From Verrucomicrobiota bacterium (lineage in GTDB: Bacteria; Verrucomicrobiota; Verrucomicrobiia; Limisphaerales; UBA8199), in contig JAAYVL010000122.1 in assembly GCA_012517205.1 (NCBI GenBank), forward strand, positions 10,729 through 74,728: 64,000 nt of DNA, in the 5' to 3' direction. This document shows positions 1 to 64,000 of this stretch, piece after piece. Each line of letters begins with the position of its first letter. Within the stretch, counting starts at the first letter, position 1. Below the pieces are notes generated by a model that saw only the letters and a list, made by a program, of their open reading frames with translations, was not told the DNA's origin and made no database searches. Position numbers and translations under genes: made by a program.

Positions 1-590
1 ACATCGCCCCGAAAAAGAGCGACCAGCATTATTTCTGGATGGGGCAGGCGGCGACCGTGGTTGGCATTTTGGTCAGCATCGGGGCGGCGTATTTTGCCTC
101 GATGTACAATAATGCCATGGATATCATTCAGCTCGTGTTCGGCTTTGTGAACGCCCCGCTGTTTGCCACCTTCCTGTTGGGCATGTTTTGGGCGCGCTGT
201 ACGGGCACCGGCGCCTTCCTGGGCCTGTTTGGCGGCATCGGCGGTTCCGCCCTCTTTCATGCCTGCACCACGGCGGTCAGCAACCTGGATGCATCGGGCC
301 GCGTGGTCAACGGGATGAAAGGCGGCTACCTGGGCGTGGTCCAGAGCTTCCCGAGCGAAATGGCTCAAAACTTCTGGCTGGCTGGTTTTGCCTTTGTCGT
401 GTGTTTCACGCTCACGCTCGTTATCTCGCTGGTGACCCGCCGCACCAAGACCAACGAAGAGTTGAAGGGACTGGTCTATTCCCTCACGCCCAAGATCAAG
501 GACGAAGGCGCGCCCTGGTATTTGCGCCCGGCGGTAGTGGGCACCGCCCTGATCGTCGGTTGCGTCATTCTCAACATCATCTTCTGGTAA
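1..590 (+). CDS. Sodium:solute symporter (SSF) family transporter, C-terminal part; 5' end lies outside the window
   Basis: The frame is open from the window edge (nt 3: IAPKKSDQHYFWMGQAAT...) to the stop at 588-590. It has several hydrophobic helices with SSF-like C-terminal patterns (FVNAPLFATFLLGMFW, LGLFGGIGGSALF). It lies directly upstream of galM-galK, so a sugar symporter is plausible. Confidence 0.65.
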   Translation, partial: IAPKKSDQHYFWMGQAATVVGILVSIGAAYFASMYNNAMDIIQLVFGFVNAPLFATFLLGMFWARCTGTGAFLGLFGGIGGSALFHACTTAVSNLDASGRVVNGMKGGYLGVVQSFPSEMAQNFWLAGFAFVVCFTLTLVISLVTRRTKTNEELKGLVYSLTPKIKDEGAPWYLRPAVVGTALIVGCVILNIIFW

Positions 591-606
591 ACGAAAGGAA
601 CACGTT

Positions 607-831
607 ATGGGACTGGATATTCGCTGGCCGATTGGCCTCATGTTCTCGCTGGTCGGGCTGCTCCTGACCCTTTTCGGACTCTGCACCCGGGGCGATGCCG
701 AGATGTATCAGCGGTCGCTCGATATCAACATCAACCTGATCTGGGGCATCATCCTGCTCTTGTTCGGCGCTTTTATGATCATCATGGCCCTGCGCAAAAA
801 GCCCGATCCCGACGCCCTGAAGTCGAAGTAG
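607..831 (+). CDS. Small two-helix membrane protein (74 aa), unknown function
   Basis: The ORF starts 16 nt after the symporter stop. It has two hydrophobic helices (IGLMFSLVGLLLTLFGL; LIWGIILLLFGAFMIIMAL) and a basic tail. No family recognised. Confidence 0.45.
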   Translation: MGLDIRWPIGLMFSLVGLLLTLFGLCTRGDAEMYQRSLDININLIWGIILLLFGAFMIIMALRKKPDPDALKSK

Positions 832-986
832 CCATTCATGCTCGCCGCCCCGTACGCATTCCGGATGCCCCGGACGGAGCGTCGGCCTTCGGGGCTGCCC
901 TTCGAATCCCGTTTTCCGCAAACGGGCAGGAATGGCCGCGCGCTCCCCGGCCCGTGCGCGAGCCGCGGTCGCCCGGAGGAATGTGA

Positions 987-2036
987 ATGAAAGCGACGGT
1001 TGTCCGAACCGCCTTCGGCAAGCTCCCTTCCGGGCGCGCCGTGGACCTGTTTACGCTGACCAATACACGCGGCCTCGTCGCCAAAATCACGAACTACGGG
1101 ACCATTCTCACCGAATTGCACGTGCCCGACCGCCACGGTCGCCGGGCCGATGTCGTATGCGGGTTTGACCATCTCGAATCGTATCTCAAGGGCCATCCCT
1201 ACTTCGGCTGCACCGTCGGCCGCGTAGCCAACCGCATTGCCGGGGGCAAGTTTATGCTCGATGGTCGGGCCTATTCCCTGGCGGTCAACAATGGCCCGAA
1301 CGCGCTGCACGGAGGCCTTCAGGGGTTCGACAAGGTGCTGTGGAAAGCCACGCCGCTGCGCGGGGCCACGGTGCGTTTCGATTACACCAGCGCGGATGGC
1401 GAGGAGGGTTATCCCGGCCGGCTCGCGGTTCGCGTCATAATGAAGCTGACCGAGGACAACGAGTTTCTCATTGATTACACGGCCACCACCACCCGGCCTA
1501 CCCCGCTCAATCTCACCAACCATTCTTATTTCAACCTGGCCGGCCGGGGCGACATCAAGGCCCACCAGTTGATGATCGCCGCGGATTTCTATACGCCCAA
1601 AAGCCCGGCCGACGTGCCGACCGGCGAGATCCGTCCGGTCAAAGGAACGCCGCTTGATTTCACCCGGCTCACGGCCATCGGCGCGCGGTTTGCGCGCCTT
1701 GGCGGTCGGCCGCAAGGCTACGACCACAACTTCGTACTGCGGGGCGACCCCGCCAACTCAGGCCAGCCCGCCTTTGGCGCCCGCGTGGTTGAGCCCCGTT
1801 CCGGCCGCGTAATGGAGGTGTTCACCACCGAACCGGGCTTGCAGCTTTACACGGCGAACTGGCTGGACGGTTCGCTCATTGGAAAGGGCGGCTTTTCTTA
1901 CTCGCGGCACTGCGGGCTTTGCCTCGAAGCCCAGCATTTCCCCAATGCGATCAACATCCCCCATTTCCCCAGCACCGTTTTGCGCCCCGGACAGACCTAT
2001 CACCAGCTCACTCTCCACCGTTTTTCGACTGCTTAA
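987..2036 (+). CDS. galM: Aldose 1-epimerase (galactose mutarotase)
   Basis: The 349-aa ORF has mutarotase-typical segments (GCTVGRVANRIAGGKF, NALHGGLQGFDKVLW, NLTNHSYFNL, EAQHFPN). It is adjacent to galK. Confidence 0.85.
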   Translation: MKATVVRTAFGKLPSGRAVDLFTLTNTRGLVAKITNYGTILTELHVPDRHGRRADVVCGFDHLESYLKGHPYFGCTVGRVANRIAGGKFMLDGRAYSLAVNNGPNALHGGLQGFDKVLWKATPLRGATVRFDYTSADGEEGYPGRLAVRVIMKLTEDNEFLIDYTATTTRPTPLNLTNHSYFNLAGRGDIKAHQLMIAADFYTPKSPADVPTGEIRPVKGTPLDFTRLTAIGARFARLGGRPQGYDHNFVLRGDPANSGQPAFGARVVEPRSGRVMEVFTTEPGLQLYTANWLDGSLIGKGGFSYSRHCGLCLEAQHFPNAINIPHFPSTVLRPGQTYHQLTLHRFSTA

Positions 2037-2063
2037 CGCGCTTGCGCGCCATCGTTCATCCCT

Positions 2064-3233
2064 ATGACCCTTAACGAACTTGCCCGGCAAATCGCCCTGG
2101 ACTTCAAACAAACCTGCAACCGCGAGCCACAATGGATCGTCGCCGCCCCCGGGCGCGTGAATGTCATCGGCGAACACACCGACTACAACGACGGCTTTGT
2201 CCTTCCGATGGCCATTGACCGCTACACGCTCATCGCGGCGGCGCCGAACGGCACAACCCAAATCACGCTCCGTAGCTCCGCCGGCCAGGGCCAGGCGCGT
2301 GTGGATCTGACCTCGCCGCTCCAGCCGGGCACGAAAGGCGATTGGGCCAACTATCCCCTCGGCGTCATCGCCGGTTTTCTCGCGCGGGGCCTTCGTCCGC
2401 CCGGTTTTGACGCTTTGATCCACTCCACCGTGCCGTTGGGCGGCGGGCTTTCCAGCAGCGCGGCCCTGGAAGTGGCCACCGCCACGCTGCTCGAAGTGAT
2501 CACCGGGCAGAAGCTGGACCCGGTGGAAAAAGCCCTGCTTTGCCAGAAGGCGGAACATGATTACGCCGGGGTGCCCTGCGGCATCATGGACCAGTTCATT
2601 TCAGTCATGGGCAAGGAAAATCACTTGCTGCTGCTGGATTGCCGTTCCCGCCGGCCGGAGCTGGTGCCCATGAGCGATTCCTCCGTTGCCCTCCTCATCG
2701 TCAACACGAACGTCAAGCATGAACTGACGGGCGGCGGCTACGCTCAACGCCGCGCCCAGTGCGAGCAAGCCGCCCAAATTCTGGGCGTGCCTTCCCTGCG
2801 TGACGCCTCCGAAGACCTGCTCCAGGCGGCGCGCAGCCGGATGGATGACGTCGTTTTCCGCCGCGCTCGCCATGTCATTGGCGAAATCCAGCGGACCGTC
2901 CAGGCCGCTGCGGAGGTGCGCGCGTCGAACTGGCCGGTGGTGGGGCAACTGATGTACGCCAGCCATGCGTCCCTGCGCGATGACTACGAAGTGAGTTGCG
3001 CCGAATTGGATGTGGTGGTGGACATTGGGCGGGCGATTGGCCCCGCAGGCGGGGTCATGGGCTGCCGGATGACCGGCGGCGGCTTTGGCGGCTGCGCGGT
3101 GGCGCTTGTCCGCGCCGATCAAATGGCGGCGATCTCCCAGCGGCTCGCCGCCGAGTACGAGCAGCGTACAAACATCAAGCCCACCCTCTTTGTCTCACGC
3201 CCCGCCGCTGGGGCAATGGTTTTGAAGCCCTGA
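2064..3233 (+). CDS. galK: Galactokinase
   Basis: Galactokinase signature GRVNVIGEHTDYNDGFVLPMAI, GHMP-kinase motif PLGGGLSSSAALEVA, and C-terminal GCRMTGGGFGGCAVALV. Confidence 0.9.
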   Translation: MTLNELARQIALDFKQTCNREPQWIVAAPGRVNVIGEHTDYNDGFVLPMAIDRYTLIAAAPNGTTQITLRSSAGQGQARVDLTSPLQPGTKGDWANYPLGVIAGFLARGLRPPGFDALIHSTVPLGGGLSSSAALEVATATLLEVITGQKLDPVEKALLCQKAEHDYAGVPCGIMDQFISVMGKENHLLLLDCRSRRPELVPMSDSSVALLIVNTNVKHELTGGGYAQRRAQCEQAAQILGVPSLRDASEDLLQAARSRMDDVVFRRARHVIGEIQRTVQAAAEVRASNWPVVGQLMYASHASLRDDYEVSCAELDVVVDIGRAIGPAGGVMGCRMTGGGFGGCAVALVRADQMAAISQRLAAEYEQRTNIKPTLFVSRPAAGAMVLKP

Positions 3234-4355
3234 TCCGGGCGCAGCGCCGGTCCAGCCCAGCCCGCGCGCGACTTCCACCGCGTCAGTCAGGCCGGCTTGC
3301 ACGAGGGCCTGGGCGCTCTCCGCCAGCGCCGGATGCGCAACCAGGCCGTCCAGATCCCGGGTAGCAATGCGGCGGCGCAGGGCCGGGGTGAGGCGCAACC
3401 ACTCGACCAGCGGCAGCCGCCCCCGGTAGCCGGTGTCCAGACAGGCGGGACAGCCTTTGCCCGCGCACCGTTCGCAGCGGCGGCGCAGCAGGCGCTGGTT
3501 GAGCACGAGCTCAAGCGACGAGGCCACGGCTGAGCGGTCCGGGCAGAGCACCAGCAAACGCTCGAATACCCCCGGGCAGGAGCCGGCATGCAGCGTCGAA
3601 ATGACGAGGTGGCCGGTCAATGCGGCGCGTACGACTAGGTTGGCCGTTTCTTCATCCCGAATCTCGCCAATCACCAGCACCTGCGGGTCCTGGCGCAGCA
3701 GATGCCTCGCCGCCCGGGCAAAGTCCAATCCCCGCGCTTCGTTCACCTCAGTTTGCATAATGCCCGGGATGACCTGCTCGGCGGGGTCTTCCACGGTGAT
3801 CACGTGCCGCCCGCCTTGCTCAGCGAGGTGCCGGAGGCAGGCGTAAATCGTCGTCGTTTTGCCGCTGCCGGCGGGGCCGGTCAGCAACAGCAGGCCGGCG
3901 GTTTGACGCAGAAACCCATCCAACTCCGCGAGCGCCGGGGCCGGAAAGCCCAGTTCTTCGAGCCGGCGCGCCCCCGGGGCGTCAAACAAGCGCAGCACGA
4001 TCTTTTCCCCGCTGACCGTGGGATAAGTCGCGACCCGGATATCGGCGCGGGCGTTGAGGTCAGCCCGGTCAATCCGGCCATCCTGGGGGAGGGATTCCTG
4101 ATAAGTCTTGAGCCGGGCCAGGAACTTGACGCGGCCAAAGACACGCTCAGCAATGGCCGCGGGCAGCCGGTCGGTGGGCGTCATTACACCGTCCAGGCGG
4201 AAGGTGACCGCGGCGCCGTCCGATAGCATTTGCAGATGGATGTCGCTGGCGCCGGCCTGTTCGGCTTGCGCGACCAAATGTTCCAAAATCCGGGGGGCCG
4301 ATTCAGCGGTGCTCGCGGGATTTTCAGCCGGCGTCATGCGATCTTTGGCATTCAT
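3195..4355 (-). CDS. GspE/PilB-family secretion ATPase (type II/IV secretion NTPase core)
   Basis: Walker A LLLTGPAGSGKTTT, Asp-box/Walker B region VLVIGEIRDEETA, His box STLHAGS, and a C-terminal tetracysteine CERCAGKGCPAC. It is short, with no long N-terminal domains. Its 3' end overlaps the convergent galK by 39 nt. Confidence 0.8.
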   Translation of the reverse strand: MNAKDRMTPAENPASTAESAPRILEHLVAQAEQAGASDIHLQMLSDGAAVTFRLDGVMTPTDRLPAAIAERVFGRVKFLARLKTYQESLPQDGRIDRADLNARADIRVATYPTVSGEKIVLRLFDAPGARRLEELGFPAPALAELDGFLRQTAGLLLLTGPAGSGKTTTIYACLRHLAEQGGRHVITVEDPAEQVIPGIMQTEVNEARGLDFARAARHLLRQDPQVLVIGEIRDEETANLVVRAALTGHLVISTLHAGSCPGVFERLLVLCPDRSAVASSLELVLNQRLLRRRCERCAGKGCPACLDTGYRGRLPLVEWLRLTPALRRRIATRDLDGLVAHPALAESAQALVQAGLTDAVEVARGLGWTGAAPGSGLQNHCPSGGA

Positions 4356-4363
4356 TCCGGTGG

Positions 4364-5125
4364 TTATGTTTCCGGGGCCGGGACCGGGGCGTTCGTTCCT
4401 GCGGCGGAAGCCGGCGGCGCGGCGATATCGGCACCGGCCATTTCCTCGGAGAGAATGGTGATGGCGATGCGGCGATTGAGGGCGCGGCCCTCGGGCGTCG
4501 AGTTGTCGGCGACGGGGCGAAACTCGCCGTAGCCCACCGCACCAAGGCGGCGGGGATCCACGCCTGCCGTCTCTGTCAGGAAGCGCACCGCCGCCGTGGC
4601 GCGGGCGGTCGAGAGCTCCCAGTTGCTCGGGAACCGGCTGCGAGCCGAGGCGCGAATCGGAACGTTATCAGTATGGCCGATGACGTGGATTTTCAGGTTC
4701 GGATGAGCGGCAAGGATGCCGGCAACCTTGCGCAGCACCGCCGACCCGGCGGACTTCAAATCGGCCTCGCCGGAATCGAACATAACCCGATCCAGGATGT
4801 TGACGGTCAGCTTGCCTTGCAACTGGGAGATGGTCACATCCTTGGATTCAAGCGCCGCCCGCATTTCATCTTCGAGGGTCTGATGCGTATGAAGGACCGT
4901 TTGCTTTTCGGCCTGCAACTCGCCGATGCGCGCCTGGCTTTGGGCCAGTTGGTCCTTCAGCCCTTCAGCGACCGCCCGCAGCCGGGCCGCGTCGGCACGG
5001 GCGGCGGCCATTTCGGCGCGGACCTTTTCCACCTCGCGCTTCTTTTCCCAGGAAGCCAACCCCAACAACCCCAGCAGCAGGGCCACGGTCAGTCCGGCGG
5101 CAATCATCCAGGTTTCTTTGGGCAT
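4364..5125 (-). CDS. OmpA/MotB-domain protein with N-terminal membrane anchor and coiled coil
   Basis: An N-terminal helix (MIAAGLTVALLLGLLGLA) is followed by a heptad-like charged region. The C-terminal OmpA_C-like domain carries FDSGEADL, HVIGHTDNVPI, NWELSTARATAAVRFL and NRRIAI. Confidence 0.8.
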   Translation of the reverse strand: MPKETWMIAAGLTVALLLGLLGLASWEKKREVEKVRAEMAAARADAARLRAVAEGLKDQLAQSQARIGELQAEKQTVLHTHQTLEDEMRAALESKDVTISQLQGKLTVNILDRVMFDSGEADLKSAGSAVLRKVAGILAAHPNLKIHVIGHTDNVPIRASARSRFPSNWELSTARATAAVRFLTETAGVDPRRLGAVGYGEFRPVADNSTPEGRALNRRIAITILSEEMAGADIAAPPASAAGTNAPVPAPET

Positions 5126-5601
5126 AGACGATCAGCTTTTTGAAGATAGTAGCCCGATTCCGTTAAACCGAAAAGCGCTTTCCCGCATGCGAAAGCTCCT
5201 CCGGCAGCCTCCCGGACAGCCGGGAGTTTGAGCGGTTTCGGGTTTGGAAATAAAACCGATTAAACCGCCTTGGGTGGAAAAAGCGGACTTGAAACGTTCA
5301 CCGGGGCGCACGGGACTGGGCCGGAGGTGCGGTTTGGAGGAACAGGTCGCAAATTCGGTTCATTGGCGGCGTTCACGGACGGCGTGAGGTGAAATTCCAG
5401 CGTTCGACTGGTTGAACCCGGCACAGTTTTTTCCAAAGGAGGTTTTTCTTTGAACGATCGGGCGGAAAAGTTATCTAACGTCCCGAGAAGGCCTGGCTGC
5501 TCGCAAACGGACGGGCCAGCCTGGCGGAGAAACCACTTTACATTGAAGGTGGAATTGGTTATCTGCACAGGTCGTTTTGCCAAAAGTTTAGGAAAAGCAC
5601 T

Positions 5602-6555
5602 ATGATTAAGGTTCAAAATCTAGCGAAGCTATTTGGGACCAAACGGGCGGTGGATGACGTCTCGTTCTCGGTGAACCGGGGCGAGGTGCTGGGGTTTCTC
5701 GGACCCAATGGAGCCGGCAAATCCACGACCATGCGCGTCATTACCGGTTTTTTGCCGCCGTCCGCCGGCTCGGTGACGGTGGGGGGCTTCGATGTCGTCG
5801 AACACGCAATTCAGGCCCGGCGGTTGATCGGTTACCTGCCGGAAAACGCGCCAGCTTACACGGACATGACGGTGCTGGGATTTCTTAATTTCGCGGCGGA
5901 GATTCGCGGCTTGCGCGGGGAGGCGCGGAAGCAGGCGGTCGGCCGCGCCGTCGAGATGTGCTTCCTGGAATCGGTGCTGCACCAGAGCGTTGAGACGCTT
6001 TCCAAGGGCTACCGTCATCGCACCTGCTTTGCGCAATCCATAATTCACGACCCGGATGTGCTGGTGCTGGACGAGCCGACTGACGGCCTGGATCCCAACC
6101 AGAAGCATGAGGTGCGGCAGTTGATTCGGCGGATGGGGGAGAAGAAGGCCATCATTTTCTCGACGCATATTCTGGAGGAGGTGGACGCCGCCTGCACGCG
6201 GGCGATCATTATTGACCGGGGCAAGATCGTTGCCAATGGCACGCCGCAAGAGTTGCGGCAGAAGTCCGAATGGGCCGGGGCGGTGACCCTGCGGGTCCGG
6301 AACGTCGCCGCCGGCACGGTCAGCACGCGGCTTTATCAGGTGCCGCAAGTCAAGCGGGTGACGGTGGTGGAAGACAAGGATGGCCATGTGACGGTCCGGG
6401 CTTTCCCCCGGAGCGGCGCCAACGGCGCGCTGGTGGCGGCCGTCGGCGAGGCGGCGCGCGAATGGCAAATCGAGCAATTGCAGGCCGAAGAAGGCCGGCT
6501 GGATGAGGTTTTTCGGAGCATTACCATGCCCGACACGGCAAAGGAGGCAGCATAA
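5602..6555 (+). CDS. ABC transporter ATP-binding protein (GldA-like)
   Basis: Walker A GPNGAGKSTT, signature LSKGYRHR, Walker B VLVLDEPTDGLD. It is followed by an ABC-2 permease and a GldG-like gene. Confidence 0.85.
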   Translation: MIKVQNLAKLFGTKRAVDDVSFSVNRGEVLGFLGPNGAGKSTTMRVITGFLPPSAGSVTVGGFDVVEHAIQARRLIGYLPENAPAYTDMTVLGFLNFAAEIRGLRGEARKQAVGRAVEMCFLESVLHQSVETLSKGYRHRTCFAQSIIHDPDVLVLDEPTDGLDPNQKHEVRQLIRRMGEKKAIIFSTHILEEVDAACTRAIIIDRGKIVANGTPQELRQKSEWAGAVTLRVRNVAAGTVSTRLYQVPQVKRVTVVEDKDGHVTVRAFPRSGANGALVAAVGEAAREWQIEQLQAEEGRLDEVFRSITMPDTAKEAA

Positions 6556-7298
6556 TGAACGCCTGGCATAATGTTTGGACCATTACGAAGCGAGAATTGG
6601 GCGCTTATTTCACGGCGCCGCTGGCTTATGTGTTTATCGTGATCTTCCTGCTGCTGTGCGGTTTTTTCACCTTCTTTGTGGGCGGCTTCTTCGAGCGGCA
6701 GGAGGCGTCCCTGGTACGGCCCTTCTTTGACTGGCATCCGTGGTTCTACTTGTTTTTGGTGCCGGCGGTGGGGATGCGGTTGTGGGCTGAAGAGCGGCGC
6801 GTGGGCACAATCGAACTGCTGCTGACCATGCCCATCACCGCGTGGCAGGCCATTGTGGGCAAGTTCCTGGCCTCGTGGCTGTTCCTGGCGCTGGCCCTGG
6901 CGCTGACTTTCCCCGTGGTGCTCACGGTTAACTACCTGGGCGATCCCGACAACGGGGTGATCCTGACGGCCTACATCGGAAGCTGGCTCATGGCCGGTGC
7001 TTACCTGGCGATTAGTTGCATCACCTCGGCACTGACGCGCAGCCAGGTGGTCAGTTTCATCATTTCGCTGGTGGTCTGCCTGTTCCTGATCCTGGCTGGT
7101 TTTCCGCCGGTGATCAACGTGCTGGAGCAGGTGGCGCCCCGCCTGGTGGATTTGGTGACGTCGTTCAGCGTGATGACCCACTTTGAAGGATTCCAAAAGG
7201 GAGTGCTCGATTCCCGCGACCTGCTTTTCTTTCTGTCGGTCATCGGGTTCTCGCTCTTTACGACCAGTGTGATCCTGCGCACCCATCGCGCCGGTTGA
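6555..7298 (+). CDS. ABC-2 type transporter permease (GldF-like)
   Basis: TAATG stop/start overlap with the ATPase gene and AAGGAGG 8 nt upstream. The product is a six-helix hydrophobic protein typical of ABC-2 permeases. Confidence 0.8.
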   Translation: MNAWHNVWTITKRELGAYFTAPLAYVFIVIFLLLCGFFTFFVGGFFERQEASLVRPFFDWHPWFYLFLVPAVGMRLWAEERRVGTIELLLTMPITAWQAIVGKFLASWLFLALALALTFPVVLTVNYLGDPDNGVILTAYIGSWLMAGAYLAISCITSALTRSQVVSFIISLVVCLFLILAGFPPVINVLEQVAPRLVDLVTSFSVMTHFEGFQKGVLDSRDLLFFLSVIGFSLFTTSVILRTHRAG

Positions 7299-7311
7299 AT
7301 CGGAGGCTTAG

Positions 7312-9231
7312 ATGCAAAAGAAATCATTTCAGACAATTCTCTACTCGACGGTCGGCGTCCTGGTGATGCTGGTCATATTGGTGGCGTTCAACTTCATCGC
7401 CGGTGCGCTGCGCATGCGGCTGGACCTGACGCAGGAGAAGGCCTACACCCTTTCGGACGGAACCCGGGCCATCCTCAAGAAGCTGGATACGCCGGTGACG
7501 ATCCGCTTTTACTGCACCCAGAGCGAAAGCGCGACGCCGGAGACGGTTTTTCTCAAGAGCTTTGCGCGCAAGGTCGAAGACCTGCTGACCGAATACCGCC
7601 AGGTGGCCGGTGGCAAGATCAAGATCGAGAAATATGACCCGCAACCGGATTCGGATGCGGAAGATTCCGCGCGGCTGGATGGGATCGAGCCGCAGGCGCT
7701 GGCCGGCGTTGACCGGTTTTACCTGGGCCTGGCGGTAAAGTGCCTGGACGAGGTGCAATCCATTCCGTTCCTGGCGCCCAACCGCGAGCGGTTGTTGGAA
7801 TACGATTTGGCCCGCATCATCGTGCGCGCCACCAACCCGGAGAAGCCCGTGATCGGCGTCATGAGCCCGCTGCCGGTGTTCGGCATGCCGTCCAACCCGA
7901 TGATGCAGCAGATGGGCCAGCAGGGCAGCCAGCCCTGGACCATCATCAGCGAGTTGAAGAATGACTTCTCCGTCCGGCGCATCGGCATGGATGCGGACAA
8001 GATTGACGACGACGTCAAACTGCTGGTGGTTATTGCTCCGAAAGACATCACCGACAAGGCCCAGTACGCCATTGACCAGTTCATCATGCGGGGCGGCAAA
8101 CTGCTGGCTTTTCTCGATGCGCAGTGCCTGGCGGATAGCCGGCAGCAGAATCAGATGATGATGAATATGGGCGGCGGCGGCTCGTCGCTGGACAAACTGC
8201 TCAAGGCCTGGGGCCTCCAGTTCGATTCGTCCAAAGCGGTGGCGGATTTGAAATACAAGATGCAACTGCGCGGGCGCAACGGCGAACCACAGGAGGCGCC
8301 GGCCTGGCTCGGTCTGACGGCGGATGCCATAGACCGGGATGACGTGGCCACCAGCCAGATTGACAACGTCTGGCTGCCGTTGTGCGGCGCGTTCACGGGC
8401 ACCCCGCAGGACGGCCTGAAGCAAACCGTCCTGCTGCACAGTTCGAAAGACTCGCAACTGGTGGACGCGATGCTGGCCAACCTCTCCGGCGAGAGCACGA
8501 TGAAGGAGTTCAAGCCCTCCGGCGTGAATTACAACCTGGCGATTCGCCTGACGGGCAAGTTCAAGACCGCCTTCCCCGACGGCGCGCCGCAGGACGCAAA
8601 GAGCGAAGATGAAAAGAAAGACGAAGCCAAACCGGACGAGTCAAAGGCGGGCGATTCCCTCAAGGAAACCCGGAGCGATAACACCGTGGTGCTGTTTGGC
8701 GATGCCGACCTGCTTTTCGACCCCTTCACGATTCGGCGGATTGACAGCCCCTTCGGCGCCTTGCAGATGCCGATGAACGCCAACCTCAACCTGGCCCAGA
8801 ACATTATCGAGCAGATGACCGGCGACAACAATCTCATTGCCGTGCGCAGCCGGGCCACCTTAAGCCGCCCGTTCACCCGGGTGAAAGAGATCGAGGCCGC
8901 CGCCAACAAGAAATTCCAGAGCGAGATCAAGCGCCTGGAGGACAGCGCCGCCGAAGCGCAGCGCAAAGTCAATGAATTGCAGGCGCAGAAACAGGACAAA
9001 GACCAGCGCTTCATCCTGTCTCCGGAGCAGCGCCACGAACTGGAGAAATTGCGCAAGGAGGAAGTGGATACGCGTAAACGCCTCAAGCAAGTGCAGAAGG
9101 ATTTGCGCAAGGAAGTAGTATCGCTGCAGACGCGTCTCAAATGGATCAATATTCTGGCAGTACCGCTGGCGGTGACCGCCACCGGGGTGGTTATTGCCAT
9201 GGTAAATCGCAGGAAGACTTCGGCAAAATGA
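7312..9231 (+). CDS. GldG-like ABC-transporter auxiliary component (Gldg family), with C-terminal coiled coil and membrane anchor
   Basis: An N-terminal helix is followed by a large soluble region and a charged coiled coil (KRLEDSAAEAQRKVNELQAQKQ...). A terminal helix (WINILAVPLAVTATGVVIAMV) closes the protein. The position after the GldA/GldF-like genes matches the known module. Confidence 0.7.
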   Translation: MQKKSFQTILYSTVGVLVMLVILVAFNFIAGALRMRLDLTQEKAYTLSDGTRAILKKLDTPVTIRFYCTQSESATPETVFLKSFARKVEDLLTEYRQVAGGKIKIEKYDPQPDSDAEDSARLDGIEPQALAGVDRFYLGLAVKCLDEVQSIPFLAPNRERLLEYDLARIIVRATNPEKPVIGVMSPLPVFGMPSNPMMQQMGQQGSQPWTIISELKNDFSVRRIGMDADKIDDDVKLLVVIAPKDITDKAQYAIDQFIMRGGKLLAFLDAQCLADSRQQNQMMMNMGGGGSSLDKLLKAWGLQFDSSKAVADLKYKMQLRGRNGEPQEAPAWLGLTADAIDRDDVATSQIDNVWLPLCGAFTGTPQDGLKQTVLLHSSKDSQLVDAMLANLSGESTMKEFKPSGVNYNLAIRLTGKFKTAFPDGAPQDAKSEDEKKDEAKPDESKAGDSLKETRSDNTVVLFGDADLLFDPFTIRRIDSPFGALQMPMNANLNLAQNIIEQMTGDNNLIAVRSRATLSRPFTRVKEIEAAANKKFQSEIKRLEDSAAEAQRKVNELQAQKQDKDQRFILSPEQRHELEKLRKEEVDTRKRLKQVQKDLRKEVVSLQTRLKWINILAVPLAVTATGVVIAMVNRRKTSAK

Positions 9232-10466
9232 ATCGGAAACAGCTTCTTATCCTATTGGTGTTGGTGGTGGTGGTGGGCGCGGCCGGCCTGGTCGTGTACC
9301 AGCGGAACCAGAGTTCATGGCAGGGCGGCGGGCGCGAGGGCGACTCCCGCAAGCTCCTGGGGGAACTGCCGGTCAATGATGTCGCGGCTATCCTGATCCA
9401 GCGCGGCACGAACCAGTTGGACCTGGTCCGCATTGACAACCGCTGGCGGGTGAAGCAGCGCGACGATTACCCGGCCAACTTTTCCGAGATCAGCAGTTTC
9501 CTGCTCAAGGCCGCCGACCTGAAGGCGGCGCAGACGGAGGAAATCGGCCCTTCGCAATTAGGGCGCTACCAATTGCTTCCCCCGGGGCCGGAAACCAACA
9601 CGGCCGTGCGGGTGGAACTGCGCGGTCAGGACGGCAAGCCGATTAAATCGCTCTTGCTGGGCAAATCGCACATGCGCAAAGCGGCGGGCCGCGCCTCGCC
9701 GATGGGCGAGATGGAAGAGGATGAAGGCTGGCCGGATGGCCGCTATGTCATGGTCGGCGGCCAGGTCAAAACGGTCGCGCTGGTCTCGGACCCGCTCAGC
9801 AATCTCGAACCCAAGCCGGAGCAATGGCTGAACAAGGACTTTTTCAAGGTCGAGAAAATCCGTTCGATTGCGGTCACCTACCCGGCCGCCACCAACTCCT
9901 GGAAGGCCAGCCGGGAAACCGAGAGCGCCAGCGAATGGAAGCTGGCGGAAGCCAAACCGGCGGAACAACTGGACCCCGCCAAGACCTCCGGCTTCGCCTA
10001 TGCGCTCAGTTCGCCCTCGTTCAACGACGTGCTGCCGGCGGATACCAAACCGGAACAGGTTGGCCTCAACCACCCGACCACGCTAACCCTCGAGACCTTC
10101 GACGACTTTACTTACAGCCTCAAGATCGGGCAGCGGACCAATGACAATCTTCCCGTCGTCCTGGCGGTCACGGCGCAGATTCCGAAGGAACGGACGCCCG
10201 GCAAGGAGGAGAAGGACGAAGACAAGGCCAGGCTGGACAAGGAATTCAAAGAGAAGCAGAAAAAGCTCGAAGACAAGCTCACCCAGGAGCAGGGCTACGG
10301 CAAACGGATTTACCTGGTTTCCTCCTGGACCCTGGACGCGTTGCTGAAGGAACGCCACCAGCTCCTGCTCGAGAAGAAAGAAGAGCCCGCGGGAGAAGAG
10401 AAGCCCGCAGCACCGCCCACCAAGCAGGCCGAGGACCTGATGGAGCCTGCGGTGGAGCCCAAGTAG
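9228..10466 (+). CDS. DUF4340-like membrane-anchored protein
   Basis: The start was chosen at the ATG that forms an ATGA overlap with the upstream stop (MNRKQLLILLVLVVVVGAAGLVVY); the longer track ORF from 9141 is unlikely. The conserved fourth position after gldA/F/G-type genes is typical of DUF4340, a family call made from memory. Confidence 0.55.
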   Translation: MNRKQLLILLVLVVVVGAAGLVVYQRNQSSWQGGGREGDSRKLLGELPVNDVAAILIQRGTNQLDLVRIDNRWRVKQRDDYPANFSEISSFLLKAADLKAAQTEEIGPSQLGRYQLLPPGPETNTAVRVELRGQDGKPIKSLLLGKSHMRKAAGRASPMGEMEEDEGWPDGRYVMVGGQVKTVALVSDPLSNLEPKPEQWLNKDFFKVEKIRSIAVTYPAATNSWKASRETESASEWKLAEAKPAEQLDPAKTSGFAYALSSPSFNDVLPADTKPEQVGLNHPTTLTLETFDDFTYSLKIGQRTNDNLPVVLAVTAQIPKERTPGKEEKDEDKARLDKEFKEKQKKLEDKLTQEQGYGKRIYLVSSWTLDALLKERHQLLLEKKEEPAGEEKPAAPPTKQAEDLMEPAVEPK

Positions 10467-10736
10467 GGCGCCCGGAAGATTCCCTTGGGCGTCCCTCTGG
10501 CCGGGGGCGCGGGATGGGCGGTTTGCTCTCGCCCGCCGCGCCCGGAAGCGCCTCGCAAAGGCCGGCAGCCCAGGCAGGCCTGTGACTGCGCTTCGCCGAC
10601 GAAAACGGCTGCTTTACCCCTCAACGTTCTGCCCGCCCGGGCGGCAACGCGCCCCTTTCCCTCGCGCATCATGGCACGGAGCGTGCGGATTGTCCGGGCG
10701 GCTGCGGCGCCGGGTTTGGCGGCGCGGCGAACGAAC

Positions 10737-11555
10737 ATGACAATGAAAGCTTTTAGCGCGTCTGGTTGGGCAACGAAAGCGCTGGCGGGGTTGATGCTGG
10801 CTGCTTATGCGGTGCTGCCCTCGTCAGCCGTTGGAGCCACGGAATCCAAACTGGAAGTGCTCCAAACCAAGACAGCGACGTACACCAATGTGACAGTGAC
10901 CACGAAGGCCAAGGGCTACATTTTCATTGTCCATGACCGCGGGATGGCGAGCCTTAAAGTCGCGGACCTGTCCCCCGAGGTCCAGCAGCAGCTTGGTTAT
11001 TCTGTGGCGGGCGCGGCCAAACATTCGACCAACACGGCGGTGGCCTGGACCAAACGCGAAGTGGCCCGGCTGGCCGGGCCGGAGGTGAAGGCCTTGGAAA
11101 CCCGGCTTCAGCAAAAATGGTCGGGACACCCACCCGCCGAGGCCGTCCTGCGGGGAATGATCGGCCCCCAACAGGTGCTTGCCTTCCTCGGCGTCCTGTT
11201 GGCGTTTCATCTGTTCTACTCCTATTGCTGCCTGTTGATCTGCCGCAAGACCGGCAATCCGGGAGGCTTTTGGGTATGGGTGCCGCTGTTTCAATTCCTT
11301 CCCCTGCTGCGGGCCGCCGGAATGTCGCGCTGGTGGTTCCTGGCCTGCTTTGTGCCCCTGCTCAATCTGGTGCCGGCCATTCTATGGCCGCTGAAGATTG
11401 CCACGGCGCGGGGCAAAAGCGTCTGGATCGGGGTCCTCCTGCTCCTGCCGGTCACCAATGTCTTTGCGTTCCTCTACCTGGCCTTTTCCAACGGCGCGCC
11501 CGCCCGGGACGAAAAACGGCCGGCGGCGAAAATAATGACGCTGCAGGCCGCCTGA
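10737..11555 (+). CDS. Signal-peptide protein with C-terminal multi-helix membrane domain (DUF5684-like)
   Basis: The internal start MTMKAFSASGWATKALAGLMLAAYA gives a signal-like N-terminus, whereas the track ORF from 10485 adds an Arg/Pro-rich extension that looks non-coding. The C-terminal helices (WWFLACFVPLLNLVPAILWPLKIA..GVLLLLPVTNVFAFLYLAF) resemble DUF5684. Confidence 0.5.
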   Translation: MTMKAFSASGWATKALAGLMLAAYAVLPSSAVGATESKLEVLQTKTATYTNVTVTTKAKGYIFIVHDRGMASLKVADLSPEVQQQLGYSVAGAAKHSTNTAVAWTKREVARLAGPEVKALETRLQQKWSGHPPAEAVLRGMIGPQQVLAFLGVLLAFHLFYSYCCLLICRKTGNPGGFWVWVPLFQFLPLLRAAGMSRWWFLACFVPLLNLVPAILWPLKIATARGKSVWIGVLLLLPVTNVFAFLYLAFSNGAPARDEKRPAAKIMTLQAA

Positions 11556-11639
11556 TCGGCCCCGAGCCGCACGGATTCCCACTGTCGGCGGCGGCCGCCC
11601 TGACGCGGGCGGGTCAGCCGAAGCGGCCAGCGCGAGAGG

Positions 11640-12092
11640 CTACTCCCGCGCCTTGGAATCAATAATGATCGTGACCGGCCCGTCGTTGGTCAGGCTGACC
11701 TGCATATCCGCTCCGAATTCGCCGGACTGGACCGGCCGCCCCAGGTCCAGGGCCAGCCGCTGGAGGAACGCCTCGTAAAGCGGCACCGCGATCTCCGGCC
11801 GGGCCGAACGGCTGTAGGACGGGCGGTTGCCCTTTTTCGTGCTGGCGAACAGGGTGAATTGGCTGACCACCAGGAGGCCGCCCTGGATTTCCTGCACCGA
11901 GCGATTCATCACGCCGTTCTCGTCATCAAACACGCGCAACCGGACAATCTTGCCGCTGAGCCATTCGAGGTCGGCGGGCGTGTCCGCCTCCTCCACCGCC
12001 AGCAGCACCAGCAACCCCTGCGCGATGGCGCCTTTGGTGACGCCGGCGATGCGCACGCTGGCTTCCGACACCCGTTGAATGACGGCGCGCAT
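11640..12092 (-). CDS. dtd: D-aminoacyl-tRNA deacylase
   Basis: MRAVIQRVSEASV..., SQFTLFASTKKGNRPS, GEFGADMQVSLTNDGPVTI. The start was placed at the conserved MRAVIQRV rather than the 12128 track start. Confidence 0.85.
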   Translation of the reverse strand: MRAVIQRVSEASVRIAGVTKGAIAQGLLVLLAVEEADTPADLEWLSGKIVRLRVFDDENGVMNRSVQEIQGGLLVVSQFTLFASTKKGNRPSYSRSARPEIAVPLYEAFLQRLALDLGRPVQSGEFGADMQVSLTNDGPVTIIIDSKARE

Positions 12093-12146
12093 CAGCCGGT
12101 TGGGAAAGCATCCAGTGGAGAACCGCAATCCCGGGTCACGGTTCTT

Positions 12147-12455
12147 TCACAGCGGGGGAGCCTTTTTATGCCGGTGCGCCGCGGACTTTCTTTCGCCGGG
12201 CATATCCGGTTGCTCGGGGTCGGGGCGGCGGGAGGTGTCCGCCCGGGACGGCGCCGCGGGGACGGGGAGGACCAGATCGTAGCGGGGCTCGTCGTAACTC
12301 AGCAGAATCTCGACGTTTTCCAGGCGGGCCTCGAAGATCTGCTCCACCGCCCGGGCCACCTGTCCCAGGTCGAGCGCCATCTTTTGTTCCGGCGTCCACT
12401 GCGACGGTCCTTGATAGAACCAGCCGCTTTGCGTGTCGCGCACAAACACTTTCAT
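12147..12455 (-). CDS. Hypothetical protein (102 aa)
   Basis: The ORF is co-directional with and just upstream of dtd. No family recognised. Its N-terminus resembles that of the next ORF upstream. Confidence 0.4.
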   Translation of the reverse strand: MKVFVRDTQSGWFYQGPSQWTPEQKMALDLGQVARAVEQIFEARLENVEILLSYDEPRYDLVLPVPAAPSRADTSRRPDPEQPDMPGERKSAAHRHKKAPPL

Positions 12456-12605
12456 GGCTTCGTCAGGCCGCTCGAATCTGTTTCGCCAGGTTGCGTTTCA
12501 TGGTTGGGCTGAGGCCCCCGGCGGGGCTCTCCGCGCATCACCATATATTCACAGAACAAACCGCGGCGGACAATCCGCACTTCTACTGAAGCCCAACTCG
12601 CAGAA

Positions 12606-12974
12606 TTACGGAACCTCCCCGCTGGCGCCCCGGGGCGGGAGCCCGGGCTTGGCGCCGGATTCGACTTCCCGGCAATTGCGACAAAGGAACTGCCGTCCGT
12701 CAAAATAGGTTTTGAACGCCCACATCCGGCAACCGCACCGGTCGCAGAATTCAAAGACTTCCCGCGGGTCCAGCTTCACGGCAATCCAGACCCGGCCCTG
12801 CGTTTTGCGCACCAAATCAATGAGTTCTCCGACCCGATCCGCTTGATAATCAAATACTCTGGCTTTGCCGCGTTCATCGGTGAATTCCCACTCAAAGGCG
12901 GTTCCCGTGAGATACTGCCCGTCATCATTTACGATTAACACCTTGACCGCCTCGCGATCATTCATGGGAGGCAA
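12606..12974 (-). CDS. Hypothetical protein with C-terminal zinc-ribbon-like CxxC...CxxC
   Basis: The 122-aa ORF carries CDRCGC...CRNC cysteine pairs. No family recognised. Confidence 0.4.
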   Translation of the reverse strand: MPPMNDREAVKVLIVNDDGQYLTGTAFEWEFTDERGKARVFDYQADRVGELIDLVRKTQGRVWIAVKLDPREVFEFCDRCGCRMWAFKTYFDGRQFLCRNCREVESGAKPGLPPRGASGEVP

Positions 12975-13078
12975 TATACTCCGGCGGGGCCACCCTGGCC
13001 AGTTGGCAGGCAGTGCCCGGCAAGAGGCAAAAAAGGGCTCGCCAACGCGCGCCCGTTGGCTGCATGCTCTGCCCGCCT

Positions 13079-14572
13079 ATGTCCGAAGCTGCAAAGTTGA
13101 TCCGCATTCCCTCCCTGAAAACCGTCGCGGAGTTCCGCGGCCACGTGGCTTCCCTGGGAATAGATTTGCCCTGCGAAGATGCCATTGCCACGGGCGACGC
13201 CTCGCCGCTGGCCCAGCCTTGCCGGGCGGTGCTTATCAATGGCAAGCGCCTCGGCAACCGCTATGCCGTCCAGCCGATGGAAGGTTGGGACGCCACCGTG
13301 ACGGGGGGCGTTACCCCCGAAGTCCTCCGGCGCTGGCAGCGCTTCGGCCAAAGCGGCGCCAAGCTCATCTTCGGCGGCGAAGCCATGGCCGTTCGCCCGG
13401 ACGGACGGGCCAATCCCAACCAGCTCATCATTAACGCGCGGAATCAGTCCGACTTGGCGAAGCTCCGGGAAGCCCTGATCCGCGCGCACCAGGAGCTTTA
13501 TGGCCGCTCGGAGGATCTCGTCATCGGCTTTCAACTCACCCACTCGGGCCGGTTCTGCAAGCCCAATGACCATTCCCGCCTCGAACCGCGGGTTGCCTGC
13601 CGGCACCCGCTGCTCGACGCGAGCTTCAAAGTCACCAGCGACGCGCAGGTTTGGACCGACAGCGAATTGGATCAACTGGTCGAAGACTACGCGGCGGCGG
13701 CGCGCATCGCCGGGAATGTCGGCGCCGATTTTGTGGACATCAAGCATTGCCACGGCTACCTGCTGCACGAGCTTCTGGGCGCCTTCACCCGGCCGGGCAA
13801 GTACGGCGGGTCCTTCGAGAACCGCACCCGCATGTTGCGGGACATCGTTGCCGCCATTCGCGCCGGCGGCAACCGGATCGAACTCGCGGTCCGCCTGAGC
13901 GCCTTCGACTTTGTGCCCTTCCGGCCTGACCCCGCGCTCTCGCGTCCAGGCAGGCCCGGGCCCGGGGTGCCGGTGCCATTCTCCCATTGCCTGCCCTATC
14001 GTTATGCCTTCGGCGTAAATCCGCAGAACCCGATTACGTATGATCTGACCGAGACCTTTCAGTTTCTGGACCTGTGCGCCAGCCTGGGCGTCAAGATCAT
14101 CAACCTGACGGCCGGGTCGCCCTACTACAACCCCCACATCCAGCGTCCCGCCGCCTATCCGCCATCCGACGGCTACCAGCCGCCCGAAGACCCCCTGGTC
14201 GGCGTTGCCCGGCAGATTAATGTCGTGCGCCAACTCAAGGCTCGCGCGCCGCAAAGCCTCCTTCTCGTCGGCACCGCCTACAGCTACCTGCAGGAATACC
14301 TCCCGCATGTGGCGCAATACGTCTTGCGCCACGATTGGGCCGACCTCATTGGCATAGGCCGGATGGTATTGTCGTACCCGACCATTCTAGCGGATGCGAT
14401 AGGGCGGGGGACTCTCCAGTCAAAGGCTATCTGCCGCACCTTCAGCGATTGCACGACCGGCCCTCGCAACGGCCTCATCAGCGGCTGCTACCCCCTCGAC
14501 CGCTATTACGCCGTCCGGCCCGAGGCGCAAAAACTGAAGGAGATTAAGAAGGCTTCTGAGCAGGCGGCCTGA
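13079..14572 (+). CDS. NADH:flavin oxidoreductase, Old Yellow Enzyme family
   Basis: OYE-type TIM-barrel motifs (FGGEAMAV, QLTHSGR, GADFVDIKHCHGYLLHELL, GSFENR). The start was set at MSEAAKLIR; the track start 13013 is Arg/Lys-rich and less likely. Confidence 0.8.
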   Translation: MSEAAKLIRIPSLKTVAEFRGHVASLGIDLPCEDAIATGDASPLAQPCRAVLINGKRLGNRYAVQPMEGWDATVTGGVTPEVLRRWQRFGQSGAKLIFGGEAMAVRPDGRANPNQLIINARNQSDLAKLREALIRAHQELYGRSEDLVIGFQLTHSGRFCKPNDHSRLEPRVACRHPLLDASFKVTSDAQVWTDSELDQLVEDYAAAARIAGNVGADFVDIKHCHGYLLHELLGAFTRPGKYGGSFENRTRMLRDIVAAIRAGGNRIELAVRLSAFDFVPFRPDPALSRPGRPGPGVPVPFSHCLPYRYAFGVNPQNPITYDLTETFQFLDLCASLGVKIINLTAGSPYYNPHIQRPAAYPPSDGYQPPEDPLVGVARQINVVRQLKARAPQSLLLVGTAYSYLQEYLPHVAQYVLRHDWADLIGIGRMVLSYPTILADAIGRGTLQSKAICRTFSDCTTGPRNGLISGCYPLDRYYAVRPEAQKLKEIKKASEQAA

Positions 14573-14640
14573 CTCGGCCCGCCTCCGTTTGACGCAGGTT
14601 CAACTGGGAGCCAATTCAGGCTTCAGCCTCGCGGTCGAAC

Positions 14641-14657
14641 TGTGCCAATTTGGCACA
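14641..14657. repeat. 17-bp perfect palindrome TGTGCCAATTTGGCACA (left end of composite repeat element)
   Basis: Read directly. Together with its flanks (14635-14659) it is the inverted copy of 15068-15092, with 24 of 25 nt matching. Confidence 0.8.
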
Positions 14658-14719
14658 CCGATCACCTCATAAAACAACTGGCGTCCATACCAATCTGGGC
14701 CAAGCATTAACGCCTCAGA

Positions 14720-14738
14720 GTGTCCAATTATTGGACAC
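14720..14738. repeat. 19-bp perfect palindrome GTGTCCAATTATTGGACAC
   Basis: Read directly. The 17-bp core TGTCCAATTATTGGACA recurs at 34742-34758. Both lie ~90-105 nt upstream of a hairpin repeat. Confidence 0.8.
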
Positions 14739-14841
14739 CCCAAGGGGTGCCTCGTCAAATAGGTACTGTCCCAGCTCAACCGGCCCAATCTCCAACCACC
14801 TCAATTCCCGCCATTCCCAGCTCATTTCCAGCTAATAAATA

Positions 14842-14940
14842 GCCGTGTACAAGGGGTGTACAAGGGATGCCCACCGGATGTTCATCAGATTTTCCGATGT
14901 TCACCCGGTGGGCATCCCTTGTACACCCCTTGTACACGGC
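14842..14940. repeat. Hairpin repeat copy 1: perfect 36-bp inverted arms around a 27-nt loop
   Basis: GCCGTGTACAAGGGGTGTACAAGGGATGCCCACCGG ... CCGGTGGGCATCCCTTGTACACCCCTTGTACACGGC. Each arm contains a tandem 11-nt unit GTGTACAAGGG x2. Confidence 0.9.
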
Positions 14941-15069
14941 CATTTAGTAGGGGGAAAGGGTGGGGATGGACGGAAATGAGGATGTTCGTAAGGGATTCGC
15001 GGGCAGAGATGGAGGAGGCGAAATGGTTTCTCCATAGGGTGCATTTGAGGGCTGCCTTTGGAGTTGAGG

Positions 15070-15086
15070 TGTGCCAAATTGGCACA
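15070..15086. repeat. 17-bp perfect palindrome TGTGCCAAATTGGCACA (right end of composite repeat element)
   Basis: Read directly. It is the reverse complement of the 14641-14657 site, flanks included. Confidence 0.8.
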
Positions 15087-15260
15087 GTTTGAGAGCCGGT
15101 TGGAAGGGGGTGATGGCATGGAGGTTCCCGGCGAGATTTGGGGCGGGTAAAGCCGGTTGGGAACTGGCGGTTGAGGGGCAGCCACGCGGTGCGTCCGCCG
15201 GTTTATCCGCCCGTGGTCCCGGCTTTACTTTGGTTCGGTGGCCTCGTATTTCTTGGTTCA

Positions 15261-16853
15261 ATGCAAAGCGCCCTTCCGGAAGCGACTGCCGCTCCGCTTT
15301 ATTTCAACTTTGCCTCCGATGTGATTGATCGGTGGGCCCGGGAGCGACCGGATGCGCCGGCGCTTTGGTGTGTGGATGCCGCGACTGGCGAAGGCCGGAA
15401 ATTCAGCTTTCGGCAATTAGCGGAACTGAGTTGCCGGGTGGCCAACTGCCTGCGCGCCAATGGCGTCGGGCGCGGCGACCGCGTTCTGCTGATGCTGCCG
15501 CGCGTGCCGCAATGGTGGATTGCCATGCTGGGGCTTATCCGGTTGGGGGCGGTGCCCGTGCCCGCCACGCTGCTGCTGACGGCGCGCGACGTGGCTTATC
15601 GGCTGGGCAGCGCACGCATCCGCGCGGCGATCACCAGCCTGGACGGAGTGGGCAAGGTGGGCGGCTTTGAGGGGGTGCGCTTGCTGGTCGGCGGCCAGCG
15701 CGCGGGCTGGGCGGATTTCGATGACGGCGTCCGCCAGGCCAGCCCGAAGTTCCGCGCCGAACCGACCCGCAGCGACGATCCCGGGATTATCTACTTCACC
15801 AGCGCGACGACGGGCGACCCCAAGATGGTGCTGCACACGCAGGCCAGCTACGGACTCGGCCACCGGGCAACCGGCGAATTGTGGCTGGACCTGAAGCCGG
15901 ACGACCTCCATTGGAATCTGTCCGACCTGGGCTGGGGCAAGGCCGCGTGGTCAAGTTTCTACGGTCCGTGGCACATGGGCGCCTGCGTCTTTGCGCTGGA
16001 CACCCCCGGAAAGTTCGATCCGGTGTTGACGCTCGACACGCTGGCCGCGTTTCCCATTACCACCTGGTGCGCGCCGCCGACGGCGCTGCGGCTCATCGTT
16101 CGGCAGGATTTGTCTCGCTGGCGTTTCCCGCACCTGCGGCATTGCGTCACCGCCGGCGAGCCACTCAACCCGGAAGTGCTCAATCGCTGGCGCGAAGCGA
16201 CCGGCCTGACTCTCTACGAAGCCTACGGACAGACGGAAACGGTGGTTCTGATTGGCAACTTTCGTTCGCTGGGCCATCCCGTGCGGCCGGGTTCGATGGG
16301 CAAGGCCACGCCGGGATATAGCGTGGCGCTGCTCGATGAGCATCTGCGGGAAGTGCCGGATGGCAAGGAGGGCGAGGTGGCGGTCCGGGTCAAACCGCAT
16401 CGCCCGGCGGGGCTGTTCAGCGCGTATTGGCTCAGCCCGCGGGAAATGGCGGCGCAGTTCCAGGGCGACTGGTATCTGACCGGCGACCGGGCCACGCGCG
16501 ACGCCGACGGCTATTTCTGGTTTATCGGGCGCAAGGATGATGTGATCAAAAGTTCCGGTTATCGCATCGGGCCCTTTGAAGTGGAAAGCGCGCTGCTGGA
16601 GCATCCGGCGGTGCTGGAGGCCGCGGTCGTAGGGCAGCCGGATGCGCTGCGCGGGCAGATCGTCAAGGCCTACGTGGTGTTGCGGCCAGGCATGGAGGGC
16701 AGCCCGGAAGTCAAGGCCGAGCTCCAGACCCATTGCAAAAGCCTGGTGGCGGCGTACAAGTACCCGCGGGAGATCGTGTTTGTGCGGGAGCTGCCCAAGA
16801 CCACCAGCGGCAAGACCCGGCGGGTGGAGCTCCGGCAAATCACTCCCGTTTGA
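15261..16853 (+). CDS. AMP-forming acyl-CoA synthetase (medium-chain acyl-CoA ligase-like)
   Basis: AMP-binding motifs YFTSATTGDPK, YGQTE, YLTGDRATRDADGYFWFIGRKDDVIKSSGYRIGPFEVE and PKTTSGKTRR. The start was set at MQSALPE (15261), because the track start 15138 runs into the repeat region. Confidence 0.8.
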   Translation: MQSALPEATAAPLYFNFASDVIDRWARERPDAPALWCVDAATGEGRKFSFRQLAELSCRVANCLRANGVGRGDRVLLMLPRVPQWWIAMLGLIRLGAVPVPATLLLTARDVAYRLGSARIRAAITSLDGVGKVGGFEGVRLLVGGQRAGWADFDDGVRQASPKFRAEPTRSDDPGIIYFTSATTGDPKMVLHTQASYGLGHRATGELWLDLKPDDLHWNLSDLGWGKAAWSSFYGPWHMGACVFALDTPGKFDPVLTLDTLAAFPITTWCAPPTALRLIVRQDLSRWRFPHLRHCVTAGEPLNPEVLNRWREATGLTLYEAYGQTETVVLIGNFRSLGHPVRPGSMGKATPGYSVALLDEHLREVPDGKEGEVAVRVKPHRPAGLFSAYWLSPREMAAQFQGDWYLTGDRATRDADGYFWFIGRKDDVIKSSGYRIGPFEVESALLEHPAVLEAAVVGQPDALRGQIVKAYVVLRPGMEGSPEVKAELQTHCKSLVAAYKYPREIVFVRELPKTTSGKTRRVELRQITPV

Positions 16854-16905
16854 TTATGGCGATTGGCGATATGCGGTTTACCCAATAGATTCCAAGGGTT
16901 GACGT

Positions 16906-17604
16906 ATGAAATCTTTAACGGAATGCCGGCTTTATGCGTTTGTGGACACGGCCTTTCTTCAAGGGCGAGCGCCCGGGGAGGTGGCGCGAGCGCTTTGCGA
17001 CGGCGGCGCGGACTTGATTCAGTTGCGCGCAAAGGAAGCGCCGGAGGCGGAGGTTTGGCGCCTGGCGGAAGCCATTTTGCCGGTGACGCAGCGGGCGGGA
17101 ATAGGGCTGGTGATCAACGATTACCCCGCCATCGCGCGGGAATTGGGCGCGGAGTTCTGCCATTTGGGACAGGAGGATTTCTTTGGCGCGGGCTACACGC
17201 AGGTTTCCCAACTCCCGCTGGCAGCGGAGCCGGAGAAGCCACCGGCGGGCGAGGGCGGGGGATGCCGGCCCCGGGTAAGGGTTGGGCTTAGCTCGGCGTC
17301 GCCGGACCAGGCCCGCCGGGCGATTGCCGCCGGGGCGGATTATTTGGGGGTGGGGCCGGTGTTTCCCACCGGCACCAAGCCCACCGCCCGCGCGGTGACG
17401 CTCGAATATGTGCGCTGGGCGGCGGCGAATATCCCGGCGCCGTGGTTTGCGATTGGCGGAATCAATTTGGAGAATGTGGACGAGGTGCTCGCGGCGGGAG
17501 CGCGGCGCATCTGCGTGGTGTCCGCCATCCTGGCGGCGCCTGACCCGGCGGCGGCGTGCCGGAAGTTCCAGCAGCGGCTTGGCCGGGCGGCCCGCCAGGG
17601 TTGA
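16906..17604 (+). CDS. thiE: Thiamine-phosphate synthase
   Basis: LYAFVD, GGADLIQLRAKE, INDYPAIA, CHLGQED, GADYLGVGPVFPTGTK, WFAIGGI. It carries a roughly 20-aa low-complexity insertion (about nt 17194-17277) relative to the ThiE proteins I remember. Confidence 0.8.
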   Translation: MKSLTECRLYAFVDTAFLQGRAPGEVARALCDGGADLIQLRAKEAPEAEVWRLAEAILPVTQRAGIGLVINDYPAIARELGAEFCHLGQEDFFGAGYTQVSQLPLAAEPEKPPAGEGGGCRPRVRVGLSSASPDQARRAIAAGADYLGVGPVFPTGTKPTARAVTLEYVRWAAANIPAPWFAIGGINLENVDEVLAAGARRICVVSAILAAPDPAAACRKFQQRLGRAARQG

Positions 17605-17617
17605 GACACTTGGGCCG

Positions 17618-18475
17618 TCAGACGTAAAGGGCCGCCTGGATTTCGCGGGCCATCATCCCCATGAACGGATAGCGGCGCTCCGGGTCGCCTTCCAGGCAGC
17701 GAAGGATCACCTTTTCCATAGCGATGGGGATGCTGGGGTTGTGCTGGCGCGGCGCCACGAATCCGGAGCGGTCGAGCTGCCGGGCCAGAATCTCGCCCGG
17801 GGTCTCGCCGGGAAAGGGCTTCTGGTTGGTGAGCAATTCGTAGGCGGCGACGCCATAGGAAAAAATGTCAACGCGGGGTGAGATGGGTTCGCCGCGCAAT
17901 TGTTCGGGCGCCATATAGGCGGGCGTGCCGGGATTTTTTCCGGAGGGCTTTCGGGGTTTTTCCGGGATGGGTTGGGCGAGGTCGAAATCCACCAGGCGGA
18001 CACTGGCGTTTCGGGTGACCAGCACGTTCTCGGGTTTGAAGTCCAGGTGCATGAAACCGTTGTCGTGCATGTGTTCGAGGCCCGCGGCCATATCAATGAG
18101 GATTTGGGCGACGTTCTCCACCAGCACCGGGTCCTGGTCGGCGTGGAGTTGCTTGAGATTCGAGGCTTCCACGTAATCCATGAGCAAATAGGGCTGGCCT
18201 TTGATTTTGCCGTGTTCGACGTAGCCGACGATGCCGGCGTGGTCGCCGATTTTGGAGAGGATTTCCGCCCCGCGCAGGAAGCGCCGCCGCGCGGAGAAGT
18301 CAAAGCGGAGGCGCGCGTGCATGCGGCGAAGGGCGTAGGGTTTTTGCCGTTCGTCGGTCGCGAGCCAGATGTCGGCCATGCCGCCGCTGTTGATGAGTTC
18401 TTGCAGGTAGAACCGGCCGAACGGCCCGGGCGCGGGCGTTGCGTGGGCTTCCGACCTGTTTGCTTTGTTAAACAC
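17618..18475 (-). CDS. Serine/threonine protein kinase (kinase domain only)
   Basis: Hanks-type motifs: YALRRM (VAIK-like Lys region), HLDFKPENVLV, DFDLAQ, GTPAYMAPE. No extra sensor or membrane domain. Confidence 0.8.
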   Translation of the reverse strand: MFNKANRSEAHATPAPGPFGRFYLQELINSGGMADIWLATDERQKPYALRRMHARLRFDFSARRRFLRGAEILSKIGDHAGIVGYVEHGKIKGQPYLLMDYVEASNLKQLHADQDPVLVENVAQILIDMAAGLEHMHDNGFMHLDFKPENVLVTRNASVRLVDFDLAQPIPEKPRKPSGKNPGTPAYMAPEQLRGEPISPRVDIFSYGVAAYELLTNQKPFPGETPGEILARQLDRSGFVAPRQHNPSIPIAMEKVILRCLEGDPERRYPFMGMMAREIQAALYV

Positions 18476-18563
18476 TGATTCTACTTATCACGGCGGCCGT
18501 TATTTTTCCACCGCGAAAACGGCGGCTTGGCGGGAACCGGCGTCTCGTCTATGGTGGTCCCGC

Positions 18564-19316
18564 ATGCAAGGGCTCCGTGGGTTCACTGATGCCGTGCGCG
18601 GCTGGCTCGCCGCGGGGCTGGCGCTGGTTTATCCGGAGGTCTGCCAGGTTTGCGGCGGGGCGCGGGCGGGGCCGGGGGATGGCTATGTCTGCGGAGGCTG
18701 CCAGGCCCGGGTGCGGTTCATTGAGCCGCCGTTCTGCGACCGCTGCGGCCGGCCATTTGAAGGAGACCTCACCACGCGGTTTGAATGCGCCTCTTGCCGG
18801 GAGATGGAGTGGCACTTTCATTCGGCGCGTTCGGCGGTGGCGACCCGCGCCCCGGTGCTGGAGATCATACGGCGCTACAAGTATAACCGGGCGCTGTGGT
18901 TCGAGCCATTCCTGGCCGGGTTGCTCATCCGCGCGGCGGGGCCGGTTTTGAGCGGGCAGGCGCCGGATTTGATTATTCCGGTGCCCTTGCATTTCACGAA
19001 AAAGCGTGAGCGGGAGTTTAACCAGGCCGAGAGCCTGGCGGAGCGGCTGGGCGCCGCGGCGCAGATTCCCGTCAACAAACGGCTGCTCCGGCGCGTGCTC
19101 CCCACCCGCTCGCAAACGCGGCTGAGTCGCCAGGAGCGGCTGGTCAACATGCGCGGCGCGTTTGCCGTGCAGGCGGGCGCGAAACTGAACGGCGAGCGGG
19201 TTGTCCTGGTGGACGATGTGTTCACCACGGGCGCCACGACCAACGCTTGCGCCCGGGCGCTCATCACCGCCGGGGCGGGTGAAGTTTCGGTCTGGACAGT
19301 GGCCCGGGGAATTTGA
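18564..19316 (+). CDS. ComF family protein (phosphoribosyltransferase domain with N-terminal zinc-finger cysteines)
   Basis: N-terminal CQVCG...CGGC...CDRCG...CASC pairs and the C-terminal PRTase motif VVLVDDVFTTGATT. The start was set at MQGLRGF. Confidence 0.7.
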   Translation: MQGLRGFTDAVRGWLAAGLALVYPEVCQVCGGARAGPGDGYVCGGCQARVRFIEPPFCDRCGRPFEGDLTTRFECASCREMEWHFHSARSAVATRAPVLEIIRRYKYNRALWFEPFLAGLLIRAAGPVLSGQAPDLIIPVPLHFTKKREREFNQAESLAERLGAAAQIPVNKRLLRRVLPTRSQTRLSRQERLVNMRGAFAVQAGAKLNGERVVLVDDVFTTGATTNACARALITAGAGEVSVWTVARGI

Positions 19317-19428
19317 ATAATGGGCACTGTCGGGTTTAATTGCTTGGAATGATGATAGCAGGCAAACTGGAAGGACGCGAAGGCGGCTCGCCCGTGGAGC
19401 CGAGGCCCTGGCGTTTCGCCGTGTAGCG

Positions 19429-20388
19429 ATGGCAACGACTTCCTTTACCAAGAAGACGCTGGGCGCCGAGGCGCCGGAGCCGGCCGTCACGCCGCCCTCG
19501 CCCTCCAATGGCACCGCGTTTGTCAAGAAACCCAAGCTCCCCAGCCGCAAATCCCGCAAGCGGGACATCCCCGAAGGGTTGTGGACCAAATGTCCGAAAT
19601 GCGGCACGATGGTTTTTGACAAGGAGCTGGATGAAAACCTGAAGGTCTGCCTGCATTGCCAGCATCACTTCCCGATTGGGGCCCGCGAGCGCATTCATTC
19701 GCTGGTGGAAACCTGCACCTTTGAAGAGATGGATGCGGCGATGACGAGCGTGGACGTGCTGAGCTTTACCGGGGTGACGTCGTACACGTCCAAGCTGGCC
19801 AGCTACCAAAAGGCCACGGGGCTTAAGGATGCGGTGCTGACCGGCATCTGCAAAATGGGGCGGCACCGGGTGGCCCTGGGGGTAATGGACTTCAGTTTCC
19901 TGGGCGGCTCGATGGGGTCGGTCGTGGGCGAAAAGCTCACGCGCCTGATTGAACGGGCGACCGAAAAGACGCTGCCGCTGATCATCATCTCGACCAGCGG
20001 GGGCGCGCGCATGTATGAGGGCATGTTCAGCCTGATGCAGATGGCCAAGACCTGCGCCGCGCTGGCGTACCATGCGAAGGCGCGGTTGCCGTATATCAGC
20101 GTGCTGACGCATCCGACGACGGCCGGGGTGATGGCCAGTTACGCCAGCGTGGGCGACCTCATCATCGCCGAGCCTGCGGCCATGATTGGGTTCGCCGGGC
20201 CGCGCGTAATCAAGGATACCACGCAAGCGGAATTGCCCCCGGGCTTCCAAACCGCGGAGTTTCTGCTTGATCACGGGCTTATTGACGCCATCGTGCCGCG
20301 CACGGAGATGAAGCCCCGGCTTATTGAGTACCTGGACTATTTGACGGAAGGGCAGGGGAACGACGCCAGTTCGAAATCCGCGGCCTGA
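19429..20388 (+). CDS. accD: Acetyl-CoA carboxylase carboxyltransferase subunit beta
   Basis: Zinc ribbon CPKCGTMVF...CLHCQHH, then the carboxyltransferase region (MDFSFLGGSMGSVVGEK, GGARMYEG, ISVLTHPTTAGV). Confidence 0.85.
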   Translation: MATTSFTKKTLGAEAPEPAVTPPSPSNGTAFVKKPKLPSRKSRKRDIPEGLWTKCPKCGTMVFDKELDENLKVCLHCQHHFPIGARERIHSLVETCTFEEMDAAMTSVDVLSFTGVTSYTSKLASYQKATGLKDAVLTGICKMGRHRVALGVMDFSFLGGSMGSVVGEKLTRLIERATEKTLPLIIISTSGGARMYEGMFSLMQMAKTCAALAYHAKARLPYISVLTHPTTAGVMASYASVGDLIIAEPAAMIGFAGPRVIKDTTQAELPPGFQTAEFLLDHGLIDAIVPRTEMKPRLIEYLDYLTEGQGNDASSKSAA

Positions 20389-20488
20389 ACCTGGGCGAGG
20401 TCGCACTGCGGGGTTGCAGGCGGGCGGGTGCGTTTGAGCGCAAGTTTGCGCGTGCAATTTGCGGCTGGCAGGTTATCTTCACTGCCGC

Positions 20489-21406
20489 ATGAAAGGCATA
20501 ATTCTGGCGGGCGGCGCCGGTTCGAGGCTCTTTCCGCTTACCTTGGTAGCGAGCAAGCAGCTTCAGCCAGTGTATGACAAACCCATGGTCTATTATCCCC
20601 TGACGACGCTGATAGAAAGCGGGATTCGGGAGTTCTGCCTTATTTCCACGCCGCAGGACTTGCCGCGTTTCCGGCAGTTGCTGGGCGACGGCAGCGCGTG
20701 GGGGTTGTCTATCGAGTATCGCGAGCAGCCCAGGCCGCAGGGGATAGCCCAGGCGTTTCTTATTGCCGATACGTTCATTGGTTCCGACGCGGTGACGCTG
20801 ATTTTAGGGGATAATGTATTCTACGGAGGCGATGGTTTTTCCCGGGCTTTTGCCGAATTCAAGGGCGGGGCGACTATTTTTGGTTATCACGTCAACGACC
20901 CGGAGCGATATGGCGTGGTGGAATTCGACGGGAACGGGCAGGCAATTTCCATCCAGGAAAAACCCCGGCAACCCCGGAGCAACTACGCCGTGCCCGGGCT
21001 TTACGTTTACGACAATAACGTGGTGGCAATTACCCGCGGCCTTAAACCATCCGCGCGCGGGGAATTGGAAATAACGGATGTGAACGTGGAATATCTGCGG
21101 CGCGGGCAACTGCGGGTGTACCGGCTCGGCCGGGGTTTCGCCTGGCTGGACGCCGGCACCAGCAGCAGCCTGCATGAGGCATCCGCTTACGTGCAGACGA
21201 TCGAGAAGCGGGCGGGCATCAAGATTGGCTGTCCGGAGGAAGCGGCGTTTCACCGCGGGTTCCTGTCGTTGGCGCGGTTGGAGGCGTTGACGGCCAAGAT
21301 GCCCAACTGCGAGTATCGCGATTATCTGGCCGAAGTGGTGGCGGAAGCGAAGCGGTTAGGGGCGGTGGAGGCACAAGGGCCGGCAGCCGGAGTTGAGACG
21401 AGATGA
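20489..21406 (+). CDS. rfbA: Glucose-1-phosphate thymidylyltransferase
   Basis: MKGIILAGGAGSRLFPLT, YDKPMVYYPL, GIAQAF, LGDNVFYG, YGVVEFD, PRSNYAVPGLY. Confidence 0.9.
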   Translation: MKGIILAGGAGSRLFPLTLVASKQLQPVYDKPMVYYPLTTLIESGIREFCLISTPQDLPRFRQLLGDGSAWGLSIEYREQPRPQGIAQAFLIADTFIGSDAVTLILGDNVFYGGDGFSRAFAEFKGGATIFGYHVNDPERYGVVEFDGNGQAISIQEKPRQPRSNYAVPGLYVYDNNVVAITRGLKPSARGELEITDVNVEYLRRGQLRVYRLGRGFAWLDAGTSSSLHEASAYVQTIEKRAGIKIGCPEEAAFHRGFLSLARLEALTAKMPNCEYRDYLAEVVAEAKRLGAVEAQGPAAGVETR

Positions 21407-21951
21407 ATGTTTTAAAGGGTGAAATTGCCGGGTTGCTGATTATCGAACCCAAAGTGCATGGCGACGCGCGCGGGTTCTTCCTGGAAACTTGGAATCGGGG
21501 CCGCTATCGCGAGGCGGGCCTGGATGTGGATTTTGTGCAGGATAACGTCTCGTTTTCACGGCGGGGCACGCTCCGGGGGCTGCATTTTCAGAACCCCAAT
21601 CCGCAAGGCAAATTGCTCCAGGTGCTGCAAGGGGAGGTCTTTGATGTGGCCGTAGATTTGCGGCGCAGTTCTTCCACCTTTGGAAAGTGGCAAGGGCTGC
21701 TTCTCTCTGGCGAAAACAAGCGGCAGTTCTATGTTCCTCCCGGCTTCGCTCATGGTTTTCTCGTGCTTAGCGAGACTGCTCTGTTTCATTATAAATGCAC
21801 CGGGTTCTATTTGCCGAAGGATGAAATCTCCGTTTGGTGGAATGACCCGGACATCGGGATTAAGTGGCCCCTGCAAGAGCCGTTAGTGTCGGAACGGGAC
21901 GCCAAGGGACTGCGGTTTCGGGACCTGCCGCCTGACCGGTTATTCGCATAA
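21403..21951 (+). CDS. rfbC: dTDP-4-dehydrorhamnose 3,5-epimerase
   Basis: ATGA overlap with rfbA. Motifs DARGFFLE, TLRGLHFQ, QGKLLQVLQGEVFDVAVDLR, PPGFAHGF. Confidence 0.9.
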   Translation: MNVLKGEIAGLLIIEPKVHGDARGFFLETWNRGRYREAGLDVDFVQDNVSFSRRGTLRGLHFQNPNPQGKLLQVLQGEVFDVAVDLRRSSSTFGKWQGLLLSGENKRQFYVPPGFAHGFLVLSETALFHYKCTGFYLPKDEISVWWNDPDIGIKWPLQEPLVSERDAKGLRFRDLPPDRLFA

Positions 21952-21997
21952 TGAGGAGGCATTTGACGTCTGCCGGCACCCCTGAAAACACCCCCGG

Positions 21998-22888
21998 ATG
22001 GCCATGAACCCGCCACATATAATGCTTATCGGCAAGGTTGGCCAGGTGGGCTGGGAACTGCGCCGGGCCTTGGCGCCGATGGCCCGAATTACCTGCGTGG
22101 ATTTTCCTGACATTGACCTGACCAGCGGAGACTCGATTCGACAATGGGTGCGTGGCAGCCGGCCCGACATCGTTATTAACGCGGCGGCCTACACTGCGGT
22201 GGACAAGGCCGAATCCGAGCCGGATAAGGCGATGGCCATCAATGGCGTGGCCCCGGGAATCCTGGCCGAGGAAGCGAAGAGGCTCAACGCCCTGATCGTT
22301 CACTATTCGACGGACTATGTCTTTGATGGCAGCAGCACACAGCCCTACGTCGAGACCGATGCCCCGGCGCCGCTGGGAGCTTATGGGCGCTCGAAACTGG
22401 CCGGGGACCAGGCGGTGCAGGCGATCGGAGGCGCTTATTTGATTTTTCGGCTGTGCTGGGTCTATGGCGCGCGCGGACAGAATTTCATGCTCACCATGAT
22501 GCGCCTTGCCCGCGAGCGCGAGAAGCTGCGCGTTGTGAGCGACCAGGTGGGCTGCCCCACGTGGTCGCGAGTGATTGCGGAGGCGACGGCACTGGCGTTG
22601 AAGGCGGCAACTGCGGCGCCGGATCGGCAGGCGTTTTCGGGCATTTACCACCTGGCGGCCGGGGGCATGACCAGTTGGCATGGTTTTGCGCAAGCCATCA
22701 TCAATCTCATGCCTGAGGCGGAAAAGAAGTGCGCGGAGATCGAGGCCATATCAACGGCTGAGTATCCCACGCCTGCCAGGCGCCCGGCTTATTCGGTGCT
22801 GGCATGCGATAAGCTCGAACGCACGTTCGGTTTGCGGCTGCCGCACTGGGAGGAAAGTTTGAGGCAAGTGTTGGAAGTGGGTCATTAG
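21998..22888 (+). CDS. rfbD: dTDP-4-dehydrorhamnose reductase
   Basis: GKVGQVGWEL Rossmann start, INAAAYTAVDKAE, HYSTDYVFDG, YGRSKLAGD. Lies within the rfb cluster. Confidence 0.85.
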   Translation: MAMNPPHIMLIGKVGQVGWELRRALAPMARITCVDFPDIDLTSGDSIRQWVRGSRPDIVINAAAYTAVDKAESEPDKAMAINGVAPGILAEEAKRLNALIVHYSTDYVFDGSSTQPYVETDAPAPLGAYGRSKLAGDQAVQAIGGAYLIFRLCWVYGARGQNFMLTMMRLAREREKLRVVSDQVGCPTWSRVIAEATALALKAATAAPDRQAFSGIYHLAAGGMTSWHGFAQAIINLMPEAEKKCAEIEAISTAEYPTPARRPAYSVLACDKLERTFGLRLPHWEESLRQVLEVGH

Positions 22889-22909
22889 CAGCCGGGGAGC
22901 AAAGACATT

Positions 22910-23920
22910 ATGAACTTACTGATTACAGGTGGCGCCGGTTTCATTGGCTCGAATCTTATCCATCAGGTTATAGACCGGCCCGAGGTTGCCCGGCTAATCA
23001 ATCTCGATTGCCTTACCTATGCCGGGCGGCTTGAGAATCTCGTGGCCGTAGCCGGACACCCAAAGTATGTCTTCGAGAAGGTGGACTTGCGTGATAAAGC
23101 CGCCGTGCTGGAGGTCGTGCGGCGGCATGCTATCACTCACGTGATGCACCTGGCGGCGGAGTCGCATGTGGATCGTTCGATTACTGGCCCGGGGGATTTT
23201 GTGCATACGAATGTGGTTGGCACTTTTAACTTGCTGGAGGCCTGCCGCGCGGCCTGGGCGGGAGCGCAGGGGAGCCGCCGTTTTCACCATATCTCCACCG
23301 ACGAAGTGTATGGCAGCCTGGGGCCGACGGGTTTCTTCACCGAGGCCACGCCCTATGCTCCCAACTCGCCTTATTCGGCCAGTAAAGCCGCCAGTGACAT
23401 GCTGGTGCGAGCCTATCACCATACCTATGGCTTGGAGACCGTAATTACGAACTGCTCGAACAATTACGGCCCGTATCAGTTCCCGGAGAAGCTCATCCCG
23501 GTGGTCATCCAAAGCGTGTTGGCCCGCAAACCGGTCCCCGTTTATGGCGATGGCATGAATGTACGCGACTGGCTTTACGTTTGCGACCACGCCGAGGCGC
23601 TGTGGACGGTGCTGACGCGGGGAAGCAGCGGCGAAACCTACAACATCGGCGGCCACAATGAATGGGCCAATCTTAACATCGTACAACTGATTTGTGATCT
23701 GATTGATGAGCTGGCGCCGCAGCTCGGCGGCGGCTCGCGCAAGTTAATTACGTTCGTCAAGGATCGCCCCGGTCACGACCGTCGCTATGCGATTGATGCG
23801 ACCAAGATCGAAAAGGAACTGGGCTGGGTGCCCGCGCATAGGTTTGAGGATGGCATCCGCGCGACGGTGCGGTGGTATCTCGATCATCAGGAGTGGGTGC
23901 AGGCGGTCCTGAAGCATTAG
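22910..23920 (+). CDS. rfbB: dTDP-glucose 4,6-dehydratase
   Basis: [67 protein letters not shown]. Confidence 0.9.
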
Positions 23921-23961
23921 GACGGGCAGGATGCCCCGGCGGTTCTGCCGGCTCAACGGTT

Positions 23962-24957
23962 ATGCAACAGAAAGTCCTTCTCCTTGGCGGCACCGGGAAT
24001 ATTTCCACCGCCTGTGCGGCGCAACTTCGCCAGCAGGGACACGAAATTTATATTCTCAGCCGGGGCCAAACAACAGTGCCCCCGGGCTACCAGCCCCTCC
24101 GGGCAGACCGCAAGGACCCGGCGGCTATGCGCCACGTTCTCAAAAGCGTGCGGCCCGACGTGGTGATTAATTTCATCGGGTATGATCTCCCCGAAGTGCA
24201 GATTGATTGCGAATTGTTCTCGGGCTCGGTAAGCCAATACGTTTTCATCAGTTCCGCAGTCGTATACGCCAAACCGCCCGCCCGGTTGCCCTTGACCGAG
24301 GACGCTCCCCTGGGCAATCCGTGGTGGGACTACGCGCAGAAGAAACTCGCGTGCGAACAATGGCTGCTTCAGCGGCGGCAGGAAACGGGCTACCCGGTGA
24401 CGATTGTTCGCCCTTCCCATACCTATTCCAAACTTTGGGTTCCCAACGCGGTCTCCAGTGGCAGCTATACGTTGGCTGCGCGGTTGGAACGCGGGAAAGC
24501 GGTTTTCGTGCATGATGACGGTGAAAGCCCCTGGACGCTGACCGCCGCCAGTGATTTTGCGATTGGACTCGCTGGCCTGGTGGGTAAACCGGCGGCCATT
24601 GGGGAGGCTTTCCACATTACCAGTGATGAAGTGCTCTCCTGGAACCAGATCTATGCCGAGATTGCCGCGGCTGTGGGGGCGGAGGCGCCGCGCGTGGTAA
24701 AGGTGCCGACGGACTTCATCTGCCAGGTGGCGCCGCAAATGACCGGTCCGCTCAAGGGCGACAAGGCCCATCCTGGGATATTCGACAACACCAAGATAAA
24801 GCGCCTGGTCCCGGAATTCCGTTGCCGCAAATCTTTCCATACGGGGGTTCGTGAGTCAGTACAATGGTTGCGCGCGCATCCCGAGCAGCAGAACCTCCGG
24901 CCGGAATTGGATGCTTTGATTGAAAACGTGATTACGGCGTGGGAACGGCAGGGATAG
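23962..24957 (+). CDS. NAD-dependent epimerase/dehydratase family protein
   Basis: The start at MQQKVLLLGGTGNIS gives a GxxGxxG Rossmann N-terminus. The gene follows the rfb genes. Substrate unknown. Confidence 0.65.
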   Translation: MQQKVLLLGGTGNISTACAAQLRQQGHEIYILSRGQTTVPPGYQPLRADRKDPAAMRHVLKSVRPDVVINFIGYDLPEVQIDCELFSGSVSQYVFISSAVVYAKPPARLPLTEDAPLGNPWWDYAQKKLACEQWLLQRRQETGYPVTIVRPSHTYSKLWVPNAVSSGSYTLAARLERGKAVFVHDDGESPWTLTAASDFAIGLAGLVGKPAAIGEAFHITSDEVLSWNQIYAEIAAAVGAEAPRVVKVPTDFICQVAPQMTGPLKGDKAHPGIFDNTKIKRLVPEFRCRKSFHTGVRESVQWLRAHPEQQNLRPELDALIENVITAWERQG

Positions 24958-25115
24958 CACTGCCGGGGTTCCCTCGTTCCTTCTTCCGGTGTCGCCCAAT
25001 TAAAGGCATTCGGGAGCAGAAGTCAGAGCAAAGAAAGGTTGGTAAATGACAAAGCGGATGCAGCTAATTTTGCTCCCCCGGCACTACGCTTTAACTTACT
25101 ATTGGCCCATGTGCT

Positions 25116-25343
25116 ATGCTGCCTCGGTTCGAACAGAGGGAAGACCGGCGTGAGTTTTTCCGCGCTGCCGCACGCTACGGCCTGCTGGCCGTGGTGAGTT
25201 CTATTGCCGCCCTGGCCGGCCGTTCGCGAAGGACGGAGAGGCAGCGGTGTTGGAACTCGGGCATTTGCCGGGGGTGTAGCCATTTTACCGCGTGCGGGCT
25301 GCCCGCGGCGCTTTCCGCCAAACGAGCCCAGTCAAGAGGCTGA
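25116..25343 (+). CDS. Small Tat-signal Cys/Trp-containing protein (75 aa), first gene of the redox operon
   Basis: Twin-arginine motif DRREFFRAAARYGLLAVVSSIAALAG, then CWNSGICRGCSHFTAC (C-x5-C-x2-C-x5-C). Its stop lies 1 nt before the next gene's start. No family recognised, so coding status rests on the signal motif and the coupling. Confidence 0.45.
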   Translation: MLPRFEQREDRREFFRAAARYGLLAVVSSIAALAGRSRRTERQRCWNSGICRGCSHFTACGLPAALSAKRAQSRG

Positions 25344-25344
25344 C

Positions 25345-26376
25345 GTGAACCCTGCGGAATCAATCCTCACCCGGCGGCGTTTCCTGGTAGGAACCGCGCG
25401 GGCTGCGGGTCTTCTCGCTGCGGGAGGCAGTACGGTTTCATGGCTGCGCGCCGCCAGTCCCGGGCGGGACGCGAATCCCTTCGCCCTTGATGTAGAACGA
25501 TTGCAGCACACGGATCCCAAGCTTATTCATTACGAACAAGTCGCCCGGTTCCAAGGCTGCGCTCCGGATCCGCGCCGCATTGCCGTTGGCCCGGATGATC
25601 GGGTGTACATCGCTGCGGCGAATGCCGTGACCATACTGGATTGCAACGGCAGACTCATCAGTGAAATTGCCTGTGCCGCACCCGTACGCTGCGTAGCGGT
25701 TGCCGCCGAGGGGACCGTGTATGTCGGGGTCAAGGATCACGTGGAAACATTCGATCGCACCGGCCAACGCCTCGCGACCTGGCCTTCCTCTGGCCGACGG
25801 ACCTGGCTAACCGGCCTGGCGGCGGGGGAGAAGGATGTCTTCGCGGCGGATTCAGGCAATCGTTGCGTGCTGCGCTATGATAAGGCCGGCAAACTCCTCG
25901 GCCGCATCGCTGAGCGGAACAAAGACCGCCACCTTCCCGGGTTGGTCGTGCCCAGTCCTTATTTGGACGTCAAGCTGGCGCCTGACGGCTTGCTGCGCGT
26001 CAACAACACCGGTCGTCATCGCGTGGAGGCCTATACGGTGGACGGCGACCTGGAATTCTTCTGGGGCCGCCCTTCCGCGGGCATTGAAGGATTTTGTGGC
26101 TGTTGCAATCCCGTTGGCCTTGCGCTGCTGCCCGACGGCCGCCATGTGACCTGCGAGAAAGGCTTGCCCCGGGTAAAAGTTTATTCGCCCAAAGGCGTCT
26201 TTGAGTCGGTCGTTGCCGGGACGGAAACCTTTTACGAAAATGCCAAGACGGGCGCGCTTAAAACCCGGTCGGACGGCCTGGTAGGCGGATTGGATGCCGC
26301 GGTAGATTCACAGCAGCGCATCTACATTCTTGACCTGGTTGCCAACGACGTCCGCATCATGCAGCGCAAAGCATGA
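25345..26376 (+). CDS. Tat-signal NHL-repeat six-bladed beta-propeller protein
   Basis: The GTG start gives VNPAESILTRRRFLVGTARAAGLLAAGG. Six NHL-like blades follow (DDRVYIAA, EGTVYVGV, DVFAADSGNRCVLRY, DGLLRVNNTGRHRVEAY, DGRHVTCEKGLPRVKVY, QRIYILDLVANDVRIM). An unusual FCGCCNP motif lies at nt 26092-26112. Confidence 0.65.
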   Translation: MNPAESILTRRRFLVGTARAAGLLAAGGSTVSWLRAASPGRDANPFALDVERLQHTDPKLIHYEQVARFQGCAPDPRRIAVGPDDRVYIAAANAVTILDCNGRLISEIACAAPVRCVAVAAEGTVYVGVKDHVETFDRTGQRLATWPSSGRRTWLTGLAAGEKDVFAADSGNRCVLRYDKAGKLLGRIAERNKDRHLPGLVVPSPYLDVKLAPDGLLRVNNTGRHRVEAYTVDGDLEFFWGRPSAGIEGFCGCCNPVGLALLPDGRHVTCEKGLPRVKVYSPKGVFESVVAGTETFYENAKTGALKTRSDGLVGGLDAAVDSQQRIYILDLVANDVRIMQRKA

Positions 26377-26945
26377 ACCCCGGCATCTCAAAACCGTCAT
26401 CGGTCACGCGGCGCCAGTTTCTGCGCGACGGGGCTCGCGCGGCCGGACTCGCGGGGTTGGGGGGCTTGCTGGGGCTGGTTGCCGAACGAAGCACCGCCAA
26501 GGGCACGGTTTGGCAAATCGACCCGCAGAAATGCGTGCGTTGCGGCAACTGCGCCCTTTATTGCGTGCTGGAGCAATCCGCGGTGAAGTGCGTCCACGCC
26601 TACGCCCTTTGCGGCTACTGCCAGCTCTGCACCGGTTATTTTGAACCCGACCCCAACGACTTGAATACCGGCGCGGAGAATTGCCTCTGCCCCACGTCCG
26701 CCATCAAGCGCACCTACATCGAGGACCCTTATTACGAATACACCATAGACGAACAACTTTGCATCGGGTGCGCCAAGTGCGTGGAAGGCTGCCATCGCTT
26801 CGGCAACGGCTCGCTCTTTTTGCAAGTGCGCCATGATCGCTGCCTGAACTGCAACGAATGCGCCATTGCCAAGGTTTGCGCCGGCGATGCCTTCCGCCGC
26901 GTGCCCGCCGATCAGCCCTATCTGCTGAAAACGGATACCTTTTGA
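26373..26945 (+). CDS. Tat-signal periplasmic ferredoxin with four 4Fe-4S-type motifs (NapG/NosG/MauM-like)
   Basis: ATGA overlap with the upstream gene. Tat motif VTRRQFLRDGARAAGLAGLG. Cys motifs CVRCGNCALYC, CGYCQLC..CLCP, CIGCAKCVEGC and CLNCNECAIAKVC. Confidence 0.75.
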   Translation: MNPGISKPSSVTRRQFLRDGARAAGLAGLGGLLGLVAERSTAKGTVWQIDPQKCVRCGNCALYCVLEQSAVKCVHAYALCGYCQLCTGYFEPDPNDLNTGAENCLCPTSAIKRTYIEDPYYEYTIDEQLCIGCAKCVEGCHRFGNGSLFLQVRHDRCLNCNECAIAKVCAGDAFRRVPADQPYLLKTDTF

Positions 26946-26946
26946 A

Positions 26947-28338
26947 ATGAAGATAGCAGGCCGCAGGCGGAAGACGAAAGGAGCTAGGGGTCGGCGCTGG
27001 GCATTGATCGGGGGGATGGCCTTGTTGTGGTTGCTATCCGCCGTGGCCAGCCTGGCGGAGCAGCGCTTTCCGCCGCCAGATTTTGAAGGCGGCCATCAAT
27101 TGCCTGTTACCACGACGCCGCCGGCGCGAGCCTTGACGTTGGATTACCTGGATGTCGGAGTGCTCGGGCTAAGCCTGGGGCTGGCGATCTGGCTGGTCTA
27201 TCGGCGGCGTTCCCGCAAAGGGCTGATCGTCCTTTCCATCTTCTCGCTGCTTTATTTTGGTTTTTGGCGCCATGGCTGCGTCTGCGCCATTGGCTCGCTG
27301 CAAAATGTCGCGCTGGCCCTGGGGGATCGTTCCTACGCCCTGCCGCTGGCTGTACTGGCCTTTTTTGTCCTGCCATTGGCGGTGGCAATTTTCGCCGGCA
27401 GGATCTTCTGCGCGGGGGTTTGCCCGCATGGCGCACTGCAAGACCTGGTCCTGCTGAAGCCGCTCAAAGTGCCCCCCGGGTTGGAAGCGGCGCTAAGCGT
27501 GCTGCCGTTTCTCTACCTGGGGGCCGGCGTTCTGTTCGCCGCCACGGGCAGCGCCTTCATTATCTGCGAGTATGATCCCTTTGTCCCAGTCTTCCGCTTA
27601 AGCGGGCGCGCGCTAATGGTGCTGAGCGGCGCGGCCTTGCTCGGCTTGAGCATATTCGTGGGCCGCCCTTATTGCCGGTTTTTATGCCCTTACGGAGCCC
27701 TGCTAAAGCTGGCCGCCGCCGTGGCGAAATGGCGCGTGCGGGTCACGCCTGACAACTGCACCCAATGCCGTTTATGCGAGGCGTCGTGCCCCTTTGGCGC
27801 CATGCGCGAGCCGCAAGCCCGCCCCGGCACTCAAACCCACGCCCGGGATCGCCGGCGCCTGGGATGGTTGCTCCTGCTCCTGCCACTGCTGCTGGCTGGC
27901 GGCGGCTGGCTCGGATACCGCTTCAGCGCACCCGCTTCGCGGCTGCATCCGACGGTCAGTCTGGCTGACCTGCTCATACGCGCGCAGGGAAGCCCTCCGA
28001 AGATTGGCGCGCTTACGCCGGACGACCTTGCGCTTGAACGCGCCAGGCAGGCGCCGCAGGAAATCCTGGCCGCCGCCGCTGCCATTCAACGGCGATTTGC
28101 CATCGGCGGCTGGATTTTCGGGGCCTGGGTTGGATTGGTATTCGGGGTGAAATTGATCAGTGTCTCAGTTCACCGCCCGCGAACTGATTACGAGCCTGAC
28201 TCGGGCGATTGTTTCGCCTGTGCGCGTTGCTTCGAGTATTGCCCCAATGAACTGGTTCGGCGCGGTGTCATTCCAGCTACAACGCTCACCGCCGCGGCCC
28301 CGGAAATTTCAGGCCCGCCCGGATTGGACCGGAGCTGA
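26947..28338 (+). CDS. Integral-membrane polyferredoxin (NapH/NosH/MauN-like, COG0348-type)
   Basis: Multiple helices. Motifs GCVCAIG, two CX3CP motifs (FCAGVCPHGALQD; YCRFLCPYGALL), and two CxxCxxCxxxCP ferredoxin motifs (CTQCRLCEASCP; CFACARCFEYCP). Confidence 0.7.
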   Translation: MKIAGRRRKTKGARGRRWALIGGMALLWLLSAVASLAEQRFPPPDFEGGHQLPVTTTPPARALTLDYLDVGVLGLSLGLAIWLVYRRRSRKGLIVLSIFSLLYFGFWRHGCVCAIGSLQNVALALGDRSYALPLAVLAFFVLPLAVAIFAGRIFCAGVCPHGALQDLVLLKPLKVPPGLEAALSVLPFLYLGAGVLFAATGSAFIICEYDPFVPVFRLSGRALMVLSGAALLGLSIFVGRPYCRFLCPYGALLKLAAAVAKWRVRVTPDNCTQCRLCEASCPFGAMREPQARPGTQTHARDRRRLGWLLLLLPLLLAGGGWLGYRFSAPASRLHPTVSLADLLIRAQGSPPKIGALTPDDLALERARQAPQEILAAAAAIQRRFAIGGWIFGAWVGLVFGVKLISVSVHRPRTDYEPDSGDCFACARCFEYCPNELVRRGVIPATTLTAAAPEISGPPGLDRS

Positions 28339-30165
28339 ATGCTGACCCGCCTTTTCCAAGTCGAAGCGGCCAGTCCCCCGCGCCAATCTGGCGGGGAGAC
28401 CGTGTTGCTGGCTTGGCGGCTGACGGCGTGGGTGGCCGGCGTTTTCTCCTTGCTGGTCGGCATCACTTTGCTGGTCGAACACACAAGGGCCAAACCCAAT
28501 GATCTGCTCCAACCGCCGCAGCTTATAGCCGCCAAGGAACAACTGCGGCTCGACCCTACCAACCCCCAACTTAAACAGGATATTCGAGAGCTCGATTGGC
28601 GGCTGCGGCAGCGTTATTTCCGTCATTTGGCGCTGATGGGATTTGGCGTGCATCTGCTGGCGGGCGGAGTCATCGTGCTGGTGCTGGCCATGATGCAGGC
28701 CGCCCGCTGCCGGAAACGGGTTCCTCTGCCCGGGCCCAAAGCTGCGATTCCCCACCCGGCCGCGCGCTTCGCAGCCCGCGCACGATGGGCGGTGGCGGCA
28801 TGCGGTATCGTTGTGGGAAGTGGCCTTTTTGTTCTAAGCCGCGCCCTTGGCCCGAACCTCCCCACGCCAGCGGCAGAGTTGGATAAACTGCTCGCCACCC
28901 GCCCGGAGGAATCGTCTTCTCCGGGGCATCCGCAGGCAGCCGATGCCGCCTCGCTCGCGGAACTTAGACAGAACTGGCCGCGCTTTCTCGGTGCGGACGG
29001 CAACAGCTTCTCGCCATCCACAAACGCGCCCGCAAGCTGGAATCCCCAGACCGGCGCGGGGATAGCCTGGAAGGTTCCAACGCCCACCCGGGGCTTTGGC
29101 TCGCCGATCGTCTGGGCCGGCCAGGTTTTTCTTTCCGGTGGTGATGCGCGCCAACGCGAGGTTATCTGTCTCGACGCCCAAACCGGCAAGATTCTCTGGC
29201 AGCAGCCCGTGGCCAGTGTTTCCGACCGCCCGGACCGCACGGAGGTGCCGGATTCCACCGGCTATGCCGCTCCGACCATGGCCACGGACGGGCGCCGCGT
29301 GTATGCGTTTTTTGCCAACGGAGACTGTGCCGCCTTTACGTTGGCAGGCCAGCCGGCCTGGGCCAGAAACTTCGGCCCGCTTAAAAATCCCTACGGCCAT
29401 GCCACGTCTCTCGCCACCTGGCGCGACCGCTTGATCCTGCAACTCGACCAGGGAGAGAGCGAGGACGGCAACTCCAAACTGTATGCCCTGGACGCGCGCA
29501 CCGGCCAGACTGTCTGGCAGCGCCCGCGCAAAACCGGCGCCACCTGGGCGACCCCGAACGTGATAGACGCGGAGGGCAAGGCGCAGGTGATCGCGTTGTC
29601 GGTTCCGTGGGTGATTGCCTACGCGGCGGCGGACGGCGCGGAAGTTTGGCGGGCGGAGTGCCTGAACGGGGAAATCGCCCCCTCGCCGGCCTGCGCGGGC
29701 GGCCTCCTGTTCGTAGCCAGCCCTTCGGAAAAGTTGCTGGCCATTCGCCCGTCAGGGCAGGGGGACATCACCCAAACCCATCTCCTTTGGACCTGGGAGG
29801 ACAGCATCCCCGATGTCACCAGCCCCGCCAGCGACGGCGAACTGGTTTTCATTCTCACCACCTCGGGCATGTTGACCTGCCTCGACGCCCGGGACGGCAA
29901 GAAACAATGGGAGCACGACTTGGAAATGGAATGCCACGCCTCGCCGGCCCTGGCCGCGGGCCGTCTTTACCTTTTTGGGCAAAAGGGCACCGCGGTCGTA
30001 GTCGCGGCGGCGCGGGAGTTCCGGGAATTGTTCCGCACGGAGATGGGAGACGCCTTTCATGCCAGCCCCGCGTTCGTTCAGGACCGGATGTTTCTGCGGG
30101 GGATGACCAACGTGTGGTGCGTGCGCACGATTAACGAAGCTGGGAAGGAGGGGGCGCAACCATGA
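28339..30165 (+). CDS. Membrane-anchored PQQ/BamB-like beta-propeller repeat protein
   Basis: Starts immediately after the upstream stop. Three N-terminal hydrophobic helices are followed by repeated propeller motifs (CLDAQTGKILWQ, ALDARTGQTVWQ, AAADGAEVWR, CLDARDGKKQWE). Confidence 0.65.
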   Translation: MLTRLFQVEAASPPRQSGGETVLLAWRLTAWVAGVFSLLVGITLLVEHTRAKPNDLLQPPQLIAAKEQLRLDPTNPQLKQDIRELDWRLRQRYFRHLALMGFGVHLLAGGVIVLVLAMMQAARCRKRVPLPGPKAAIPHPAARFAARARWAVAACGIVVGSGLFVLSRALGPNLPTPAAELDKLLATRPEESSSPGHPQAADAASLAELRQNWPRFLGADGNSFSPSTNAPASWNPQTGAGIAWKVPTPTRGFGSPIVWAGQVFLSGGDARQREVICLDAQTGKILWQQPVASVSDRPDRTEVPDSTGYAAPTMATDGRRVYAFFANGDCAAFTLAGQPAWARNFGPLKNPYGHATSLATWRDRLILQLDQGESEDGNSKLYALDARTGQTVWQRPRKTGATWATPNVIDAEGKAQVIALSVPWVIAYAAADGAEVWRAECLNGEIAPSPACAGGLLFVASPSEKLLAIRPSGQGDITQTHLLWTWEDSIPDVTSPASDGELVFILTTSGMLTCLDARDGKKQWEHDLEMECHASPALAAGRLYLFGQKGTAVVVAAAREFRELFRTEMGDAFHASPAFVQDRMFLRGMTNVWCVRTINEAGKEGAQP

Positions 30166-32594
30166 ACCCGGCGCGCACTGAACCCGGCGTCGGGCCGGTG
30201 GATCTCCAATACGTAGATGCCGCCATCCAACGCATTGGCCGCGCGCCCGATGCGGTCATCCCCTTGCTCCAGGCCATTCAGGATCACTATGGCTACCTGC
30301 CGGAAGCCGCGTTGCGGCGGGTCTGCGCGGCCACGCAAATCACGCCGGCGGGAATCAATGGGGTGGCCACGTTCTACGACATGTTCCGGCATCGCCCCGG
30401 CGGCAAGCATATTGTCCAGGTATGCCACGGCACGGCCTGCCACGTGGGCGGTTCCGAGCGGGTCGAAGAGGCGCTCCGCCGCCACCTGGCGATACCGGAA
30501 GGGTCGGATACGGACGCCGCGCGGCGCTTCACCCTCGAGCGGGTGGCCTGTCTCGGCTGCTGCACCCTTGCCCCCGTCGTGCGCATCGAGAAGGAAACCA
30601 TTGGCTATGCCGCGGCGGAAAAGGTTCCCGAGACCATCGCGGGATTCCTCGCCAACCGGCAGGAAGCCGCTGCCACCCCAACGGTTGCGACCCCCGCGCC
30701 GCGGACCGGCGCCGCTGAAATCAGGGTCTGCCTCGATTCGTGCTGCCTGGCGAAGGGGACGGATCACTCGTTCCGGGCCTTGCAGCAGAGCCTCGCAAAG
30801 CACGGCGCAAACGCCACCCTGAAGCGGGTCGGCTGTGTGGGGGCCTGCTATCGCACGCCGATGGTCGAAATCGCGATTCCCGGCCAGCCCAGCATCATCT
30901 ATGAGGGGGTGACCCCGGAGCAGGCCGGCAGGCTGGTGGAAACTCACTTCCGGCCGGCGGGGCTGACGCCGCGTATTTCGCAGTTATACACCCGGATCGT
31001 GGACGGCCTGCTCGTGGAAGATGCGGACGCCATCCCGCCGCCCGGCCGCCCGGCGGATGCCAAAGACGGCGCCGGCGACCAGGCATTCTTTCGGCGGCAG
31101 GTCCATATTGCCATGGAGCATTATGGCCGCCTCGACCCGCTGGATCTGGACGAATACCTGGCGCACGATGGCTTTGCGGCTTTGCGCAAGTGCCTGGGAA
31201 TCCCTCCCCCCGAGGAAAATCGGCGGGTAGACGGCGGCCCCAATTCCGCGGCGGTCTCCCCGGAGCAAATCATCACCTCCCTGGAACGCTCCGGTTTGCG
31301 CGGGCGCGGCGGCGCGGGCTTTCCCACCGGCCAGAAATGGCGCATGGTTCGCCAGCAACCCGGCGCGACCAAATACGTCATCTGCAACGGCGATGAAGGC
31401 GACCCCGGCGCATTCATGGATCGGATGATCCTGGAATCCTTCTCCTACCGGGTCATTGAAGGACTGGCCATTGCGGCCGTGGCCATCGGCGCCCACGAAG
31501 CCATTTTCTACATCCGGCACGAGTATTCCCAGGCCTTGCAGCGCGTCCGGGCCGCGCTGGCGGAATGCGAGCGGCGCGGGTGGATCGGGCCGCGCTTGCT
31601 GGGCAGCGATTATCCGCTGCGCATCACCATCAAGGAGGGAGCGGGCGCGTTTGTTTGCGGAGAAGAGACGGCTTTGATTGCCTCCGTCGAGGGGCGCCGC
31701 GGCATGCCGCGCTTGCGCCCGCCGTTTCCGGCTCAAGCCGGCCTGTGGGGCAAGCCCACCCTCATCAACAACGTCGAAACCCTCGCCATGGTGCCGTGGA
31801 TTATCCGCCGCGGCGCGGAAGCGTTTGCCGCCATCGGAACCGCCGCCAGCAAGGGCACCAAGGTATTCTCCCTCGCGGGCAAGGTCCGGCGCGCCGGCCT
31901 GATCGAAATCCCCATGGGCACGACCCTCCGCCAGATTGTCGAGGAAATCGGCGGCGGGATTGCGGACGGCCGGACCTTCAAAGGAGTCCAGATCGGCGGG
32001 CCCTCCGGTGGCTGCGTTCCGGCGCGCCTGGCGGATACGCCGGTGGACTATGAGTCGCTGCGCGACATCGGCGCCATCATGGGCTCCGGCGGCATGGTGG
32101 TGCTCGATGACACCGCCTGCATGGTGGACCTCGCGCGGTATTTCCTGCAATTCACGCAAAATCAGTCCTGCGGCAAATGCACCTTCTGTCGCATTGGCAC
32201 CAAGCGGATGCTGGAACTGCTCGAACTCTTCTGCGCCGGCCAGGCCACCCGCAAACACCTGCGGGAGCTGGAGCAACTGGCGCCCCAGGTATCCGCGGGA
32301 AGCCTTTGCGGCCTCGGCAAAACCGCCCCCAACCCGGTGCTGACCACGCTGCGCTATTTCCGCGACGAATACGAGGCGCACCTGCAGGGCCGCTGCCCCG
32401 CCGGCCGGTGCAAGGCGCTGATCAAATATCGGGTGGGGGATAATTGCACCGGCTGCACCCTTTGCGCGCAGCATTGTCCGGCCGACGCCATCCCCATGAC
32501 CCCGTATGAGCGGCATGTGATTGACCTGCAAAAGTGCACGCGCTGCGATTCCTGCCGGCAGGTGTGCCCCTACGGGGCGGTGGAGATCGTATGA
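30162..32594 (+). CDS. NuoE-NuoF fusion flavoprotein (NADH-binding, FMN and Fe-S subunit; HydB/HndC/StnC-like)
   Basis: ATGA overlap with the upstream gene. Domain order: NuoE-type 2Fe-2S (CHGTAC...CLGCC), a second thioredoxin-like Fe-S domain (CLDSCC...CVGAC), then NuoF motifs GLRGRGGAGFPTGQKW, YVICNGDEGDPGAFMDR and SCGKCTFCRIG. A C-terminal 2x[4Fe-4S] domain follows (CTGCTLCAQHCP; CTRCDSCRQVCP). Confidence 0.85.
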   Translation: MNPARTEPGVGPVDLQYVDAAIQRIGRAPDAVIPLLQAIQDHYGYLPEAALRRVCAATQITPAGINGVATFYDMFRHRPGGKHIVQVCHGTACHVGGSERVEEALRRHLAIPEGSDTDAARRFTLERVACLGCCTLAPVVRIEKETIGYAAAEKVPETIAGFLANRQEAAATPTVATPAPRTGAAEIRVCLDSCCLAKGTDHSFRALQQSLAKHGANATLKRVGCVGACYRTPMVEIAIPGQPSIIYEGVTPEQAGRLVETHFRPAGLTPRISQLYTRIVDGLLVEDADAIPPPGRPADAKDGAGDQAFFRRQVHIAMEHYGRLDPLDLDEYLAHDGFAALRKCLGIPPPEENRRVDGGPNSAAVSPEQIITSLERSGLRGRGGAGFPTGQKWRMVRQQPGATKYVICNGDEGDPGAFMDRMILESFSYRVIEGLAIAAVAIGAHEAIFYIRHEYSQALQRVRAALAECERRGWIGPRLLGSDYPLRITIKEGAGAFVCGEETALIASVEGRRGMPRLRPPFPAQAGLWGKPTLINNVETLAMVPWIIRRGAEAFAAIGTAASKGTKVFSLAGKVRRAGLIEIPMGTTLRQIVEEIGGGIADGRTFKGVQIGGPSGGCVPARLADTPVDYESLRDIGAIMGSGGMVVLDDTACMVDLARYFLQFTQNQSCGKCTFCRIGTKRMLELLELFCAGQATRKHLRELEQLAPQVSAGSLCGLGKTAPNPVLTTLRYFRDEYEAHLQGRCPAGRCKALIKYRVGDNCTGCTLCAQHCPADAIPMTPYERHVIDLQKCTRCDSCRQVCPYGAVEIV

Positions 32595-34663
32595 GCGCCA
32601 TCGCCATCCACATTGATGGGCGGCCGGTGTCCGTGCCGCCGGGCACCACGATTCTGGGCGCCGCGCGCCAACTGGGCATCGCCATCCCAACCCTCTGCCA
32701 CGTCGAGGGCTTCGAGCCGTCCGCTTCCTGCTTTCTGTGCGCGGTGCAGATCGAAGGACGCCCCAATCTTTGGCCGTCCTGCGCCACGCCGGTTGCCCCC
32801 GGAATGGCGGTGATCACGAATTCGGCGGAGGTCCGGGCCGCCCGCAAGACCGCGCTGGAATTGCTGCTTTCCGACCACGCGGGCGATTGTGTGGCCCCGT
32901 GTCATACCGGCTGCCCGGCGGGGCTGGACATCCCCGGGTTCATCGCCCGCATTGCGGCCGGTGATAACGCCGCCTCGGCGCGCCTGGTGACCGACGGGCT
33001 TACCCTGCCCGCCTCGCTGGGGCGGGTATGCCCGCGGCTGTGCGAACAGCATTGCCGGCAATGCGATGTGACGGAGGCGCTCTCCATCCGCAACCTGCAT
33101 CGCTTCAGCGCCGATTACCAGCGCCAGGCAAAATCACCGCCCCCGCCCGCTGACCCTCCGGCGCCTCCCACCGGCCGGCGGGTGGCCATCGTCGGAGCCG
33201 GCCCGGCGGGGTTGGCCGCCGCGCATCACCTGCTGGGCCAGGGACACGCGGTGGCGCTGTTCGATGCCCATTCGCAACCCGGCGGGATGCTGCGCTATGG
33301 CATCCCGGCCTTTCGTTTGCCCCGGCAGGTGCTCGATGCGGAAATCCAAGCGATCCGCGCCCTGGGCGCCGAATTTCACCTGGGCCGGCGGTTGGGCCGC
33401 GACTTGGCCCTGGACAACCTGCGGCGCGACTTCGATGCCGTATTCCTGGCCATCGGCGCGCAAGGCTCCCGCAGCCTGGGGTGCCCGGGTGAAGAGCTTG
33501 CCACCTCCGCCCTGGAGTTCCTGGAAACGATCGCGGACGGCTTCCCCCCCGCGATTGACGGAGATGTCATTGTGGTGGGCGGCGGCAACACCGCGATGGA
33601 CGCCAGCCGTTGCGCCGTGCGCCTGGGCGCCCGCTCGGTGCGGGTGCTTTACCGCCGCACGCGCCGCGAGATGCCGTGCCTCATGGAAGAAGTGGAGGCG
33701 GCGGAGGCCGAGGGGGTCCAGGTCGAATTCCTCGTCGCCCCCGCCCGATTGGAGCGCAAGGAGGGAAAGCTGAACCTCATCTGTCAGCGAATGGAATTGG
33801 GGCCACCCGATGCCAGCGGTCGCGCGCGGCCGGTGCCCGTCCCCGGCTCGGAATTCGCCTTGCCCGCCACTTGCGTCATCGCCGCCATCGGCCAGCACGT
33901 CAAGACCGACGGCCTGGATCATTCGCAACTCGCGCTGTCGAAATGGGGCATTGCCGCCGACCCTAAAACCCTGGCCACGAATTTGCCCGGCGTATTCGCC
34001 GGCGGCGATGCCGTTTCCGGCCCGGATTTGGCCGTGCGGGCGGTAGCGGCCGGCAAACTTGCCGCCGTGGCCATCCACCAATACCTGGCCGGGCAAAAAG
34101 TGGTCGGCACGCCCCCCCTGGCCAGCGTCATGATGGGCAAGCTGAGTGAAGCAGAGCTGGCGGTGCTCCTGCGCGACATCGAGCAGGCGCCGCGCGCGCC
34201 CATGCCGCATCTGCCCCTGGAAGCTCGGCGGACTACCTTTGACGAGGTGGAACTGGGCTTCTCCCTCGAAACGGCTACGCGCGAGTCACGGCGCTGCCTG
34301 GGGTGCGGTTGCGGCAAGGCCGTTCCCTGCCGCCTCCGCCAGGTCGCCACCGAGTACGGCGTGGATCCCCAGCGTTTCGTTGGCGAGCGGCGCCTCTTTA
34401 CGCGCGACACCTCTCACCCGGACATCATCTTCGAGCCGGGCAAGTGCATCCTTTGCGGCGCCTGCCTGCAAGTAGCCGCCCAGGCGGGTGAAGAACTGGG
34501 GCTATCCTTCGCCGGACGCGGCTTCCAGGTGTCGGTGGCCCCCCCCTTCCATCGCCCGGTGGCGGAAGCCCTGCGTCAATCGGGTCGCCGTGCCGCCGAA
34601 GTCTGTCCCACGGGGGCGATTATGCTCAAAAGCGCCGGGTGCGCCGGTTGCCGTCTGGCCTGA
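32591..34663 (+). CDS. 2Fe-2S ferredoxin / GltD-like NAD(P)H-FAD oxidoreductase fusion with extra C-terminal Cys motifs
   Basis: ATGA overlap at MSAIAIHIDG. Domain order: a NuoG-N-terminal-like 2Fe-2S domain, a GltD-type Fe-S region (DCVAPCHTGCPAGLDIP), then dinucleotide folds VAIVGAGPAGLAAA and VIVVGGGNTAMD. The C-terminus carries CLGCGCG...CILCGAC. Confidence 0.8.
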   Translation: MSAIAIHIDGRPVSVPPGTTILGAARQLGIAIPTLCHVEGFEPSASCFLCAVQIEGRPNLWPSCATPVAPGMAVITNSAEVRAARKTALELLLSDHAGDCVAPCHTGCPAGLDIPGFIARIAAGDNAASARLVTDGLTLPASLGRVCPRLCEQHCRQCDVTEALSIRNLHRFSADYQRQAKSPPPPADPPAPPTGRRVAIVGAGPAGLAAAHHLLGQGHAVALFDAHSQPGGMLRYGIPAFRLPRQVLDAEIQAIRALGAEFHLGRRLGRDLALDNLRRDFDAVFLAIGAQGSRSLGCPGEELATSALEFLETIADGFPPAIDGDVIVVGGGNTAMDASRCAVRLGARSVRVLYRRTRREMPCLMEEVEAAEAEGVQVEFLVAPARLERKEGKLNLICQRMELGPPDASGRARPVPVPGSEFALPATCVIAAIGQHVKTDGLDHSQLALSKWGIAADPKTLATNLPGVFAGGDAVSGPDLAVRAVAAGKLAAVAIHQYLAGQKVVGTPPLASVMMGKLSEAELAVLLRDIEQAPRAPMPHLPLEARRTTFDEVELGFSLETATRESRRCLGCGCGKAVPCRLRQVATEYGVDPQRFVGERRLFTRDTSHPDIIFEPGKCILCGACLQVAAQAGEELGLSFAGRGFQVSVAPPFHRPVAEALRQSGRRAAEVCPTGAIMLKSAGCAGCRLA

Positions 34664-34741
34664 CCACCCCAGCGCAACTCGCTGGGAGCGAGCAGGAGCA
34701 CGACAAAGCACCGATCTTGGCCTTTTTAAGCCACGCCGGAC

Positions 34742-34758
34742 TGTCCAATTATTGGACA
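34742..34758. repeat. 17-bp perfect palindrome TGTCCAATTATTGGACA (second occurrence)
   Basis: Read directly. It lies 78 nt after the operon stop and 90 nt before hairpin copy 2. Confidence 0.8.
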
Positions 34759-34847
34759 CTTTCCGCTTTCCAACTTCATAACCCACGTCGAGCACCGGTT
34801 TCGACTTAACTTCAATCATTCCACCATCATCCATAGCAGCCTCCTGC

Positions 34848-34944
34848 CCGTGTACAAGGGGTGTACAACGGATGCTCATCGGGATTACATCGGTTTTTCT
34901 GTTGTTCATCCGGTGAGCATCCGATGTACACCCCTTGTACACGG
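34848..34944. repeat. Hairpin repeat copy 2
   Basis: CCGTGTACAAGGGGTGTACAACGGATGCTCATCGG ... CCGGTGAGCATCCGATGTACACCCCTTGTACACGG. Relative to copy 1, two substitutions are present in both arms (compensated). There is also one mismatch and one G-T pair. Confidence 0.9.
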
Positions 34945-35129
34945 CGTCTTGGGAGGGTGGCAGGACGCCATTTGGGGGTTGCGGTTGGCGGGGGATTGCG
35001 GGATGGGGTTTCGCGCTGTTCGCCGAGTTGAGGGTGTGTTTCGGCAAGCCGGTTTGTCAGCTCAGATTGAGAGGCGCGGCCATCAGCGCGTCCTTGCTTC
35101 CTCCCCGCCGGAATTGCTAATCTTCCAGC

Positions 35130-37793
35130 ATGTCTCGCAAGGCGTCAGCAAGCTCAGACTCCTCCCGTGGGTTTAACGACATCATCGGGATCGTGCTGAT
35201 GTGTCTCGCTATTTTGCTGATGGTGGCGCTGCTCTCCTACCATCCGCGTGACGTATCGGCCAATGCGGTGCCGCATAACCAGCCGGCGCTGAACTGGATC
35301 GGCCCATTTGGGGCGTGGATGGCGTATGGCTGTTTCCTGACCCTTGGGGCGGCGGCTTTTGTGCTGCCGGTGGTGTTGTTTTTCGTCGGCGTGGGGTGCT
35401 TTTTCGAAATGTTCGCCTACTTGCGCCGCCGCTGGGTCTGGGCGGTGGTGCTGTTGATCTGCTGCATGGGGCTGCTGGACATCTATCGGCATTACCTGGG
35501 CGGCCTGGAGCGGAACCTGGGCGTGGTGGCGGGCGGCATTCTCGGGCGCAACCTCAACCAGCATCTCTTCAGCGAGTGTTTTGGCGCCGTGGGGGCCACG
35601 ATCATTTTCCTCATGCTCTATTTTATCAGCCTCCTCTTCCTGACGAATTTCCAGTTGGGCGACTGGGTCCGGGCCTTATGGAGCCGGCGTCCCCGGGCGG
35701 GGGGCAAAGCGGTCACTGAGGAGCAGGCGCTGGAACAGCGGGCGCGGGAGTTGCAGCAACAGGCTCGCAAGCTGCAGGAGGAAGTGGATCGCGCCGGGCT
35801 GGGCGCGGATATGCAGCCGGTGCCCAAGCCGACCGTGCGCGACCTGAGCGTGCCGGAGGCCAATAAGGCTGCGCGGGGCCGGAAAGCTGCCGCGGCCAGT
35901 CCCGCTCCGGAGCCGGCTCCGGCAGATGAGGGCGAAGTCATCCCGGCGCATGAAGTGGCCGCCGCCACCACGGCCGAGGTTTTGGGCCAGCCCCCGGAAC
36001 CGGTTGCGGATTCGGCCGAGGCCCGGGCGGCCGGGGACAAAGCGGAAACCGCCGCGGCGGAGAAATCCGAGGGCGCCGACAAGCCGTCCGAGCCCCGGCG
36101 CGACCAGGAAGTGGTTATTCACGGCCTGCCCTCCGCGGCGTCCGCCAGGCCCCGGAAGAAGCCCAAGCCGATCGCCGTCGCCGCCGCGCCCGTGATCGGT
36201 AACTACCAGTTGCCGCCCCTGGATTTCCTGCAGCATCCCGATCCCAACCTGAAGCCCACCGAATCCAAGGAGGAGCTGCTGGCCAATGCCCGGTTAATGC
36301 AGCAGACGCTGGCCCAGTTTGAAATCCCCGTCGAGTTGGGCGATATCACCAAGGGCCCCACCATCACCCGCTACGAGTTGCATCCCGCGCCCGGCGTCAA
36401 GCTGGAGAAGATTACCGCGCTCAATAACAATCTGGCTGCCGCACTCAAGGCCGAGCGCATCCATATTCTGGCGCCGGTGCCCGGCAAGAGTTCCGTCGGC
36501 ATCGAGGTGCCCAATCCGGTCAAGACCGCCGTAATTATCCGCGACCTGCTGGAATCGGAGGAATGGCGCAACACCAAAGCCCGCATCCCGCTGGCGCTGG
36601 GCAAGGACGTTTATGGCCACCCGATTATCAGTGACCTTTCGGAGATGCCGCATTTGCTCATCGCCGGGAGCACGGGCGCGGGCAAATCCGTTTGCATCAA
36701 CGCCATCATCACCTCGTTGCTCTATCGGTTTCCGCCCGACCGGCTGCGCTTCGTGATGATTGATCCGAAGGTGGTGGAGCTGCAGCAGTACAACCTGCTG
36801 CCGCACCTGGTGGTCCCGGTGGTCACCGACCCCAAGAAGGTCATTCTGGCCCTGCGCTGGGTGGTGAACGAGATGGAAAAGCGCTATCAGATTTTCGCGC
36901 GGGTGGGCGTGCGCAACATCCTGTCCTTCAATTCGCGGCCCCGGAACAAGCCGCTGCCGCCGCGCGAGCCCGAGCTGGAGCTCCTGGCCCGGAAGGAAAA
37001 GGTGGAGCCGGGCGCCGACGGCTTTGCCGTGGAGGTGGACGAGGCCATCGTAGTCCCGCGCGAGGAGGACATCGTCATCCCGGAGAAGCTCAGCTACATC
37101 GTGGTGATCATTGACGAACTGGCTGACCTCATGCTGGTCGCGCCGGCGGACGTGGAAATGGCCATCGCGCGTATCACGCAGATGGCGCGCGCGGCGGGCA
37201 TCCACTGCATCGTCGCCACCCAGCGGCCGAGCGTGGACGTCATCACCGGCGTCATCAAAGCCAACATTCCCGCGCGCATCGCGTTTCAGGTGGCGGCCAA
37301 GGTGGATTCGCGGACGATTCTTGATGCGATGGGCGCGGATAAACTGCTCGGCAAAGGGGACATGCTGTTCCTGCCGCCCGGGTCGGCCAAACTCATCCGG
37401 GCCCAGGGCTCGCTCATTACCGATCAGGAGATCCAGAACATCGTGGAGTTCATCGCGAAGCAGGGCAAGCCGAGCTATGAACTCGAGATTCACCAGCAGC
37501 TTTCCCGCGCTGACAACGGCAGCGGGAGCGGGTCCGGCATTGATGAGGACGAAGAGATCATCCAGGACTGCATCGAAGTCATCCGGAGCGAGCAGAAGGC
37601 CAGCGTCTCCCTCCTCCAGCGCCGCCTGCGCCTGGGCTATGGCCGCGCCGCGCGCATCATGGATGAGTTGGAGAACCGCGGCATTGTCGGCCCCAGCAAG
37701 GGCGCCGAGCCGCGGGATATTCTCATTGACCTGGATGGCGGCGGGGCGGACGGGCGGCCGCCGCAGAATGAGGAGCCTCCGCCCCCGGCTTGA
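35130..37793 (+). CDS. ftsK: DNA translocase FtsK
   Basis: N-terminal membrane helices and a Pro/Ala/Glu-rich linker precede the motor domain (LLIAGSTGAGKSV, IVVIIDELADLM, IVATQRPSVDVITG). A C-terminal gamma winged helix follows (ASVSLLQRRLRLGYGRAARIMDELE). Confidence 0.9.
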   Translation: MSRKASASSDSSRGFNDIIGIVLMCLAILLMVALLSYHPRDVSANAVPHNQPALNWIGPFGAWMAYGCFLTLGAAAFVLPVVLFFVGVGCFFEMFAYLRRRWVWAVVLLICCMGLLDIYRHYLGGLERNLGVVAGGILGRNLNQHLFSECFGAVGATIIFLMLYFISLLFLTNFQLGDWVRALWSRRPRAGGKAVTEEQALEQRARELQQQARKLQEEVDRAGLGADMQPVPKPTVRDLSVPEANKAARGRKAAAASPAPEPAPADEGEVIPAHEVAAATTAEVLGQPPEPVADSAEARAAGDKAETAAAEKSEGADKPSEPRRDQEVVIHGLPSAASARPRKKPKPIAVAAAPVIGNYQLPPLDFLQHPDPNLKPTESKEELLANARLMQQTLAQFEIPVELGDITKGPTITRYELHPAPGVKLEKITALNNNLAAALKAERIHILAPVPGKSSVGIEVPNPVKTAVIIRDLLESEEWRNTKARIPLALGKDVYGHPIISDLSEMPHLLIAGSTGAGKSVCINAIITSLLYRFPPDRLRFVMIDPKVVELQQYNLLPHLVVPVVTDPKKVILALRWVVNEMEKRYQIFARVGVRNILSFNSRPRNKPLPPREPELELLARKEKVEPGADGFAVEVDEAIVVPREEDIVIPEKLSYIVVIIDELADLMLVAPADVEMAIARITQMARAAGIHCIVATQRPSVDVITGVIKANIPARIAFQVAAKVDSRTILDAMGADKLLGKGDMLFLPPGSAKLIRAQGSLITDQEIQNIVEFIAKQGKPSYELEIHQQLSRADNGSGSGSGIDEDEEIIQDCIEVIRSEQKASVSLLQRRLRLGYGRAARIMDELENRGIVGPSKGAEPRDILIDLDGGGADGRPPQNEEPPPPA

Positions 37794-37819
37794 CCGCGGG
37801 CCGCGCGGCGTTTCCGCGC

Positions 37820-38710
37820 TTACACTATGAACCGGGGTTCATGCACCGGGCCTGCGCGGTGCCGGCGGAGCAGGTCAATAAACTTTGCCAGGCCGCGCTT
37901 TTCATCCGCGCCGATATGGTAGTGGATATGCCATCCCAGGTAATCCTTGCGGAAATCGCTGGTGTATTCCGTGCGGGTGCGGATGATGGAGTCGAGCGTA
38001 TCCATTCCGAAGTCGTGGGCTTCGCGGAGCAAACGCCGCAGCCGGGCATTTTCGACGCCGCGGCGCAGGGCCCAGACGGCGAAGACGAAGGGCAGGCCGG
38101 TCATCTCATACCAGGCGGCCCCGAGATCCCAAATATCGTGCTGATGCGGGCCCAGGGCCAGGTCGAGCGCCGTGTCGCCGATGAGCAGGGCGTAGTCGGG
38201 CAGCGCGGCCAGATCATAACCGGGCAGGGGTTTGAACTCGGGCGTAATGCCGCGCTCGGCCAGCAGGATTCGCAGCAATTGCACGCTGGTCAGCGAGGCG
38301 GGATCACAAAAGATTTCCGCCGCTTCGTCCAGGGGCTTGCGGTGGGCCAGCAAGACGCTTTTGACTTCGCCCAACGCGGCAATGCCAATGCCGTCCAGGA
38401 TGTCGTAGCGGTCATGGAACAGGACTTCGACCACGCTGACCAGCGCCGCATCCAATTCGTCGCGTTGCAGCATTTCGGCCAGCCGGGCGGGCGGGGCATA
38501 GATAATCTCCTCCTCCAGGCCGCGCGTGAGCGGGACGGTGTTGAGGAAGCCGGAGTTTCCCACGCGAAAGGGCGCCAGCGACTGTTCGAGGCTGCGCTCG
38601 CGTTGCAGGTCCACGGCGCGTTGCTCGCGCTCGAAGCGGTGGGCGGCCTCGGCCGGCGTTTCTACCGGCGCCATGCGGAGCCGGGGAGGGTCGTCGGGGG
38701 AGTTGGTCAT
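37820..38710 (-). CDS. mqnA: Chorismate dehydratase MqnA-like (futalosine pathway, VitK2 biosynthesis family)
   Basis: ATGA overlap with the upstream radical-SAM gene. Motifs FLNTVPL, ELDAALVSVVE, LLIGDTAL, DLGAAWYEMTGLPFVFAVWA. MqnD is a related family and cannot be excluded by eye. Confidence 0.65.
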   Translation of the reverse strand: MTNSPDDPPRLRMAPVETPAEAAHRFEREQRAVDLQRERSLEQSLAPFRVGNSGFLNTVPLTRGLEEEIIYAPPARLAEMLQRDELDAALVSVVEVLFHDRYDILDGIGIAALGEVKSVLLAHRKPLDEAAEIFCDPASLTSVQLLRILLAERGITPEFKPLPGYDLAALPDYALLIGDTALDLALGPHQHDIWDLGAAWYEMTGLPFVFAVWALRRGVENARLRRLLREAHDFGMDTLDSIIRTRTEYTSDFRKDYLGWHIHYHIGADEKRGLAKFIDLLRRHRAGPVHEPRFIV

Positions 38711-39873
38711 GCGCTTGCCAGGTTGGCTTCCCGCACCGTGGCGGGCGCATTGCCAGGGTCCGCTTCCGGCGGCGTATCCTCCCAGACGCGGACGGGCTCA
38801 TAGAAGGTATCGCGCTGCACAGGGATGCAGCCCGCCTCGCGAATGGCCTGGATCATGGCGGTTTCGCTTTGCAGTTGCGGGGTCTGCGCGCCCGCCTGGT
38901 GAAAGATATGTTCTTCGAAGATGGTGCCGTGGAGATCGTCGGCCCCGTAGCTCAGCGCCACTTGCGCCAGCTTCAAGCCCAGGCCCACCCAGTAGGCGGT
39001 GATGTGATCGAAGTTATCCAGGTAAATCCGGCTGACCGCAATGGTTCGCAGGGTGTCAAACCCCGTGGGCGGGTTTGCCACCGGAATGCCGTTGTTTTCC
39101 GGATGGTAGGGCAGCGGGACGAAACCCGTGAATCCGTGCGTTTCCTCCTGCAAGCCGCGCAACTGGCGCAAATGATCCACCCGATCGGCCAGCGATTCAA
39201 CATGCCCATACAGCATCGTGCAGGTGCTGCGCCCGCCCAGGCGATGCCACGTGCGATGGACTTCCAGGTATTCTTCCGCCGATTCCTTGCCGCGCGCGAT
39301 GGCCGAGCGGACTTCCGGGCGGAAAATCTCCGCGCCGCCGCCGGTCAGCGAGTCCAGCCCGGCTTCTTTCAGGGCCGCAAGGGTCTCGGCTACGGGTTTC
39401 CGGGCCAGCCAGGCCAGGTGCAGGACTTCAATCGCGGTAAAGCATTTCAACTGCAGACGCGCGTCCAGCGCCCGCAGCGCCCGCAGCATATCCGTATAGT
39501 AGCTGAACGGCAGGGAGGGGTGCAGCCCCCCGACGATGTGCAATTCGGTGATGCCGAACTGCAACGCTTCGCGCGCTTTCGCGACGATTTCCTCGAGGCT
39601 GAGTTGAAAGCCATTCGCGTCCCGCTTCTTGCGGGCGAAGGAGCAGAACTGGCAGCTCAGGATGCAGTAGTTCGAGTAATTGATGTAACGGTTCAGGATG
39701 TAGCTGGCCCGGCGGCCGACCTTGCGCTGGCGGGCCAGGCTGGCGATGGCGCCCAGCGCGTTCAGGTCTTTGCTTTCAAAAAGGCGGAGCGCGTCGGCTT
39801 CGGAAATCCGCTGGCCGGCGGCGACCTTGTCATACAGGTCGCGCAGTTCGCTGCGCTGAACAAAGAAATGCAC
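38707..39873 (-). CDS. Radical SAM enzyme of the MqnE/MqnC family (aminofutalosine synthase or cyclic dehypoxanthinyl-futalosine synthase)
   Basis: CxxxCxxC motif YCILSCQFCSF, plus ELHIVGGLHP and HGFTGFVPLPYHPENN. It is coupled to the mqnA-like gene. Confidence 0.75.
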   Translation of the reverse strand: MHFFVQRSELRDLYDKVAAGQRISEADALRLFESKDLNALGAIASLARQRKVGRRASYILNRYINYSNYCILSCQFCSFARKKRDANGFQLSLEEIVAKAREALQFGITELHIVGGLHPSLPFSYYTDMLRALRALDARLQLKCFTAIEVLHLAWLARKPVAETLAALKEAGLDSLTGGGAEIFRPEVRSAIARGKESAEEYLEVHRTWHRLGGRSTCTMLYGHVESLADRVDHLRQLRGLQEETHGFTGFVPLPYHPENNGIPVANPPTGFDTLRTIAVSRIYLDNFDHITAYWVGLGLKLAQVALSYGADDLHGTIFEEHIFHQAGAQTPQLQSETAMIQAIREAGCIPVQRDTFYEPVRVWEDTPPEADPGNAPATVREANLASA

Positions 39874-39914
39874 TCATTACCATTACCAGAAGCGGCGGCT
39901 TTGGCAACCGGGTT

Positions 39915-41219
39915 TCAAGGAAGTTTGGGTTGCCGGCGAAAGTGTTGATCCGCAAAGTCCAGAAACACCCGCCAATCAGCCGCGGTCATGGAGTGTTTGC
40001 CCGCGCGAATATAGTATCCCAGGGGCGAGGCGATCAGTTTGCCGGGGGGCGGCATTTCCGTGGCGGCCAGCCCTGGCGATCCCAGGAAGCGATAAACGGG
40101 ATCCGCCGCTTGCAGCACCTCGAACTGGCCGGCTGGATTTGCCCACTGATCTTCCTCCGCCGCCGAAAAGAGCACCGGCCGGGGGGCGCACAGCGCGACC
40201 AGGGCGTTCTGGTCAAATGGCAGCCGCTCCGGCGCGTCGTTGAATTGTTTGAAGCGGGCGTTAAACCAATGTGGGAACCGGGTGTTAATGGCTTTCACCG
40301 ATTCGCCGATTTTGCCCCGGCTGGGGGCGGTGCCGCCACATCCGGCCTGGTGCGGGAAAGCCATCGCGATGCGCTCATCAAACGCCGCCGCCAGCAACGC
40401 GGTCTTGCCATTGCGCGAGTGCCCCAGTGTGGCGATGCGCTTTGCGTCTATGTCCCGGTCGGTGACCAGGTAGTCCACGCACCGGTGGAAGCCCCAGGCC
40501 CAGGCGGCAATGGTTCCGCGGTCGGAGGGGGTGTTGCGGCGGGGATCGTTCCCGGCCAGCCAGGCGTACAGTCCCAGGCTGGCGTCGGGCCGATCCGCAT
40601 CCAGGTCCGCGTTGCAAAACGTCGCCAGGGCGTATCCGCGGCTGACGATCTCCGCCAGGGGCCAGTCATCGCTCTGCGTGCCGCGCGCGGCATCGGTCGC
40701 GACGTTGTTGGTGCATCCGCGGCAGTTGCCGCGCAGCCAGCCGCGCGTGAGTGGAATGCGGGGGTCGGAACTGATCGCCTGGTTGCCCCAGAAATTAAGG
40801 GCCAGAAAGACCGGCACCGGCCCGGGGCGGTGGTTGGGCAGGATCATCATGAGGTCAATGCGCGGGGCCTGCGGATCGTGGGGCGCCACTTCCAGCGTTA
40901 TCAGGCGCAGCGTGGCCTGGCCGCCCAGGAAATCGCGGTGCTCGCCGGTCACCGTGGCTTTCAACTGCGCAGGTTTCGGCGGGATGGGCCCATACATGTA
41001 ATAGGCGAACAGTTCCTTTAATTCCGGGCGTCGCTGCCGAAACCATTCCGAACGGGATTTGATCCTGTGCCCGTCCATTTTTATCAGCGGATCAGGCAGC
41101 GTAGCCTGCGCCGGCAGGCGGGCGGCATCCGGAAACGCGCGTGGCGGGAGCGAATGGCTGGCGCAGCCGCAGGCGGCCGCCAGAGCCAGGGGGGCGAATC
41201 GGTGTGTGAAGGCAGTCAT
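39915..41219 (-). CDS. Secreted alpha/beta hydrolase, CE15 glucuronoyl esterase-like
   Basis: The signal/lipobox-like N-terminus (LALAAACGC) and the nucleophile motif GHSRNGKTALLAAAFDERIA resemble the G-x-S-R-x-G of CE15. LPDPL and WFRQRRPELKELF also fit the family as I remember it. Confidence 0.55.
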   Translation of the reverse strand: MTAFTHRFAPLALAAACGCASHSLPPRAFPDAARLPAQATLPDPLIKMDGHRIKSRSEWFRQRRPELKELFAYYMYGPIPPKPAQLKATVTGEHRDFLGGQATLRLITLEVAPHDPQAPRIDLMMILPNHRPGPVPVFLALNFWGNQAISSDPRIPLTRGWLRGNCRGCTNNVATDAARGTQSDDWPLAEIVSRGYALATFCNADLDADRPDASLGLYAWLAGNDPRRNTPSDRGTIAAWAWGFHRCVDYLVTDRDIDAKRIATLGHSRNGKTALLAAAFDERIAMAFPHQAGCGGTAPSRGKIGESVKAINTRFPHWFNARFKQFNDAPERLPFDQNALVALCAPRPVLFSAAEEDQWANPAGQFEVLQAADPVYRFLGSPGLAATEMPPPGKLIASPLGYYIRAGKHSMTAADWRVFLDFADQHFRRQPKLP

Positions 41220-41332
41220 GTTGCGGGGAAAGCTACGCGCTGCCTCGCGATTTGTCAGGCGGATTCCGAGCGGCGGCCTTCGGGCTTGACGAAGCGCCCG
41301 ACAGCGATTGTTTTATGGCCAGTGCTAAAATT

Positions 41333-42346
41333 ATGATGAAGACTTCATTGTTTGTTCTGCTTGGAATCCTGGCCTTGCCCGCACTGGCCCAACCGGCCAG
41401 GCCGGTTGTGATCGCGCATCGCGGTGCCAGCGGCTATCTGCCGGAGCACACCCTCGAGTCCAAAGTGCTGGCCCATGCGATGGGGGCGGACTTCCTGGAG
41501 CAGGACGTCGCGCTGACCAAGGATGATGTCCCCATAGTGATCCATGATATTTACATAGAGACGATCAGCGATGTCGCGCAGCGATTTCCCGAGCGCAAGC
41601 GGGCCAACGGGCATTACTATGCCCTGGATTTCACACTGGCGGAGATTAAGCAATTGCGCGCTCAGGAACGCGTCAATCCCCGGACCGGGCAGCCGGTCTA
41701 TCCGAACCGGTTTCCGCCGGGTAAATCCTCTTTCCAGATTGCAACGCTGGAGGAGGAATTACAGCTCATCCAGGGGCTCAATAAGACCAGCCGCCGCGTG
41801 GTGGGCATTTACCCGGAAATCAAACAGCCAGCCTGGCATCGCAAGGAAGGCCATGACATCAGCCGCATTGTGCTGCCCATCCTGCGGCGCTACGGCTATG
41901 CGACCAAGCAAGATCCCTGCTGGGTGCAGTGCTTCGAACTGGACGAGGTGAAGCGGATCCGCACCGAATTGGGCTGGGAAGGACGCCTGCTCCTGTTGCT
42001 GGCGATGAACCGGAAGCATCCGGACGGCACAAGCGCGGAAGCCTGGTTCACGCCCGCCGGCATGATGGAGGTGGCCAAAGTGGCCGACGGCATCGGCCCC
42101 GAACTGGGCGCAATTGTATCCGGCTCATCCAAAGCCACGCGCAAGGTCACTGATTTTGTAAAACATGCCCATGCGGCAAAACTGATTGTGCATCCCTACA
42201 CCCTGCGAGCCGATGACTTGCCGAAGTTTGCCGAATCCATGGATGATGCCCTGGAGGTGCTCTTTGCCGAAGCCGGGCTGGACGGTTTTTTTACCGACTT
42301 TCCCGATTTGCCGGTGAAGTGGCTCACCGCGCGCGGTTTGCGCTGA
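41333..42346 (+). CDS. glpQ: Periplasmic glycerophosphodiester phosphodiesterase
   Basis: The start at MMKTSLFVLLGILALPALA gives a signal peptide. Motifs VIAHRGASGYLPEHTLE, LEQDVALTKDDVPIVIHD and YPEIK. Confidence 0.8.
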   Translation: MMKTSLFVLLGILALPALAQPARPVVIAHRGASGYLPEHTLESKVLAHAMGADFLEQDVALTKDDVPIVIHDIYIETISDVAQRFPERKRANGHYYALDFTLAEIKQLRAQERVNPRTGQPVYPNRFPPGKSSFQIATLEEELQLIQGLNKTSRRVVGIYPEIKQPAWHRKEGHDISRIVLPILRRYGYATKQDPCWVQCFELDEVKRIRTELGWEGRLLLLLAMNRKHPDGTSAEAWFTPAGMMEVAKVADGIGPELGAIVSGSSKATRKVTDFVKHAHAAKLIVHPYTLRADDLPKFAESMDDALEVLFAEAGLDGFFTDFPDLPVKWLTARGLR

Positions 42347-42483
42347 TTCGCCAGACGAAATCGGCGCACGGGGCGATAGGGTTTTGTCTCGCGCGTGACG
42401 CAATCCAGCCGCGCTCCGGAATGTCATGCCGGTCGGTTAGCCACCGGCGGTGAGGCTGTGGCGGGCGCTTTTCTTTGCCGGGC

Positions 42484-43617
42484 TCACATGAGCTTCTTGA
42501 GCTTCGGGTTCGCCGCCAGCCGCTTGACCAGTTCTTTAACTTTCTGGGCCTGGCTTTTGTGCGCCAGCAGGGTGGCGTCGTCCGTCTGAACGAGGATTGA
42601 ATCGCGCAGGCCAACCACCGCAATGGGGGTGCGCCGCGCTTTACTGCGGGCGTCGAAGATGATGTTCCGCGCCCCGTCAACGTGAATGAAATCCGCCACG
42701 GCGCAGTTGCCCTCCGGGTCGGCCTTGAGGTGCCGGCCCAGCGCAGTCCAGGAACCCAAATCATCCCAGGCAAAGGCGCCGTCGGCCACAATGACGTTTT
42801 GGGCGCGCTCCATCAGCGCGTAATCAATCGAGACTTTCTTGAGCTCAGGGTATTCCTTCGCGAGCACCGCGTTCAGCCGCGCGGGTTGAGTGGCCACCTT
42901 GAACCAGCGCTGGCAAGCCGCGTGCATCTCCGGCTGGTGCTTTTGCAAGCCTTCCGTAATGGTGACGAACGACCAGATGAACATGCCCGCATTCCAACGG
43001 TATTGGCCGCTGTTGACATACTCCAGCGCCTTGTCGAAGGGGGGCTTTTCCACAAACTGCTCGGCTCGATAAAAGGCGGTTTTATAGGATTTCACCCCCA
43101 CCGGGGGCGGCAGTTTTTCCCCGACGCGGATATAGCCATAGCCCGTGGCGGGCTCCGTGGGTTTGATGCCAATGGTGATGATCGCCTGTCCGCGCCCTGC
43201 CAGATCAAACGCATCTCCCAGGACCTGCTGAAACTTTTTCTCTTCCGGGATGACGTGATCGGCCGGGAGCACGGCCATGACTCCCGTCGTTGAGCGCGCT
43301 CCCACCAGCGCCGCGCCCAGCGTGACGGCTGCGGTTGTATCCCGGCCGACAGGCTCGGCGATGACGTTTCCTTTGGGCAGCTTCGGCAGTTGCTGGCGCA
43401 CCGCGGGCGCCTGAACCGCGTTGGTGATGACCAGAATATTCTTAAGCGGCACCAGCGCCAGCACGCGGTCAACCGCTTGCTGCAGAAAGGAGCGGCCGCC
43501 CAGCAGGGTGAGGAGCTGTTTGGGCATTCGCTCGCGGCTGACCGGCCAGAAGCGCTCGCCCCGGCCGCCTGCCATAATGATTACATACCGTTCGTTAATA
43601 TCGGGCTTGGCTTTCAT
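42484..43617 (-). CDS. manC: Mannose-1-phosphate guanylyltransferase (nucleotidyltransferase only)
   Basis: VIIMAGGRGERFWPVSRERMPKQLL, VLPADHVI, GYGYI, FVEKP, YRWNAGMFIW. Confidence 0.8.
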   Translation of the reverse strand: MKAKPDINERYVIIMAGGRGERFWPVSRERMPKQLLTLLGGRSFLQQAVDRVLALVPLKNILVITNAVQAPAVRQQLPKLPKGNVIAEPVGRDTTAAVTLGAALVGARSTTGVMAVLPADHVIPEEKKFQQVLGDAFDLAGRGQAIITIGIKPTEPATGYGYIRVGEKLPPPVGVKSYKTAFYRAEQFVEKPPFDKALEYVNSGQYRWNAGMFIWSFVTITEGLQKHQPEMHAACQRWFKVATQPARLNAVLAKEYPELKKVSIDYALMERAQNVIVADGAFAWDDLGSWTALGRHLKADPEGNCAVADFIHVDGARNIIFDARSKARRTPIAVVGLRDSILVQTDDATLLAHKSQAQKVKELVKRLAANPKLKKLM

Positions 43618-44414
43618 AATTGTTTTACGGCGCGCAGGAGCGGCCGCGTAAAGCCGCTGACCCGCTCGATTAAATCCGGCGCTTTACCGTGCAGTGCGAC
43701 TTGGTTCACGATGGCGCTGCCCACGACGACCGCCTCGGCGTTTTGCGCCACGAGCCTGGCCTGTTCGGGCGTCGAAATGCCAAATCCGACGGCGATGGGC
43801 AGGGTGGTATGGGCGCGAATCTTCGCGATCATTGGCGTAATCGTATCGGCCACCTGCGATTGCATGCCAGTGACGCCTTCGCGCGACACGTAGTAGATGA
43901 AGCCGGCCGCCCGCTTGACAATCATTTCAATGCGGTTCTCGGGGGTGGTGGGTGCCACCAGGTAGATGTTGCACAGTCCGGCGGCGCGCATTTTCGCTTC
44001 ATAGTCAGCGCCTTCCTCCGGAGGCAAATCAAGCACCAGCAGGCCATCCACGCCGGCCCCGGCTGCATCCCGTATAAAGCTCTCAACGCCCTGCCGGCAG
44101 ATGAGATTGAAGTAAACGTAAAGCACGATGGGGATTTGCGAATCCCGCCGGATAGCAGCGACCGTCGCCAAAAGACGGGATGGTGTGGTGCCCGAATCCA
44201 GGCCGCGCTGGGCGGCGAGCTGGTTGACGACTCCGTCCGCCAGCGGATCGCTGAAGGGCACTCCCAGTTCCAGCACATCCACACCGAGTTGATCCAGCGC
44301 CAGCGCCAGTTGGCGGGTCGCTTCGAGGTTGGGATCGCCCGCGCCGAGATAAACAATGAAACCCTTCTGACGCTCCCGGTTCAAGCGGGCGAATCGTTCA
44401 ACAATGCGGTTCAT
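43614..44414 (-). CDS. trpA: Tryptophan synthase alpha chain
   Basis: The start was set at MNRIVERF. Motifs GDPNLE, LELGVPFSDPLADG, YYVSREGVTG, VGFGIS. The 3' end overlaps the manC start by 4 nt. Confidence 0.85.
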   Translation of the reverse strand: MNRIVERFARLNRERQKGFIVYLGAGDPNLEATRQLALALDQLGVDVLELGVPFSDPLADGVVNQLAAQRGLDSGTTPSRLLATVAAIRRDSQIPIVLYVYFNLICRQGVESFIRDAAGAGVDGLLVLDLPPEEGADYEAKMRAAGLCNIYLVAPTTPENRIEMIVKRAAGFIYYVSREGVTGMQSQVADTITPMIAKIRAHTTLPIAVGFGISTPEQARLVAQNAEAVVVGSAIVNQVALHGKAPDLIERVSGFTRPLLRAVKQL

Positions 44415-44701
44415 CCGTGCCTCAGTTTCAGGTTTTGCGTCCGGCGTTTCAAGCTGCAAGTTGCGGAGTTATCCTCCTTTTCGGTTCGTGACGAACTGCT
44501 GCGGTTGGAGGAACTTCAGGGCGATGGCGGATCGCCGGTTCTGTGATTAGACCCGTTTTGTCAGCGACGCTGACTTATCTGTGGTGGCCCATATCACCCG
44601 TTTTGGAGGCGGGTTCGAGAGCCGGGGCCGGTAACAGTTTGCGTGGCTTGCCGCCTGGCCTGTAATTGCGCTGATTGCGGGCCGGTGTGCGAAAAGTAAA
44701 A

Positions 44702-47629
44702 TTAACTCAGTCCCCCCAATCCGCTGCAGGTACAGATCAGGTTGCGGTCGCCGTGGACATTATCTATGCGGCCGACGGCGGGCCAGAACTTGTGGCCATA
44801 CAGCCACTTGGCGGGGAAAGCGGCTTGCTGGCGGGAGTAGGAATGATCCCATGATTCCACCGCGAGCTGATCGGCAGTGTGAGGGGCGTTCTTTAGCGGA
44901 TTGTTATGTTTGTCGGACTGGCCGGATTGGATGGCGGTGATTTCGGCGTGAATATGGATCAGGGCGTCGCAGAAACGATCGAGCTCTTCCTTGGACTCGC
45001 TTTCAGTGGGTTCGACCATCATTGTGCCGGGCACGGGCCAGGAGATCGTCGGGGCGTGGAACCCGTAATCCATTAGCCGCTTGGCGACATCCTCGACGGT
45101 GACGTCCTTGAACTGGCGCAGGTCAAGGATGCATTCATGGGCGACGAGGCTGGCGGGGCCGCGATAGAGAATGGGGAAGTAGTTTTGCAGGCGCCGGGCG
45201 ATATAATTGGCGTTAAGGATGGCGTATTGGGTCGCCTCGGTCAGCCCGGCCCCACCCATCGCGGCAATATAGACCCACGGGATTACGAGGACGCTGGCGC
45301 TGCCCCAGGGCGCGGCAGCTACGGCGCCGATCGGGTTTTCGCCGCCGAGATTGACGACCCCGTGCCCCGGCAGGAACTCCACTAAATGCTCAGCCACCCC
45401 GATGGGCCCCATGCCCGGACCGCCGCCGCCATGAGGAATGGCGAAGGTTTTATGCAGATTCAAGTGGCAAACGTCGGCCCCGATATCGCCGGGGCGGCAA
45501 AGGCCAACCTGGGCGTTGAGGTTGGCCCCGTCCATATAGACCTGGCCGCCATGGGCGTGGATGATTTCGCAGATCTCTCGGATGGCGGGCTCAAATACGC
45601 CATGCGTCGAGGGATAGGTCACCATTACCGCTGCCAGGTTGGCCTGGTGCGCTTCGGCTTTGGCCCGCAGGTCGGCGAGGTCAATGTTGCCTTCGTGGTC
45701 GCAAGCCACCGCTACGACCTTTAGCCCGGCCATGACGGCACTGGCGGGGTTGGTGCCGTGGGCTGATGTCGGAATGAGGCAGATGTTGCGGTGACCTTCA
45801 CCGCGGCTGGCATGCCAGGCGCGGATGACAAGCAAGCCGGTATATTCACCTTGCGACCCTGCATTGGGCTGCAAGGAAATCCCGGCAAAGCCGGTGATCG
45901 CGCCCAGCCATTCCTCCAATTGTTGGAACAGCACTTGCCAGCCTCGGGTTTGGCGCAACGGTGCAAATGGGTGCAGGCGCGTCAGCTCGGGCCAGGTAAG
46001 CGGCAACATCTCGACGGCGGCATTCAGCTTCATGGTGCAGGAGCCGAGCGGAATCATGGAAGTCGTCAGTGAAAGGTCGCGCGCTTCCAGTCGCTTGAGG
46101 TAGCGCATCATTTCGGTTTCCGAGTGATAGCGGTTGAAGACCGGATGGGTCAGATAGGAAGACGTGCGCGCAAAAGGGACAGGATAGGCAACTTCGGCTT
46201 CCGCGACCAGGTTCGTCAGTTCGAAAGCGGGGGTCTGGCCGTCATGAAAAACCCGGATAATCCCAGCCAGGTCCTGCTCGGTGGTTGTCTCATCCAGCGA
46301 GATGCCGAGGGTATGCTCATCTATAAACCGGAAGTTCATGCCCTGGCTTTCAGCGGCTTTGAGCAGGTCGGCTGCCTTCTTTTGGCCGAGCGCAATGCGG
46401 AGAGTGTCGAAGAATAAACCCGGGCCGACCTCGTAGCCAAGCCGCTCCAGGCTGCGCGCCAGAACAACCGTGCGCTGATGGATGCGCTGTGCAATTTGCC
46501 GCAATCCAGCCGGCCCATGATAACAGGCATACATGGCGGCCATGCAGGCCGGCAGTGCCTGCGCGGTGCAAATATTGCTGGTGGCCTTCTCGCGCCGGAT
46601 GTGCTGCTCGCGGGTTTGCAGGGCGAGGCGCAGGGCGGGACGGCCTCGTGCGTCCTTCGAGACGCCGACAATACGCCCCGGCAGGAGGCGTTTGAAAGCG
46701 TCGCGCGTCGCAAAGTAAGCCGCATGCGGCCCGCCATAGCCAAGTGGCACGCCCAGTCGCTGCGTGCTGCCCAAGGCTATATCGGCCCCGAATTCGCCCG
46801 GCGGCCGGAGCAGGGTTAGGCTCAGCAGGTCGGCGGCCACGGCGACCAGCGCTCCCGCGGCATGAGCCTGTTCGATAAAAGTGGAGTAATCTACAACCTC
46901 ACCCCAGGTATTCGGATACTGCACCAGAGCACCAAAGACCTGGTCATGGAATTGAAACGCACGGTGATCTCCAGTTTCAACCCGGAGAGCCAGGGCGTCA
47001 GCGCGGGTCTTTACCACCTCAATGGTTTGAGGATGGCACTCTGCGGAGACAAAGAAGACGCTCCGCGCCGGCTTGAGCGAGTGGCACAGGGTCATGGCTT
47101 CCGCAGCGGCGGTGGCCTCATCGAGCAGCGAAGCATTGGCCACTTCCAACCCGGTGAGGTCGGTTACCATCGTTTGGAAGTTGAGCAAAGCCTCAAGGCG
47201 TCCCTGTGCGATTTCAGCTTGGTAGGGGGTGTACGGCGTGTACCAGCCAGGGTTCTCCAACAGGTTGCGTTGAATAACGGCGGGCACGTGGCAATCGTAG
47301 TAGCCCATGCCAATATACGAACGGAAGATCTGGTTCTGCGCGGCGATTTTCTTTAAAGCCGCGAGCACGTCAGGCTCGCTGCGGGCGGGCGGGAGTTGAA
47401 GCGGTTGCCGCAGACGTATGGCCGGAGGCACTGCGTCGTCAATCAGTGCCGCGAGACTCGTATAGCCCAGCAGGCGGAGCATTTCTTCGGCCTCGCTCGC
47501 GCGCGGGCCAATGTGGCGGTGCCAAAACCGATCTGCCGGCGGAGGCAGATGGGCATTTACAGGGCCCGCGGTCACGCTGGCCGGGGACGAATTGTTCCGA
47601 TCACAGCTTGCAGGTTCGATAACAGACAT
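44702..47629 (-). CDS. gcvP: Glycine dehydrogenase (decarboxylating), single-chain P protein
   Basis: The 975-aa ORF carries conserved P-protein segments ([44 protein letters not shown]-like [24 protein letters not shown]). Confidence 0.9.
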
Positions 47630-47745
47630 TCGGGGAACCTACGGAGAGCTGTCCGCAAATCAAGCGAGATTTGGTCCCGGCTGATTTGGCGTGTCCGTTT
47701 TATCGTTGGCGCTTCTATTTGGATGAGGTAGGCTGAGGCGGTAGA

Positions 47746-48174
47746 ATGAAATCACGAACAAAAACAACACAGATGCAAACCCGGCGCATAACCAAACAGC
47801 TCGCTATTTTCCTGGATAACCGGCCGGGCATGCTGGCGCGTGTGGCGGATGCACTGGCGGATGCCAAAATCAATATTTACGCCATCACCACCAGTGATAC
47901 GGTGGACCACACGGTCATTCGCTTAGTGGTGGACGATTATCGGCGGGCACTACACGTCTGCGAAGAACGCGGCTCTCTGGTCGTCGAGGATGATGTGCTA
48001 ATGGTGGAGGGCGACAATAAGCCGGGAGAAATGGCTCGCTTGGCCCGTAAGCTGGCAAAGGCTGGGATTAACATCGAATATTGCTACAGCGCCACGCTGC
48101 CGGGCGCCGGGAAGGGGTTGCTCATCTTGCGCGTTTCCAACCCGACCAAAGCGCTGAAAGTGCTGAAACTTTAA
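47746..48174 (+). CDS. Tandem ACT-domain protein (small-molecule-binding regulatory protein)
   Basis: Two ACT-like units (LAIFLDNRPGMLARVADALADAKINIYAITT; VLMVEGDNKPGEMARLARKLAKAGINIEYCYS). It is divergent from gcvP. Confidence 0.6.
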   Translation: MKSRTKTTQMQTRRITKQLAIFLDNRPGMLARVADALADAKINIYAITTSDTVDHTVIRLVVDDYRRALHVCEERGSLVVEDDVLMVEGDNKPGEMARLARKLAKAGINIEYCYSATLPGAGKGLLILRVSNPTKALKVLKL

Positions 48175-48220
48175 GCAATCGCAGGCGCATGGTACCGACT
48201 CGTTCGGGCTGAGGGAGGGC

Positions 48221-49729
48221 GTGCAGATGTCCGATCCCCTTCTTTATGAGATTAATACGCGCTGTTGGCTGCACAGGCTTTCCGATCGGTACAGCGCACC
48301 GATTACCCTTGCCAATATTCCCGCAGATGAACTGGCGCGGTGGCGAAAGCTAGGCTTTACGCATATCTGGTTGATGGGGGTTTGGGCGGCCGGTCCACTC
48401 GCACGCGCGAAAGCCTTGCAATATTCTGATTTGCGCCGGGCCTATGACCAGTCCCTGCCAGGCTGGCGCGAGACGGATGTTGCCGGTTCACCTTACGCGA
48501 TTGGCGATTACCAGGTCCCACCCGCGCTGGGTGGCGAGGCGGGGCTCGCGGCATTTCGGCGGCAACTTCATGCGCAGGGCATGAAATTGGTGCTGGATTT
48601 CGTGCCCAACCATCTTGGGTTGGACCATGCCTGGGTCCGGGAGCAGCCGGAGTTGTTTGTGCAAAGCACCGGGGAGGCGGCTGGCACGTTCGCGCAGCAG
48701 TCTGGCGGGCAGATTCGCTGGCTGGCCTATGGCAAGGATCCTTATTTCCCGCCTTGGACGGATACTGTTCAACTGGACTATCGGCGCGATACGACACGCG
48801 GTGCGATGACGGAACTGCTCGCCTCCATCGCCCGGCACTGCGACGGTGTTCGCTGCGATATGGCGATGTTGGTGCTCAACGGGGTTTTCGCCAAAACCTG
48901 GAAACATTTTCCCGTCACAACTTCCCCCCCCGTTGAGGAGTTTTGGACGACGGCCATTGCCAGGATCCGCCAGGCGCATCCGGACTTCCTGTTTCTGGCC
49001 GAGGCTTACTGGGGCTTGGAGCCGGAATTGCGCCGGCTTGGTTTTGATTATACCTATGACAAGACGCTCTATGACCATCTAATAGCCCATGATGCCACAG
49101 ACGTGCAGCGGCATTTACTGGGACTGGCAGCGGGGCAGCTTGCTGCCGGTGCGCACTTTCTTGAAAACCACGACGAGCCGCGTGTTGCCGCCCTGCTGTC
49201 GCTGGCCGAACATCGGGCGGCGGCACTGTGTATTCTGGGATTGCCCGGAATGCGATTTCTGCACGATGGCCAGCTTGAGGGGGCACGCATTAAGATACCC
49301 GTCCAATTAGCGCGCGTAGCCCCTGAAGCCGGGCAGTCTGAAATCCAGGCCCTCTATCAGCAACTGCTAGGCACACTACCCGGCACGGCGGTTGGGCGGG
49401 GCCGGGCCGTTTTGTGCCAACCGCGAGCCGCCTGGTCAGGCAATCCGACCGCTGCCAATTTAATCATCGTGCAATGGCAGCAACAGACACCAGAGTTTGA
49501 TTTGGTGGTCGTGAACCTGGCTCCTCATCGTAGCCAGTGCTATGTACCGTTGTCCGTTCCGCAACTGGCCGCGCGTTCCTGGGTCATGAAAGACCTCCTG
49601 GGGTCGGAGTGCTACCAACGTGCCGGTGACGATCTTCAGACCCAAGGCCTCTACCTTGATCTCCCGCCCCACGGCGCTCAGTTGTTCCATTTTCAACCAG
49701 GGGAATTGGTCAAGGGCGCACGGTTATAA
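48221..49729 (+). CDS. GH13 alpha-amylase-family glycoside hydrolase
   Basis: GH13 conserved regions LVLDFVPNH, DGVRCDMAM, FLAEAYW and FLENHDE. The start is GTG at 48221 or ATG at 48227. Confidence 0.7.
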   Translation: MQMSDPLLYEINTRCWLHRLSDRYSAPITLANIPADELARWRKLGFTHIWLMGVWAAGPLARAKALQYSDLRRAYDQSLPGWRETDVAGSPYAIGDYQVPPALGGEAGLAAFRRQLHAQGMKLVLDFVPNHLGLDHAWVREQPELFVQSTGEAAGTFAQQSGGQIRWLAYGKDPYFPPWTDTVQLDYRRDTTRGAMTELLASIARHCDGVRCDMAMLVLNGVFAKTWKHFPVTTSPPVEEFWTTAIARIRQAHPDFLFLAEAYWGLEPELRRLGFDYTYDKTLYDHLIAHDATDVQRHLLGLAAGQLAAGAHFLENHDEPRVAALLSLAEHRAAALCILGLPGMRFLHDGQLEGARIKIPVQLARVAPEAGQSEIQALYQQLLGTLPGTAVGRGRAVLCQPRAAWSGNPTAANLIIVQWQQQTPEFDLVVVNLAPHRSQCYVPLSVPQLAARSWVMKDLLGSECYQRAGDDLQTQGLYLDLPPHGAQLFHFQPGELVKGARL

Positions 49730-49800
49730 AGCGCACCGGGCTTGAATGGCACCCGCCCAGAGCAGGCCAGTTCGCCAGCCAACAAAGTCTGTCTTTGCGC

Positions 49801-51459
49801 CTACGGGGTTTTGCTTTGCGACTGGAACAGGCTGGGGGCGCTGGCCTCGCCATTGCGATTAACTGCGGAAACCGCCACTACCTCCGGAGTTGTGCCGCTC
49901 CAAGTATGTGAGCTTTGGCCGCCGGGGAGGATCTGCGTTGACCAGGTGCCGCCCGAGCGTGTTTGCACCAGCCAGAGCCATGCCTTGCCTGGCCCCGCCA
50001 GGGCCCAGGAAAGGGTGAGCGATCCCGCGCGTTGCGGGGAGGCGAGGGTAAGTTGCGGTTTGGCGGGGGTAGCCCGTCCCAGCCAGGGCGAAAGCGGCAT
50101 CAACGCCGGTTGCTGGTAGGTTTCACGGACAAGAGCCTCGCCGAGAGCGTTGTTGCGCATAAGGCTCTTCATATTCCAATGGATATGGCCGCCGACGCCG
50201 GCCTGCTTGCGGGTCAGGCGAATTTGGCTGACAATTTCCTGGGGCGACCAACCGCTGCTGGACGGTGATGGCCCGCTTACTTTGGTGGAATTCATCCCGG
50301 GGCAAAGCGTTCGCCCCTTGGGATTCTGTTCCGCCCACCATTGGAGCAAGACAGGGAAACTTTGCGCCGGCGGTTCGATTGCCCAATAAAGTTGCGGCGC
50401 GAAGTAATCCGCCCAGCCATTGATCAGCCACTTGCGCGAATCGGCGTAAAGGGTCGCGTAGGCATCGAGGCCTTTGATCTGGGCCGGTGAGTTGGGGCGC
50501 CAGATGCCGAAGGGACTGATGCCAAACTTGACCCAGGGCTTTGTTGTTTTAATGGATTTATACACCTGCTGGATAAAGTTGTTGACGTTTTCGCGGCGCC
50601 AGTCGCCACGGCTCATCTTTCCGGCGACACCCGAACGTTGCCAACTCGCGTTGTCCGGGAAGTCCAGTTCCTTTCCCGCCCGGTCTCTCGCTTTATAGGG
50701 ATAGAAGTAGTCGTCGAAGTGGATACCGTCCACGTCGTAGCGCTTTACCACATCCATCACCACGCTCAGCGAATAGTCCTGCACCGCTTTTTCGCCCGGG
50801 TCCAGCCACAGGAACTCCCCGTATTCCCGGACAAGCTGCGGGCGAGTCTTGCTGACATGGTTCGCCGCAACCGGCGACGCAGCGGAGCGGAGTCGCGCCC
50901 GATAAGGATTGAACCAGGCGTGCAGTTCCAAGCCACGCTTATGCGCCTCTTCGATGGCAAAAGCGAGTGGATCGTAGAACGGTTCCGGTGCCTTGCCCAT
51001 GGTGCCCGTCAGGTATTCCGACCACGGCTCGATTCGGGAGGCATAGAGCGCGTCGCAGGCGGGGCGGACCTGAAAGATGATGGCATTTAGCTTGAGATGC
51101 ACAGCCCGGTCCAGGATCGCCAGGAGCTCGGTTTTCTGTTCCTGCGTGCTTAAGGTTTTGCGGGAAGGCCAGTCTATGTTAGCTACGGTGGCTACCCAGG
51201 CTCCGCGGAATTCCCGCAAGGGAGGCGGGGGAGTATCGTTGGCAGCAGCATGGCTTGTCGGTTGCGATGCGGAAAGCACCCCCATGAGCGTTAGGACAAC
51301 CCACCCGCGACGTGTCCCGTGTCTCGGGAAGTGAGAATGCCAGCTATTCGCAGACCAGCCAGGCGGCAAAGAATGGGATGCCCTGCCCGATATTTTGGCG
51401 GGGCGCAAGAGCTTGGCCCACAGCAAGGAGAAACGATTGAAGATCAGCTCGTCTATCAT
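49801..51459 (-). CDS. Glycoside-hydrolase-like GHL10 / YddW (UPF0748) family protein
   Basis: EFRGAWVATVANIDWP, LNAIIFQVRP, ELHAWFNPY, DGIHFDDYFYP. The start is uncertain. ATG 51459 is used here. ATG 51285 would truncate a signal-like TRRGWVVLTLMGVLSA segment, and the track start 51609 runs into the divergent promoter region. Confidence 0.55.
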   Translation of the reverse strand: MIDELIFNRFSLLWAKLLRPAKISGRASHSLPPGWSANSWHSHFPRHGTRRGWVVLTLMGVLSASQPTSHAAANDTPPPPLREFRGAWVATVANIDWPSRKTLSTQEQKTELLAILDRAVHLKLNAIIFQVRPACDALYASRIEPWSEYLTGTMGKAPEPFYDPLAFAIEEAHKRGLELHAWFNPYRARLRSAASPVAANHVSKTRPQLVREYGEFLWLDPGEKAVQDYSLSVVMDVVKRYDVDGIHFDDYFYPYKARDRAGKELDFPDNASWQRSGVAGKMSRGDWRRENVNNFIQQVYKSIKTTKPWVKFGISPFGIWRPNSPAQIKGLDAYATLYADSRKWLINGWADYFAPQLYWAIEPPAQSFPVLLQWWAEQNPKGRTLCPGMNSTKVSGPSPSSSGWSPQEIVSQIRLTRKQAGVGGHIHWNMKSLMRNNALGEALVRETYQQPALMPLSPWLGRATPAKPQLTLASPQRAGSLTLSWALAGPGKAWLWLVQTRSGGTWSTQILPGGQSSHTWSGTTPEVVAVSAVNRNGEASAPSLFQSQSKTP

Positions 51460-51522
51460 GGGAAGCCACGTTATCAGCCAAAAACGAAAAAAGCCAGCTT
51501 CTAAAAAAAATAGTCTCAATGC

Positions 51523-51552
51523 TTGACAAGTTTGGCCAAGTATGAATAATAT
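51523..51552 (+). promoter_or_regulatory. Candidate sigma70-type promoter (TTGACA - 18 nt - TAATAT) with upstream A8 tract
   Basis: TTGACA at 51523-51528, TAATAT at 51547-51552, and an A8 run at 51503-51510, all in an AT-rich gap 12 nt upstream of the 51564 start. Sequence match only. Confidence 0.3.
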
Positions 51553-51563
51553 GCCCGTAATAA

Positions 51564-52268
51564 ATGAGATTGCGGTCGTTGTTAGGTTGTTTTGTCCTGT
51601 TACTCGCACTAACCGTGCGAGCGGGCATTATTTACAGCCCAGCCAATAACGTTAATCTGACCGTTAATGATGGTGACCCCATCGGCCATACCTTAACCGC
51701 CACTGTTAGCGGGTATTTGCCCACCATCATAGACGTTCGCGTGACGCTCAACATTGAGGGAGTGGACGGCGGCGGGTGGAATGGCGACTTGTATTGCTTT
51801 TTAACCTACAATGGCACGCTCGTGCCGCTGCTGAATCGGGTCGGCGTTCAAACTGGCGATGCCTTTGGTTATGGAACGATAGGAATGAACGTCACTCTGG
51901 CCGGCGATCCGGGAGGCTACGACGATATTCACTGGACAGAGTTTCCCACTTCAGGCGGCACGTATGCGCCAGACGGACGGGAAATTAGCCCCGGCATGCC
52001 TCCGTCGTCTGCACCGGATTTTGATGCGGATGGCACGATCGGATTCTCTGCATATAACGGAATGGATCCGAACGGGACATGGACGCTTTTTATTGCCGAC
52101 ATGGCAGGGGGCGATCAGCTTAAATTAGTCAGTTGGAGCCTGCAGATTACTGCGGTGCCAGAACCGGTGAACGTGGCATTGGGTGTGTTTGGTTCCGTAT
52201 TTTTGGTGGTTGCCGTCGGGCGGCACCAGCGCGTGCGGAAGCTTGTCTCCCAAGCCTTGGGACGTTAA
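51564..52268 (+). CDS. PEP-CTERM-anchored secreted protein with proprotein-convertase P-domain-like region
   Basis: Signal peptide MRLRSLLGCFVLLLALTVRA, a P-domain-like core (GGWNGDLYCFL...DPNGTWTLFIADMAGGDQLKLVSWSLQI), and a C-terminal VPEP motif with helix and basic tail (VPEPVNVALGVFGSVFLVVAVGRHQRVRK). Confidence 0.65.
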   Translation: MRLRSLLGCFVLLLALTVRAGIIYSPANNVNLTVNDGDPIGHTLTATVSGYLPTIIDVRVTLNIEGVDGGGWNGDLYCFLTYNGTLVPLLNRVGVQTGDAFGYGTIGMNVTLAGDPGGYDDIHWTEFPTSGGTYAPDGREISPGMPPSSAPDFDADGTIGFSAYNGMDPNGTWTLFIADMAGGDQLKLVSWSLQITAVPEPVNVALGVFGSVFLVVAVGRHQRVRKLVSQALGR

Positions 52269-52429
52269 AGCGGGTAAGCACGCTGCAAGGTTTCTCAAGT
52301 TAAAGGTGGCAGTGGGGATTGTGTCCTCGGGTACTAAAAGACTTCCTAACGGCGTGAAACGCCCAAAAGCCCTTTTGCAGGAAGTCCTTTTCTGCACCTT
52401 AGCCGGAGCGATTTAGCAGGGAGGGACTT

Positions 52430-53305
52430 TCAGGCGGTTACGATGGTGCCGATGCCTTCATCGGTGAATATTTCCAGCAGAACGCTGTGGGGCACGCGGC
52501 CATCCACGAAGGAGACTTTTTCGACGCCGGCCCGAATGGCGGCCACCGCGCTATCCACCTTGGGAATCATTCCCTTGTCAACGATGCCGTTTTGTTTTAG
52601 CGCCTCGACCTCGCTGATTTTGAGGCGCGGGATGACGCTGTCAGGGCTTTTGGGGTTATGCAACAGGCCGGGCACATCGCTCATGAAGACCAGGCGCCGG
52701 GCGTTGAGGGCGATGGCGGCCTGGGCGGCGGCAACGTCGGCATTGCAGTTATAGACTTTGTCGTCTTCGCCGCGGGCGGTAGGACTGATGACGGGAGTGA
52801 TGCCCTGGCGGAGGCAATCCAGCAGTGGCGCGGTGTTGACGCGGATGACTTCACCCACGTAGCCGAGGTCGAGAGGCTGGCCGTCCGCGCCTTTCACCTG
52901 GGCCTTGCGGCAGTGAAAGATGTCCGGGCCGGCGAAGCTGCGGGCCAGGCCGCCCAGAGCGTTAATGGCGGCCACCACCTCGGGGTTGATTTCCCGGGAG
53001 AGCACCTGGTCGGCAATTTGCGCCGTGGCCTCGCTGGTCACGCGCTGTCCCTGAAGGAAGGTTGCCTGGAGGCCGGCTTTTTCCATGGCGCGCGTGATGG
53101 CCTTGCCGCCACCGTGGACGACAACGGGATTGATTTCGACCGCTTCCAGGAACACGATATCCCGCGCGACACGGTGGCGCACTTCCGCGTCGGGCGAATC
53201 CATGAAGCTGCCGCCGTATTTGATGACGAAAGTGGCGCCGCTGAAGCGCTGGATGTAGGGCAGGGCTTCCAGCAGCGTGTGGGCTTTGGCAACAAGGTTT
53301 TGCAT
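52430..53305 (-). CDS. argB: Acetylglutamate kinase
   Basis: LEALPYIQRFSGATFVIKYGGS, VVVHGGG, YVGEV, NCNADVAA, VLLEIFTDEGIGT. Confidence 0.9.
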   Translation of the reverse strand: MQNLVAKAHTLLEALPYIQRFSGATFVIKYGGSFMDSPDAEVRHRVARDIVFLEAVEINPVVVHGGGKAITRAMEKAGLQATFLQGQRVTSEATAQIADQVLSREINPEVVAAINALGGLARSFAGPDIFHCRKAQVKGADGQPLDLGYVGEVIRVNTAPLLDCLRQGITPVISPTARGEDDKVYNCNADVAAAQAAIALNARRLVFMSDVPGLLHNPKSPDSVIPRLKISEVEALKQNGIVDKGMIPKVDSAVAAIRAGVEKVSFVDGRVPHSVLLEIFTDEGIGTIVTA

Positions 53306-53320
53306 GTGAATGCGAGGGGC

Positions 53321-54241
53321 TTAGTGGATTTGTCGCAGGTAGGCGGCGTAGAGGTGTTCGAGATCTTTCTTTTCCAAGCCGGTTCGGATCACTAACCGCG
53401 CCCGGGTCCGGGCGGTTTGGCCGGGACGCAGGTCCTGGCCGAAGAGGGAGAGGTACATTGAGCGATGACCCTCGGTTTCAAAGGGCGTGAGCACCGCAAA
53501 GCAATCCCGCGGGGGCGCCATGATGATGGCTTGCAGGCCGGTCGGGGGGCTGCTGCGGAGGCCCAGCGGGCGAGCCAGATGCGGGCGGATAGCCCAGTCA
53601 ACCGGGCTGGGCGGAAACTTCCAGCGCCCGTCCTGGATGATGGACGCGGCTTTGTTATCGCGCGGGAAAGCCTGCCAGACGCCGGCGCCGCGGCCGGCCG
53701 GCGTAAACACTTTTTGCCCATGAATGCGCGTCAGCACGCAGGCGTTGGTGAAGGTTTCGGTAAAGTAGGATGCCAGGAAGGACTCGAACCGCGGGAGGCG
53801 GGTTTTAGCCAGCACCCGGGTTTCAAGGTCGAGGGTGTCCGGCGTGGTCCAGCGATAGACGGCGCTGAGTTCAAAGGGCCGTTCCGCAGTGGAAGGCCAG
53901 CGGACTTCCACGCTTCCGTCCGCGCACAGCGTTGCCTCGCTGGGCCAGTCCCAAGCCGCAGAGCCGTGGCGCCGGTTGGTGCTGAAGACGCGGTAATGGC
54001 CAAACAGCCCCATGCTATGGTCCAGGCGCGTGCCGGTCGGCAGGTGCACGATTTCGGATAGCCCGATGGATTTGCCCCCGGCGCGTAACTGGCCCTGCAA
54101 TACGCCAGTGTTGAAGGTGTATCCATTAGTGCCGTCGGGAAGGAAGGCGAGGCGCGGCCGGGCCGAAGGCTGGGGGGGGGCCTGAGCGAAGGCATAAGCC
54201 GACACGCCGAGGAAGAGAACCCTGGCAAGATACCGCATCAT
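53321..54241 (-). CDS. Secreted hypothetical protein
   Basis: The start at MMRYLARVLFLGVSAYAFAQA gives a clean signal peptide, whereas the track start 54388 would overlap the adenine deaminase gene. No family recognised. Confidence 0.5.
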   Translation of the reverse strand: MMRYLARVLFLGVSAYAFAQAPPQPSARPRLAFLPDGTNGYTFNTGVLQGQLRAGGKSIGLSEIVHLPTGTRLDHSMGLFGHYRVFSTNRRHGSAAWDWPSEATLCADGSVEVRWPSTAERPFELSAVYRWTTPDTLDLETRVLAKTRLPRFESFLASYFTETFTNACVLTRIHGQKVFTPAGRGAGVWQAFPRDNKAASIIQDGRWKFPPSPVDWAIRPHLARPLGLRSSPPTGLQAIIMAPPRDCFAVLTPFETEGHRSMYLSLFGQDLRPGQTARTRARLVIRTGLEKKDLEHLYAAYLRQIH

Positions 54242-54347
54242 GCTAGCGTGGCAAAAGGGTTTCATTTTCACCAAACATGCAGTGACTGTGTCAGGGAGGA
54301 AAGAGAGGCTCAAGACAGTTTTGGGAGACATTGTGAGAAGAGCGAAG

Positions 54348-56057
54348 TCAAACGAACAGGCTGACGGACCGCATTTTGACAGAGTCAATAAGGCCCTGGT
54401 CGGTCAGTTTTAACTCCGGAATGGGGGAGAGACTCAGGAAGGAGAGGGTCATAAACGGGGTCGCCAACCGGCAACCCATCGCGCGAGCGGCGGCATTCAG
54501 GTCGGCGATGCGGTCAATAACTTCCGGGAGCGGACGATGGGAGACCAAACCGGCAATTGGCAGGGGGAGCGCCGCCCGCACTTTTCCGTCGCTGACGGCC
54601 ACCTGGCCACCCTGCATTTTAACCAGTTCCTCGATAGCCAGGGTGATGTCGGCATCCGTAACGCCCACTGCGATCACGTTGTGGGCGTCGTGGGCCACTG
54701 TCGAAGCCAAGGCGCCACACCGGAGTTTGAATCCCCGCACAAAGCCCACGCCGACATTGCCCGTGGCATGGTGCCGTTCGACCACGACCAGTTTGAGGAT
54801 ATCGCGCATGACATCGGACGCGACGTATCCTCCTTCGATCCGGGGCGTTTCAATGGCCTGCCGGGTGACGATTTGATGCGGTACCATCTCGATGACCCGG
54901 ATTCGGGACGAACCTTTGGCGCGGACAGCGAAATCGTCGGGGGCCTGGCAGCGCAGATTCATGGTGCTGCGCGGCGGGGGAGCCAGCGTGCGCGGCGGGG
55001 CCAGGTATTCGCCTTCCGCCGCGACCAGGATGCCTTTTTTATAGGTTTGTCGGACGACCAGCTTCTTGAGATCGTCGAAGACAATGAAATCCGCCCAGTA
55101 GCGCGGGGCGATGGCGCCGAAGTTGCGCAAGCGGTAATGCCGCGCGGTGCTGATCGTGGCGATTTGCAAGGCGGCCATCGGCGGCACCCCTTTTTTGATG
55201 GCCAGGCGCACGCAGTGGTCAATGTGGCCCTCGGCCACGAGGTCTCCCGCGAGTTTGTCATCCGTGGCCATGGAGCAATTCATGGCATTGTGAGAATTGA
55301 TGAGTGGCGCCAGAGTGGCCAGGTTGCGCTCGGTGCTGCCTTCCCGCAGCAGGACGTGCATTCCCAGACGCAGTTTTTCCCGGGCCTCGGCCAGTTTGGT
55401 GGATTCGTGATCCGACTGCACGCCGGCCAGGACATAGGCGTTGAGCAGTCGGCCGCGCAGTCCCGGGGCGTGCCCATCAATATTCTTGCCCTTGCCGGCT
55501 TGAATTTTGGCCAGCTCGCTTTCCAGGCCGAGATAGACGCCGGGAAAGTTCATTAGCTCGCCCACGCCGGCGATGCGTTCGTCGCCAATCATCAAACGGA
55601 GGTCTTCGGGCGTCACCCGTGCGCCAGACGTTTCGAGGGCGGTGGCCGGCACGCAGGAGGGAAGCATGACGAAGAAGTCCACCGGCAGGTTGGCGCTCGA
55701 CTCCAGGACGTAGCGGATGCCGTCCAGTCCCAGGACGTTGGCATATTCGTGCGGGTCAACCACCACGGCGCCGGTGCCATGCGGCACCACCGCGCGCGCA
55801 AACTCCCGCGGGGTGAGCATCGAGCTTTCCACGTGGAAGTGGCCGTCAATGAAACTCGGTGCCAGGTAGGCGCCCTTCAGGTCAATGATTTGTCTGGCCC
55901 GATAGTCGCCCAGGCCGACGACCCGCCCGTCGTCCACGGCTACGTTGGCACGGTAGATTTCGCCGCTGAGAACATTGATGAGGCGGGCATTTTTGAAAAG
56001 CCGTTCGGCGGGCCGTTCCCCGCGCGCAATGCTCAGCTTTCGCTGAAGTTCTCGCAT
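54348..56057 (-). CDS. ade: Adenine deaminase
   Basis: IARGERPAERLFKNARLINVLSGEIY..VAVDDGRVVGLG, the amidohydrolase metal motif PSFIDGHFHVESS, and HESTKLAEAREKLRLGMHVLLREGS. The start was set at MRELQRK. Confidence 0.8.
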   Translation of the reverse strand: MRELQRKLSIARGERPAERLFKNARLINVLSGEIYRANVAVDDGRVVGLGDYRARQIIDLKGAYLAPSFIDGHFHVESSMLTPREFARAVVPHGTGAVVVDPHEYANVLGLDGIRYVLESSANLPVDFFVMLPSCVPATALETSGARVTPEDLRLMIGDERIAGVGELMNFPGVYLGLESELAKIQAGKGKNIDGHAPGLRGRLLNAYVLAGVQSDHESTKLAEAREKLRLGMHVLLREGSTERNLATLAPLINSHNAMNCSMATDDKLAGDLVAEGHIDHCVRLAIKKGVPPMAALQIATISTARHYRLRNFGAIAPRYWADFIVFDDLKKLVVRQTYKKGILVAAEGEYLAPPRTLAPPPRSTMNLRCQAPDDFAVRAKGSSRIRVIEMVPHQIVTRQAIETPRIEGGYVASDVMRDILKLVVVERHHATGNVGVGFVRGFKLRCGALASTVAHDAHNVIAVGVTDADITLAIEELVKMQGGQVAVSDGKVRAALPLPIAGLVSHRPLPEVIDRIADLNAAARAMGCRLATPFMTLSFLSLSPIPELKLTDQGLIDSVKMRSVSLFV

Positions 56058-56587
56058 AGCCAAGCATGTTCCGGGGTTTTTATCTGCGCGAGCAAAAAAG
56101 CGCAAGGTTGCAGCGCGGAGCCCACCGGGGGAAATCGAACTGTGCTTCTATTGCAGGGTGACGCGGCGAATTAACCTCCGATCTTAGCCGAAACAATTTA
56201 GATTTAACTCCAATTCGATCTCACAGAACGCGCAAGTTTCTGGTTTTACAGGCGAAAAACATTCGGAAACCAGTGGCCAGACCGGTGAATTCGTGAGCCA
56301 AACGGCTCGTTGTGGCTATCCGCTGGCCTGTCAGGCCTGCTTCGGTCCTGGTGGAACGAAGGGATAAGGTTGAACTACGCAACGCCAACGTTTCAGATAA
56401 CGTATTCGCGAAGCCAAAAGCCCTTCGAACACTCGCTTGCCCTTGAAAAGCCGCTTTTTGCCAGCCCTGACTTCATAACCGGCTGCTTTTACAGAACTTA
56501 GTAATTACCTTACCGTCCTCTCGCGTCGTTTTGGCCTTTCCAAGCATCCGGATTCATTATCCATATCCCTTGGATTTAGGCTATTCC

Positions 56588-56692
56588 TACGCCGTGTACA
56601 AGGGGTGTACAAGGGATGCTCACCGGGAGTCCATGGGATTTTAGCTGGTGCATCCGATGGGCATCCCTTGTACACCCCTTGTACACGGCGTA
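56588..56692. repeat. Hairpin repeat copy 3 (core), embedded in a longer imperfect hairpin 56563-56717
   Basis: TACGCCGTGTACAAGGGGTGTACAAGGGATGCTCACCGG ... CCGATGGGCATCCCTTGTACACCCCTTGTACACGGCGTA. Outer arms ATATCCCTTGGATTTA (56563-56578) and TAAATCCAAGGGATGT (56702-56717) also pair. Confidence 0.9.
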
Positions 56693-57037
56693 GAGGCAGG
56701 GTAAATCCAAGGGATGTCCAAGGCAGGCTTCAACCGAAACGAGTTGGGTTCCGATTCTATTTCACTCTTCCCAATGTGCGTAAGTCATTGATCTTACAGG
56801 CAAAAGACGTTTGGGATTCAGCAGCTATGCCGCTGATTTCGCTAAACAAGGGATCGTTGGGGTTATGACCAGGGCGCTCGGGACCTCCCGGGCTCCGATA
56901 GAACGCGGGCGGGCGGTTGAACCACCTCTCTAAATCGTTTCGGTTTAGCCACTCAGGCAGGAAGCGTGGAGGGCGCGCAAGGCAAAACAAAGGTTGAATT
57001 AGCGGGCGTTCGCGGTGAATAATGGGCTATACGGATT

Positions 57038-57544
57038 ATGAGCCTGGATGCTGCACAACGGACTAAAGTGGCGGAGTGGATCGAGCAGGGCCTGAAGCTT
57101 TCTGAGATTCAGAGCCGGCTGGCTTCGGAAATGGGGGTTCGGCTGACCTATATGGAGGCGCGCCTGTTGGTGGATGACCTGAAACTTACGCCGAAAGATG
57201 CCGAACCATCTGAAGTGGTTGAGTCCGCGCTTGTTGACGCCACGCGCGGGGCACCACCGGAGGCGGCCCAAGCCAGGGGCAACCCACAATCCGCCGCGCC
57301 CGAGTCGGCACTGACGGGCGGCAGTTCTGGAAACGTGGCGGTCTCGGTGGATCAGGTTGCCCGACCCGGCGCGATGGTAAGCGGCAAAGTCACTTTTAGC
57401 GATGGCAACACCGCGGCCTGGCAATTTGATGAGTTGGGGCGGCTGGCTCTGGCGCCGTCCCAAGCCGGCTATCGGCCCTCGCCGGCCGATGTGGAGAAGT
57501 TCCAGATGGCACTGGATGCTGAACTGAACAAACTGGGGCTTTGA
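57038..57544 (+). CDS. Hypothetical protein (168 aa)
   Basis: ORF with plausible codon usage. Its helical N-terminal segment (VAEWIEQGLKLSEIQSRLASEMG) looks HTH-like. No family recognised. Confidence 0.45.
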   Translation: MSLDAAQRTKVAEWIEQGLKLSEIQSRLASEMGVRLTYMEARLLVDDLKLTPKDAEPSEVVESALVDATRGAPPEAAQARGNPQSAAPESALTGGSSGNVAVSVDQVARPGAMVSGKVTFSDGNTAAWQFDELGRLALAPSQAGYRPSPADVEKFQMALDAELNKLGL

Positions 57545-57569
57545 ACCGCGGAAGTATTCGCACCCTGGA

Positions 57570-58643
57570 ATGAGTAAACCTGATTTAACGCACCTGACCC
57601 GCCGACGGTTTTTGCAAGTCGCGGCGTATGGATTGGCCCTGGGCAATGCCGGCCTTGCCGCCGCCGCCGGGCGGCGCACCACGGCGCCTTTCTTCCGCAC
57701 GCGCGGCGTGGTGCTGACCCCCGACGACCTGACGCTTCCCGATTGGCCCAAACGCGCCCGGATGGCGGGGTTGACCACTCTTGCGCTCCACGCGCCCCAT
57801 TCGCCGCGCCGACTGGCTGACTATATGCGGTCAGCGCCCGGGCGGAAATTCCTGGCTGCTTGCCGGCGGCATCGCCTGGCGGTTGAATACGAATTGCACG
57901 CCATGCAGGATCTGCTGCCGCGGGAGTATTTTGACCGGGCCCCCAAAATGTTCCGTATGGACGAAAAAGGCCAGCGGGTTCGCGATGGGAATTTGTGCGT
58001 GCACTCGGCCCCGGGGATGCAGATTGTTGCCGATAATGCGGTTGCCCTGGCGCAGGCGCTGCGCCCCACCACGGGCCGTTATTTTTACTGGGGCGACGAT
58101 GGTTGTACTTGGTGCCGCTGCCCGCAATGCAACGGCCTGAGCGACAGTGACCAGGCATTGCTTGTCGCCAATCGAATACTCGAAGCCCTCCGCAAGGTGG
58201 ATGCCCGGGCGCAGGTTGCCCACCTGGCCTACCATAACACGCTGCCACCGCCCCGGAAGGTCAAGCCCGAGCCGGGCATTTTCCTTGAATACGCGCCGAT
58301 CCACCGCCGTTATGACGCGCCGTTTGAGCAGTCCGACGATGCCCAGACGCGGCGGGAATTTGAGTTGCTCGATGCGAACCTGGCGGTTTTTGACCGAACG
58401 ACAGCGCAGGTGTTGGAATACTGGCTTGATGCTTCGCTTTTTTCCAAGTGGAAGAAACCCGCCGTGAAGGTGCCGTTCCTTCCGCAGGTCCTGGCAGCGG
58501 ATTTGAATACCTACGGTCGCCGTGGTATTCGCCATGTGACGACCTTTGGGGTGTACTTGGATGCGGAATACGTTTCCCGGCATGGGGAACCCCCGCTCCA
58601 AGAGTATGGCGAGCAACTTCGCCGGTGGGCGCCCGACAAATGA
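57570..58643 (+). CDS. Tat-signal protein, possibly DUF4838-like glycosidase-fold protein
   Basis: Twin-arginine signal LTRRRFLQVAAYGLALGNAGLAAAAG and a WCRCPQC motif. The DUF4838 resemblance is from memory and unverified. Confidence 0.45.
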   Translation: MSKPDLTHLTRRRFLQVAAYGLALGNAGLAAAAGRRTTAPFFRTRGVVLTPDDLTLPDWPKRARMAGLTTLALHAPHSPRRLADYMRSAPGRKFLAACRRHRLAVEYELHAMQDLLPREYFDRAPKMFRMDEKGQRVRDGNLCVHSAPGMQIVADNAVALAQALRPTTGRYFYWGDDGCTWCRCPQCNGLSDSDQALLVANRILEALRKVDARAQVAHLAYHNTLPPPRKVKPEPGIFLEYAPIHRRYDAPFEQSDDAQTRREFELLDANLAVFDRTTAQVLEYWLDASLFSKWKKPAVKVPFLPQVLAADLNTYGRRGIRHVTTFGVYLDAEYVSRHGEPPLQEYGEQLRRWAPDK

Positions 58644-58848
58644 GACGGCCGTTCTAAACGAGGAACAGAGCGCCTCGGGTGCGAAGCTGCGGGCGTGGCT
58701 GGCGGCAGGACGCCGCCGGCAGCAAGCGGGTTGCGTGCCCTCTTCGCTTCCCGCGGCAGGGCCAAGGGCGGCCGGGTGATTCCGGCGCGAGGTTCGTTGC
58801 CGGTTTTTGTTTGGAGCGGTCGCGGATTTGGGTGAAGATAATAACCTT

Positions 58849-59604
58849 ATGCAGGCGGCAAAACTGGTTGAGTTATTGGGCGAATCCTCGCAGATACTGT
58901 TTTTTACCGGGGCGGGCATATCCACGGGCAGCGGGATACCTGACTTTCGCGGGCCGGACGGCGTGTGGAAATATCGGCAACCGGTGTACTACCATGATTT
59001 TATGCGGTCGGAAGCGGCGCGGATTGAGCACTGGGATTTCAAGCTCGAGGGCTGGGAGGCCTTTCGAACGGCGCGTCCGAACGCAGTCCACGAGGCCATT
59101 GTGCGTTTGGAACGCGCGGGCAAGGTACGGGCGGTCGTGACGCAAAATATAGACGGGCTGCACGCGCGGGCTGGCACGGCGGCCGGACTTTTAATCGAAT
59201 TGCATGGCACGAACCGTCTTATTGAATGCCAGACTTGCGGGCGGCGATCGGAGCCCGAGGCGCACTTCGAGTATTTTCGCAAGACCCGCCGCCCGCCCGT
59301 GTGTGAGTGCGGCGGCTTTCTGAAACCAGCGACGATTAGCTTCGGCCAAAACCTGCGAATCGAAGATCTGGAAAAGGCGGAAGACATGGCCCAGGGCGCT
59401 GATTTGGTCGTGGCGTTGGGCTCGACGCTGTCCGTCCATCCCGCCGCGGATATTCCGCTGCTGGCGGCGAGGCGGGGCGCGCCGTATGTGATCATCAATC
59501 GCGGGCCGACAGAGCACGATGAGATGCCGGAGGTGACGTTGCGGATCGAGGGCGATGTGGGGGAGATCTTTCCGCCGGCCGTTGCGGCGGCGCTGAAGGT
59601 TTAG
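58849..59604 (+). CDS. cobB: NAD-dependent protein deacylase, Sir2 family
   Basis: The start was set at MQAAKLVELL. Motifs FFTGAGISTGSGIPDFRGPDG, TQNIDGLH, ELHG, and the zinc cysteines CQTCGRR...CECGG. Confidence 0.85.
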   Translation: MQAAKLVELLGESSQILFFTGAGISTGSGIPDFRGPDGVWKYRQPVYYHDFMRSEAARIEHWDFKLEGWEAFRTARPNAVHEAIVRLERAGKVRAVVTQNIDGLHARAGTAAGLLIELHGTNRLIECQTCGRRSEPEAHFEYFRKTRRPPVCECGGFLKPATISFGQNLRIEDLEKAEDMAQGADLVVALGSTLSVHPAADIPLLAARRGAPYVIINRGPTEHDEMPEVTLRIEGDVGEIFPPAVAAALKV

Positions 59605-59739
59605 CGCACTGGTTGGTTGAAGTCTGGCGCAAAGCGGCATTGTTAGCCGGCCGGGCGGGCAACCGCGGGCGAGGTTTCGGCGCGAACGATTCTGAACAAG
59701 AGGCTTTTGCTGTCCCTGGTTTTGGTTCATTCTGCGGGC

Positions 59740-60594
59740 GTGAAACCGTTGTCGGTGGAAAAAGTTCGCACCGTTGTCCGTTCCGCGCTGGCCGAAGACC
59801 TGGGCCGCGGGGATGTGACAACTCTGGCCACGGTGCCGGAGAGTGCGCATGCCTGGGCGGAAATCCGCCCGCGTGAGGCGATCGTGGTGGCGGGCCTGTC
59901 GCTGGCCGAAGCAGCTTTTCGGGAAATCAGCCCGGCGGTGCGGGTAAAGCGCGCCACCGCGGATGGCCGGCGCGCAGCCGCCGGCGAGCCTTTGCTCGTG
60001 ATTAACGGACCCGCCCGCGCCCTGCTCAGTGCCGAACGCGTCGCGCTTAATTTCCTTCAGCGCCTTTGTGGCATCGCCACGTTAACCGCGCAGTTCGTTG
60101 CGGCCGTCAGGGGTACGCGTGCGAAAATACTCGATACCCGCAAGACCACGCCGGGATGGCGCTGGCTGGAAAAATACGCGGTCGCCTGCGGCGGCGGACG
60201 GAATCACCGTTTCGGTTTGTTTGATATGGTGCTGATTAAGGATAACCACCTGGCGGTGCTGAAGGACAAAACGCCCAATGCCATTGTGGCTGCGGTGCGG
60301 CGAGCGCGGGCCCGCTATCCGAAGCTCAAGGTGGAGGTTGAAGCGGATACGCTGGAGCAGGTGGCGCAGGCGGTCGCCGCCGGGGCGGACCTGGTCCTGC
60401 TCGATAATATGAGCCTGCCCCAGTTGCGCCGGGCGGTTGCGCAGTGCAAAGGGCGCGCGCTGACCGAAGCCAGCGGCGGGGTGACTTTGCGGCGCGTGCG
60501 CGCGCTGGCCCAAACCGGAGTGGATTACATCTCGGTGGGGGCGCTCACCCATTCCGCCCGCGCGGTTGACATCGGGCTTGATTTCCGGAGCTGA
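59740..60594 (+). CDS. nadC: Nicotinate-nucleotide pyrophosphorylase (quinolinate phosphoribosyltransferase)
   Basis: LAEDLGRGDVT, ERVALNFLQRLCGIATLT, ILDTRKTTPGWR, GGGRNHRFGL, MVLIKDNH, LLDNM. The start is GTG 59740 or TTG 59707. Confidence 0.85.
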   Translation: MKPLSVEKVRTVVRSALAEDLGRGDVTTLATVPESAHAWAEIRPREAIVVAGLSLAEAAFREISPAVRVKRATADGRRAAAGEPLLVINGPARALLSAERVALNFLQRLCGIATLTAQFVAAVRGTRAKILDTRKTTPGWRWLEKYAVACGGGRNHRFGLFDMVLIKDNHLAVLKDKTPNAIVAAVRRARARYPKLKVEVEADTLEQVAQAVAAGADLVLLDNMSLPQLRRAVAQCKGRALTEASGGVTLRRVRALAQTGVDYISVGALTHSARAVDIGLDFRS

Positions 60595-60607
60595 CGGGAA
60601 CGCATAC

Positions 60608-61588
60608 ATGAGCCTGGACGTGCAAATCCTTAGTGCGCTGCGGGGCCCCGGCGATGGCGCGGTCTCGGGCGCGGAATTGTCGCAGAAGCTGGGAGTGAGC
60701 CGCGCGGCGGTATGGGCGCATATAGAGGACTTGCGGCGGCTCGGCTACGACATTGAGGCGAGTCCGCACCGGGGGTATCGGTTGTTGAGCGCGCCAGACT
60801 TGCTGCATGCGGATGATATGCGGTCGCGCCTGGGGCCGACGCGGGTTATTGGGCGAGACATCCGGGTATTCGAGGAGACTGCTTCGACTAGTGATGTGAT
60901 CGAAAAGCTGGCGCGTGATGGTGTTCGGGAAGGGGTGGTGGTTTTCGCGGAATCGCAAACGCGGGGCAGGGGACGGCTGGGGCGAAAATGGGTATCGCCG
61001 GCTCGCCGCGGGTTGTGGTTTTCGGTTCTCCTGCGCCCGGCGGTGCGGCCGCAGGAAGTCACACGGCTGACGGTGGCATCGGCCACAGCAGTGCGGCGGG
61101 CCATTGAATCGCTGACCGGGCTGAAGCCGAAAATCAAGTGGCCGAACGACATCCTGATTCGAGGGCGGAAGGTTGCCGGCATCCTCACGGAGTTGAGCGC
61201 CGAATTGGACTGCGTAAGGCACGTGGCGCTTGGCATTGGGGTGAATGTGAACCTGGAGCCCGGGGATCTGCCCCCGGAACTGCGCGCGCAGACGACCTCC
61301 CTGAAGATAGAATCCAGCCGAACAGTTTTGCGACCGGAGTTGGCAGTGGCAATTTTGCGCGAATTGGACCGCGATTACGCCCGCACGGCCACCGGCCAGT
61401 TTGCCGCGCTGGCGGAGGAATGGGAAGAGCATAGCGCCACGATGGGACAGGAAATCGTCATTCGCGTCGGCGATCGCCAGGTCCGCGGACGGGCGGAGTC
61501 ATTGAATGATGACGGCGCGCTGCTTTTGCGCTCCGACCATGGGCGCCTGGAACGGGTTGTCGGGGGAGATGTGGCGCTGGCAAAATGA
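60608..61588 (+). CDS. birA: Bifunctional biotin-protein ligase / biotin operon repressor
   Basis: An N-terminal HTH (SGAELSQKLGVSRAAVWAHIEDLRRLG) precedes the ligase motifs GRGRLGRKW and KWPNDILIRGRKVAGILTE. Confidence 0.85.
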   Translation: MSLDVQILSALRGPGDGAVSGAELSQKLGVSRAAVWAHIEDLRRLGYDIEASPHRGYRLLSAPDLLHADDMRSRLGPTRVIGRDIRVFEETASTSDVIEKLARDGVREGVVVFAESQTRGRGRLGRKWVSPARRGLWFSVLLRPAVRPQEVTRLTVASATAVRRAIESLTGLKPKIKWPNDILIRGRKVAGILTELSAELDCVRHVALGIGVNVNLEPGDLPPELRAQTTSLKIESSRTVLRPELAVAILRELDRDYARTATGQFAALAEEWEEHSATMGQEIVIRVGDRQVRGRAESLNDDGALLLRSDHGRLERVVGGDVALAK

Positions 61589-62406
61589 TTCTCCTGTTTG
61601 ACATCGGCAACACGCACACCCACCTGGGGCTGGCGGATGCCCGGCGGGTATTGAAACAGGCGAACCTGCCGACCGTGGCCTGGGGGCGAGGCAGCCCACG
61701 AGGTGTGCTTCAGCGATTTGCGGGAGGCGCACGGTTGGAGGGAGCGGTATTATGCAGCGTGGTCCCGCGTGCGACCGCCTGGGTTCACCAGGCAATCCGG
61801 CAACTTTGGAATCTGCCTTGCCTCGAGCTGACCTCAAAAACTCTTTGCGGTGTAGGCATCAACTATCCGCGCCCCGCAACGATTGGCGCCGATCGCTTGG
61901 CCAATGCGGTTGCGGCGCGCCACCACTTTGGCGCTCCGGTGGTGGTGGTGGACTTCGGGACCGCCGTGACGTTTGATGTGGTGGATCGCGCCGGAGATTA
62001 TGTTGGAGGCATTATCGCTCCCGGACTGTCCGCGATGACCGATTACCTGCACGAGAAGACCGCGTTGCTGCCCCGCATCCGTATTCGTGAAGTTCAAAGC
62101 GTGATTGGCAAGAGCACCGAGCAGGCCATGCGCGTTGGCGCAGTGCAAGGTTATCGTGGCTTGATTCAGGAGCTGATTCGGGCGTTGAAGCGTGAACTCA
62201 AGGCCCCCCGTCTTCCTGTTGTGGCGACCGGGGGTTGTGCGGAACTGATTGGGGCCAGGCTAAAAGTGATTACTGCGGTGGATCCGCTGCTGACGCTCGA
62301 AGGACTTCGCTTGGAGTGGCAGGCAAAGCATCCTGACCGGGGGGATAAGTCAATGTCGGAGCGGGGGCGCGCGCAAAGGAGTCAGGAGACGCCAGCTATT
62401 TGCTGA
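61585..62406 (+). CDS. coaX: Type III pantothenate kinase
   Basis: ATGA overlap with birA. Motifs MILLFDIGNTHTHLGL, GADRLANAVAA, VVVDFGTAVTFD, ATGGCA. Confidence 0.85.
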   Translation: MILLFDIGNTHTHLGLADARRVLKQANLPTVAWGRGSPRGVLQRFAGGARLEGAVLCSVVPRATAWVHQAIRQLWNLPCLELTSKTLCGVGINYPRPATIGADRLANAVAARHHFGAPVVVVDFGTAVTFDVVDRAGDYVGGIIAPGLSAMTDYLHEKTALLPRIRIREVQSVIGKSTEQAMRVGAVQGYRGLIQELIRALKRELKAPRLPVVATGGCAELIGARLKVITAVDPLLTLEGLRLEWQAKHPDRGDKSMSERGRAQRSQETPAIC

Positions 62407-62458
62407 GTGGCGGTTGGTGATTCAAAAAGCGGATAATCATAGTGCATTGGGCAACGCG

Positions 62459-63355
62459 ATGCCGTCGGTCAGCCGTTGGCATTCCCGTGCCGGGTTGTCG
62501 TACGGCATTGGAGCGTACATGGTGTGGGGGGTTATTCCCCTCTATTTTCATGTGGTGGCAGAGGTGCCTCCCTGGGAGATTTTGTGCCATCGGATAGCCT
62601 GGTCGGCCCTCTTTCTGGCGCTGGTGGTGTCGGTTCGCGGTGAATGGCAGGCTCTGCGACCCATCCTGCGCAGCCGTCGGAAGATGTTGCTCCTCTCTGT
62701 AGGTTCCGTCCTCATCGCCTTGAACTGGCTGATATTCATTTACGCCGTCATCAGCCAGCAAGTTCTGGAAGCCAGCCTGGGCTATTTCATCAATCCACTG
62801 CTATCGGTTGCGCTTGGGATGATCTTCCTTCGGGAGCGCCTGCAAGGTTGGCAGTGGTTCGCAGTGGGCATCGCCGGGGTTGCCGTTGCCAACCTGGCAT
62901 GGCGAGGCTCGGGCTTTCCCTGGATCGCGGTTTCGTTGGCCGGCACCTTTGGTTTCTACGGTCTTGTACGCAAGGCCGTGAACGTAAACTCGCTACATGG
63001 TCTGCTGGTTGAAACAGCGCTGCTGGTCCCCTTGGGGTTGCTGGTGCTGGCTATTGTGCCTGCTCCTCCGCTTCCGGTTTTGACCCTGGGCGTGCTGTCA
63101 TTGTCGGGCATTATTACCGCGGTGCCGTTGCTGATGTTTGGCGCGGCGTTGCGCCGATTGAAACTTTCCACCATCGGCTTTCTGCAATACATTGGCCCGA
63201 CGCTGCAATTGCTGGTCGCCACAGCGATCTTCCGAGAACCGCTTGACCGAATTAAGCTTGCCAGTTTTATCCTCTGCTGGTTGGGCATAGCGGTTTATAC
63301 CGCTGATTCAGTTCTCTCTAATTCCTTGCAGCCGGTAGCTGATGAGCCGGAATAA
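62459..63355 (+). CDS. rarD: EamA-family transporter RarD
   Basis: GIGAYMVWGVIPLYFH, EILCHRIAWS. It has ten hydrophobic segments in two EamA halves. The start is uncertain: ATG 62459 is used, TTG 62414 is possible. Confidence 0.7.
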   Translation: MPSVSRWHSRAGLSYGIGAYMVWGVIPLYFHVVAEVPPWEILCHRIAWSALFLALVVSVRGEWQALRPILRSRRKMLLLSVGSVLIALNWLIFIYAVISQQVLEASLGYFINPLLSVALGMIFLRERLQGWQWFAVGIAGVAVANLAWRGSGFPWIAVSLAGTFGFYGLVRKAVNVNSLHGLLVETALLVPLGLLVLAIVPAPPLPVLTLGVLSLSGIITAVPLLMFGAALRRLKLSTIGFLQYIGPTLQLLVATAIFREPLDRIKLASFILCWLGIAVYTADSVLSNSLQPVADEPE

Positions 63356-63357
63356 TG

Positions 63358-63445
63358 CAGAAACCGCAACCCGGCTAGCCGTTGGACTTAACCGATTCCG
63401 GACAGCCGTACGGGAGCCGCCTTCGGGCAAGTTAGCCGGTTTCTG
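63358..63445. terminator. Possible bidirectional hairpin between convergent rarD and histidine-kinase genes
   Basis: CAGAAACCG (63358-63366) pairs with CGGTTTCTG (63437-63445), and CCGGCTA (63371-63377) pairs with TAGCCGG (63433-63439). An inner GCC-TTCG-GGC tetraloop hairpin lies at 63419-63428. No clear U-tract, so this is weak. Confidence 0.2.
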
Positions 63446-63461
63446 TACTTGAGGAACTGGG

Positions 63462-64000
63462 TTAATCAGGCGAAGGAGCTTCCAGCAAGCGGGGTTTTCG
63501 TTCGTGCAGGGGCAGCCAGATGCGAAAGGTAGTGCCGCGGTCTTCCCGGCTTTCGAGTTCGAGGTGGCCGCCGTGCGCCCGGACGATACGCTGGACGATC
63601 ATCAGGCCCAAGCCGGTCCCCTTTTCCTTGGTTGTGTAAAAAGGCTCAAAGATGCGGTTGACTTGTTCCTGTTGAATGCCACTGCCGGTGTCCGCGACGC
63701 TGACCCAGACGCCATCGGCCCCTTCGCCGGTTTGCACGGTGAGGGTGCCGCCCCGGGTCATCGCCTGGATCGCGTTTTTAATGAGGTTTACCAGAAGTTG
63801 TTGGATTTGAGTCGCATCCAGGGGGGCCAGAGGCAGTTGGGGAGCCAGGCGGGTGCGGAGTTGCAAACCGCGGTTATCCATTTCCACCTGCAGCAATTGA
63901 AGGGTTTTCTGGACGACTTCGTTAAGTGAGGCCGGTTTAAGCTGTGGCTGGCTAGGTCGAATCGCCTGCAGGAATTGGGTAATGATGTAGTCGAGCCGAT
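63462..64000 (-). CDS. Sensor histidine kinase, C-terminal HATPase_c part; 5' end lies outside the window
   Basis: The frame stays open upstream to the window edge (RLDYIITQFLQAIRPSQPQLKPASLNEVVQKTLQLL...). N box QLLVNLIKNAIQAM, G1 DTGSGI, G2 GTGLGLMIV. Confidence 0.7.
   Translation of the reverse strand, partial: RLDYIITQFLQAIRPSQPQLKPASLNEVVQKTLQLLQVEMDNRGLQLRTRLAPQLPLAPLDATQIQQLLVNLIKNAIQAMTRGGTLTVQTGEGADGVWVSVADTGSGIQQEQVNRIFEPFYTTKEKGTGLGLMIVQRIVRAHGGHLELESREDRGTTFRIWLPLHERKPRLLEAPSPD

Follow-up and report, generated by a model that had tools for sequence, protein, structure and literature searches.

A 97-nt palindrome found three times in the window (the whole 64-kb stretch of DNA analyzed here) is probably the conserved core of gene-less, non-autonomous, MITE-like insertions of 0.4–0.8 kb belonging to an uncultured Verrucomicrobiota lineage. 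Each of the three copies is part of an insertion missing from close relatives. The family is both large and specific to its lineage, and at least two of its carrier types show DDE-style footprints. An earlier note on this DNA had offered three explanations, of which the third, that of a non-autonomous mobile element's core, is the one supported, by three empty sites, at least 83 sites in all, and carriers with terminal repeats and target duplications. The other two, a symmetric protein-binding array and a structured RNA or REP/BIME-like element, are taken up below. The family is a new one of a familiar element kind, MITE-like in operation and REPIN-like in looks, and matches to it are absent from Rfam, from plasmid, phage, and viral collections, and from the literature.

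The palindromic core

With their limits refined, the three hairpins first recognized in the earlier note occupy positions 14843–14939 (copy 1), 34848–34944 (copy 2), and 56592–56688 (copy 3); like the other features below for which no strand is stated, they are given without one. The outer 20 nt are indeed identical in all six arms: the 20-mer CCGTGTACAAGGGGTGTACA matches exactly six times in the window, as three inverted pairs each with a spacing of 77 nt, against an expectation of zero (no match with up to three mismatches in 100 dinucleotide-preserving shuffles). Folded as single-stranded DNA, the 97-mers of copies 1, 2, and 3 yield −50.2, −41.5, and −40.6 kcal/mol (z-scores −17, −13, and −11). 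Copy 1 is the perfect stem it was said to be, although of 35 bp instead of 36, and in copies 1 and 3 the palindromy extends into flanks particular to each copy.

All three copies are intergenic, as originally described, and they occupy the three longest intergenic regions of the window. Nor are they classical terminators: there is no T-tract, and the intrinsic-terminator pattern is absent around the window cores. Neither sigma-70 nor intrinsic-terminator patterns were found near the core of copy 1 or copy 2, and the surroundings of copy 3 contain a single weak promoter-like match, ~300 nt off the core. The window is otherwise ordinary chromosome, with ftsK and genes for an acyl-CoA synthetase, an adenine deaminase, and an Oxidored_FMN enzyme.

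Each arm, previously read as two 11-nt units, is in fact made of four, so that the core is 2+44+5+44+2 = 97 nt long, as in the 4+4 phased units of copy 1, and it begins and ends GCCGTG...CACGGC. The phased 11-nt units share the consensus R-TG-YW-CA-MS-GG, with T2, G3, C6, A7, G10, and G11 kept in every one; beyond this their identities are position-specific, with u1 being GTGTACAAGGG, u2 GTGTACA(AG/CC)GG, u3 RTGCTCACCGG, and u4 variable. A phasing of 11 bp puts all units on the same face of the helix. Length shifts by whole 11-nt units: among 151 collected copies, 140 are 97 nt long, eight are 108 nt, and one is 86 nt. In each arm, u1 and u2 combine into a 19-bp dyad, GTGTACA-N5-TGTACA(C/A), which matches in length and outer bases (GTGT.CA...TG.ACAC) a companion palindrome, GTGTCCAAT-T-ATTGGACAC, found beside many cores (see below).

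The commonest subfamily, which includes copy 3 (centre GAGTCCATGGG-ATTTT-AGCTGGTGCAT), shares a centre that is conserved without being palindromic, GAGTCCATRGG-ATTTT-AGCTGGTACAC, and has mismatches fixed in u3. Relative to the arms, this asymmetric centre is found in both orientations among copies (five sites vs. two). Active flipping was considered and rejected: of 29 same-site pairs from different samples, none differed.

Empty sites in relatives

The intergenic region upstream of ftsK, which contains copy 2, is 466 nt long in the window and 66 nt long in the closest relative found (L058), where FtsK is 89% identical, the order of a gltD-like gene followed by ftsK is kept, and the ftsK-proximal 40 nt can be aligned. 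The difference corresponds to an insertion of ~420 nt at 34668–35091 (ends approximate). Five further relatives also lack this segment, and six 22-kb ftsK loci of relatives contain no cores at all.

Copy 1 is within an insertion of ~600 nt (14590–15210, ends approximate) that splits an Oxidored_FMN gene from an AMP-binding (acyl-CoA synthetase) gene. In L064, 85% identical, the stop codon of the first overlaps the start codon of the second (ATGA), where the window has ~600 nt between them. Leftover first codons remain beside the upstream stop codon, and the displaced start of the AMP-binding gene has been replaced by a new GTG at 15189, on the edge of the insertion; the gene is called at 15189–16853 on the + strand (554 aa), with the N-terminus MRPPVYPPVVP at the insertion edge. 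The overlap in L064, the remnant codons, and the new start together identify copy 1 as an insertion here rather than a deletion in the relative.

Copy 3 adjoins the adenine deaminase gene. A relative 87% identical (L177) has the same three genes, with an intergenic region of 224 nt vs. 980 nt in the window. With positions 56187–56947 (761 nt) removed, the window region aligns end to end with that of L177 (251 vs. 247 nt).

Carrier ends, target duplications, and the companion palindrome

The full copy-3 element (56187–56944) is 758 nt long and without an ORF, with TTA on either side at 56184–56186 and 56945–56947. Its terminal inverted repeats are at 56187–56205 on the + strand (GCCGAAACAATTTAGATTT; family consensus GCCGGAACGATTCAGATTT) and 56926–56944 on the − strand. 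When 55.9–57.2 kb is covered with repeats from 62 other sites, depth rises from 1 to 12–18 at ~56183 and drops from 15–20 to 0 at ~56950. The element boundaries are thus sharp and common to 17–20 other sites, with at least 17 full-length relatives; in all, 17–38 of the 62 sites share flanks with copy 3. No credible ORF was found in 56106–57037, and the arms are non-coding in all aligned copies. The sequence GCCGGAACGATTCAGATTT is present at both element ends in eight sites, and in four of seven copy-3-type elements the triplets just outside are identical as direct repeats: TTA/TTA in two, including the window element, and TAA/TAA in two. The TTA flanking the copy-3 element is probably a 3-bp target duplication, L177 being too diverged to show the triplet.

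Other carriers have other ends. In the metagenome-assembled genome (MAG) CAWGGD, the core is part of a 480-bp repeat with 22-bp terminal repeats (GGCGCATCTCAACTTCTTGC), four copies of which have 9-bp duplications. The copy-1 insertion includes a perfect 22-nt inverted repeat, AACTGTGCCAATTTGGCACACC, with its left arm at 14638–14659 (+) and its right arm at 15068–15089 (−), internal to the mapped insertion ends. No terminal inverted repeat was found for the copy-2 insertion, and the empty-site comparisons for copies 1 and 2 gave no readable target duplication. The terminal repeats of different carriers are unrelated to each other. A whole insertion might also have been a palindrome on a larger scale, but the match proved to be confined to the terminal repeats.

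Copies 1 and 2 have a second feature in common. A 19-bp palindrome, GTGTCCAATTATTGGACAC, is found at 14720–14738, 105 nt from core 1, and a version with one base changed, CTGTCCAATTATTGGACAC, at 34741–34759, 89 nt from core 2, where the 17-bp core of the module (TGTCCAATTATTGGACA) is a perfect palindrome. Twenty-two of 45 copies have such a companion palindrome of 17–19 bp (GTGTCCAATWAWTGGACAC), 38–129 nt to one side of the core and accompanied by short shared blocks; copies 1 and 2 are among them, as is the CAWGGD family. Within the window, the companion palindrome and the related sequence GTGCCAAATTGGCAC are confined to the copy-1 and copy-2 insertions.

Distribution and gene context

A scan of one genome per species (596 Gb) with an 18-nt arm returned at least 53 loci, 38 of them in seven MAGs labelled Verrucomicrobiota or Verrucomicrobiae. 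Among the matches listed, paired copies occur in those seven and in four MAGs under other labels. Some 17 matches to an 18-mer are expected by chance in 596 Gb, which accounts for most of the single-arm matches in other phyla; those in Oscillospiraceae, Rhodanobacteraceae, and Cyclobacteriaceae were disregarded as chance-level. Three Clostridia MAGs have in common a different, conserved context around their single-arm matches. As to the window itself, a 76% homologue of a neighboring protein carries the label Limisphaerales.

A metagenome scan with a 26-nt arm produced at least 109 loci (856 kb), with at least 106 paired elements at no fewer than 83 distinct sites. The earlier note had named, as a result that would speak against it, a survey finding these three copies only and none in relatives; the scans found many more copies than these three. 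Local abundance is uneven, with three cores in the 64-kb window and none in 143 kb of close relatives (L177 together with the six ftsK loci). No match to the core came from plasmid, phage, or viral collections.

At 88 distinct sites with adequate flanks, the neighboring genes are in tandem at 39, divergent at 22, and convergent at 13. A predicted ORF contains the core at three of the 88, and the remainder are intergenic, with a median intergenic length of 797 nt at core sites. There is no preference for promoters or terminators, and position and orientation relative to genes are inconsistent.

Constraint on the outer arms

Two pairs of copies are at orthologous sites in different species (L018/L035 and L029/L049; flanking proteins 84–94% identical). 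Their outer 48 nt have four differences per pair, or 92% identity, a figure inflated by ascertainment with exact arms, although the arms that played no part in detection still have only 1 mismatch in 18; in the same pairs, the inner part is 62–75% and the adjacent flanks 57–67% identical. In the window, the six outer arms are identical, yet between copies 1 and 2 the carrier arms differ too much to be aligned easily. This pattern indicates that the outer arms are under constraint at the sequence level, most simply as a putative double-stranded protein-binding site. Given unit-level conservation, quantized length, and constraint at orthologous sites, a dimeric DNA-binding protein would be the simplest account.

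A working model for MITE-like insertions with a conserved core would then be as follows. The carriers would be mobilized by DDE-type transposition supplied in trans, as their terminal repeats and short duplications suggest. The core would be maintained as double-stranded sequence, not as base-paired RNA or a single-stranded DNA hairpin. One hypothetical dimeric DNA-binding protein would occupy both the 19-bp dyads and the companion palindrome, and might be either the mobilizing enzyme or an accessory factor of host or element. Binding of this kind would leave the outer arms near-invariant despite decay of the centre and flanks. Since the core is common to carriers with unrelated ends and with 3-bp or 9-bp duplications, it is probably not the recognition site of those transposases. 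With respect to MITEs as usually understood, the absence of coding capacity, the terminal repeats, and the presence/absence differences were all found here, target duplications were confirmed in part, and no cognate IS with the same ends turned up in the ~1.45 Mb of core-proximal DNA; the conservation of arms at static orthologous sites is unexpected for a decaying MITE, and counts against the MITE-core reading.

A binding array, as in the second of the original explanations, is plausible for the core, given its unit-level conservation and constrained arms, but not in the role of a centromere or operator, as the sites are dispersed and found in all contexts. One version, to which we assign a low probability, sees in the core a portable protein-binding cassette, kept by selection and picked up on separate occasions by several MITE families with different transposition chemistry (3-bp vs. 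9-bp duplications). If so, MITEs would be wiring one DNA-binding protein into some 100 chromosomal sites, as a bacterial counterpart of the dispersal of transcription-factor sites by transposons, or as a new kind of dispersed architectural site.

In a related and equally unlikely version, the core and its 19-bp companion are a host-level array for nucleoid organization or regulation, carried as a passenger and scattered by several unrelated MITEs. The one-face phasing and position-specific identities of the units, the purifying constraint at orthologous sites, the presence of the same core in carriers differing in ends and duplication lengths, and the shared 19-bp dyad geometry of the companion would all fit. 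An essential host site would not be expected to occur three times in 64 kb and be missing from 143 kb of close relatives, however, nor to be placed and oriented so inconsistently with respect to genes, and no candidate protein was found. A partial parallel to the core is parC of plasmid R1, where ParR binds two blocks, each of five 11-bp repeats. The two-block arrangement of 11-bp repeats phased by one turn is similar, and by analogy suggests cooperative binding on one face, but the blocks here are inverted, not direct, and the element is chromosomal, dispersed, and mobile, with no par genes. A partition centromere or operator would have one or few sites per replicon and a cognate binding-protein gene nearby, where the core has at least 83 dispersed sites with ordinary metabolic neighbors.

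Could the core move by itself?

The boundaries drawn above are those of the carriers, but the 97-nt palindrome might itself be a minimal MITE, with its 26-bp arms as terminal repeats and the larger carriers as nested composites, formed when it jumped again and again into other repeats. The arms are of typical length for terminal repeats, the ends are the best-conserved part, and size is strictly conserved. Cores of the recent subfamily are also found in different flanks, the flanks of copy 3 being shared by a part of the 62 sites. Near flanks recur at other sites on both sides of the core in 47 of 88 cases, on one side in 32, and on neither in nine; the nine cores with unique flanks on both sides and the 32 with a unique flank on one side suggest that the core may also move or recombine by itself. 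As an account of the family as a whole, we nonetheless judge this rather improbable: there is no direct target duplication at the core boundary, where some copies instead have inverted-repeat flanks; none of the three empty-site comparisons shows a 97-nt difference; and no carrier was found without a core (in a data set biased toward cores).

A second route to autonomous movement, doubtful on present evidence, would be that of REPINs: the arms would be REP-type hairpins, and a HUH tyrosine transposase encoded by a single-copy gene (RAYT or IS200-like) would copy the doublet via single-stranded DNA, leaving no target duplication. The likeness to REP/BIME and REPIN elements proposed in the earlier note is one of architecture, and goes fairly far: a hairpin of ~100 nt with two conserved inverted arms and a variable centre, extragenic, in high copy number, persisting vertically with its arms conserved at orthologous sites, and itself without a target duplication. 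TGTACA-N5-TGTACA is able to fold alone. REPINs too are described as persisting at orthologous sites with conserved arms, and REP dimers can be embedded in longer palindromes (PMC3733652). REPs are marked, however, by a conserved unpaired GTAG or CGTC tag beside a short stem-loop (PMC3733652), and this tag is absent here, GTAG being found in few flanks and on the wrong side. The arms are tandem arrays instead of one short stem-loop, and one arm by itself folds with no unusual stability (z = −1.2). Copies in the window arrived as units of 0.4–0.8 kb, with terminal repeats and target duplications bounding the copy-3 and CAWGGD carriers.

A single-copy RAYT gene flanked by the repeats is typical of REPINs, and none was found in the core-proximal loci. 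Searches (tblastn) with RAYT, IS200, and IS608 queries gave no match. A Y1 transposase query from a relative (L059) picked out one IS200-family gene at just one locus (L008/L114/L157), where a core is 0.9–1.1 kb away. This gene was rejected as a RAYT partner: it scores as IS200/IS605 (66.5 bits to NF033573, and 16.8 to the RAYT model NF047646 against a cut-off of 80), cores do not flank it, and the repeats beside it are different ones of its own.

An autonomous partner for MITE-like carriers was no more apparent. In ~1.45 Mb of core-proximal DNA, a core-biased and incomplete set, no element with matching ends turned up, nor did additional terminal-repeat pairs of the GCCGGAACGATTCAGATTT type. 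Contig ends and one IS21 disruption excepted, the two arms are nowhere separated by a gene. No transposase recurs among neighboring proteins, whose clusters consist of abundant housekeeping paralogues only (GHL10, DUF1559 pseudopilins, tRNA synthetases, response regulators), and a DDE_Tnp_1 gene in L177 was discarded because its ends do not match.

Base pairing and the RNA level

The earlier note listed a structured RNA first among its options, and its key argument was arm substitutions in copy 2 that seemed to preserve pairing or symmetry. The AACGG/CCGAT change there is compensated in part, with one position left unpaired in the fold. As a property of the family, compensation is not seen, since pairing is no better than in column-shuffled controls. 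Among 31 distinct copies, 85.0% of cells pair, vs. 84.5% after the 3′ partners are shuffled (84 of 500 shuffles did as well). The larger alignment of 116 distinct copies that had been proposed as a check has 84.5% pairing vs. 86.4% in shuffled versions, all 500 of which at least equalled it, so the arm differences are not compensatory. The two arms of one core frequently bear differing unit variants, and the commonest subfamily has its asymmetric centre; palindromy is therefore a result of similar units set in inverted order. The hairpin would then not be conserved as a hairpin, and the constraint would lie in sequence and not in pairing.

Rfam was consulted as the earlier note had advised: no family matched at the gathering score, and a permissive threshold gave generic miRNA-hairpin matches far below threshold. 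A full-text literature search for the exact core sequence also found no match. The 400-nt left arm of the copy-3 element was also considered as a structured RNA and rejected, its covariation term (+0.59) coming from three sequences and giving no support. With both covariation and an Rfam match absent, the structured-RNA option is not supported.

Some repeats of this general kind do act at the RNA level, REP/BIME and Correia elements among them, as terminators, 3′ stabilizers, or RNase targets. That the core is transcribed as a terminator, mRNA 3′ stabilizer, or RNase target is very unlikely: its stems are very stable, its copies intergenic, and the copy-1 insertion parts two formerly coupled genes, but 116 copies lack covariation, mismatches are fixed and the centre is asymmetric in the commonest subfamily, T-tracts and Rfam matches are absent, and 30% of sites are between divergent gene pairs, where the core would fall outside any 3′ UTR.

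Relation to known elements

Bacterial MITEs such as the Correia elements (CREE) of Neisseria, ERIC/IRU, RUP, and Nezha are ORF-less, intergenic, and present in high copy number, with terminal inverted repeats and short target duplications; their presence varies between relatives, and some can fold into long hairpins. The family described here resembles them in being ORF-less, high-copy, and intergenic, with terminal repeats, variable presence, and hairpin folding. It differs in its larger carriers (420–770 nt), in the internal 97-nt palindrome of 4+4 units, and in that no cognate IS was found. What is unusual for MITEs is that this phased 11-bp palindrome is common to carriers with unrelated ends, and that its outer arms keep their sequence at orthologous sites.

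For the copy-3 carrier, the terminal repeats of ~19–22 bp and probable 3-bp TTA/TAA duplication are similar to those of the IS5 family and PIF/Harbinger elements. Canonical Harbinger elements make 3-bp duplications and are related to the IS5 groups IS427, IS1031, and ISL2 (PMC12730594). No transposase gene was found here, the resemblance being one of footprint, and the sister family in CAWGGD makes 9-bp duplications.

Long inverted arms built of short tandem repeats, the best-conserved units outermost, are also a feature of the Foldback (FB) transposons of eukaryotes. The likeness is architectural only: the two differ in scale (kilobases vs. 97 nt), in host domain, and in that FB transposons have a known transposase.

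To our knowledge, gene-less repeats of this sort have barely been described in the phylum Verrucomicrobiota, to which the present work contributes a family of gene-less mobile elements that is well delimited and has recently been active. Its insertions account for the three longest intergenic regions of the window, and at least one has had consequences for the host, splitting a translationally coupled gene pair and giving the downstream gene a new start. The elements also break short-read assemblies, many copies being found at contig ends. They could serve as strain markers in metagenomes from digesters and activated sludge; in the metagenome collection, the window strain is present in 261 blocks.

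Insertion Sites, Synteny Breaks, and Contig Ends

Comparison of window 14570-15230 with a relative in which the site is empty (L064, 9990-10010) places the copy-1 insertion a few codons inside the AMP-binding gene. In the relative, this gene overlaps the upstream Oxidored_FMN gene (ATGA; L064, 9990-10010). In the window, its present start is a GTG at 15189, giving a new N-terminus (MRPPVYPPVVP); a remnant of its former first codons persists 3' of the upstream gene's stop codon.

Synteny between the window (44460-44716) and a related MAG (L026, 1623-2285; 79% nucleotide identity over 5 kb) stops exactly at a core that is found in the MAG only. Together with the sharing of flanks at other sites, which is one-sided at 32 of the 88 distinct core sites with adequate flanks, this is a hint that rearrangements break at cores. 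The contigs of a 97%-identical strain (L174-L176, position 1) all stop approximately 558 nt 5' of the adenine deaminase gene. These ends fall within the core, and many further core copies are likewise located at contig ends; the element therefore breaks short-read assemblies.

Orientation of the Core Centre

Among elements of the copy-3 type (window 56187-56944, compared with, for example, L115 1291-2044 and L162 9122-9875), the 27-nt asymmetric centre of the core occurs in two orientations relative to the unequal arms, at five sites and two sites, respectively. At any given site, orientation is constant across samples. This suggests either that the segment between the 35-bp arms is inverted on rare occasions, or that its orientation is randomised when the element transposes.

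Transposase Genes Near Cores and in Relatives

A Y1 (IS200/IS605-type) transposase gene, representing a single locus (L008, 1543-1986; L114, 8887-9327; L157, 5946-6386), is found 0.9-1.1 kb from a core. It adjoins an ECF-sigma-like fragment and repeats of 376 nt in tandem. Another REP-like repeat beside it, CCGGCGCGCGGGCCTCNGGCCCGC (21 matches in 10 loci), may be its own partner. In a relative without cores (L059, 12600-13420), another Y1 gene lies immediately 3' of ftsK, flanked on both sides by inverted repeats of ~100 nt (CCTGAAAGGATTGAATC...) that are absent from the window. The relative with an empty copy-3 site (L177) carries a DDE_Tnp_1 (IS4/IS5-type) transposase gene 3' of the adenine deaminase gene (6123-6854); this gene lacks ends matching the copy-3 element. 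Elsewhere (L033, 1264-3861), one core is truncated within its loop by an IS21-family element, which encodes IstA (497 aa) and IstB (248 aa) and has several short repeats at its end.

Arm-Like Sequences in Other Lineages

Sequences resembling GGGTGTACAAGGGGTGTACAAAAC also occur in three Clostridia/Oscillospiraceae MAGs, as same-strand pairs spaced 1-2.4 kb apart (L001, 5900 and 6919; L017, 3003 and 5444; L025, 1907 and 3521) in a conserved context adjoining plsY. These sequences resemble the termini of a small island that has integrated, and have no relation to the Verrucomicrobiota element. Two short sites made up of the same half-site (e.g., GGTGTACAAACTTGTACACC) are found in a prophage-like region of Phycisphaerae (L004, 4290-4440); lying 87 nt apart in the intergenic region between two genes, these look like operators.

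Follow-up and report, generated by a model that had tools for sequence, protein, structure and literature searches.

The window, 64,000 nucleotides of a contig from a Verrucomicrobiota bacterium, carries a run of seven genes whose last two encode an 810-aa fusion of BfuC and BfuB and a 690-aa truncated BfuA (Table 1). The ORF positions given for this pair in the first-pass annotation proved exact. An ATGA start/stop overlap preceded by a GGAGG-like sequence lies at both junctions (propeller gene to fusion gene and fusion gene to BfuA gene), and the five genes upstream of the pair likewise abut or overlap one another. The coupling of the pair to membrane and periplasmic redox proteins, singled out as unusual in the first-pass annotation, is real and is conserved across phyla. 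Co-encoding in one operon is in itself no proof of a physical complex. Read from stop to stop, the 690-aa ORF extends 5' to a GTG at 32534, but alignment supports the ATG at 32591 as the start, since residues 1-681 match both StnC and NfnA from their first residue onward. The operon is flanked by rmlD, rmlB, and an SDR gene upstream and by ftsK downstream, and no hydrogenase or FDH gene adjoining the pair was found among the neighboring ORFs and their Pfam and NCBIfam domains, confirming that no catalytic gene of either kind is adjacent.

Table 1. Features of the operon, in window coordinates
Feature	Position	Strand	Basis
Exported 75-aa protein, four Cys, first gene of operon	25116-25343	+	ORF; tblastn
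Six-bladed NHL propeller, Tat signal (RRRF), invariant FCGCCNP motif	25342-26376	+	Sequence; AF2 model
NapG-like polyferredoxin, Tat signal (RRQF), four Cys-cluster motifs	26373-26945	+	Pfam, NCBIfam, sequence
NapH/NosR-family membrane protein, ~8 helices	26947-28338	+	Pfam Fer4_5; NCBIfam napH/NosR, sub-cut-off
PQQ_2/BamB-like beta-propeller, three-helix N-terminal membrane anchor	28339-30165	+	Pfam PQQ_2, 2.5e-36
BfuC-BfuB fusion, NuoE-NuoF type, 810 aa	30162-32594	+	Pfam domains; PDB phmmer NfnB/StnB/HydB
BfuC/NuoE-like domain (residues ~15-165)	30204-30656	+	Pfam 2Fe-2S_thioredx 19-160; NCBIfam NuoE/HoxE/FdsG
Second thioredoxin-like domain of BfuB, B5 site (residues ~185-263)	30714-30950	+	Aligns with NfnB/StnB/HydB N-terminal domains
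Insertion of ~20-25 residues (267-291), GLTPRISQLYTRIVDGLLVE..DAI	30960-31034	+	Absent from classical BfuB
NuoF-type FMN/NAD(H) core	31254-32396	+	Pfam Complex1_51K (375-545), SLBB, NADH_4Fe-4S (656-740)
C-terminal 2x[4Fe-4S] domain, B3/B4	32424-32591	+	Pfam Fer4_7/Fer4_21 at 757-808
Truncated BfuA, NfnA/StnC-like, 690 aa	32591-34663	+	NCBIfam NF009454; alignment to NfnA/StnC
N-terminal [2Fe-2S] domain, A1	32591-32881	+	Pfam Fer2_4; NCBIfam HoxU/NuoG/HydA N-terminus models
GltD/DPD-type domain, two [4Fe-4S], A6/A7	32882-33130	+	Pfam Fer4_20; alignments
FAD domain with inserted NAD(P)H-binding subdomain	33173-34105	+	Pfam Pyr_redox_2
NAD(P)H-binding subdomain (residues 297-442)	33479-33916	+	GGGNTAMD and YRRTRREMP intact (motif comparison, classical NfnA)
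NuoG-like C-terminal region, two [4Fe-4S] motifs	34283-34660	+	Aligns with NfnA/StnC NuoG-like clusters

The 75-aa exported protein matched no Pfam family but, by tblastn, is kept beside the NHL gene in 12 loci. The NHL propeller was modeled at pLDDT 89 (AF2), with fold matches limited to generic NHL domains that hint at no particular function, while the NapG-like polyferredoxin is the best-conserved accessory gene, with 49 to 91% identity across loci. The NapH-like protein has 15 invariant Cys, two CX3CP motifs, and two [4Fe-4S] motifs with a helical hairpin between them; its AF2 model (pLDDT 86) returned no solved fold relative. In nearly every locus, the PQQ_2/BamB-like gene directly precedes the fusion gene.

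Cofactor sites of the fusion and of the truncated BfuA

Pfam bears out the domain content first read from the 810-aa protein, namely a NuoE domain, a second thioredoxin-like domain, a NuoF core, and a C-terminal 2x[4Fe-4S] domain. In the BfuC domain, the C1 [2Fe-2S] ligands C88, C93, C130, and C134 are invariant in 55 of 55 members of the membrane-linked clade described below. The B5-site Cys are residues 190, 194, 195, 225, and 229, of which C195 is clade specific (Cys in 54 of 55 clade members versus Gly in 15 of 16 comparison rows). The insertion that follows has its alignment columns filled in >70% of membrane-clade versus <20% of classical sequences; that it could serve as a docking element is only a guess. 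The B1 [4Fe-4S] ligands (C670, C673, C676, and C716) and those of the Zn-type B2 site (C653, H740, C745, and C750) are invariant in the clade and in classical sequences, and all eight B3/B4 Cys (762, 765, 768, 772, 792, 795, 798, and 802) are invariant as well. B3 and B4 are the ferredoxin-site clusters of Bfu enzymes. The residues linked to bifurcation, which had been singled out for checking, are legible in the alignment of the 810-aa protein: D, A, and M of GDEGDPGAFMDR, F and E of GAGAFVCGEE, and the GGPSG loop, the published Bfu signature (PMC12018979). These FMN-site motifs are no proof of bifurcation, since the genome's own non-bifurcating HoxF has them too.

The reading of the 690-aa protein as a 2Fe-2S domain joined to a GltD-like FAD/NAD(P)H module and extra Cys motifs was likewise upheld by Pfam and by alignment to NfnA and StnC. 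Numbered from the GTG start, the Pfam domains are Fer2_4 (22-97), Fer4_20 (119-199), and Pyr_redox_2 (216-507), with the C-terminal Cys motifs after them; the NCBIfam model NF009454 scored 672 bits and did not reach its cut-off of 916. Residues 3-680 align with 3-674 of Csac NfnA (1178 aa) and residues 1-681 with 1-675 of Sova StnC (1172 aa). The protein stops where the pterin-less FdhF-like domain of StnC and NfnA would start, and its terminal CAGC (C684, C687) aligns with the first two Cys of that missing domain. The BfuA ligands are invariant in the alignment, including those of A1 (C36, C47, C50, and C64); the A6/A7 Cys are C100, C104, C108, C147, C151, and C155, and those of the NuoG-like motifs are C569/572/574/580 and C619/622/625...C672. 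A second CxxCxxCxxxCP motif, present in the NuoG-like region of classical NfnA, is absent from the whole membrane clade. The non-Cys ligand position 170 is His here and Lys in Nfn/Stn (Lys in 12 of 12 classical sequences, His in 5 of 6 full-length membrane-type sequences), and the A7 Lys ligand is essential in Stn and Nfn (PMC10482914, PMC12018979). Neither the loss of the FdhF-like domain and of the BfuA cluster motif nor the A7 Lys-to-His change nor the deletion of the NADPH subdomain in relatives had appeared in the first-pass annotation.

Phylogeny and gene order

NfnABC and StnABC (Nfn-Bfu) are electron-bifurcating NADH-dependent ferredoxin:NADP+ oxidoreductases (PMC11829005, PMC12018979, PMC10482914, PMC7483475), with solved structures from Caldicellulosiruptor saccharolyticus (9bov/9bp5), Thermococcus sibiricus (9n5u), and Sporomusa ovata (8oh5). 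In a phmmer search of the PDB, the 810-aa protein matched best 9n5u_B, 9bov_B, and 8oh5_B, the chains of NfnB from Thermococcus sibiricus, NfnB from Caldicellulosiruptor, and StnB from Sporomusa (E about 5e-204 to 1e-197), followed by bifurcating HydB (1e-164 to 3e-186), with complex I NuoF far weaker (~1e-105). Over the BfuB core, the protein is ~56% identical to the Nfn/Stn proteins of Csac, Tsib, and Sova; for the HoxF and NuoF encoded in its own genome, the figures are 45% and 38%. These matches, together with the end-to-end BfuA alignment over ~675 residues, show that the resemblance to Stn and Bfu enzymes proposed in the first-pass annotation is strong homology. In trees built by quick searches with SH-aLRT as the sole support measure, covering the 80 best of at least 594 loci, most of them on MAG contigs, the membrane-linked BfuB sequences group in a single clade (SH-aLRT 100, stem length 0.37) that has classical Nfn-Bfu as its sister, and the suggested phylogenetic placement puts BfuB beside Nfn-Bfu and outside the complex I, Hox, and FHL-like families. 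By sequence, the pair is a close relative of the electron-bifurcating NfnABC/StnABC, in an undescribed sub-branch.

The order NHL, Fdx, NapH, PQQ, BfuCB, BfuA is conserved in at least 10 phyla, including Verrucomicrobiota, Planctomycetota, Bacteroidota, Hydrogenedentota, Calditrichota, KSB1, Latescibacterota, Spirochaetota, Kiritimatiellota, and Lentisphaerota. Sequence comparison thereby establishes, in addition to homology and a complete ligand set, a distinct clade whose members almost always adjoin NHL-propeller, Tat-ferredoxin, NapH-like, and PQQ-like-propeller genes. In two Pirellulaceae genomes, the pair stands alone and the four genes for membrane and periplasmic proteins are grouped at another site of the genome, and one Prolixibacteraceae genome has a classical Nfn-Bfu together with the membrane-type cluster; no NapH orthologue was found in classical-only genomes. 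On a single basal contig (L062), NuoE is encoded on its own, immediately following the NapH-like gene, and carries two transmembrane helices at its N-terminus. A deletion of single origin has removed the NADPH subdomain from 41 of 47 membrane-clade partners, and in one partner the FAD domain is gone as well. The BfuA of the window is the rarer, basal form with the subdomain intact. Because the subdomain is deleted in most relatives, NADPH coupling is not the defining trait of the sub-branch.

Candidate role and comparison with known systems

Given its co-encoding with a NapGH-like membrane module and periplasmic propellers in at least 10 phyla, the module probably connects the NADH, NADPH, and ferredoxin of the cytoplasm with extracytoplasmic redox chemistry. 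We consider it fairly probable that the pair is not a free transhydrogenase but part of an undescribed membrane-spanning redox complex of seven proteins, in which it would form the cytoplasmic head for NAD(H), NADP(H), and ferredoxin. In such a complex, NADPH would reduce the FAD of BfuA, and electrons would then run through the clusters of BfuA, as they do in solved NfnABC, and reach the B1-FMN-C1 site, to be partitioned there between NAD+ and ferredoxin, or the reverse. The NapH-like polyferredoxin would exchange electrons with the Bfu chain via its cytoplasmic clusters, and the most parsimonious docking face would be the surface bared by loss of the FdhF-like domain, a derived character common to the whole membrane-linked clade. 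The NAD(H), NADP(H), and ferredoxin pools would in this way reach the exported NapG-like ferredoxin and the periplasmic propellers, or menaquinone. For a fermentative, PFOR-containing host, we favor a net outward flow in which NAD(P)H and reduced ferredoxin would donate to an acceptor in the periplasm. The NADPH site being intact in the window's version, the pair could still act as an ordinary Stn-type transhydrogenase.

A non-bifurcating NAD(P)H dehydrogenase, similar to the complex I N-module and feeding the NapH-like protein, with B3/B4 wired to the NapH polyferredoxin domain and no energetic coupling, appears unlikely to us, although several features would suit it. The NuoI-like 2x[4Fe-4S] cytoplasmic domain of the NapH-like protein could occupy the ferredoxin site, HoxF shares the FMN-site motifs, and the BfuC of L062 is membrane anchored beside NapH, whereas in Tsib NfnABC it is BfuC that makes up one half of the site for ferredoxin (PMC12018979); most clade members, moreover, have lost NADPH binding, leaving NADH as the sole evident soluble substrate. 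However, the Bfu-specific set (B2, B3/B4, B5, and the mobile C1 domain) is invariant in 55 clade members and is hard to explain in a plain dehydrogenase, and the BfuA chain is kept even where its FAD/NADPH end has decayed, which implies two distinct exits besides FMN. The genome also encodes PFOR and so has a ferredoxin pool.

We give little credence to an ordinary free Stn/NfnABC transhydrogenase, alone in the cytoplasm and balancing NADH, NADPH, and ferredoxin, whose place in the operon would reflect co-regulation. Such an enzyme would account for the intact NADPH, FAD, FMN, and cluster sites, the strong homology to biochemically proven Nfn-Bfu enzymes, and the separation from the membrane genes in the two Pirellulaceae genomes, but not for a separate clade with near-universal synteny in at least 10 phyla, and transhydrogenation is not the conserved function of a clade in which most members cannot bind NADPH. 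Classical NfnAB is already encoded in the genome, whereas acetogens almost never combine Stn with Nfn (PMC7483475), and the Prolixibacteraceae genome has both types side by side; the FdhF-like domain that mediates Stn oligomerization (PMC10482914) is lost, and the A7 Lys is replaced.

A displaced NAD(H) module of a hydrogenase, FDH, or complex I, with catalytic genes elsewhere in the genome, is largely refuted and highly improbable: NuoE, NuoF, and NuoG-type domains are common to those enzymes and contig C7 encodes an Fdh-alpha-like protein without N-terminal NuoG-like domains, but that protein lies inside a complete FHL-like cluster with a group-4 [NiFe] hydrogenase and has only 23 to 30% identity to the FdhF-like domain of classical NfnA, complex I (contig C173) and HoxEFUYH (contig C164) are complete with their own E/F/G(U) subunits, no [FeFe] hydrogenase was found in the genome, and phylogeny sets the gene beside Nfn-Bfu. 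The pair thus does not belong to an ordinary complex I, hydrogenase, or FDH operon, the case that the first-pass annotation had set against its own reading, and with complex I, Hox, FHL-like, and classical NfnAB systems all present, it is neither a displaced N-module nor the sole transhydrogenase.

The cytoplasmic head of a membrane-spanning complex, our preferred reading, can be set beside several known systems. Complex I NuoEFG and the HoxEFU diaphorase share with it the NuoE/NuoF/NuoG-N-terminal fold and the FMN/NADH site but have neither the C-terminal B3/B4 clusters nor the B2 site nor the GltD insertion, and the genome encodes both separately. NapGH and NosGH serve as quinol-dehydrogenase modules in the periplasmic systems that reduce nitrate and nitrous oxide. 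The operon resembles them in combining a membrane NapH-type protein (CX3CP, cytoplasmic [4Fe-4S] motifs) with a Tat-exported NapG-like polyferredoxin; unlike in NapGH, NapH models score far under cut-off (56 bits versus 213) and an extra helical hairpin separates the two cluster motifs, and in place of NapA or NosZ genes, both absent here, the partners are propellers and a Bfu module. Nuo-Bfu and Mbh-Bfu are predicted membrane-bound Bfu enzymes from Schut et al. 2022 (PMC9304861), a paper in which "NapH," "periplasm," and "GltD" do not occur. They too have a BfuABC-type module in a membrane-protein operon and a predicted coupling of NADH/ferredoxin to a membrane process, but their partners are complex I or Mbh-type antiporter-like modules, whereas here the Bfu module, with a GltD-type BfuA, is joined by a NapH/NosR-family polyferredoxin, a Tat-exported ferredoxin, and propellers. 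With NfnABC/StnABC, the pair shares a NuoE-like domain, a NuoF-like domain flanked on both sides by extra cluster domains, and a large subunit of the 2Fe-2S/GltD/NuoG-like kind aligned over 675 residues, with the FMN, FAD, NADPH, and Bfu-core ligand motifs kept. It differs from them in the fusion of BfuC to BfuB, in the missing FdhF-like domain (~500 aa, clusters A4/A5) with its CAGC scar, in the His at the A7 Lys position, and in the extra B5-site Cys and ~20-25-residue insertion; it also belongs to a separate sister clade, shares one operon with membrane and periplasmic redox genes, and coexists with classical NfnAB.

Domain content and cofactor sites of the gene pair

The junctions of the two genes read ccATGAacc (30162-30165) and gtATGAgc (32591-32594), so that at each gene the start codon overlaps the stop of the preceding one, and a GGAGG-like sequence lies ahead of each. 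The operon is bordered by rmlD, rmlB and an SDR gene upstream and by ftsK downstream, and, as the first-pass annotation had noted for catalytic genes, the pair has no hydrogenase or formate dehydrogenase (FDH) gene beside it. A promoter and terminator scan of 24800-35200 gave no signal above chance. The 466-bp gap between the operon stop and ftsK holds a long, near-perfect inverted repeat of GTGTACAAGGGG-type units.

Positions of the operon features and of the loci compared with them (C, contigs of the same genome; L, related loci in other genomes)
Feature	Position	Strand	Source
810-aa ORF (BfuCB)	30162-32594	+	ORF listing
690-aa reading frame from ATG (BfuA)	32591-34663	+	ORF listing
NapH-like protein	26947-28338		
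Inverted repeat (flanks 34742-35038)	34848-34944		
HoxEFUYH cluster	C164:13409-18562		
Cluster with Fdh-alpha-like gene	C7:35183-43304		
Classical NfnAB	C92:3329-5766		
Orthologues of the four extra gene types	C18:18926-23032, C140:421-1728, C53:86873-88153, C177:12563-13810		
~440-aa BfuA, Kiritimatiellia	L056:12295-13614		
Separate NuoE (BfuC) gene, Planctomycetaceae	L062:1067-2137		

All domains previously named for the two proteins were recovered with Pfam: two thioredoxin-like 2Fe-2S stretches, Complex1_51K, SLBB, NADH_4Fe-4S and a 2x[4Fe-4S] tail in the BfuCB fusion, and, in BfuA, Fer2_4, Fer4_20 and Pyr_redox_2 with motifs rich in Cys towards the C-terminus. The NCBIfam models for NuoF and NuoE score below or near their cut-offs on the fusion, and the NCBIfam model matched by BfuA, NF009454 ("putative NADPH-dependent glutamate synthase small subunit"), reaches 672 bits against a cut-off of 916. 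The resemblance to Stn and Bfu enzymes noted earlier is reflected in the closest matches among all PDB sequences, which are Thermococcus sibiricus NfnB (9n5u_B, E 5e-204), the B subunit of Caldicellulosiruptor saccharolyticus NfnABC (9bov_B, E 1e-202) and the NuoF-like subunit of Sporomusa ovata Stn (8oh5_B, E 1e-196). Bifurcating NiFe and FeFe HydB follow (E 1e-164 to 3e-186), and complex I NuoF and FDH beta subunits are weaker (E about 1e-100 to 1e-115). The ~500-residue BfuB core shares about 56% identity with the three Nfn/Stn proteins, 51-54% with HydB, 45% with the HoxF of the same genome and 38% with its NuoF.

We compared cofactor ligands between 55 fused homologues and 16 separate BfuB sequences. 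The C1 [2Fe-2S] ligands (C88, C93, C130, C134) are invariant within the NuoE domain (19-160), here fused to BfuB, as are the B1 [4Fe-4S] ligands (C670, C673, C676, C716) of the NuoF-type FMN/NAD(H) core defined by Complex1_51K and NADH_4Fe-4S. In the Bfu family, B2 is defined by three Cys and one His binding Zn (2Fe-2S in one enzyme); C653, H740, C745 and C750, invariant across the clade and the classical sequences, can be read as this site from the conserved H...CPxxxC motif. Eight Cys between 762 and 802, covered by Pfam Fer4 domains at 757-808, are likewise invariant and correspond to B3/B4. This C-terminal 2x[4Fe-4S] domain is absent in non-bifurcating homologues (PMC9304861), and the HoxF and NuoF of the same genome are without it. 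The second 2Fe-2S_thioredx stretch aligns with NfnB/HydB N-termini as the B5 site, with Cys at 190, 194, 195, 225 and 229. C195 is clade-specific: 54 of the 55 membrane-clade sequences have Cys at this position, and 15 of the 16 sequences in the comparison set (14 classical BfuB and two truncated membrane-clade members, L058 and L062) have Gly. An insertion of ~20-25 residues at 267-291 is clade-specific as well. The FMN/NADH signature residues of T. sibiricus NfnB (PMC12018979) are present too, but the non-bifurcating HoxF of the same genome has them as well and they are therefore not diagnostic alone. In their sites B1, B2, B3/B4, B5 and C1, the predicted products of the pair match the Bfu (BfuABC) family.

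Ligand residues of BfuA are invariant in all classes; they comprise those of A1, six Cys at the two GltD-type clusters, and the NuoG-like motifs C569/572/574/580 and C619/622/625/672. The GltD-like FAD domain with two [4Fe-4S] clusters (Fer4_20 plus Pyr_redox_2) is as in Nfn-Bfu/StnABC, and the NADPH subdomain motifs GGGNTAMD and YRRTRREMP are those of classical NfnA. Besides C195 and the insertion at 267-291, the pair departs from characterised Nfn/Stn in BfuA. In those enzymes cluster A7 is bound by three Cys and a Lys essential for activity (PMC11829005, PMC12018979, PMC10482914), as mutagenesis showed (PMC10482914, PMC12018979); in the window BfuA the three Cys are kept, whereas the Lys, found in 12 of 12 classical sequences, is replaced by His170. 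In addition, this BfuA ends at residue 690, without the pterin-less FdhF/NuoG-like C-terminal domain, and its further clusters, of the characterised enzymes. Its residues 3-680 align with 3-674 of C. saccharolyticus NfnA (1178 aa) and residues 1-681 with 1-675 of the Sporomusa large subunit (1172 aa), in which the inactive FdhF-like domain spans StnC residues 683-1172 (PMC10482914); the window protein thus ends where that domain begins. Also missing is the second CxxCxxCxxxCP motif found in classical NfnA. A terminal CAGC lines up with the first two Cys of the FdhF-domain cluster that is no longer there, and by this alignment is a truncation scar.

Gene order, phylogeny and loss of the NADPH subdomain

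The search for related loci returned at least 594, of which the best 80, mostly MAG contigs, were analyzed by tblastn with stop-to-stop approximations of the ORFs. They revealed a conserved one-strand order of NHL propeller, Tat-ferredoxin, NapH-like protein, PQQ-like propeller, BfuCB and BfuA, kept on contigs of sufficient length in Verrucomicrobiota, Planctomycetota, Bacteroidota, Hydrogenedentota, Calditrichota, KSB1, Latescibacterota, Spirochaetota, Kiritimatiellota and Lentisphaerota. The coupling of the pair to membrane and periplasmic redox genes, first remarked on in this one operon, is therefore maintained across phyla. Bacillota loci and a second Bacteroidota/Ignavibacteriota set instead encode a separate BfuC, a BfuB of ~585-620 aa and an NfnA of ~1130-1260 aa with no membrane genes, which by gene content is the classical Nfn-Bfu arrangement. 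One Prolixibacteraceae genome carries both this type and a complete membrane-type cluster, and in two Pirellulaceae genomes the pair stands alone, with the NHL, ferredoxin, NapH and PQQ genes together on another contig. No NapH orthologue was found in Thermosediminibacter or in another genome with the classical type only. In an even sample of the window's phylum, the orthologue occurs in 21 of 201 good genomes (~10%) and 16 of 104 genera.

In many phyla the cluster is longer (L020, L037, L029, L025, L056 and others): its strand also encodes one to three extra propellers of PQQ_2 type (~430-480 aa), a glycosyltransferase of family GT4 (~445 aa), an ATPase of ABC type (~235 aa) and a double permease of FtsX/MacB type (~1100 aa). 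The genome studied here has orthologues of all four gene types, scattered over different contigs. Two contigs labelled "uncultured Bifidobacterium sp." (L015, L079) also carry the cluster, and their tight grouping with Verrucomicrobiota in both trees suggests that they are mis-binned.

A BfuB phylogeny of 81 rows including five PDB sequences (IQ-TREE quick search, LG+C20, SH-aLRT, HydB outgroup) placed all fused membrane-context sequences in one clade (SH-aLRT 100, stem 0.37), sister to clades holding C. saccharolyticus NfnB and S. ovata StnB, the Bacteroidota stand-alone enzymes, and T. sibiricus NfnB. As a member of this separate sister clade, the window BfuB falls outside the complex I, Hox and FDH families, within which the first-pass annotation had allowed that it might lie, and outside characterised Nfn-Bfu, beside which it stands. 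The BfuA tree, a quick search built without the NADPH-subdomain columns, differs: short forms are monophyletic (support 98) and full-length membrane forms make up a basal grade of the window sequence with L001, L010 and L077, then L021 and L048. The window BfuB nests among Verrucomicrobiota with short partners, whereas its BfuA groups with the full-length Acidobacteriota form L077 and is only ~45% identical to other Verrucomicrobiota partners (L002-L009), a conflict that replacement of the BfuA gene within the operon may explain.

The short forms arise from clean deletion of the NAD(P)H-binding subdomain (residues 297-442 of the window BfuA), seen in 41 of 47 membrane-clade BfuA partners, which keep the FAD Rossmann half and all clusters. 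Cultured carriers of the short form include Maribellus luteus XSD2 (L050) and Labilibacter sediminis CG51 (L057). At the extreme, a Kiritimatiellia BfuA of ~440 aa has lost both the FAD domain and the NADPH subdomain and is left with the 2Fe-2S domain, both GltD-type clusters and those of the NuoG-like part, a bare iron-sulfur wire. The NADPH motifs are degenerate in L021 and L048 and intact in the window's lineage. Given these deletions and degenerate motifs, NADPH coupling is not the conserved function of the clade; what its members all have in common is loss of the FdhF-like domain together with membrane-gene association. The window BfuA is thus the rarer form, with the NADPH port retained, and the series documents a stepwise remodelling of an Stn-like ancestor, with loss of the FdhF-like domain followed by decay and then deletion of the NADPH subdomain.

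Membrane and periplasmic partners

The NapH-like protein has 15 invariant Cys, distributed over a GCxC motif, two CX3CP motifs, one helix-loop Cys and two CxxCxxCxxxCP motifs split by a long helical hairpin. Its AF2 model, of good confidence (pLDDT 86, pTM 0.83), has about eight long helices, and a fold search against solved structures found no relative (best E 0.24). The positive-inside rule and the known topology of NapH provide a basis for placing these motifs: both [4Fe-4S] motifs and both CX3CP motifs are predicted to be cytoplasmic, with GCxC (C111, C113) and C207 near the periplasmic face. Having metal or redox sites at each face would fit a role in conducting electrons across the membrane. 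Among the best 120 of 4402 homologues, close relatives bear generic names ("ferredoxin", "NosR/NirI family") and no fusion proteins were found.

In the 190-aa ferredoxin partner, a twin-arginine signal accompanies four cluster motifs. The NHL protein also has a twin-arginine signal, with an invariant FCGCCNP motif and a generic six-bladed propeller fold; its fold search matched generic NHL domains only and so gives no hint of substrate. The PQQ_2-type propeller is preceded by three N-terminal hydrophobic helices.

On a basal Planctomycetaceae MAG contig (L062), NuoE (BfuC) has a gene of its own and begins with two transmembrane helices. This gene comes directly behind the NapH-like one, without an intervening propeller gene, and is followed by a separate 630-aa BfuB. 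This arrangement, on a single MAG contig, would place BfuC at the membrane. Homology of this anchor to the N-terminal anchor of the PQQ-like protein found no support (hhalign probability 1.5%). The NapH-like protein of this locus has a ~180-residue insertion in a periplasmic loop.

Possible electron routes and comparison with known systems

In solved NfnABC, FAD takes electrons from NADPH and passes them along A7-A6-A3-A2-A1 to the B1-FMN-C1 site. FMN is the site of NAD+ reduction, and low-potential electrons exit via C1 and B3/B4 to ferredoxin (PMC11829005, PMC12018979). We hypothesize, at somewhat less than even confidence, that the operon encodes a new Bfu class: a membrane-anchored bifurcating or confurcating complex in which the NapH-like protein, as a transmembrane iron-sulfur conduit, supplements the NADPH port here and replaces it in most relatives, coupling cytoplasmic NADH/ferredoxin energetically to a periplasmic redox reaction carried out by novel propellers. 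The window would then be an intermediate with both ports. We infer that the cytoplasmic clusters of the NapH-like protein connect to the Bfu electron chain, and favour docking at the BfuA face vacated by the FdhF-like domain, since loss of that domain coincides with the origin of membrane association and since the third substrate of Bfu enzymes generally enters through BfuA (PMC9304861). Alternatively, the NapH-like protein might occupy the ferredoxin site at B3/B4, to which the putative membrane-anchored BfuC of L062 would point.

Net flow would probably carry reducing equivalents from the cytoplasm to an acceptor in the periplasm or to the quinone pool, a direction favoured by the PFOR, Hox and FHL-like enzymes of this organism. 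Its 3.6-Mb assembly (93% complete) contains three Complex1_51K genes, in the window pair, in a HoxEFUYH NAD-reducing [NiFe] hydrogenase cluster on C164 and in a nuo operon on C173. PFOR is present, and no [FeFe] hydrogenase was found in the assembly. Behind its one Fdh-alpha-like gene, on C7, come genes for Fe-S and FAD subunits, for an antiporter-like subunit and for the large subunit of a group-4 [NiFe] hydrogenase, so that the cluster is FHL-like. Identity of the Fdh-like protein to the FdhF-like domain of classical NfnA is no more than 23-30%; we note that it has Cys-Asn at the SeCys/Cys-His position of FdhF. Since the Hox, nuo and FHL-like clusters have contexts of their own, the reading that the pair is the module of a catalytic subunit moved elsewhere, raised in the first-pass annotation as an outcome that would undo its proposal, was rejected. 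The genome also encodes a classical NfnAB on C92, with an NfnL-like gene adjoining the small-subunit gene (E 2e-86 to Pyrococcus furiosus NfnI, 5jca_S), so the cell does not depend on the pair for Nfn-type transhydrogenation.

The Bfu family, recognised only recently and still debated as to mechanism, is defined by electron bifurcation or confurcation between NAD(H), ferredoxin and a third substrate. To our knowledge, all characterised members are soluble, and membrane-bound forms predicted so far use only complex I or Mbh-type modules. We found no description of the NapH/NuoF/GltD/propeller/bifurcation combination in the open-access literature, and neither the Bfu family paper nor the three papers on Nfn/Stn structures nor a survey of Bfu in Hydrogenedentota mentions NapH, periplasmic partners or the shortened GltD-type BfuA. 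Taken as a whole, the complex may represent a new membrane-bound class of Bfu enzyme. Its clade is widely distributed among Planctomycetota, Verrucomicrobiota, Bacteroidota and several candidate phyla. If our reading is correct, wiring to a NapGH-like module and periplasmic propellers extends bifurcation to transmembrane electron transfer, and the long-unexplained cytoplasmic clusters of NapH/NosR-type proteins gain a defined partner. The window form is the most tractable for biochemistry, as its intact NADPH port provides a soluble, assayable donor.

The operon partners resemble a NapGH-type module in part: the two CX3CP and two [4Fe-4S] motifs and the Tat signals are there, the 190-aa ferredoxin being like NapG in both its signal and its four motifs, the scores of the curated NapH models fall far short of their cut-offs, and neither a NapA nor a NosZ gene is present. 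Unlike the NAD(H) modules of complex I, Hox and FDH, the pair has the B3/B4 domain and is not encoded with nuo, hydrogenase or FDH catalytic genes. Nfn-Bfu/StnABC is a stand-alone, three-gene soluble enzyme, whereas the window encodes a two-gene fused form within a seven-gene operon.
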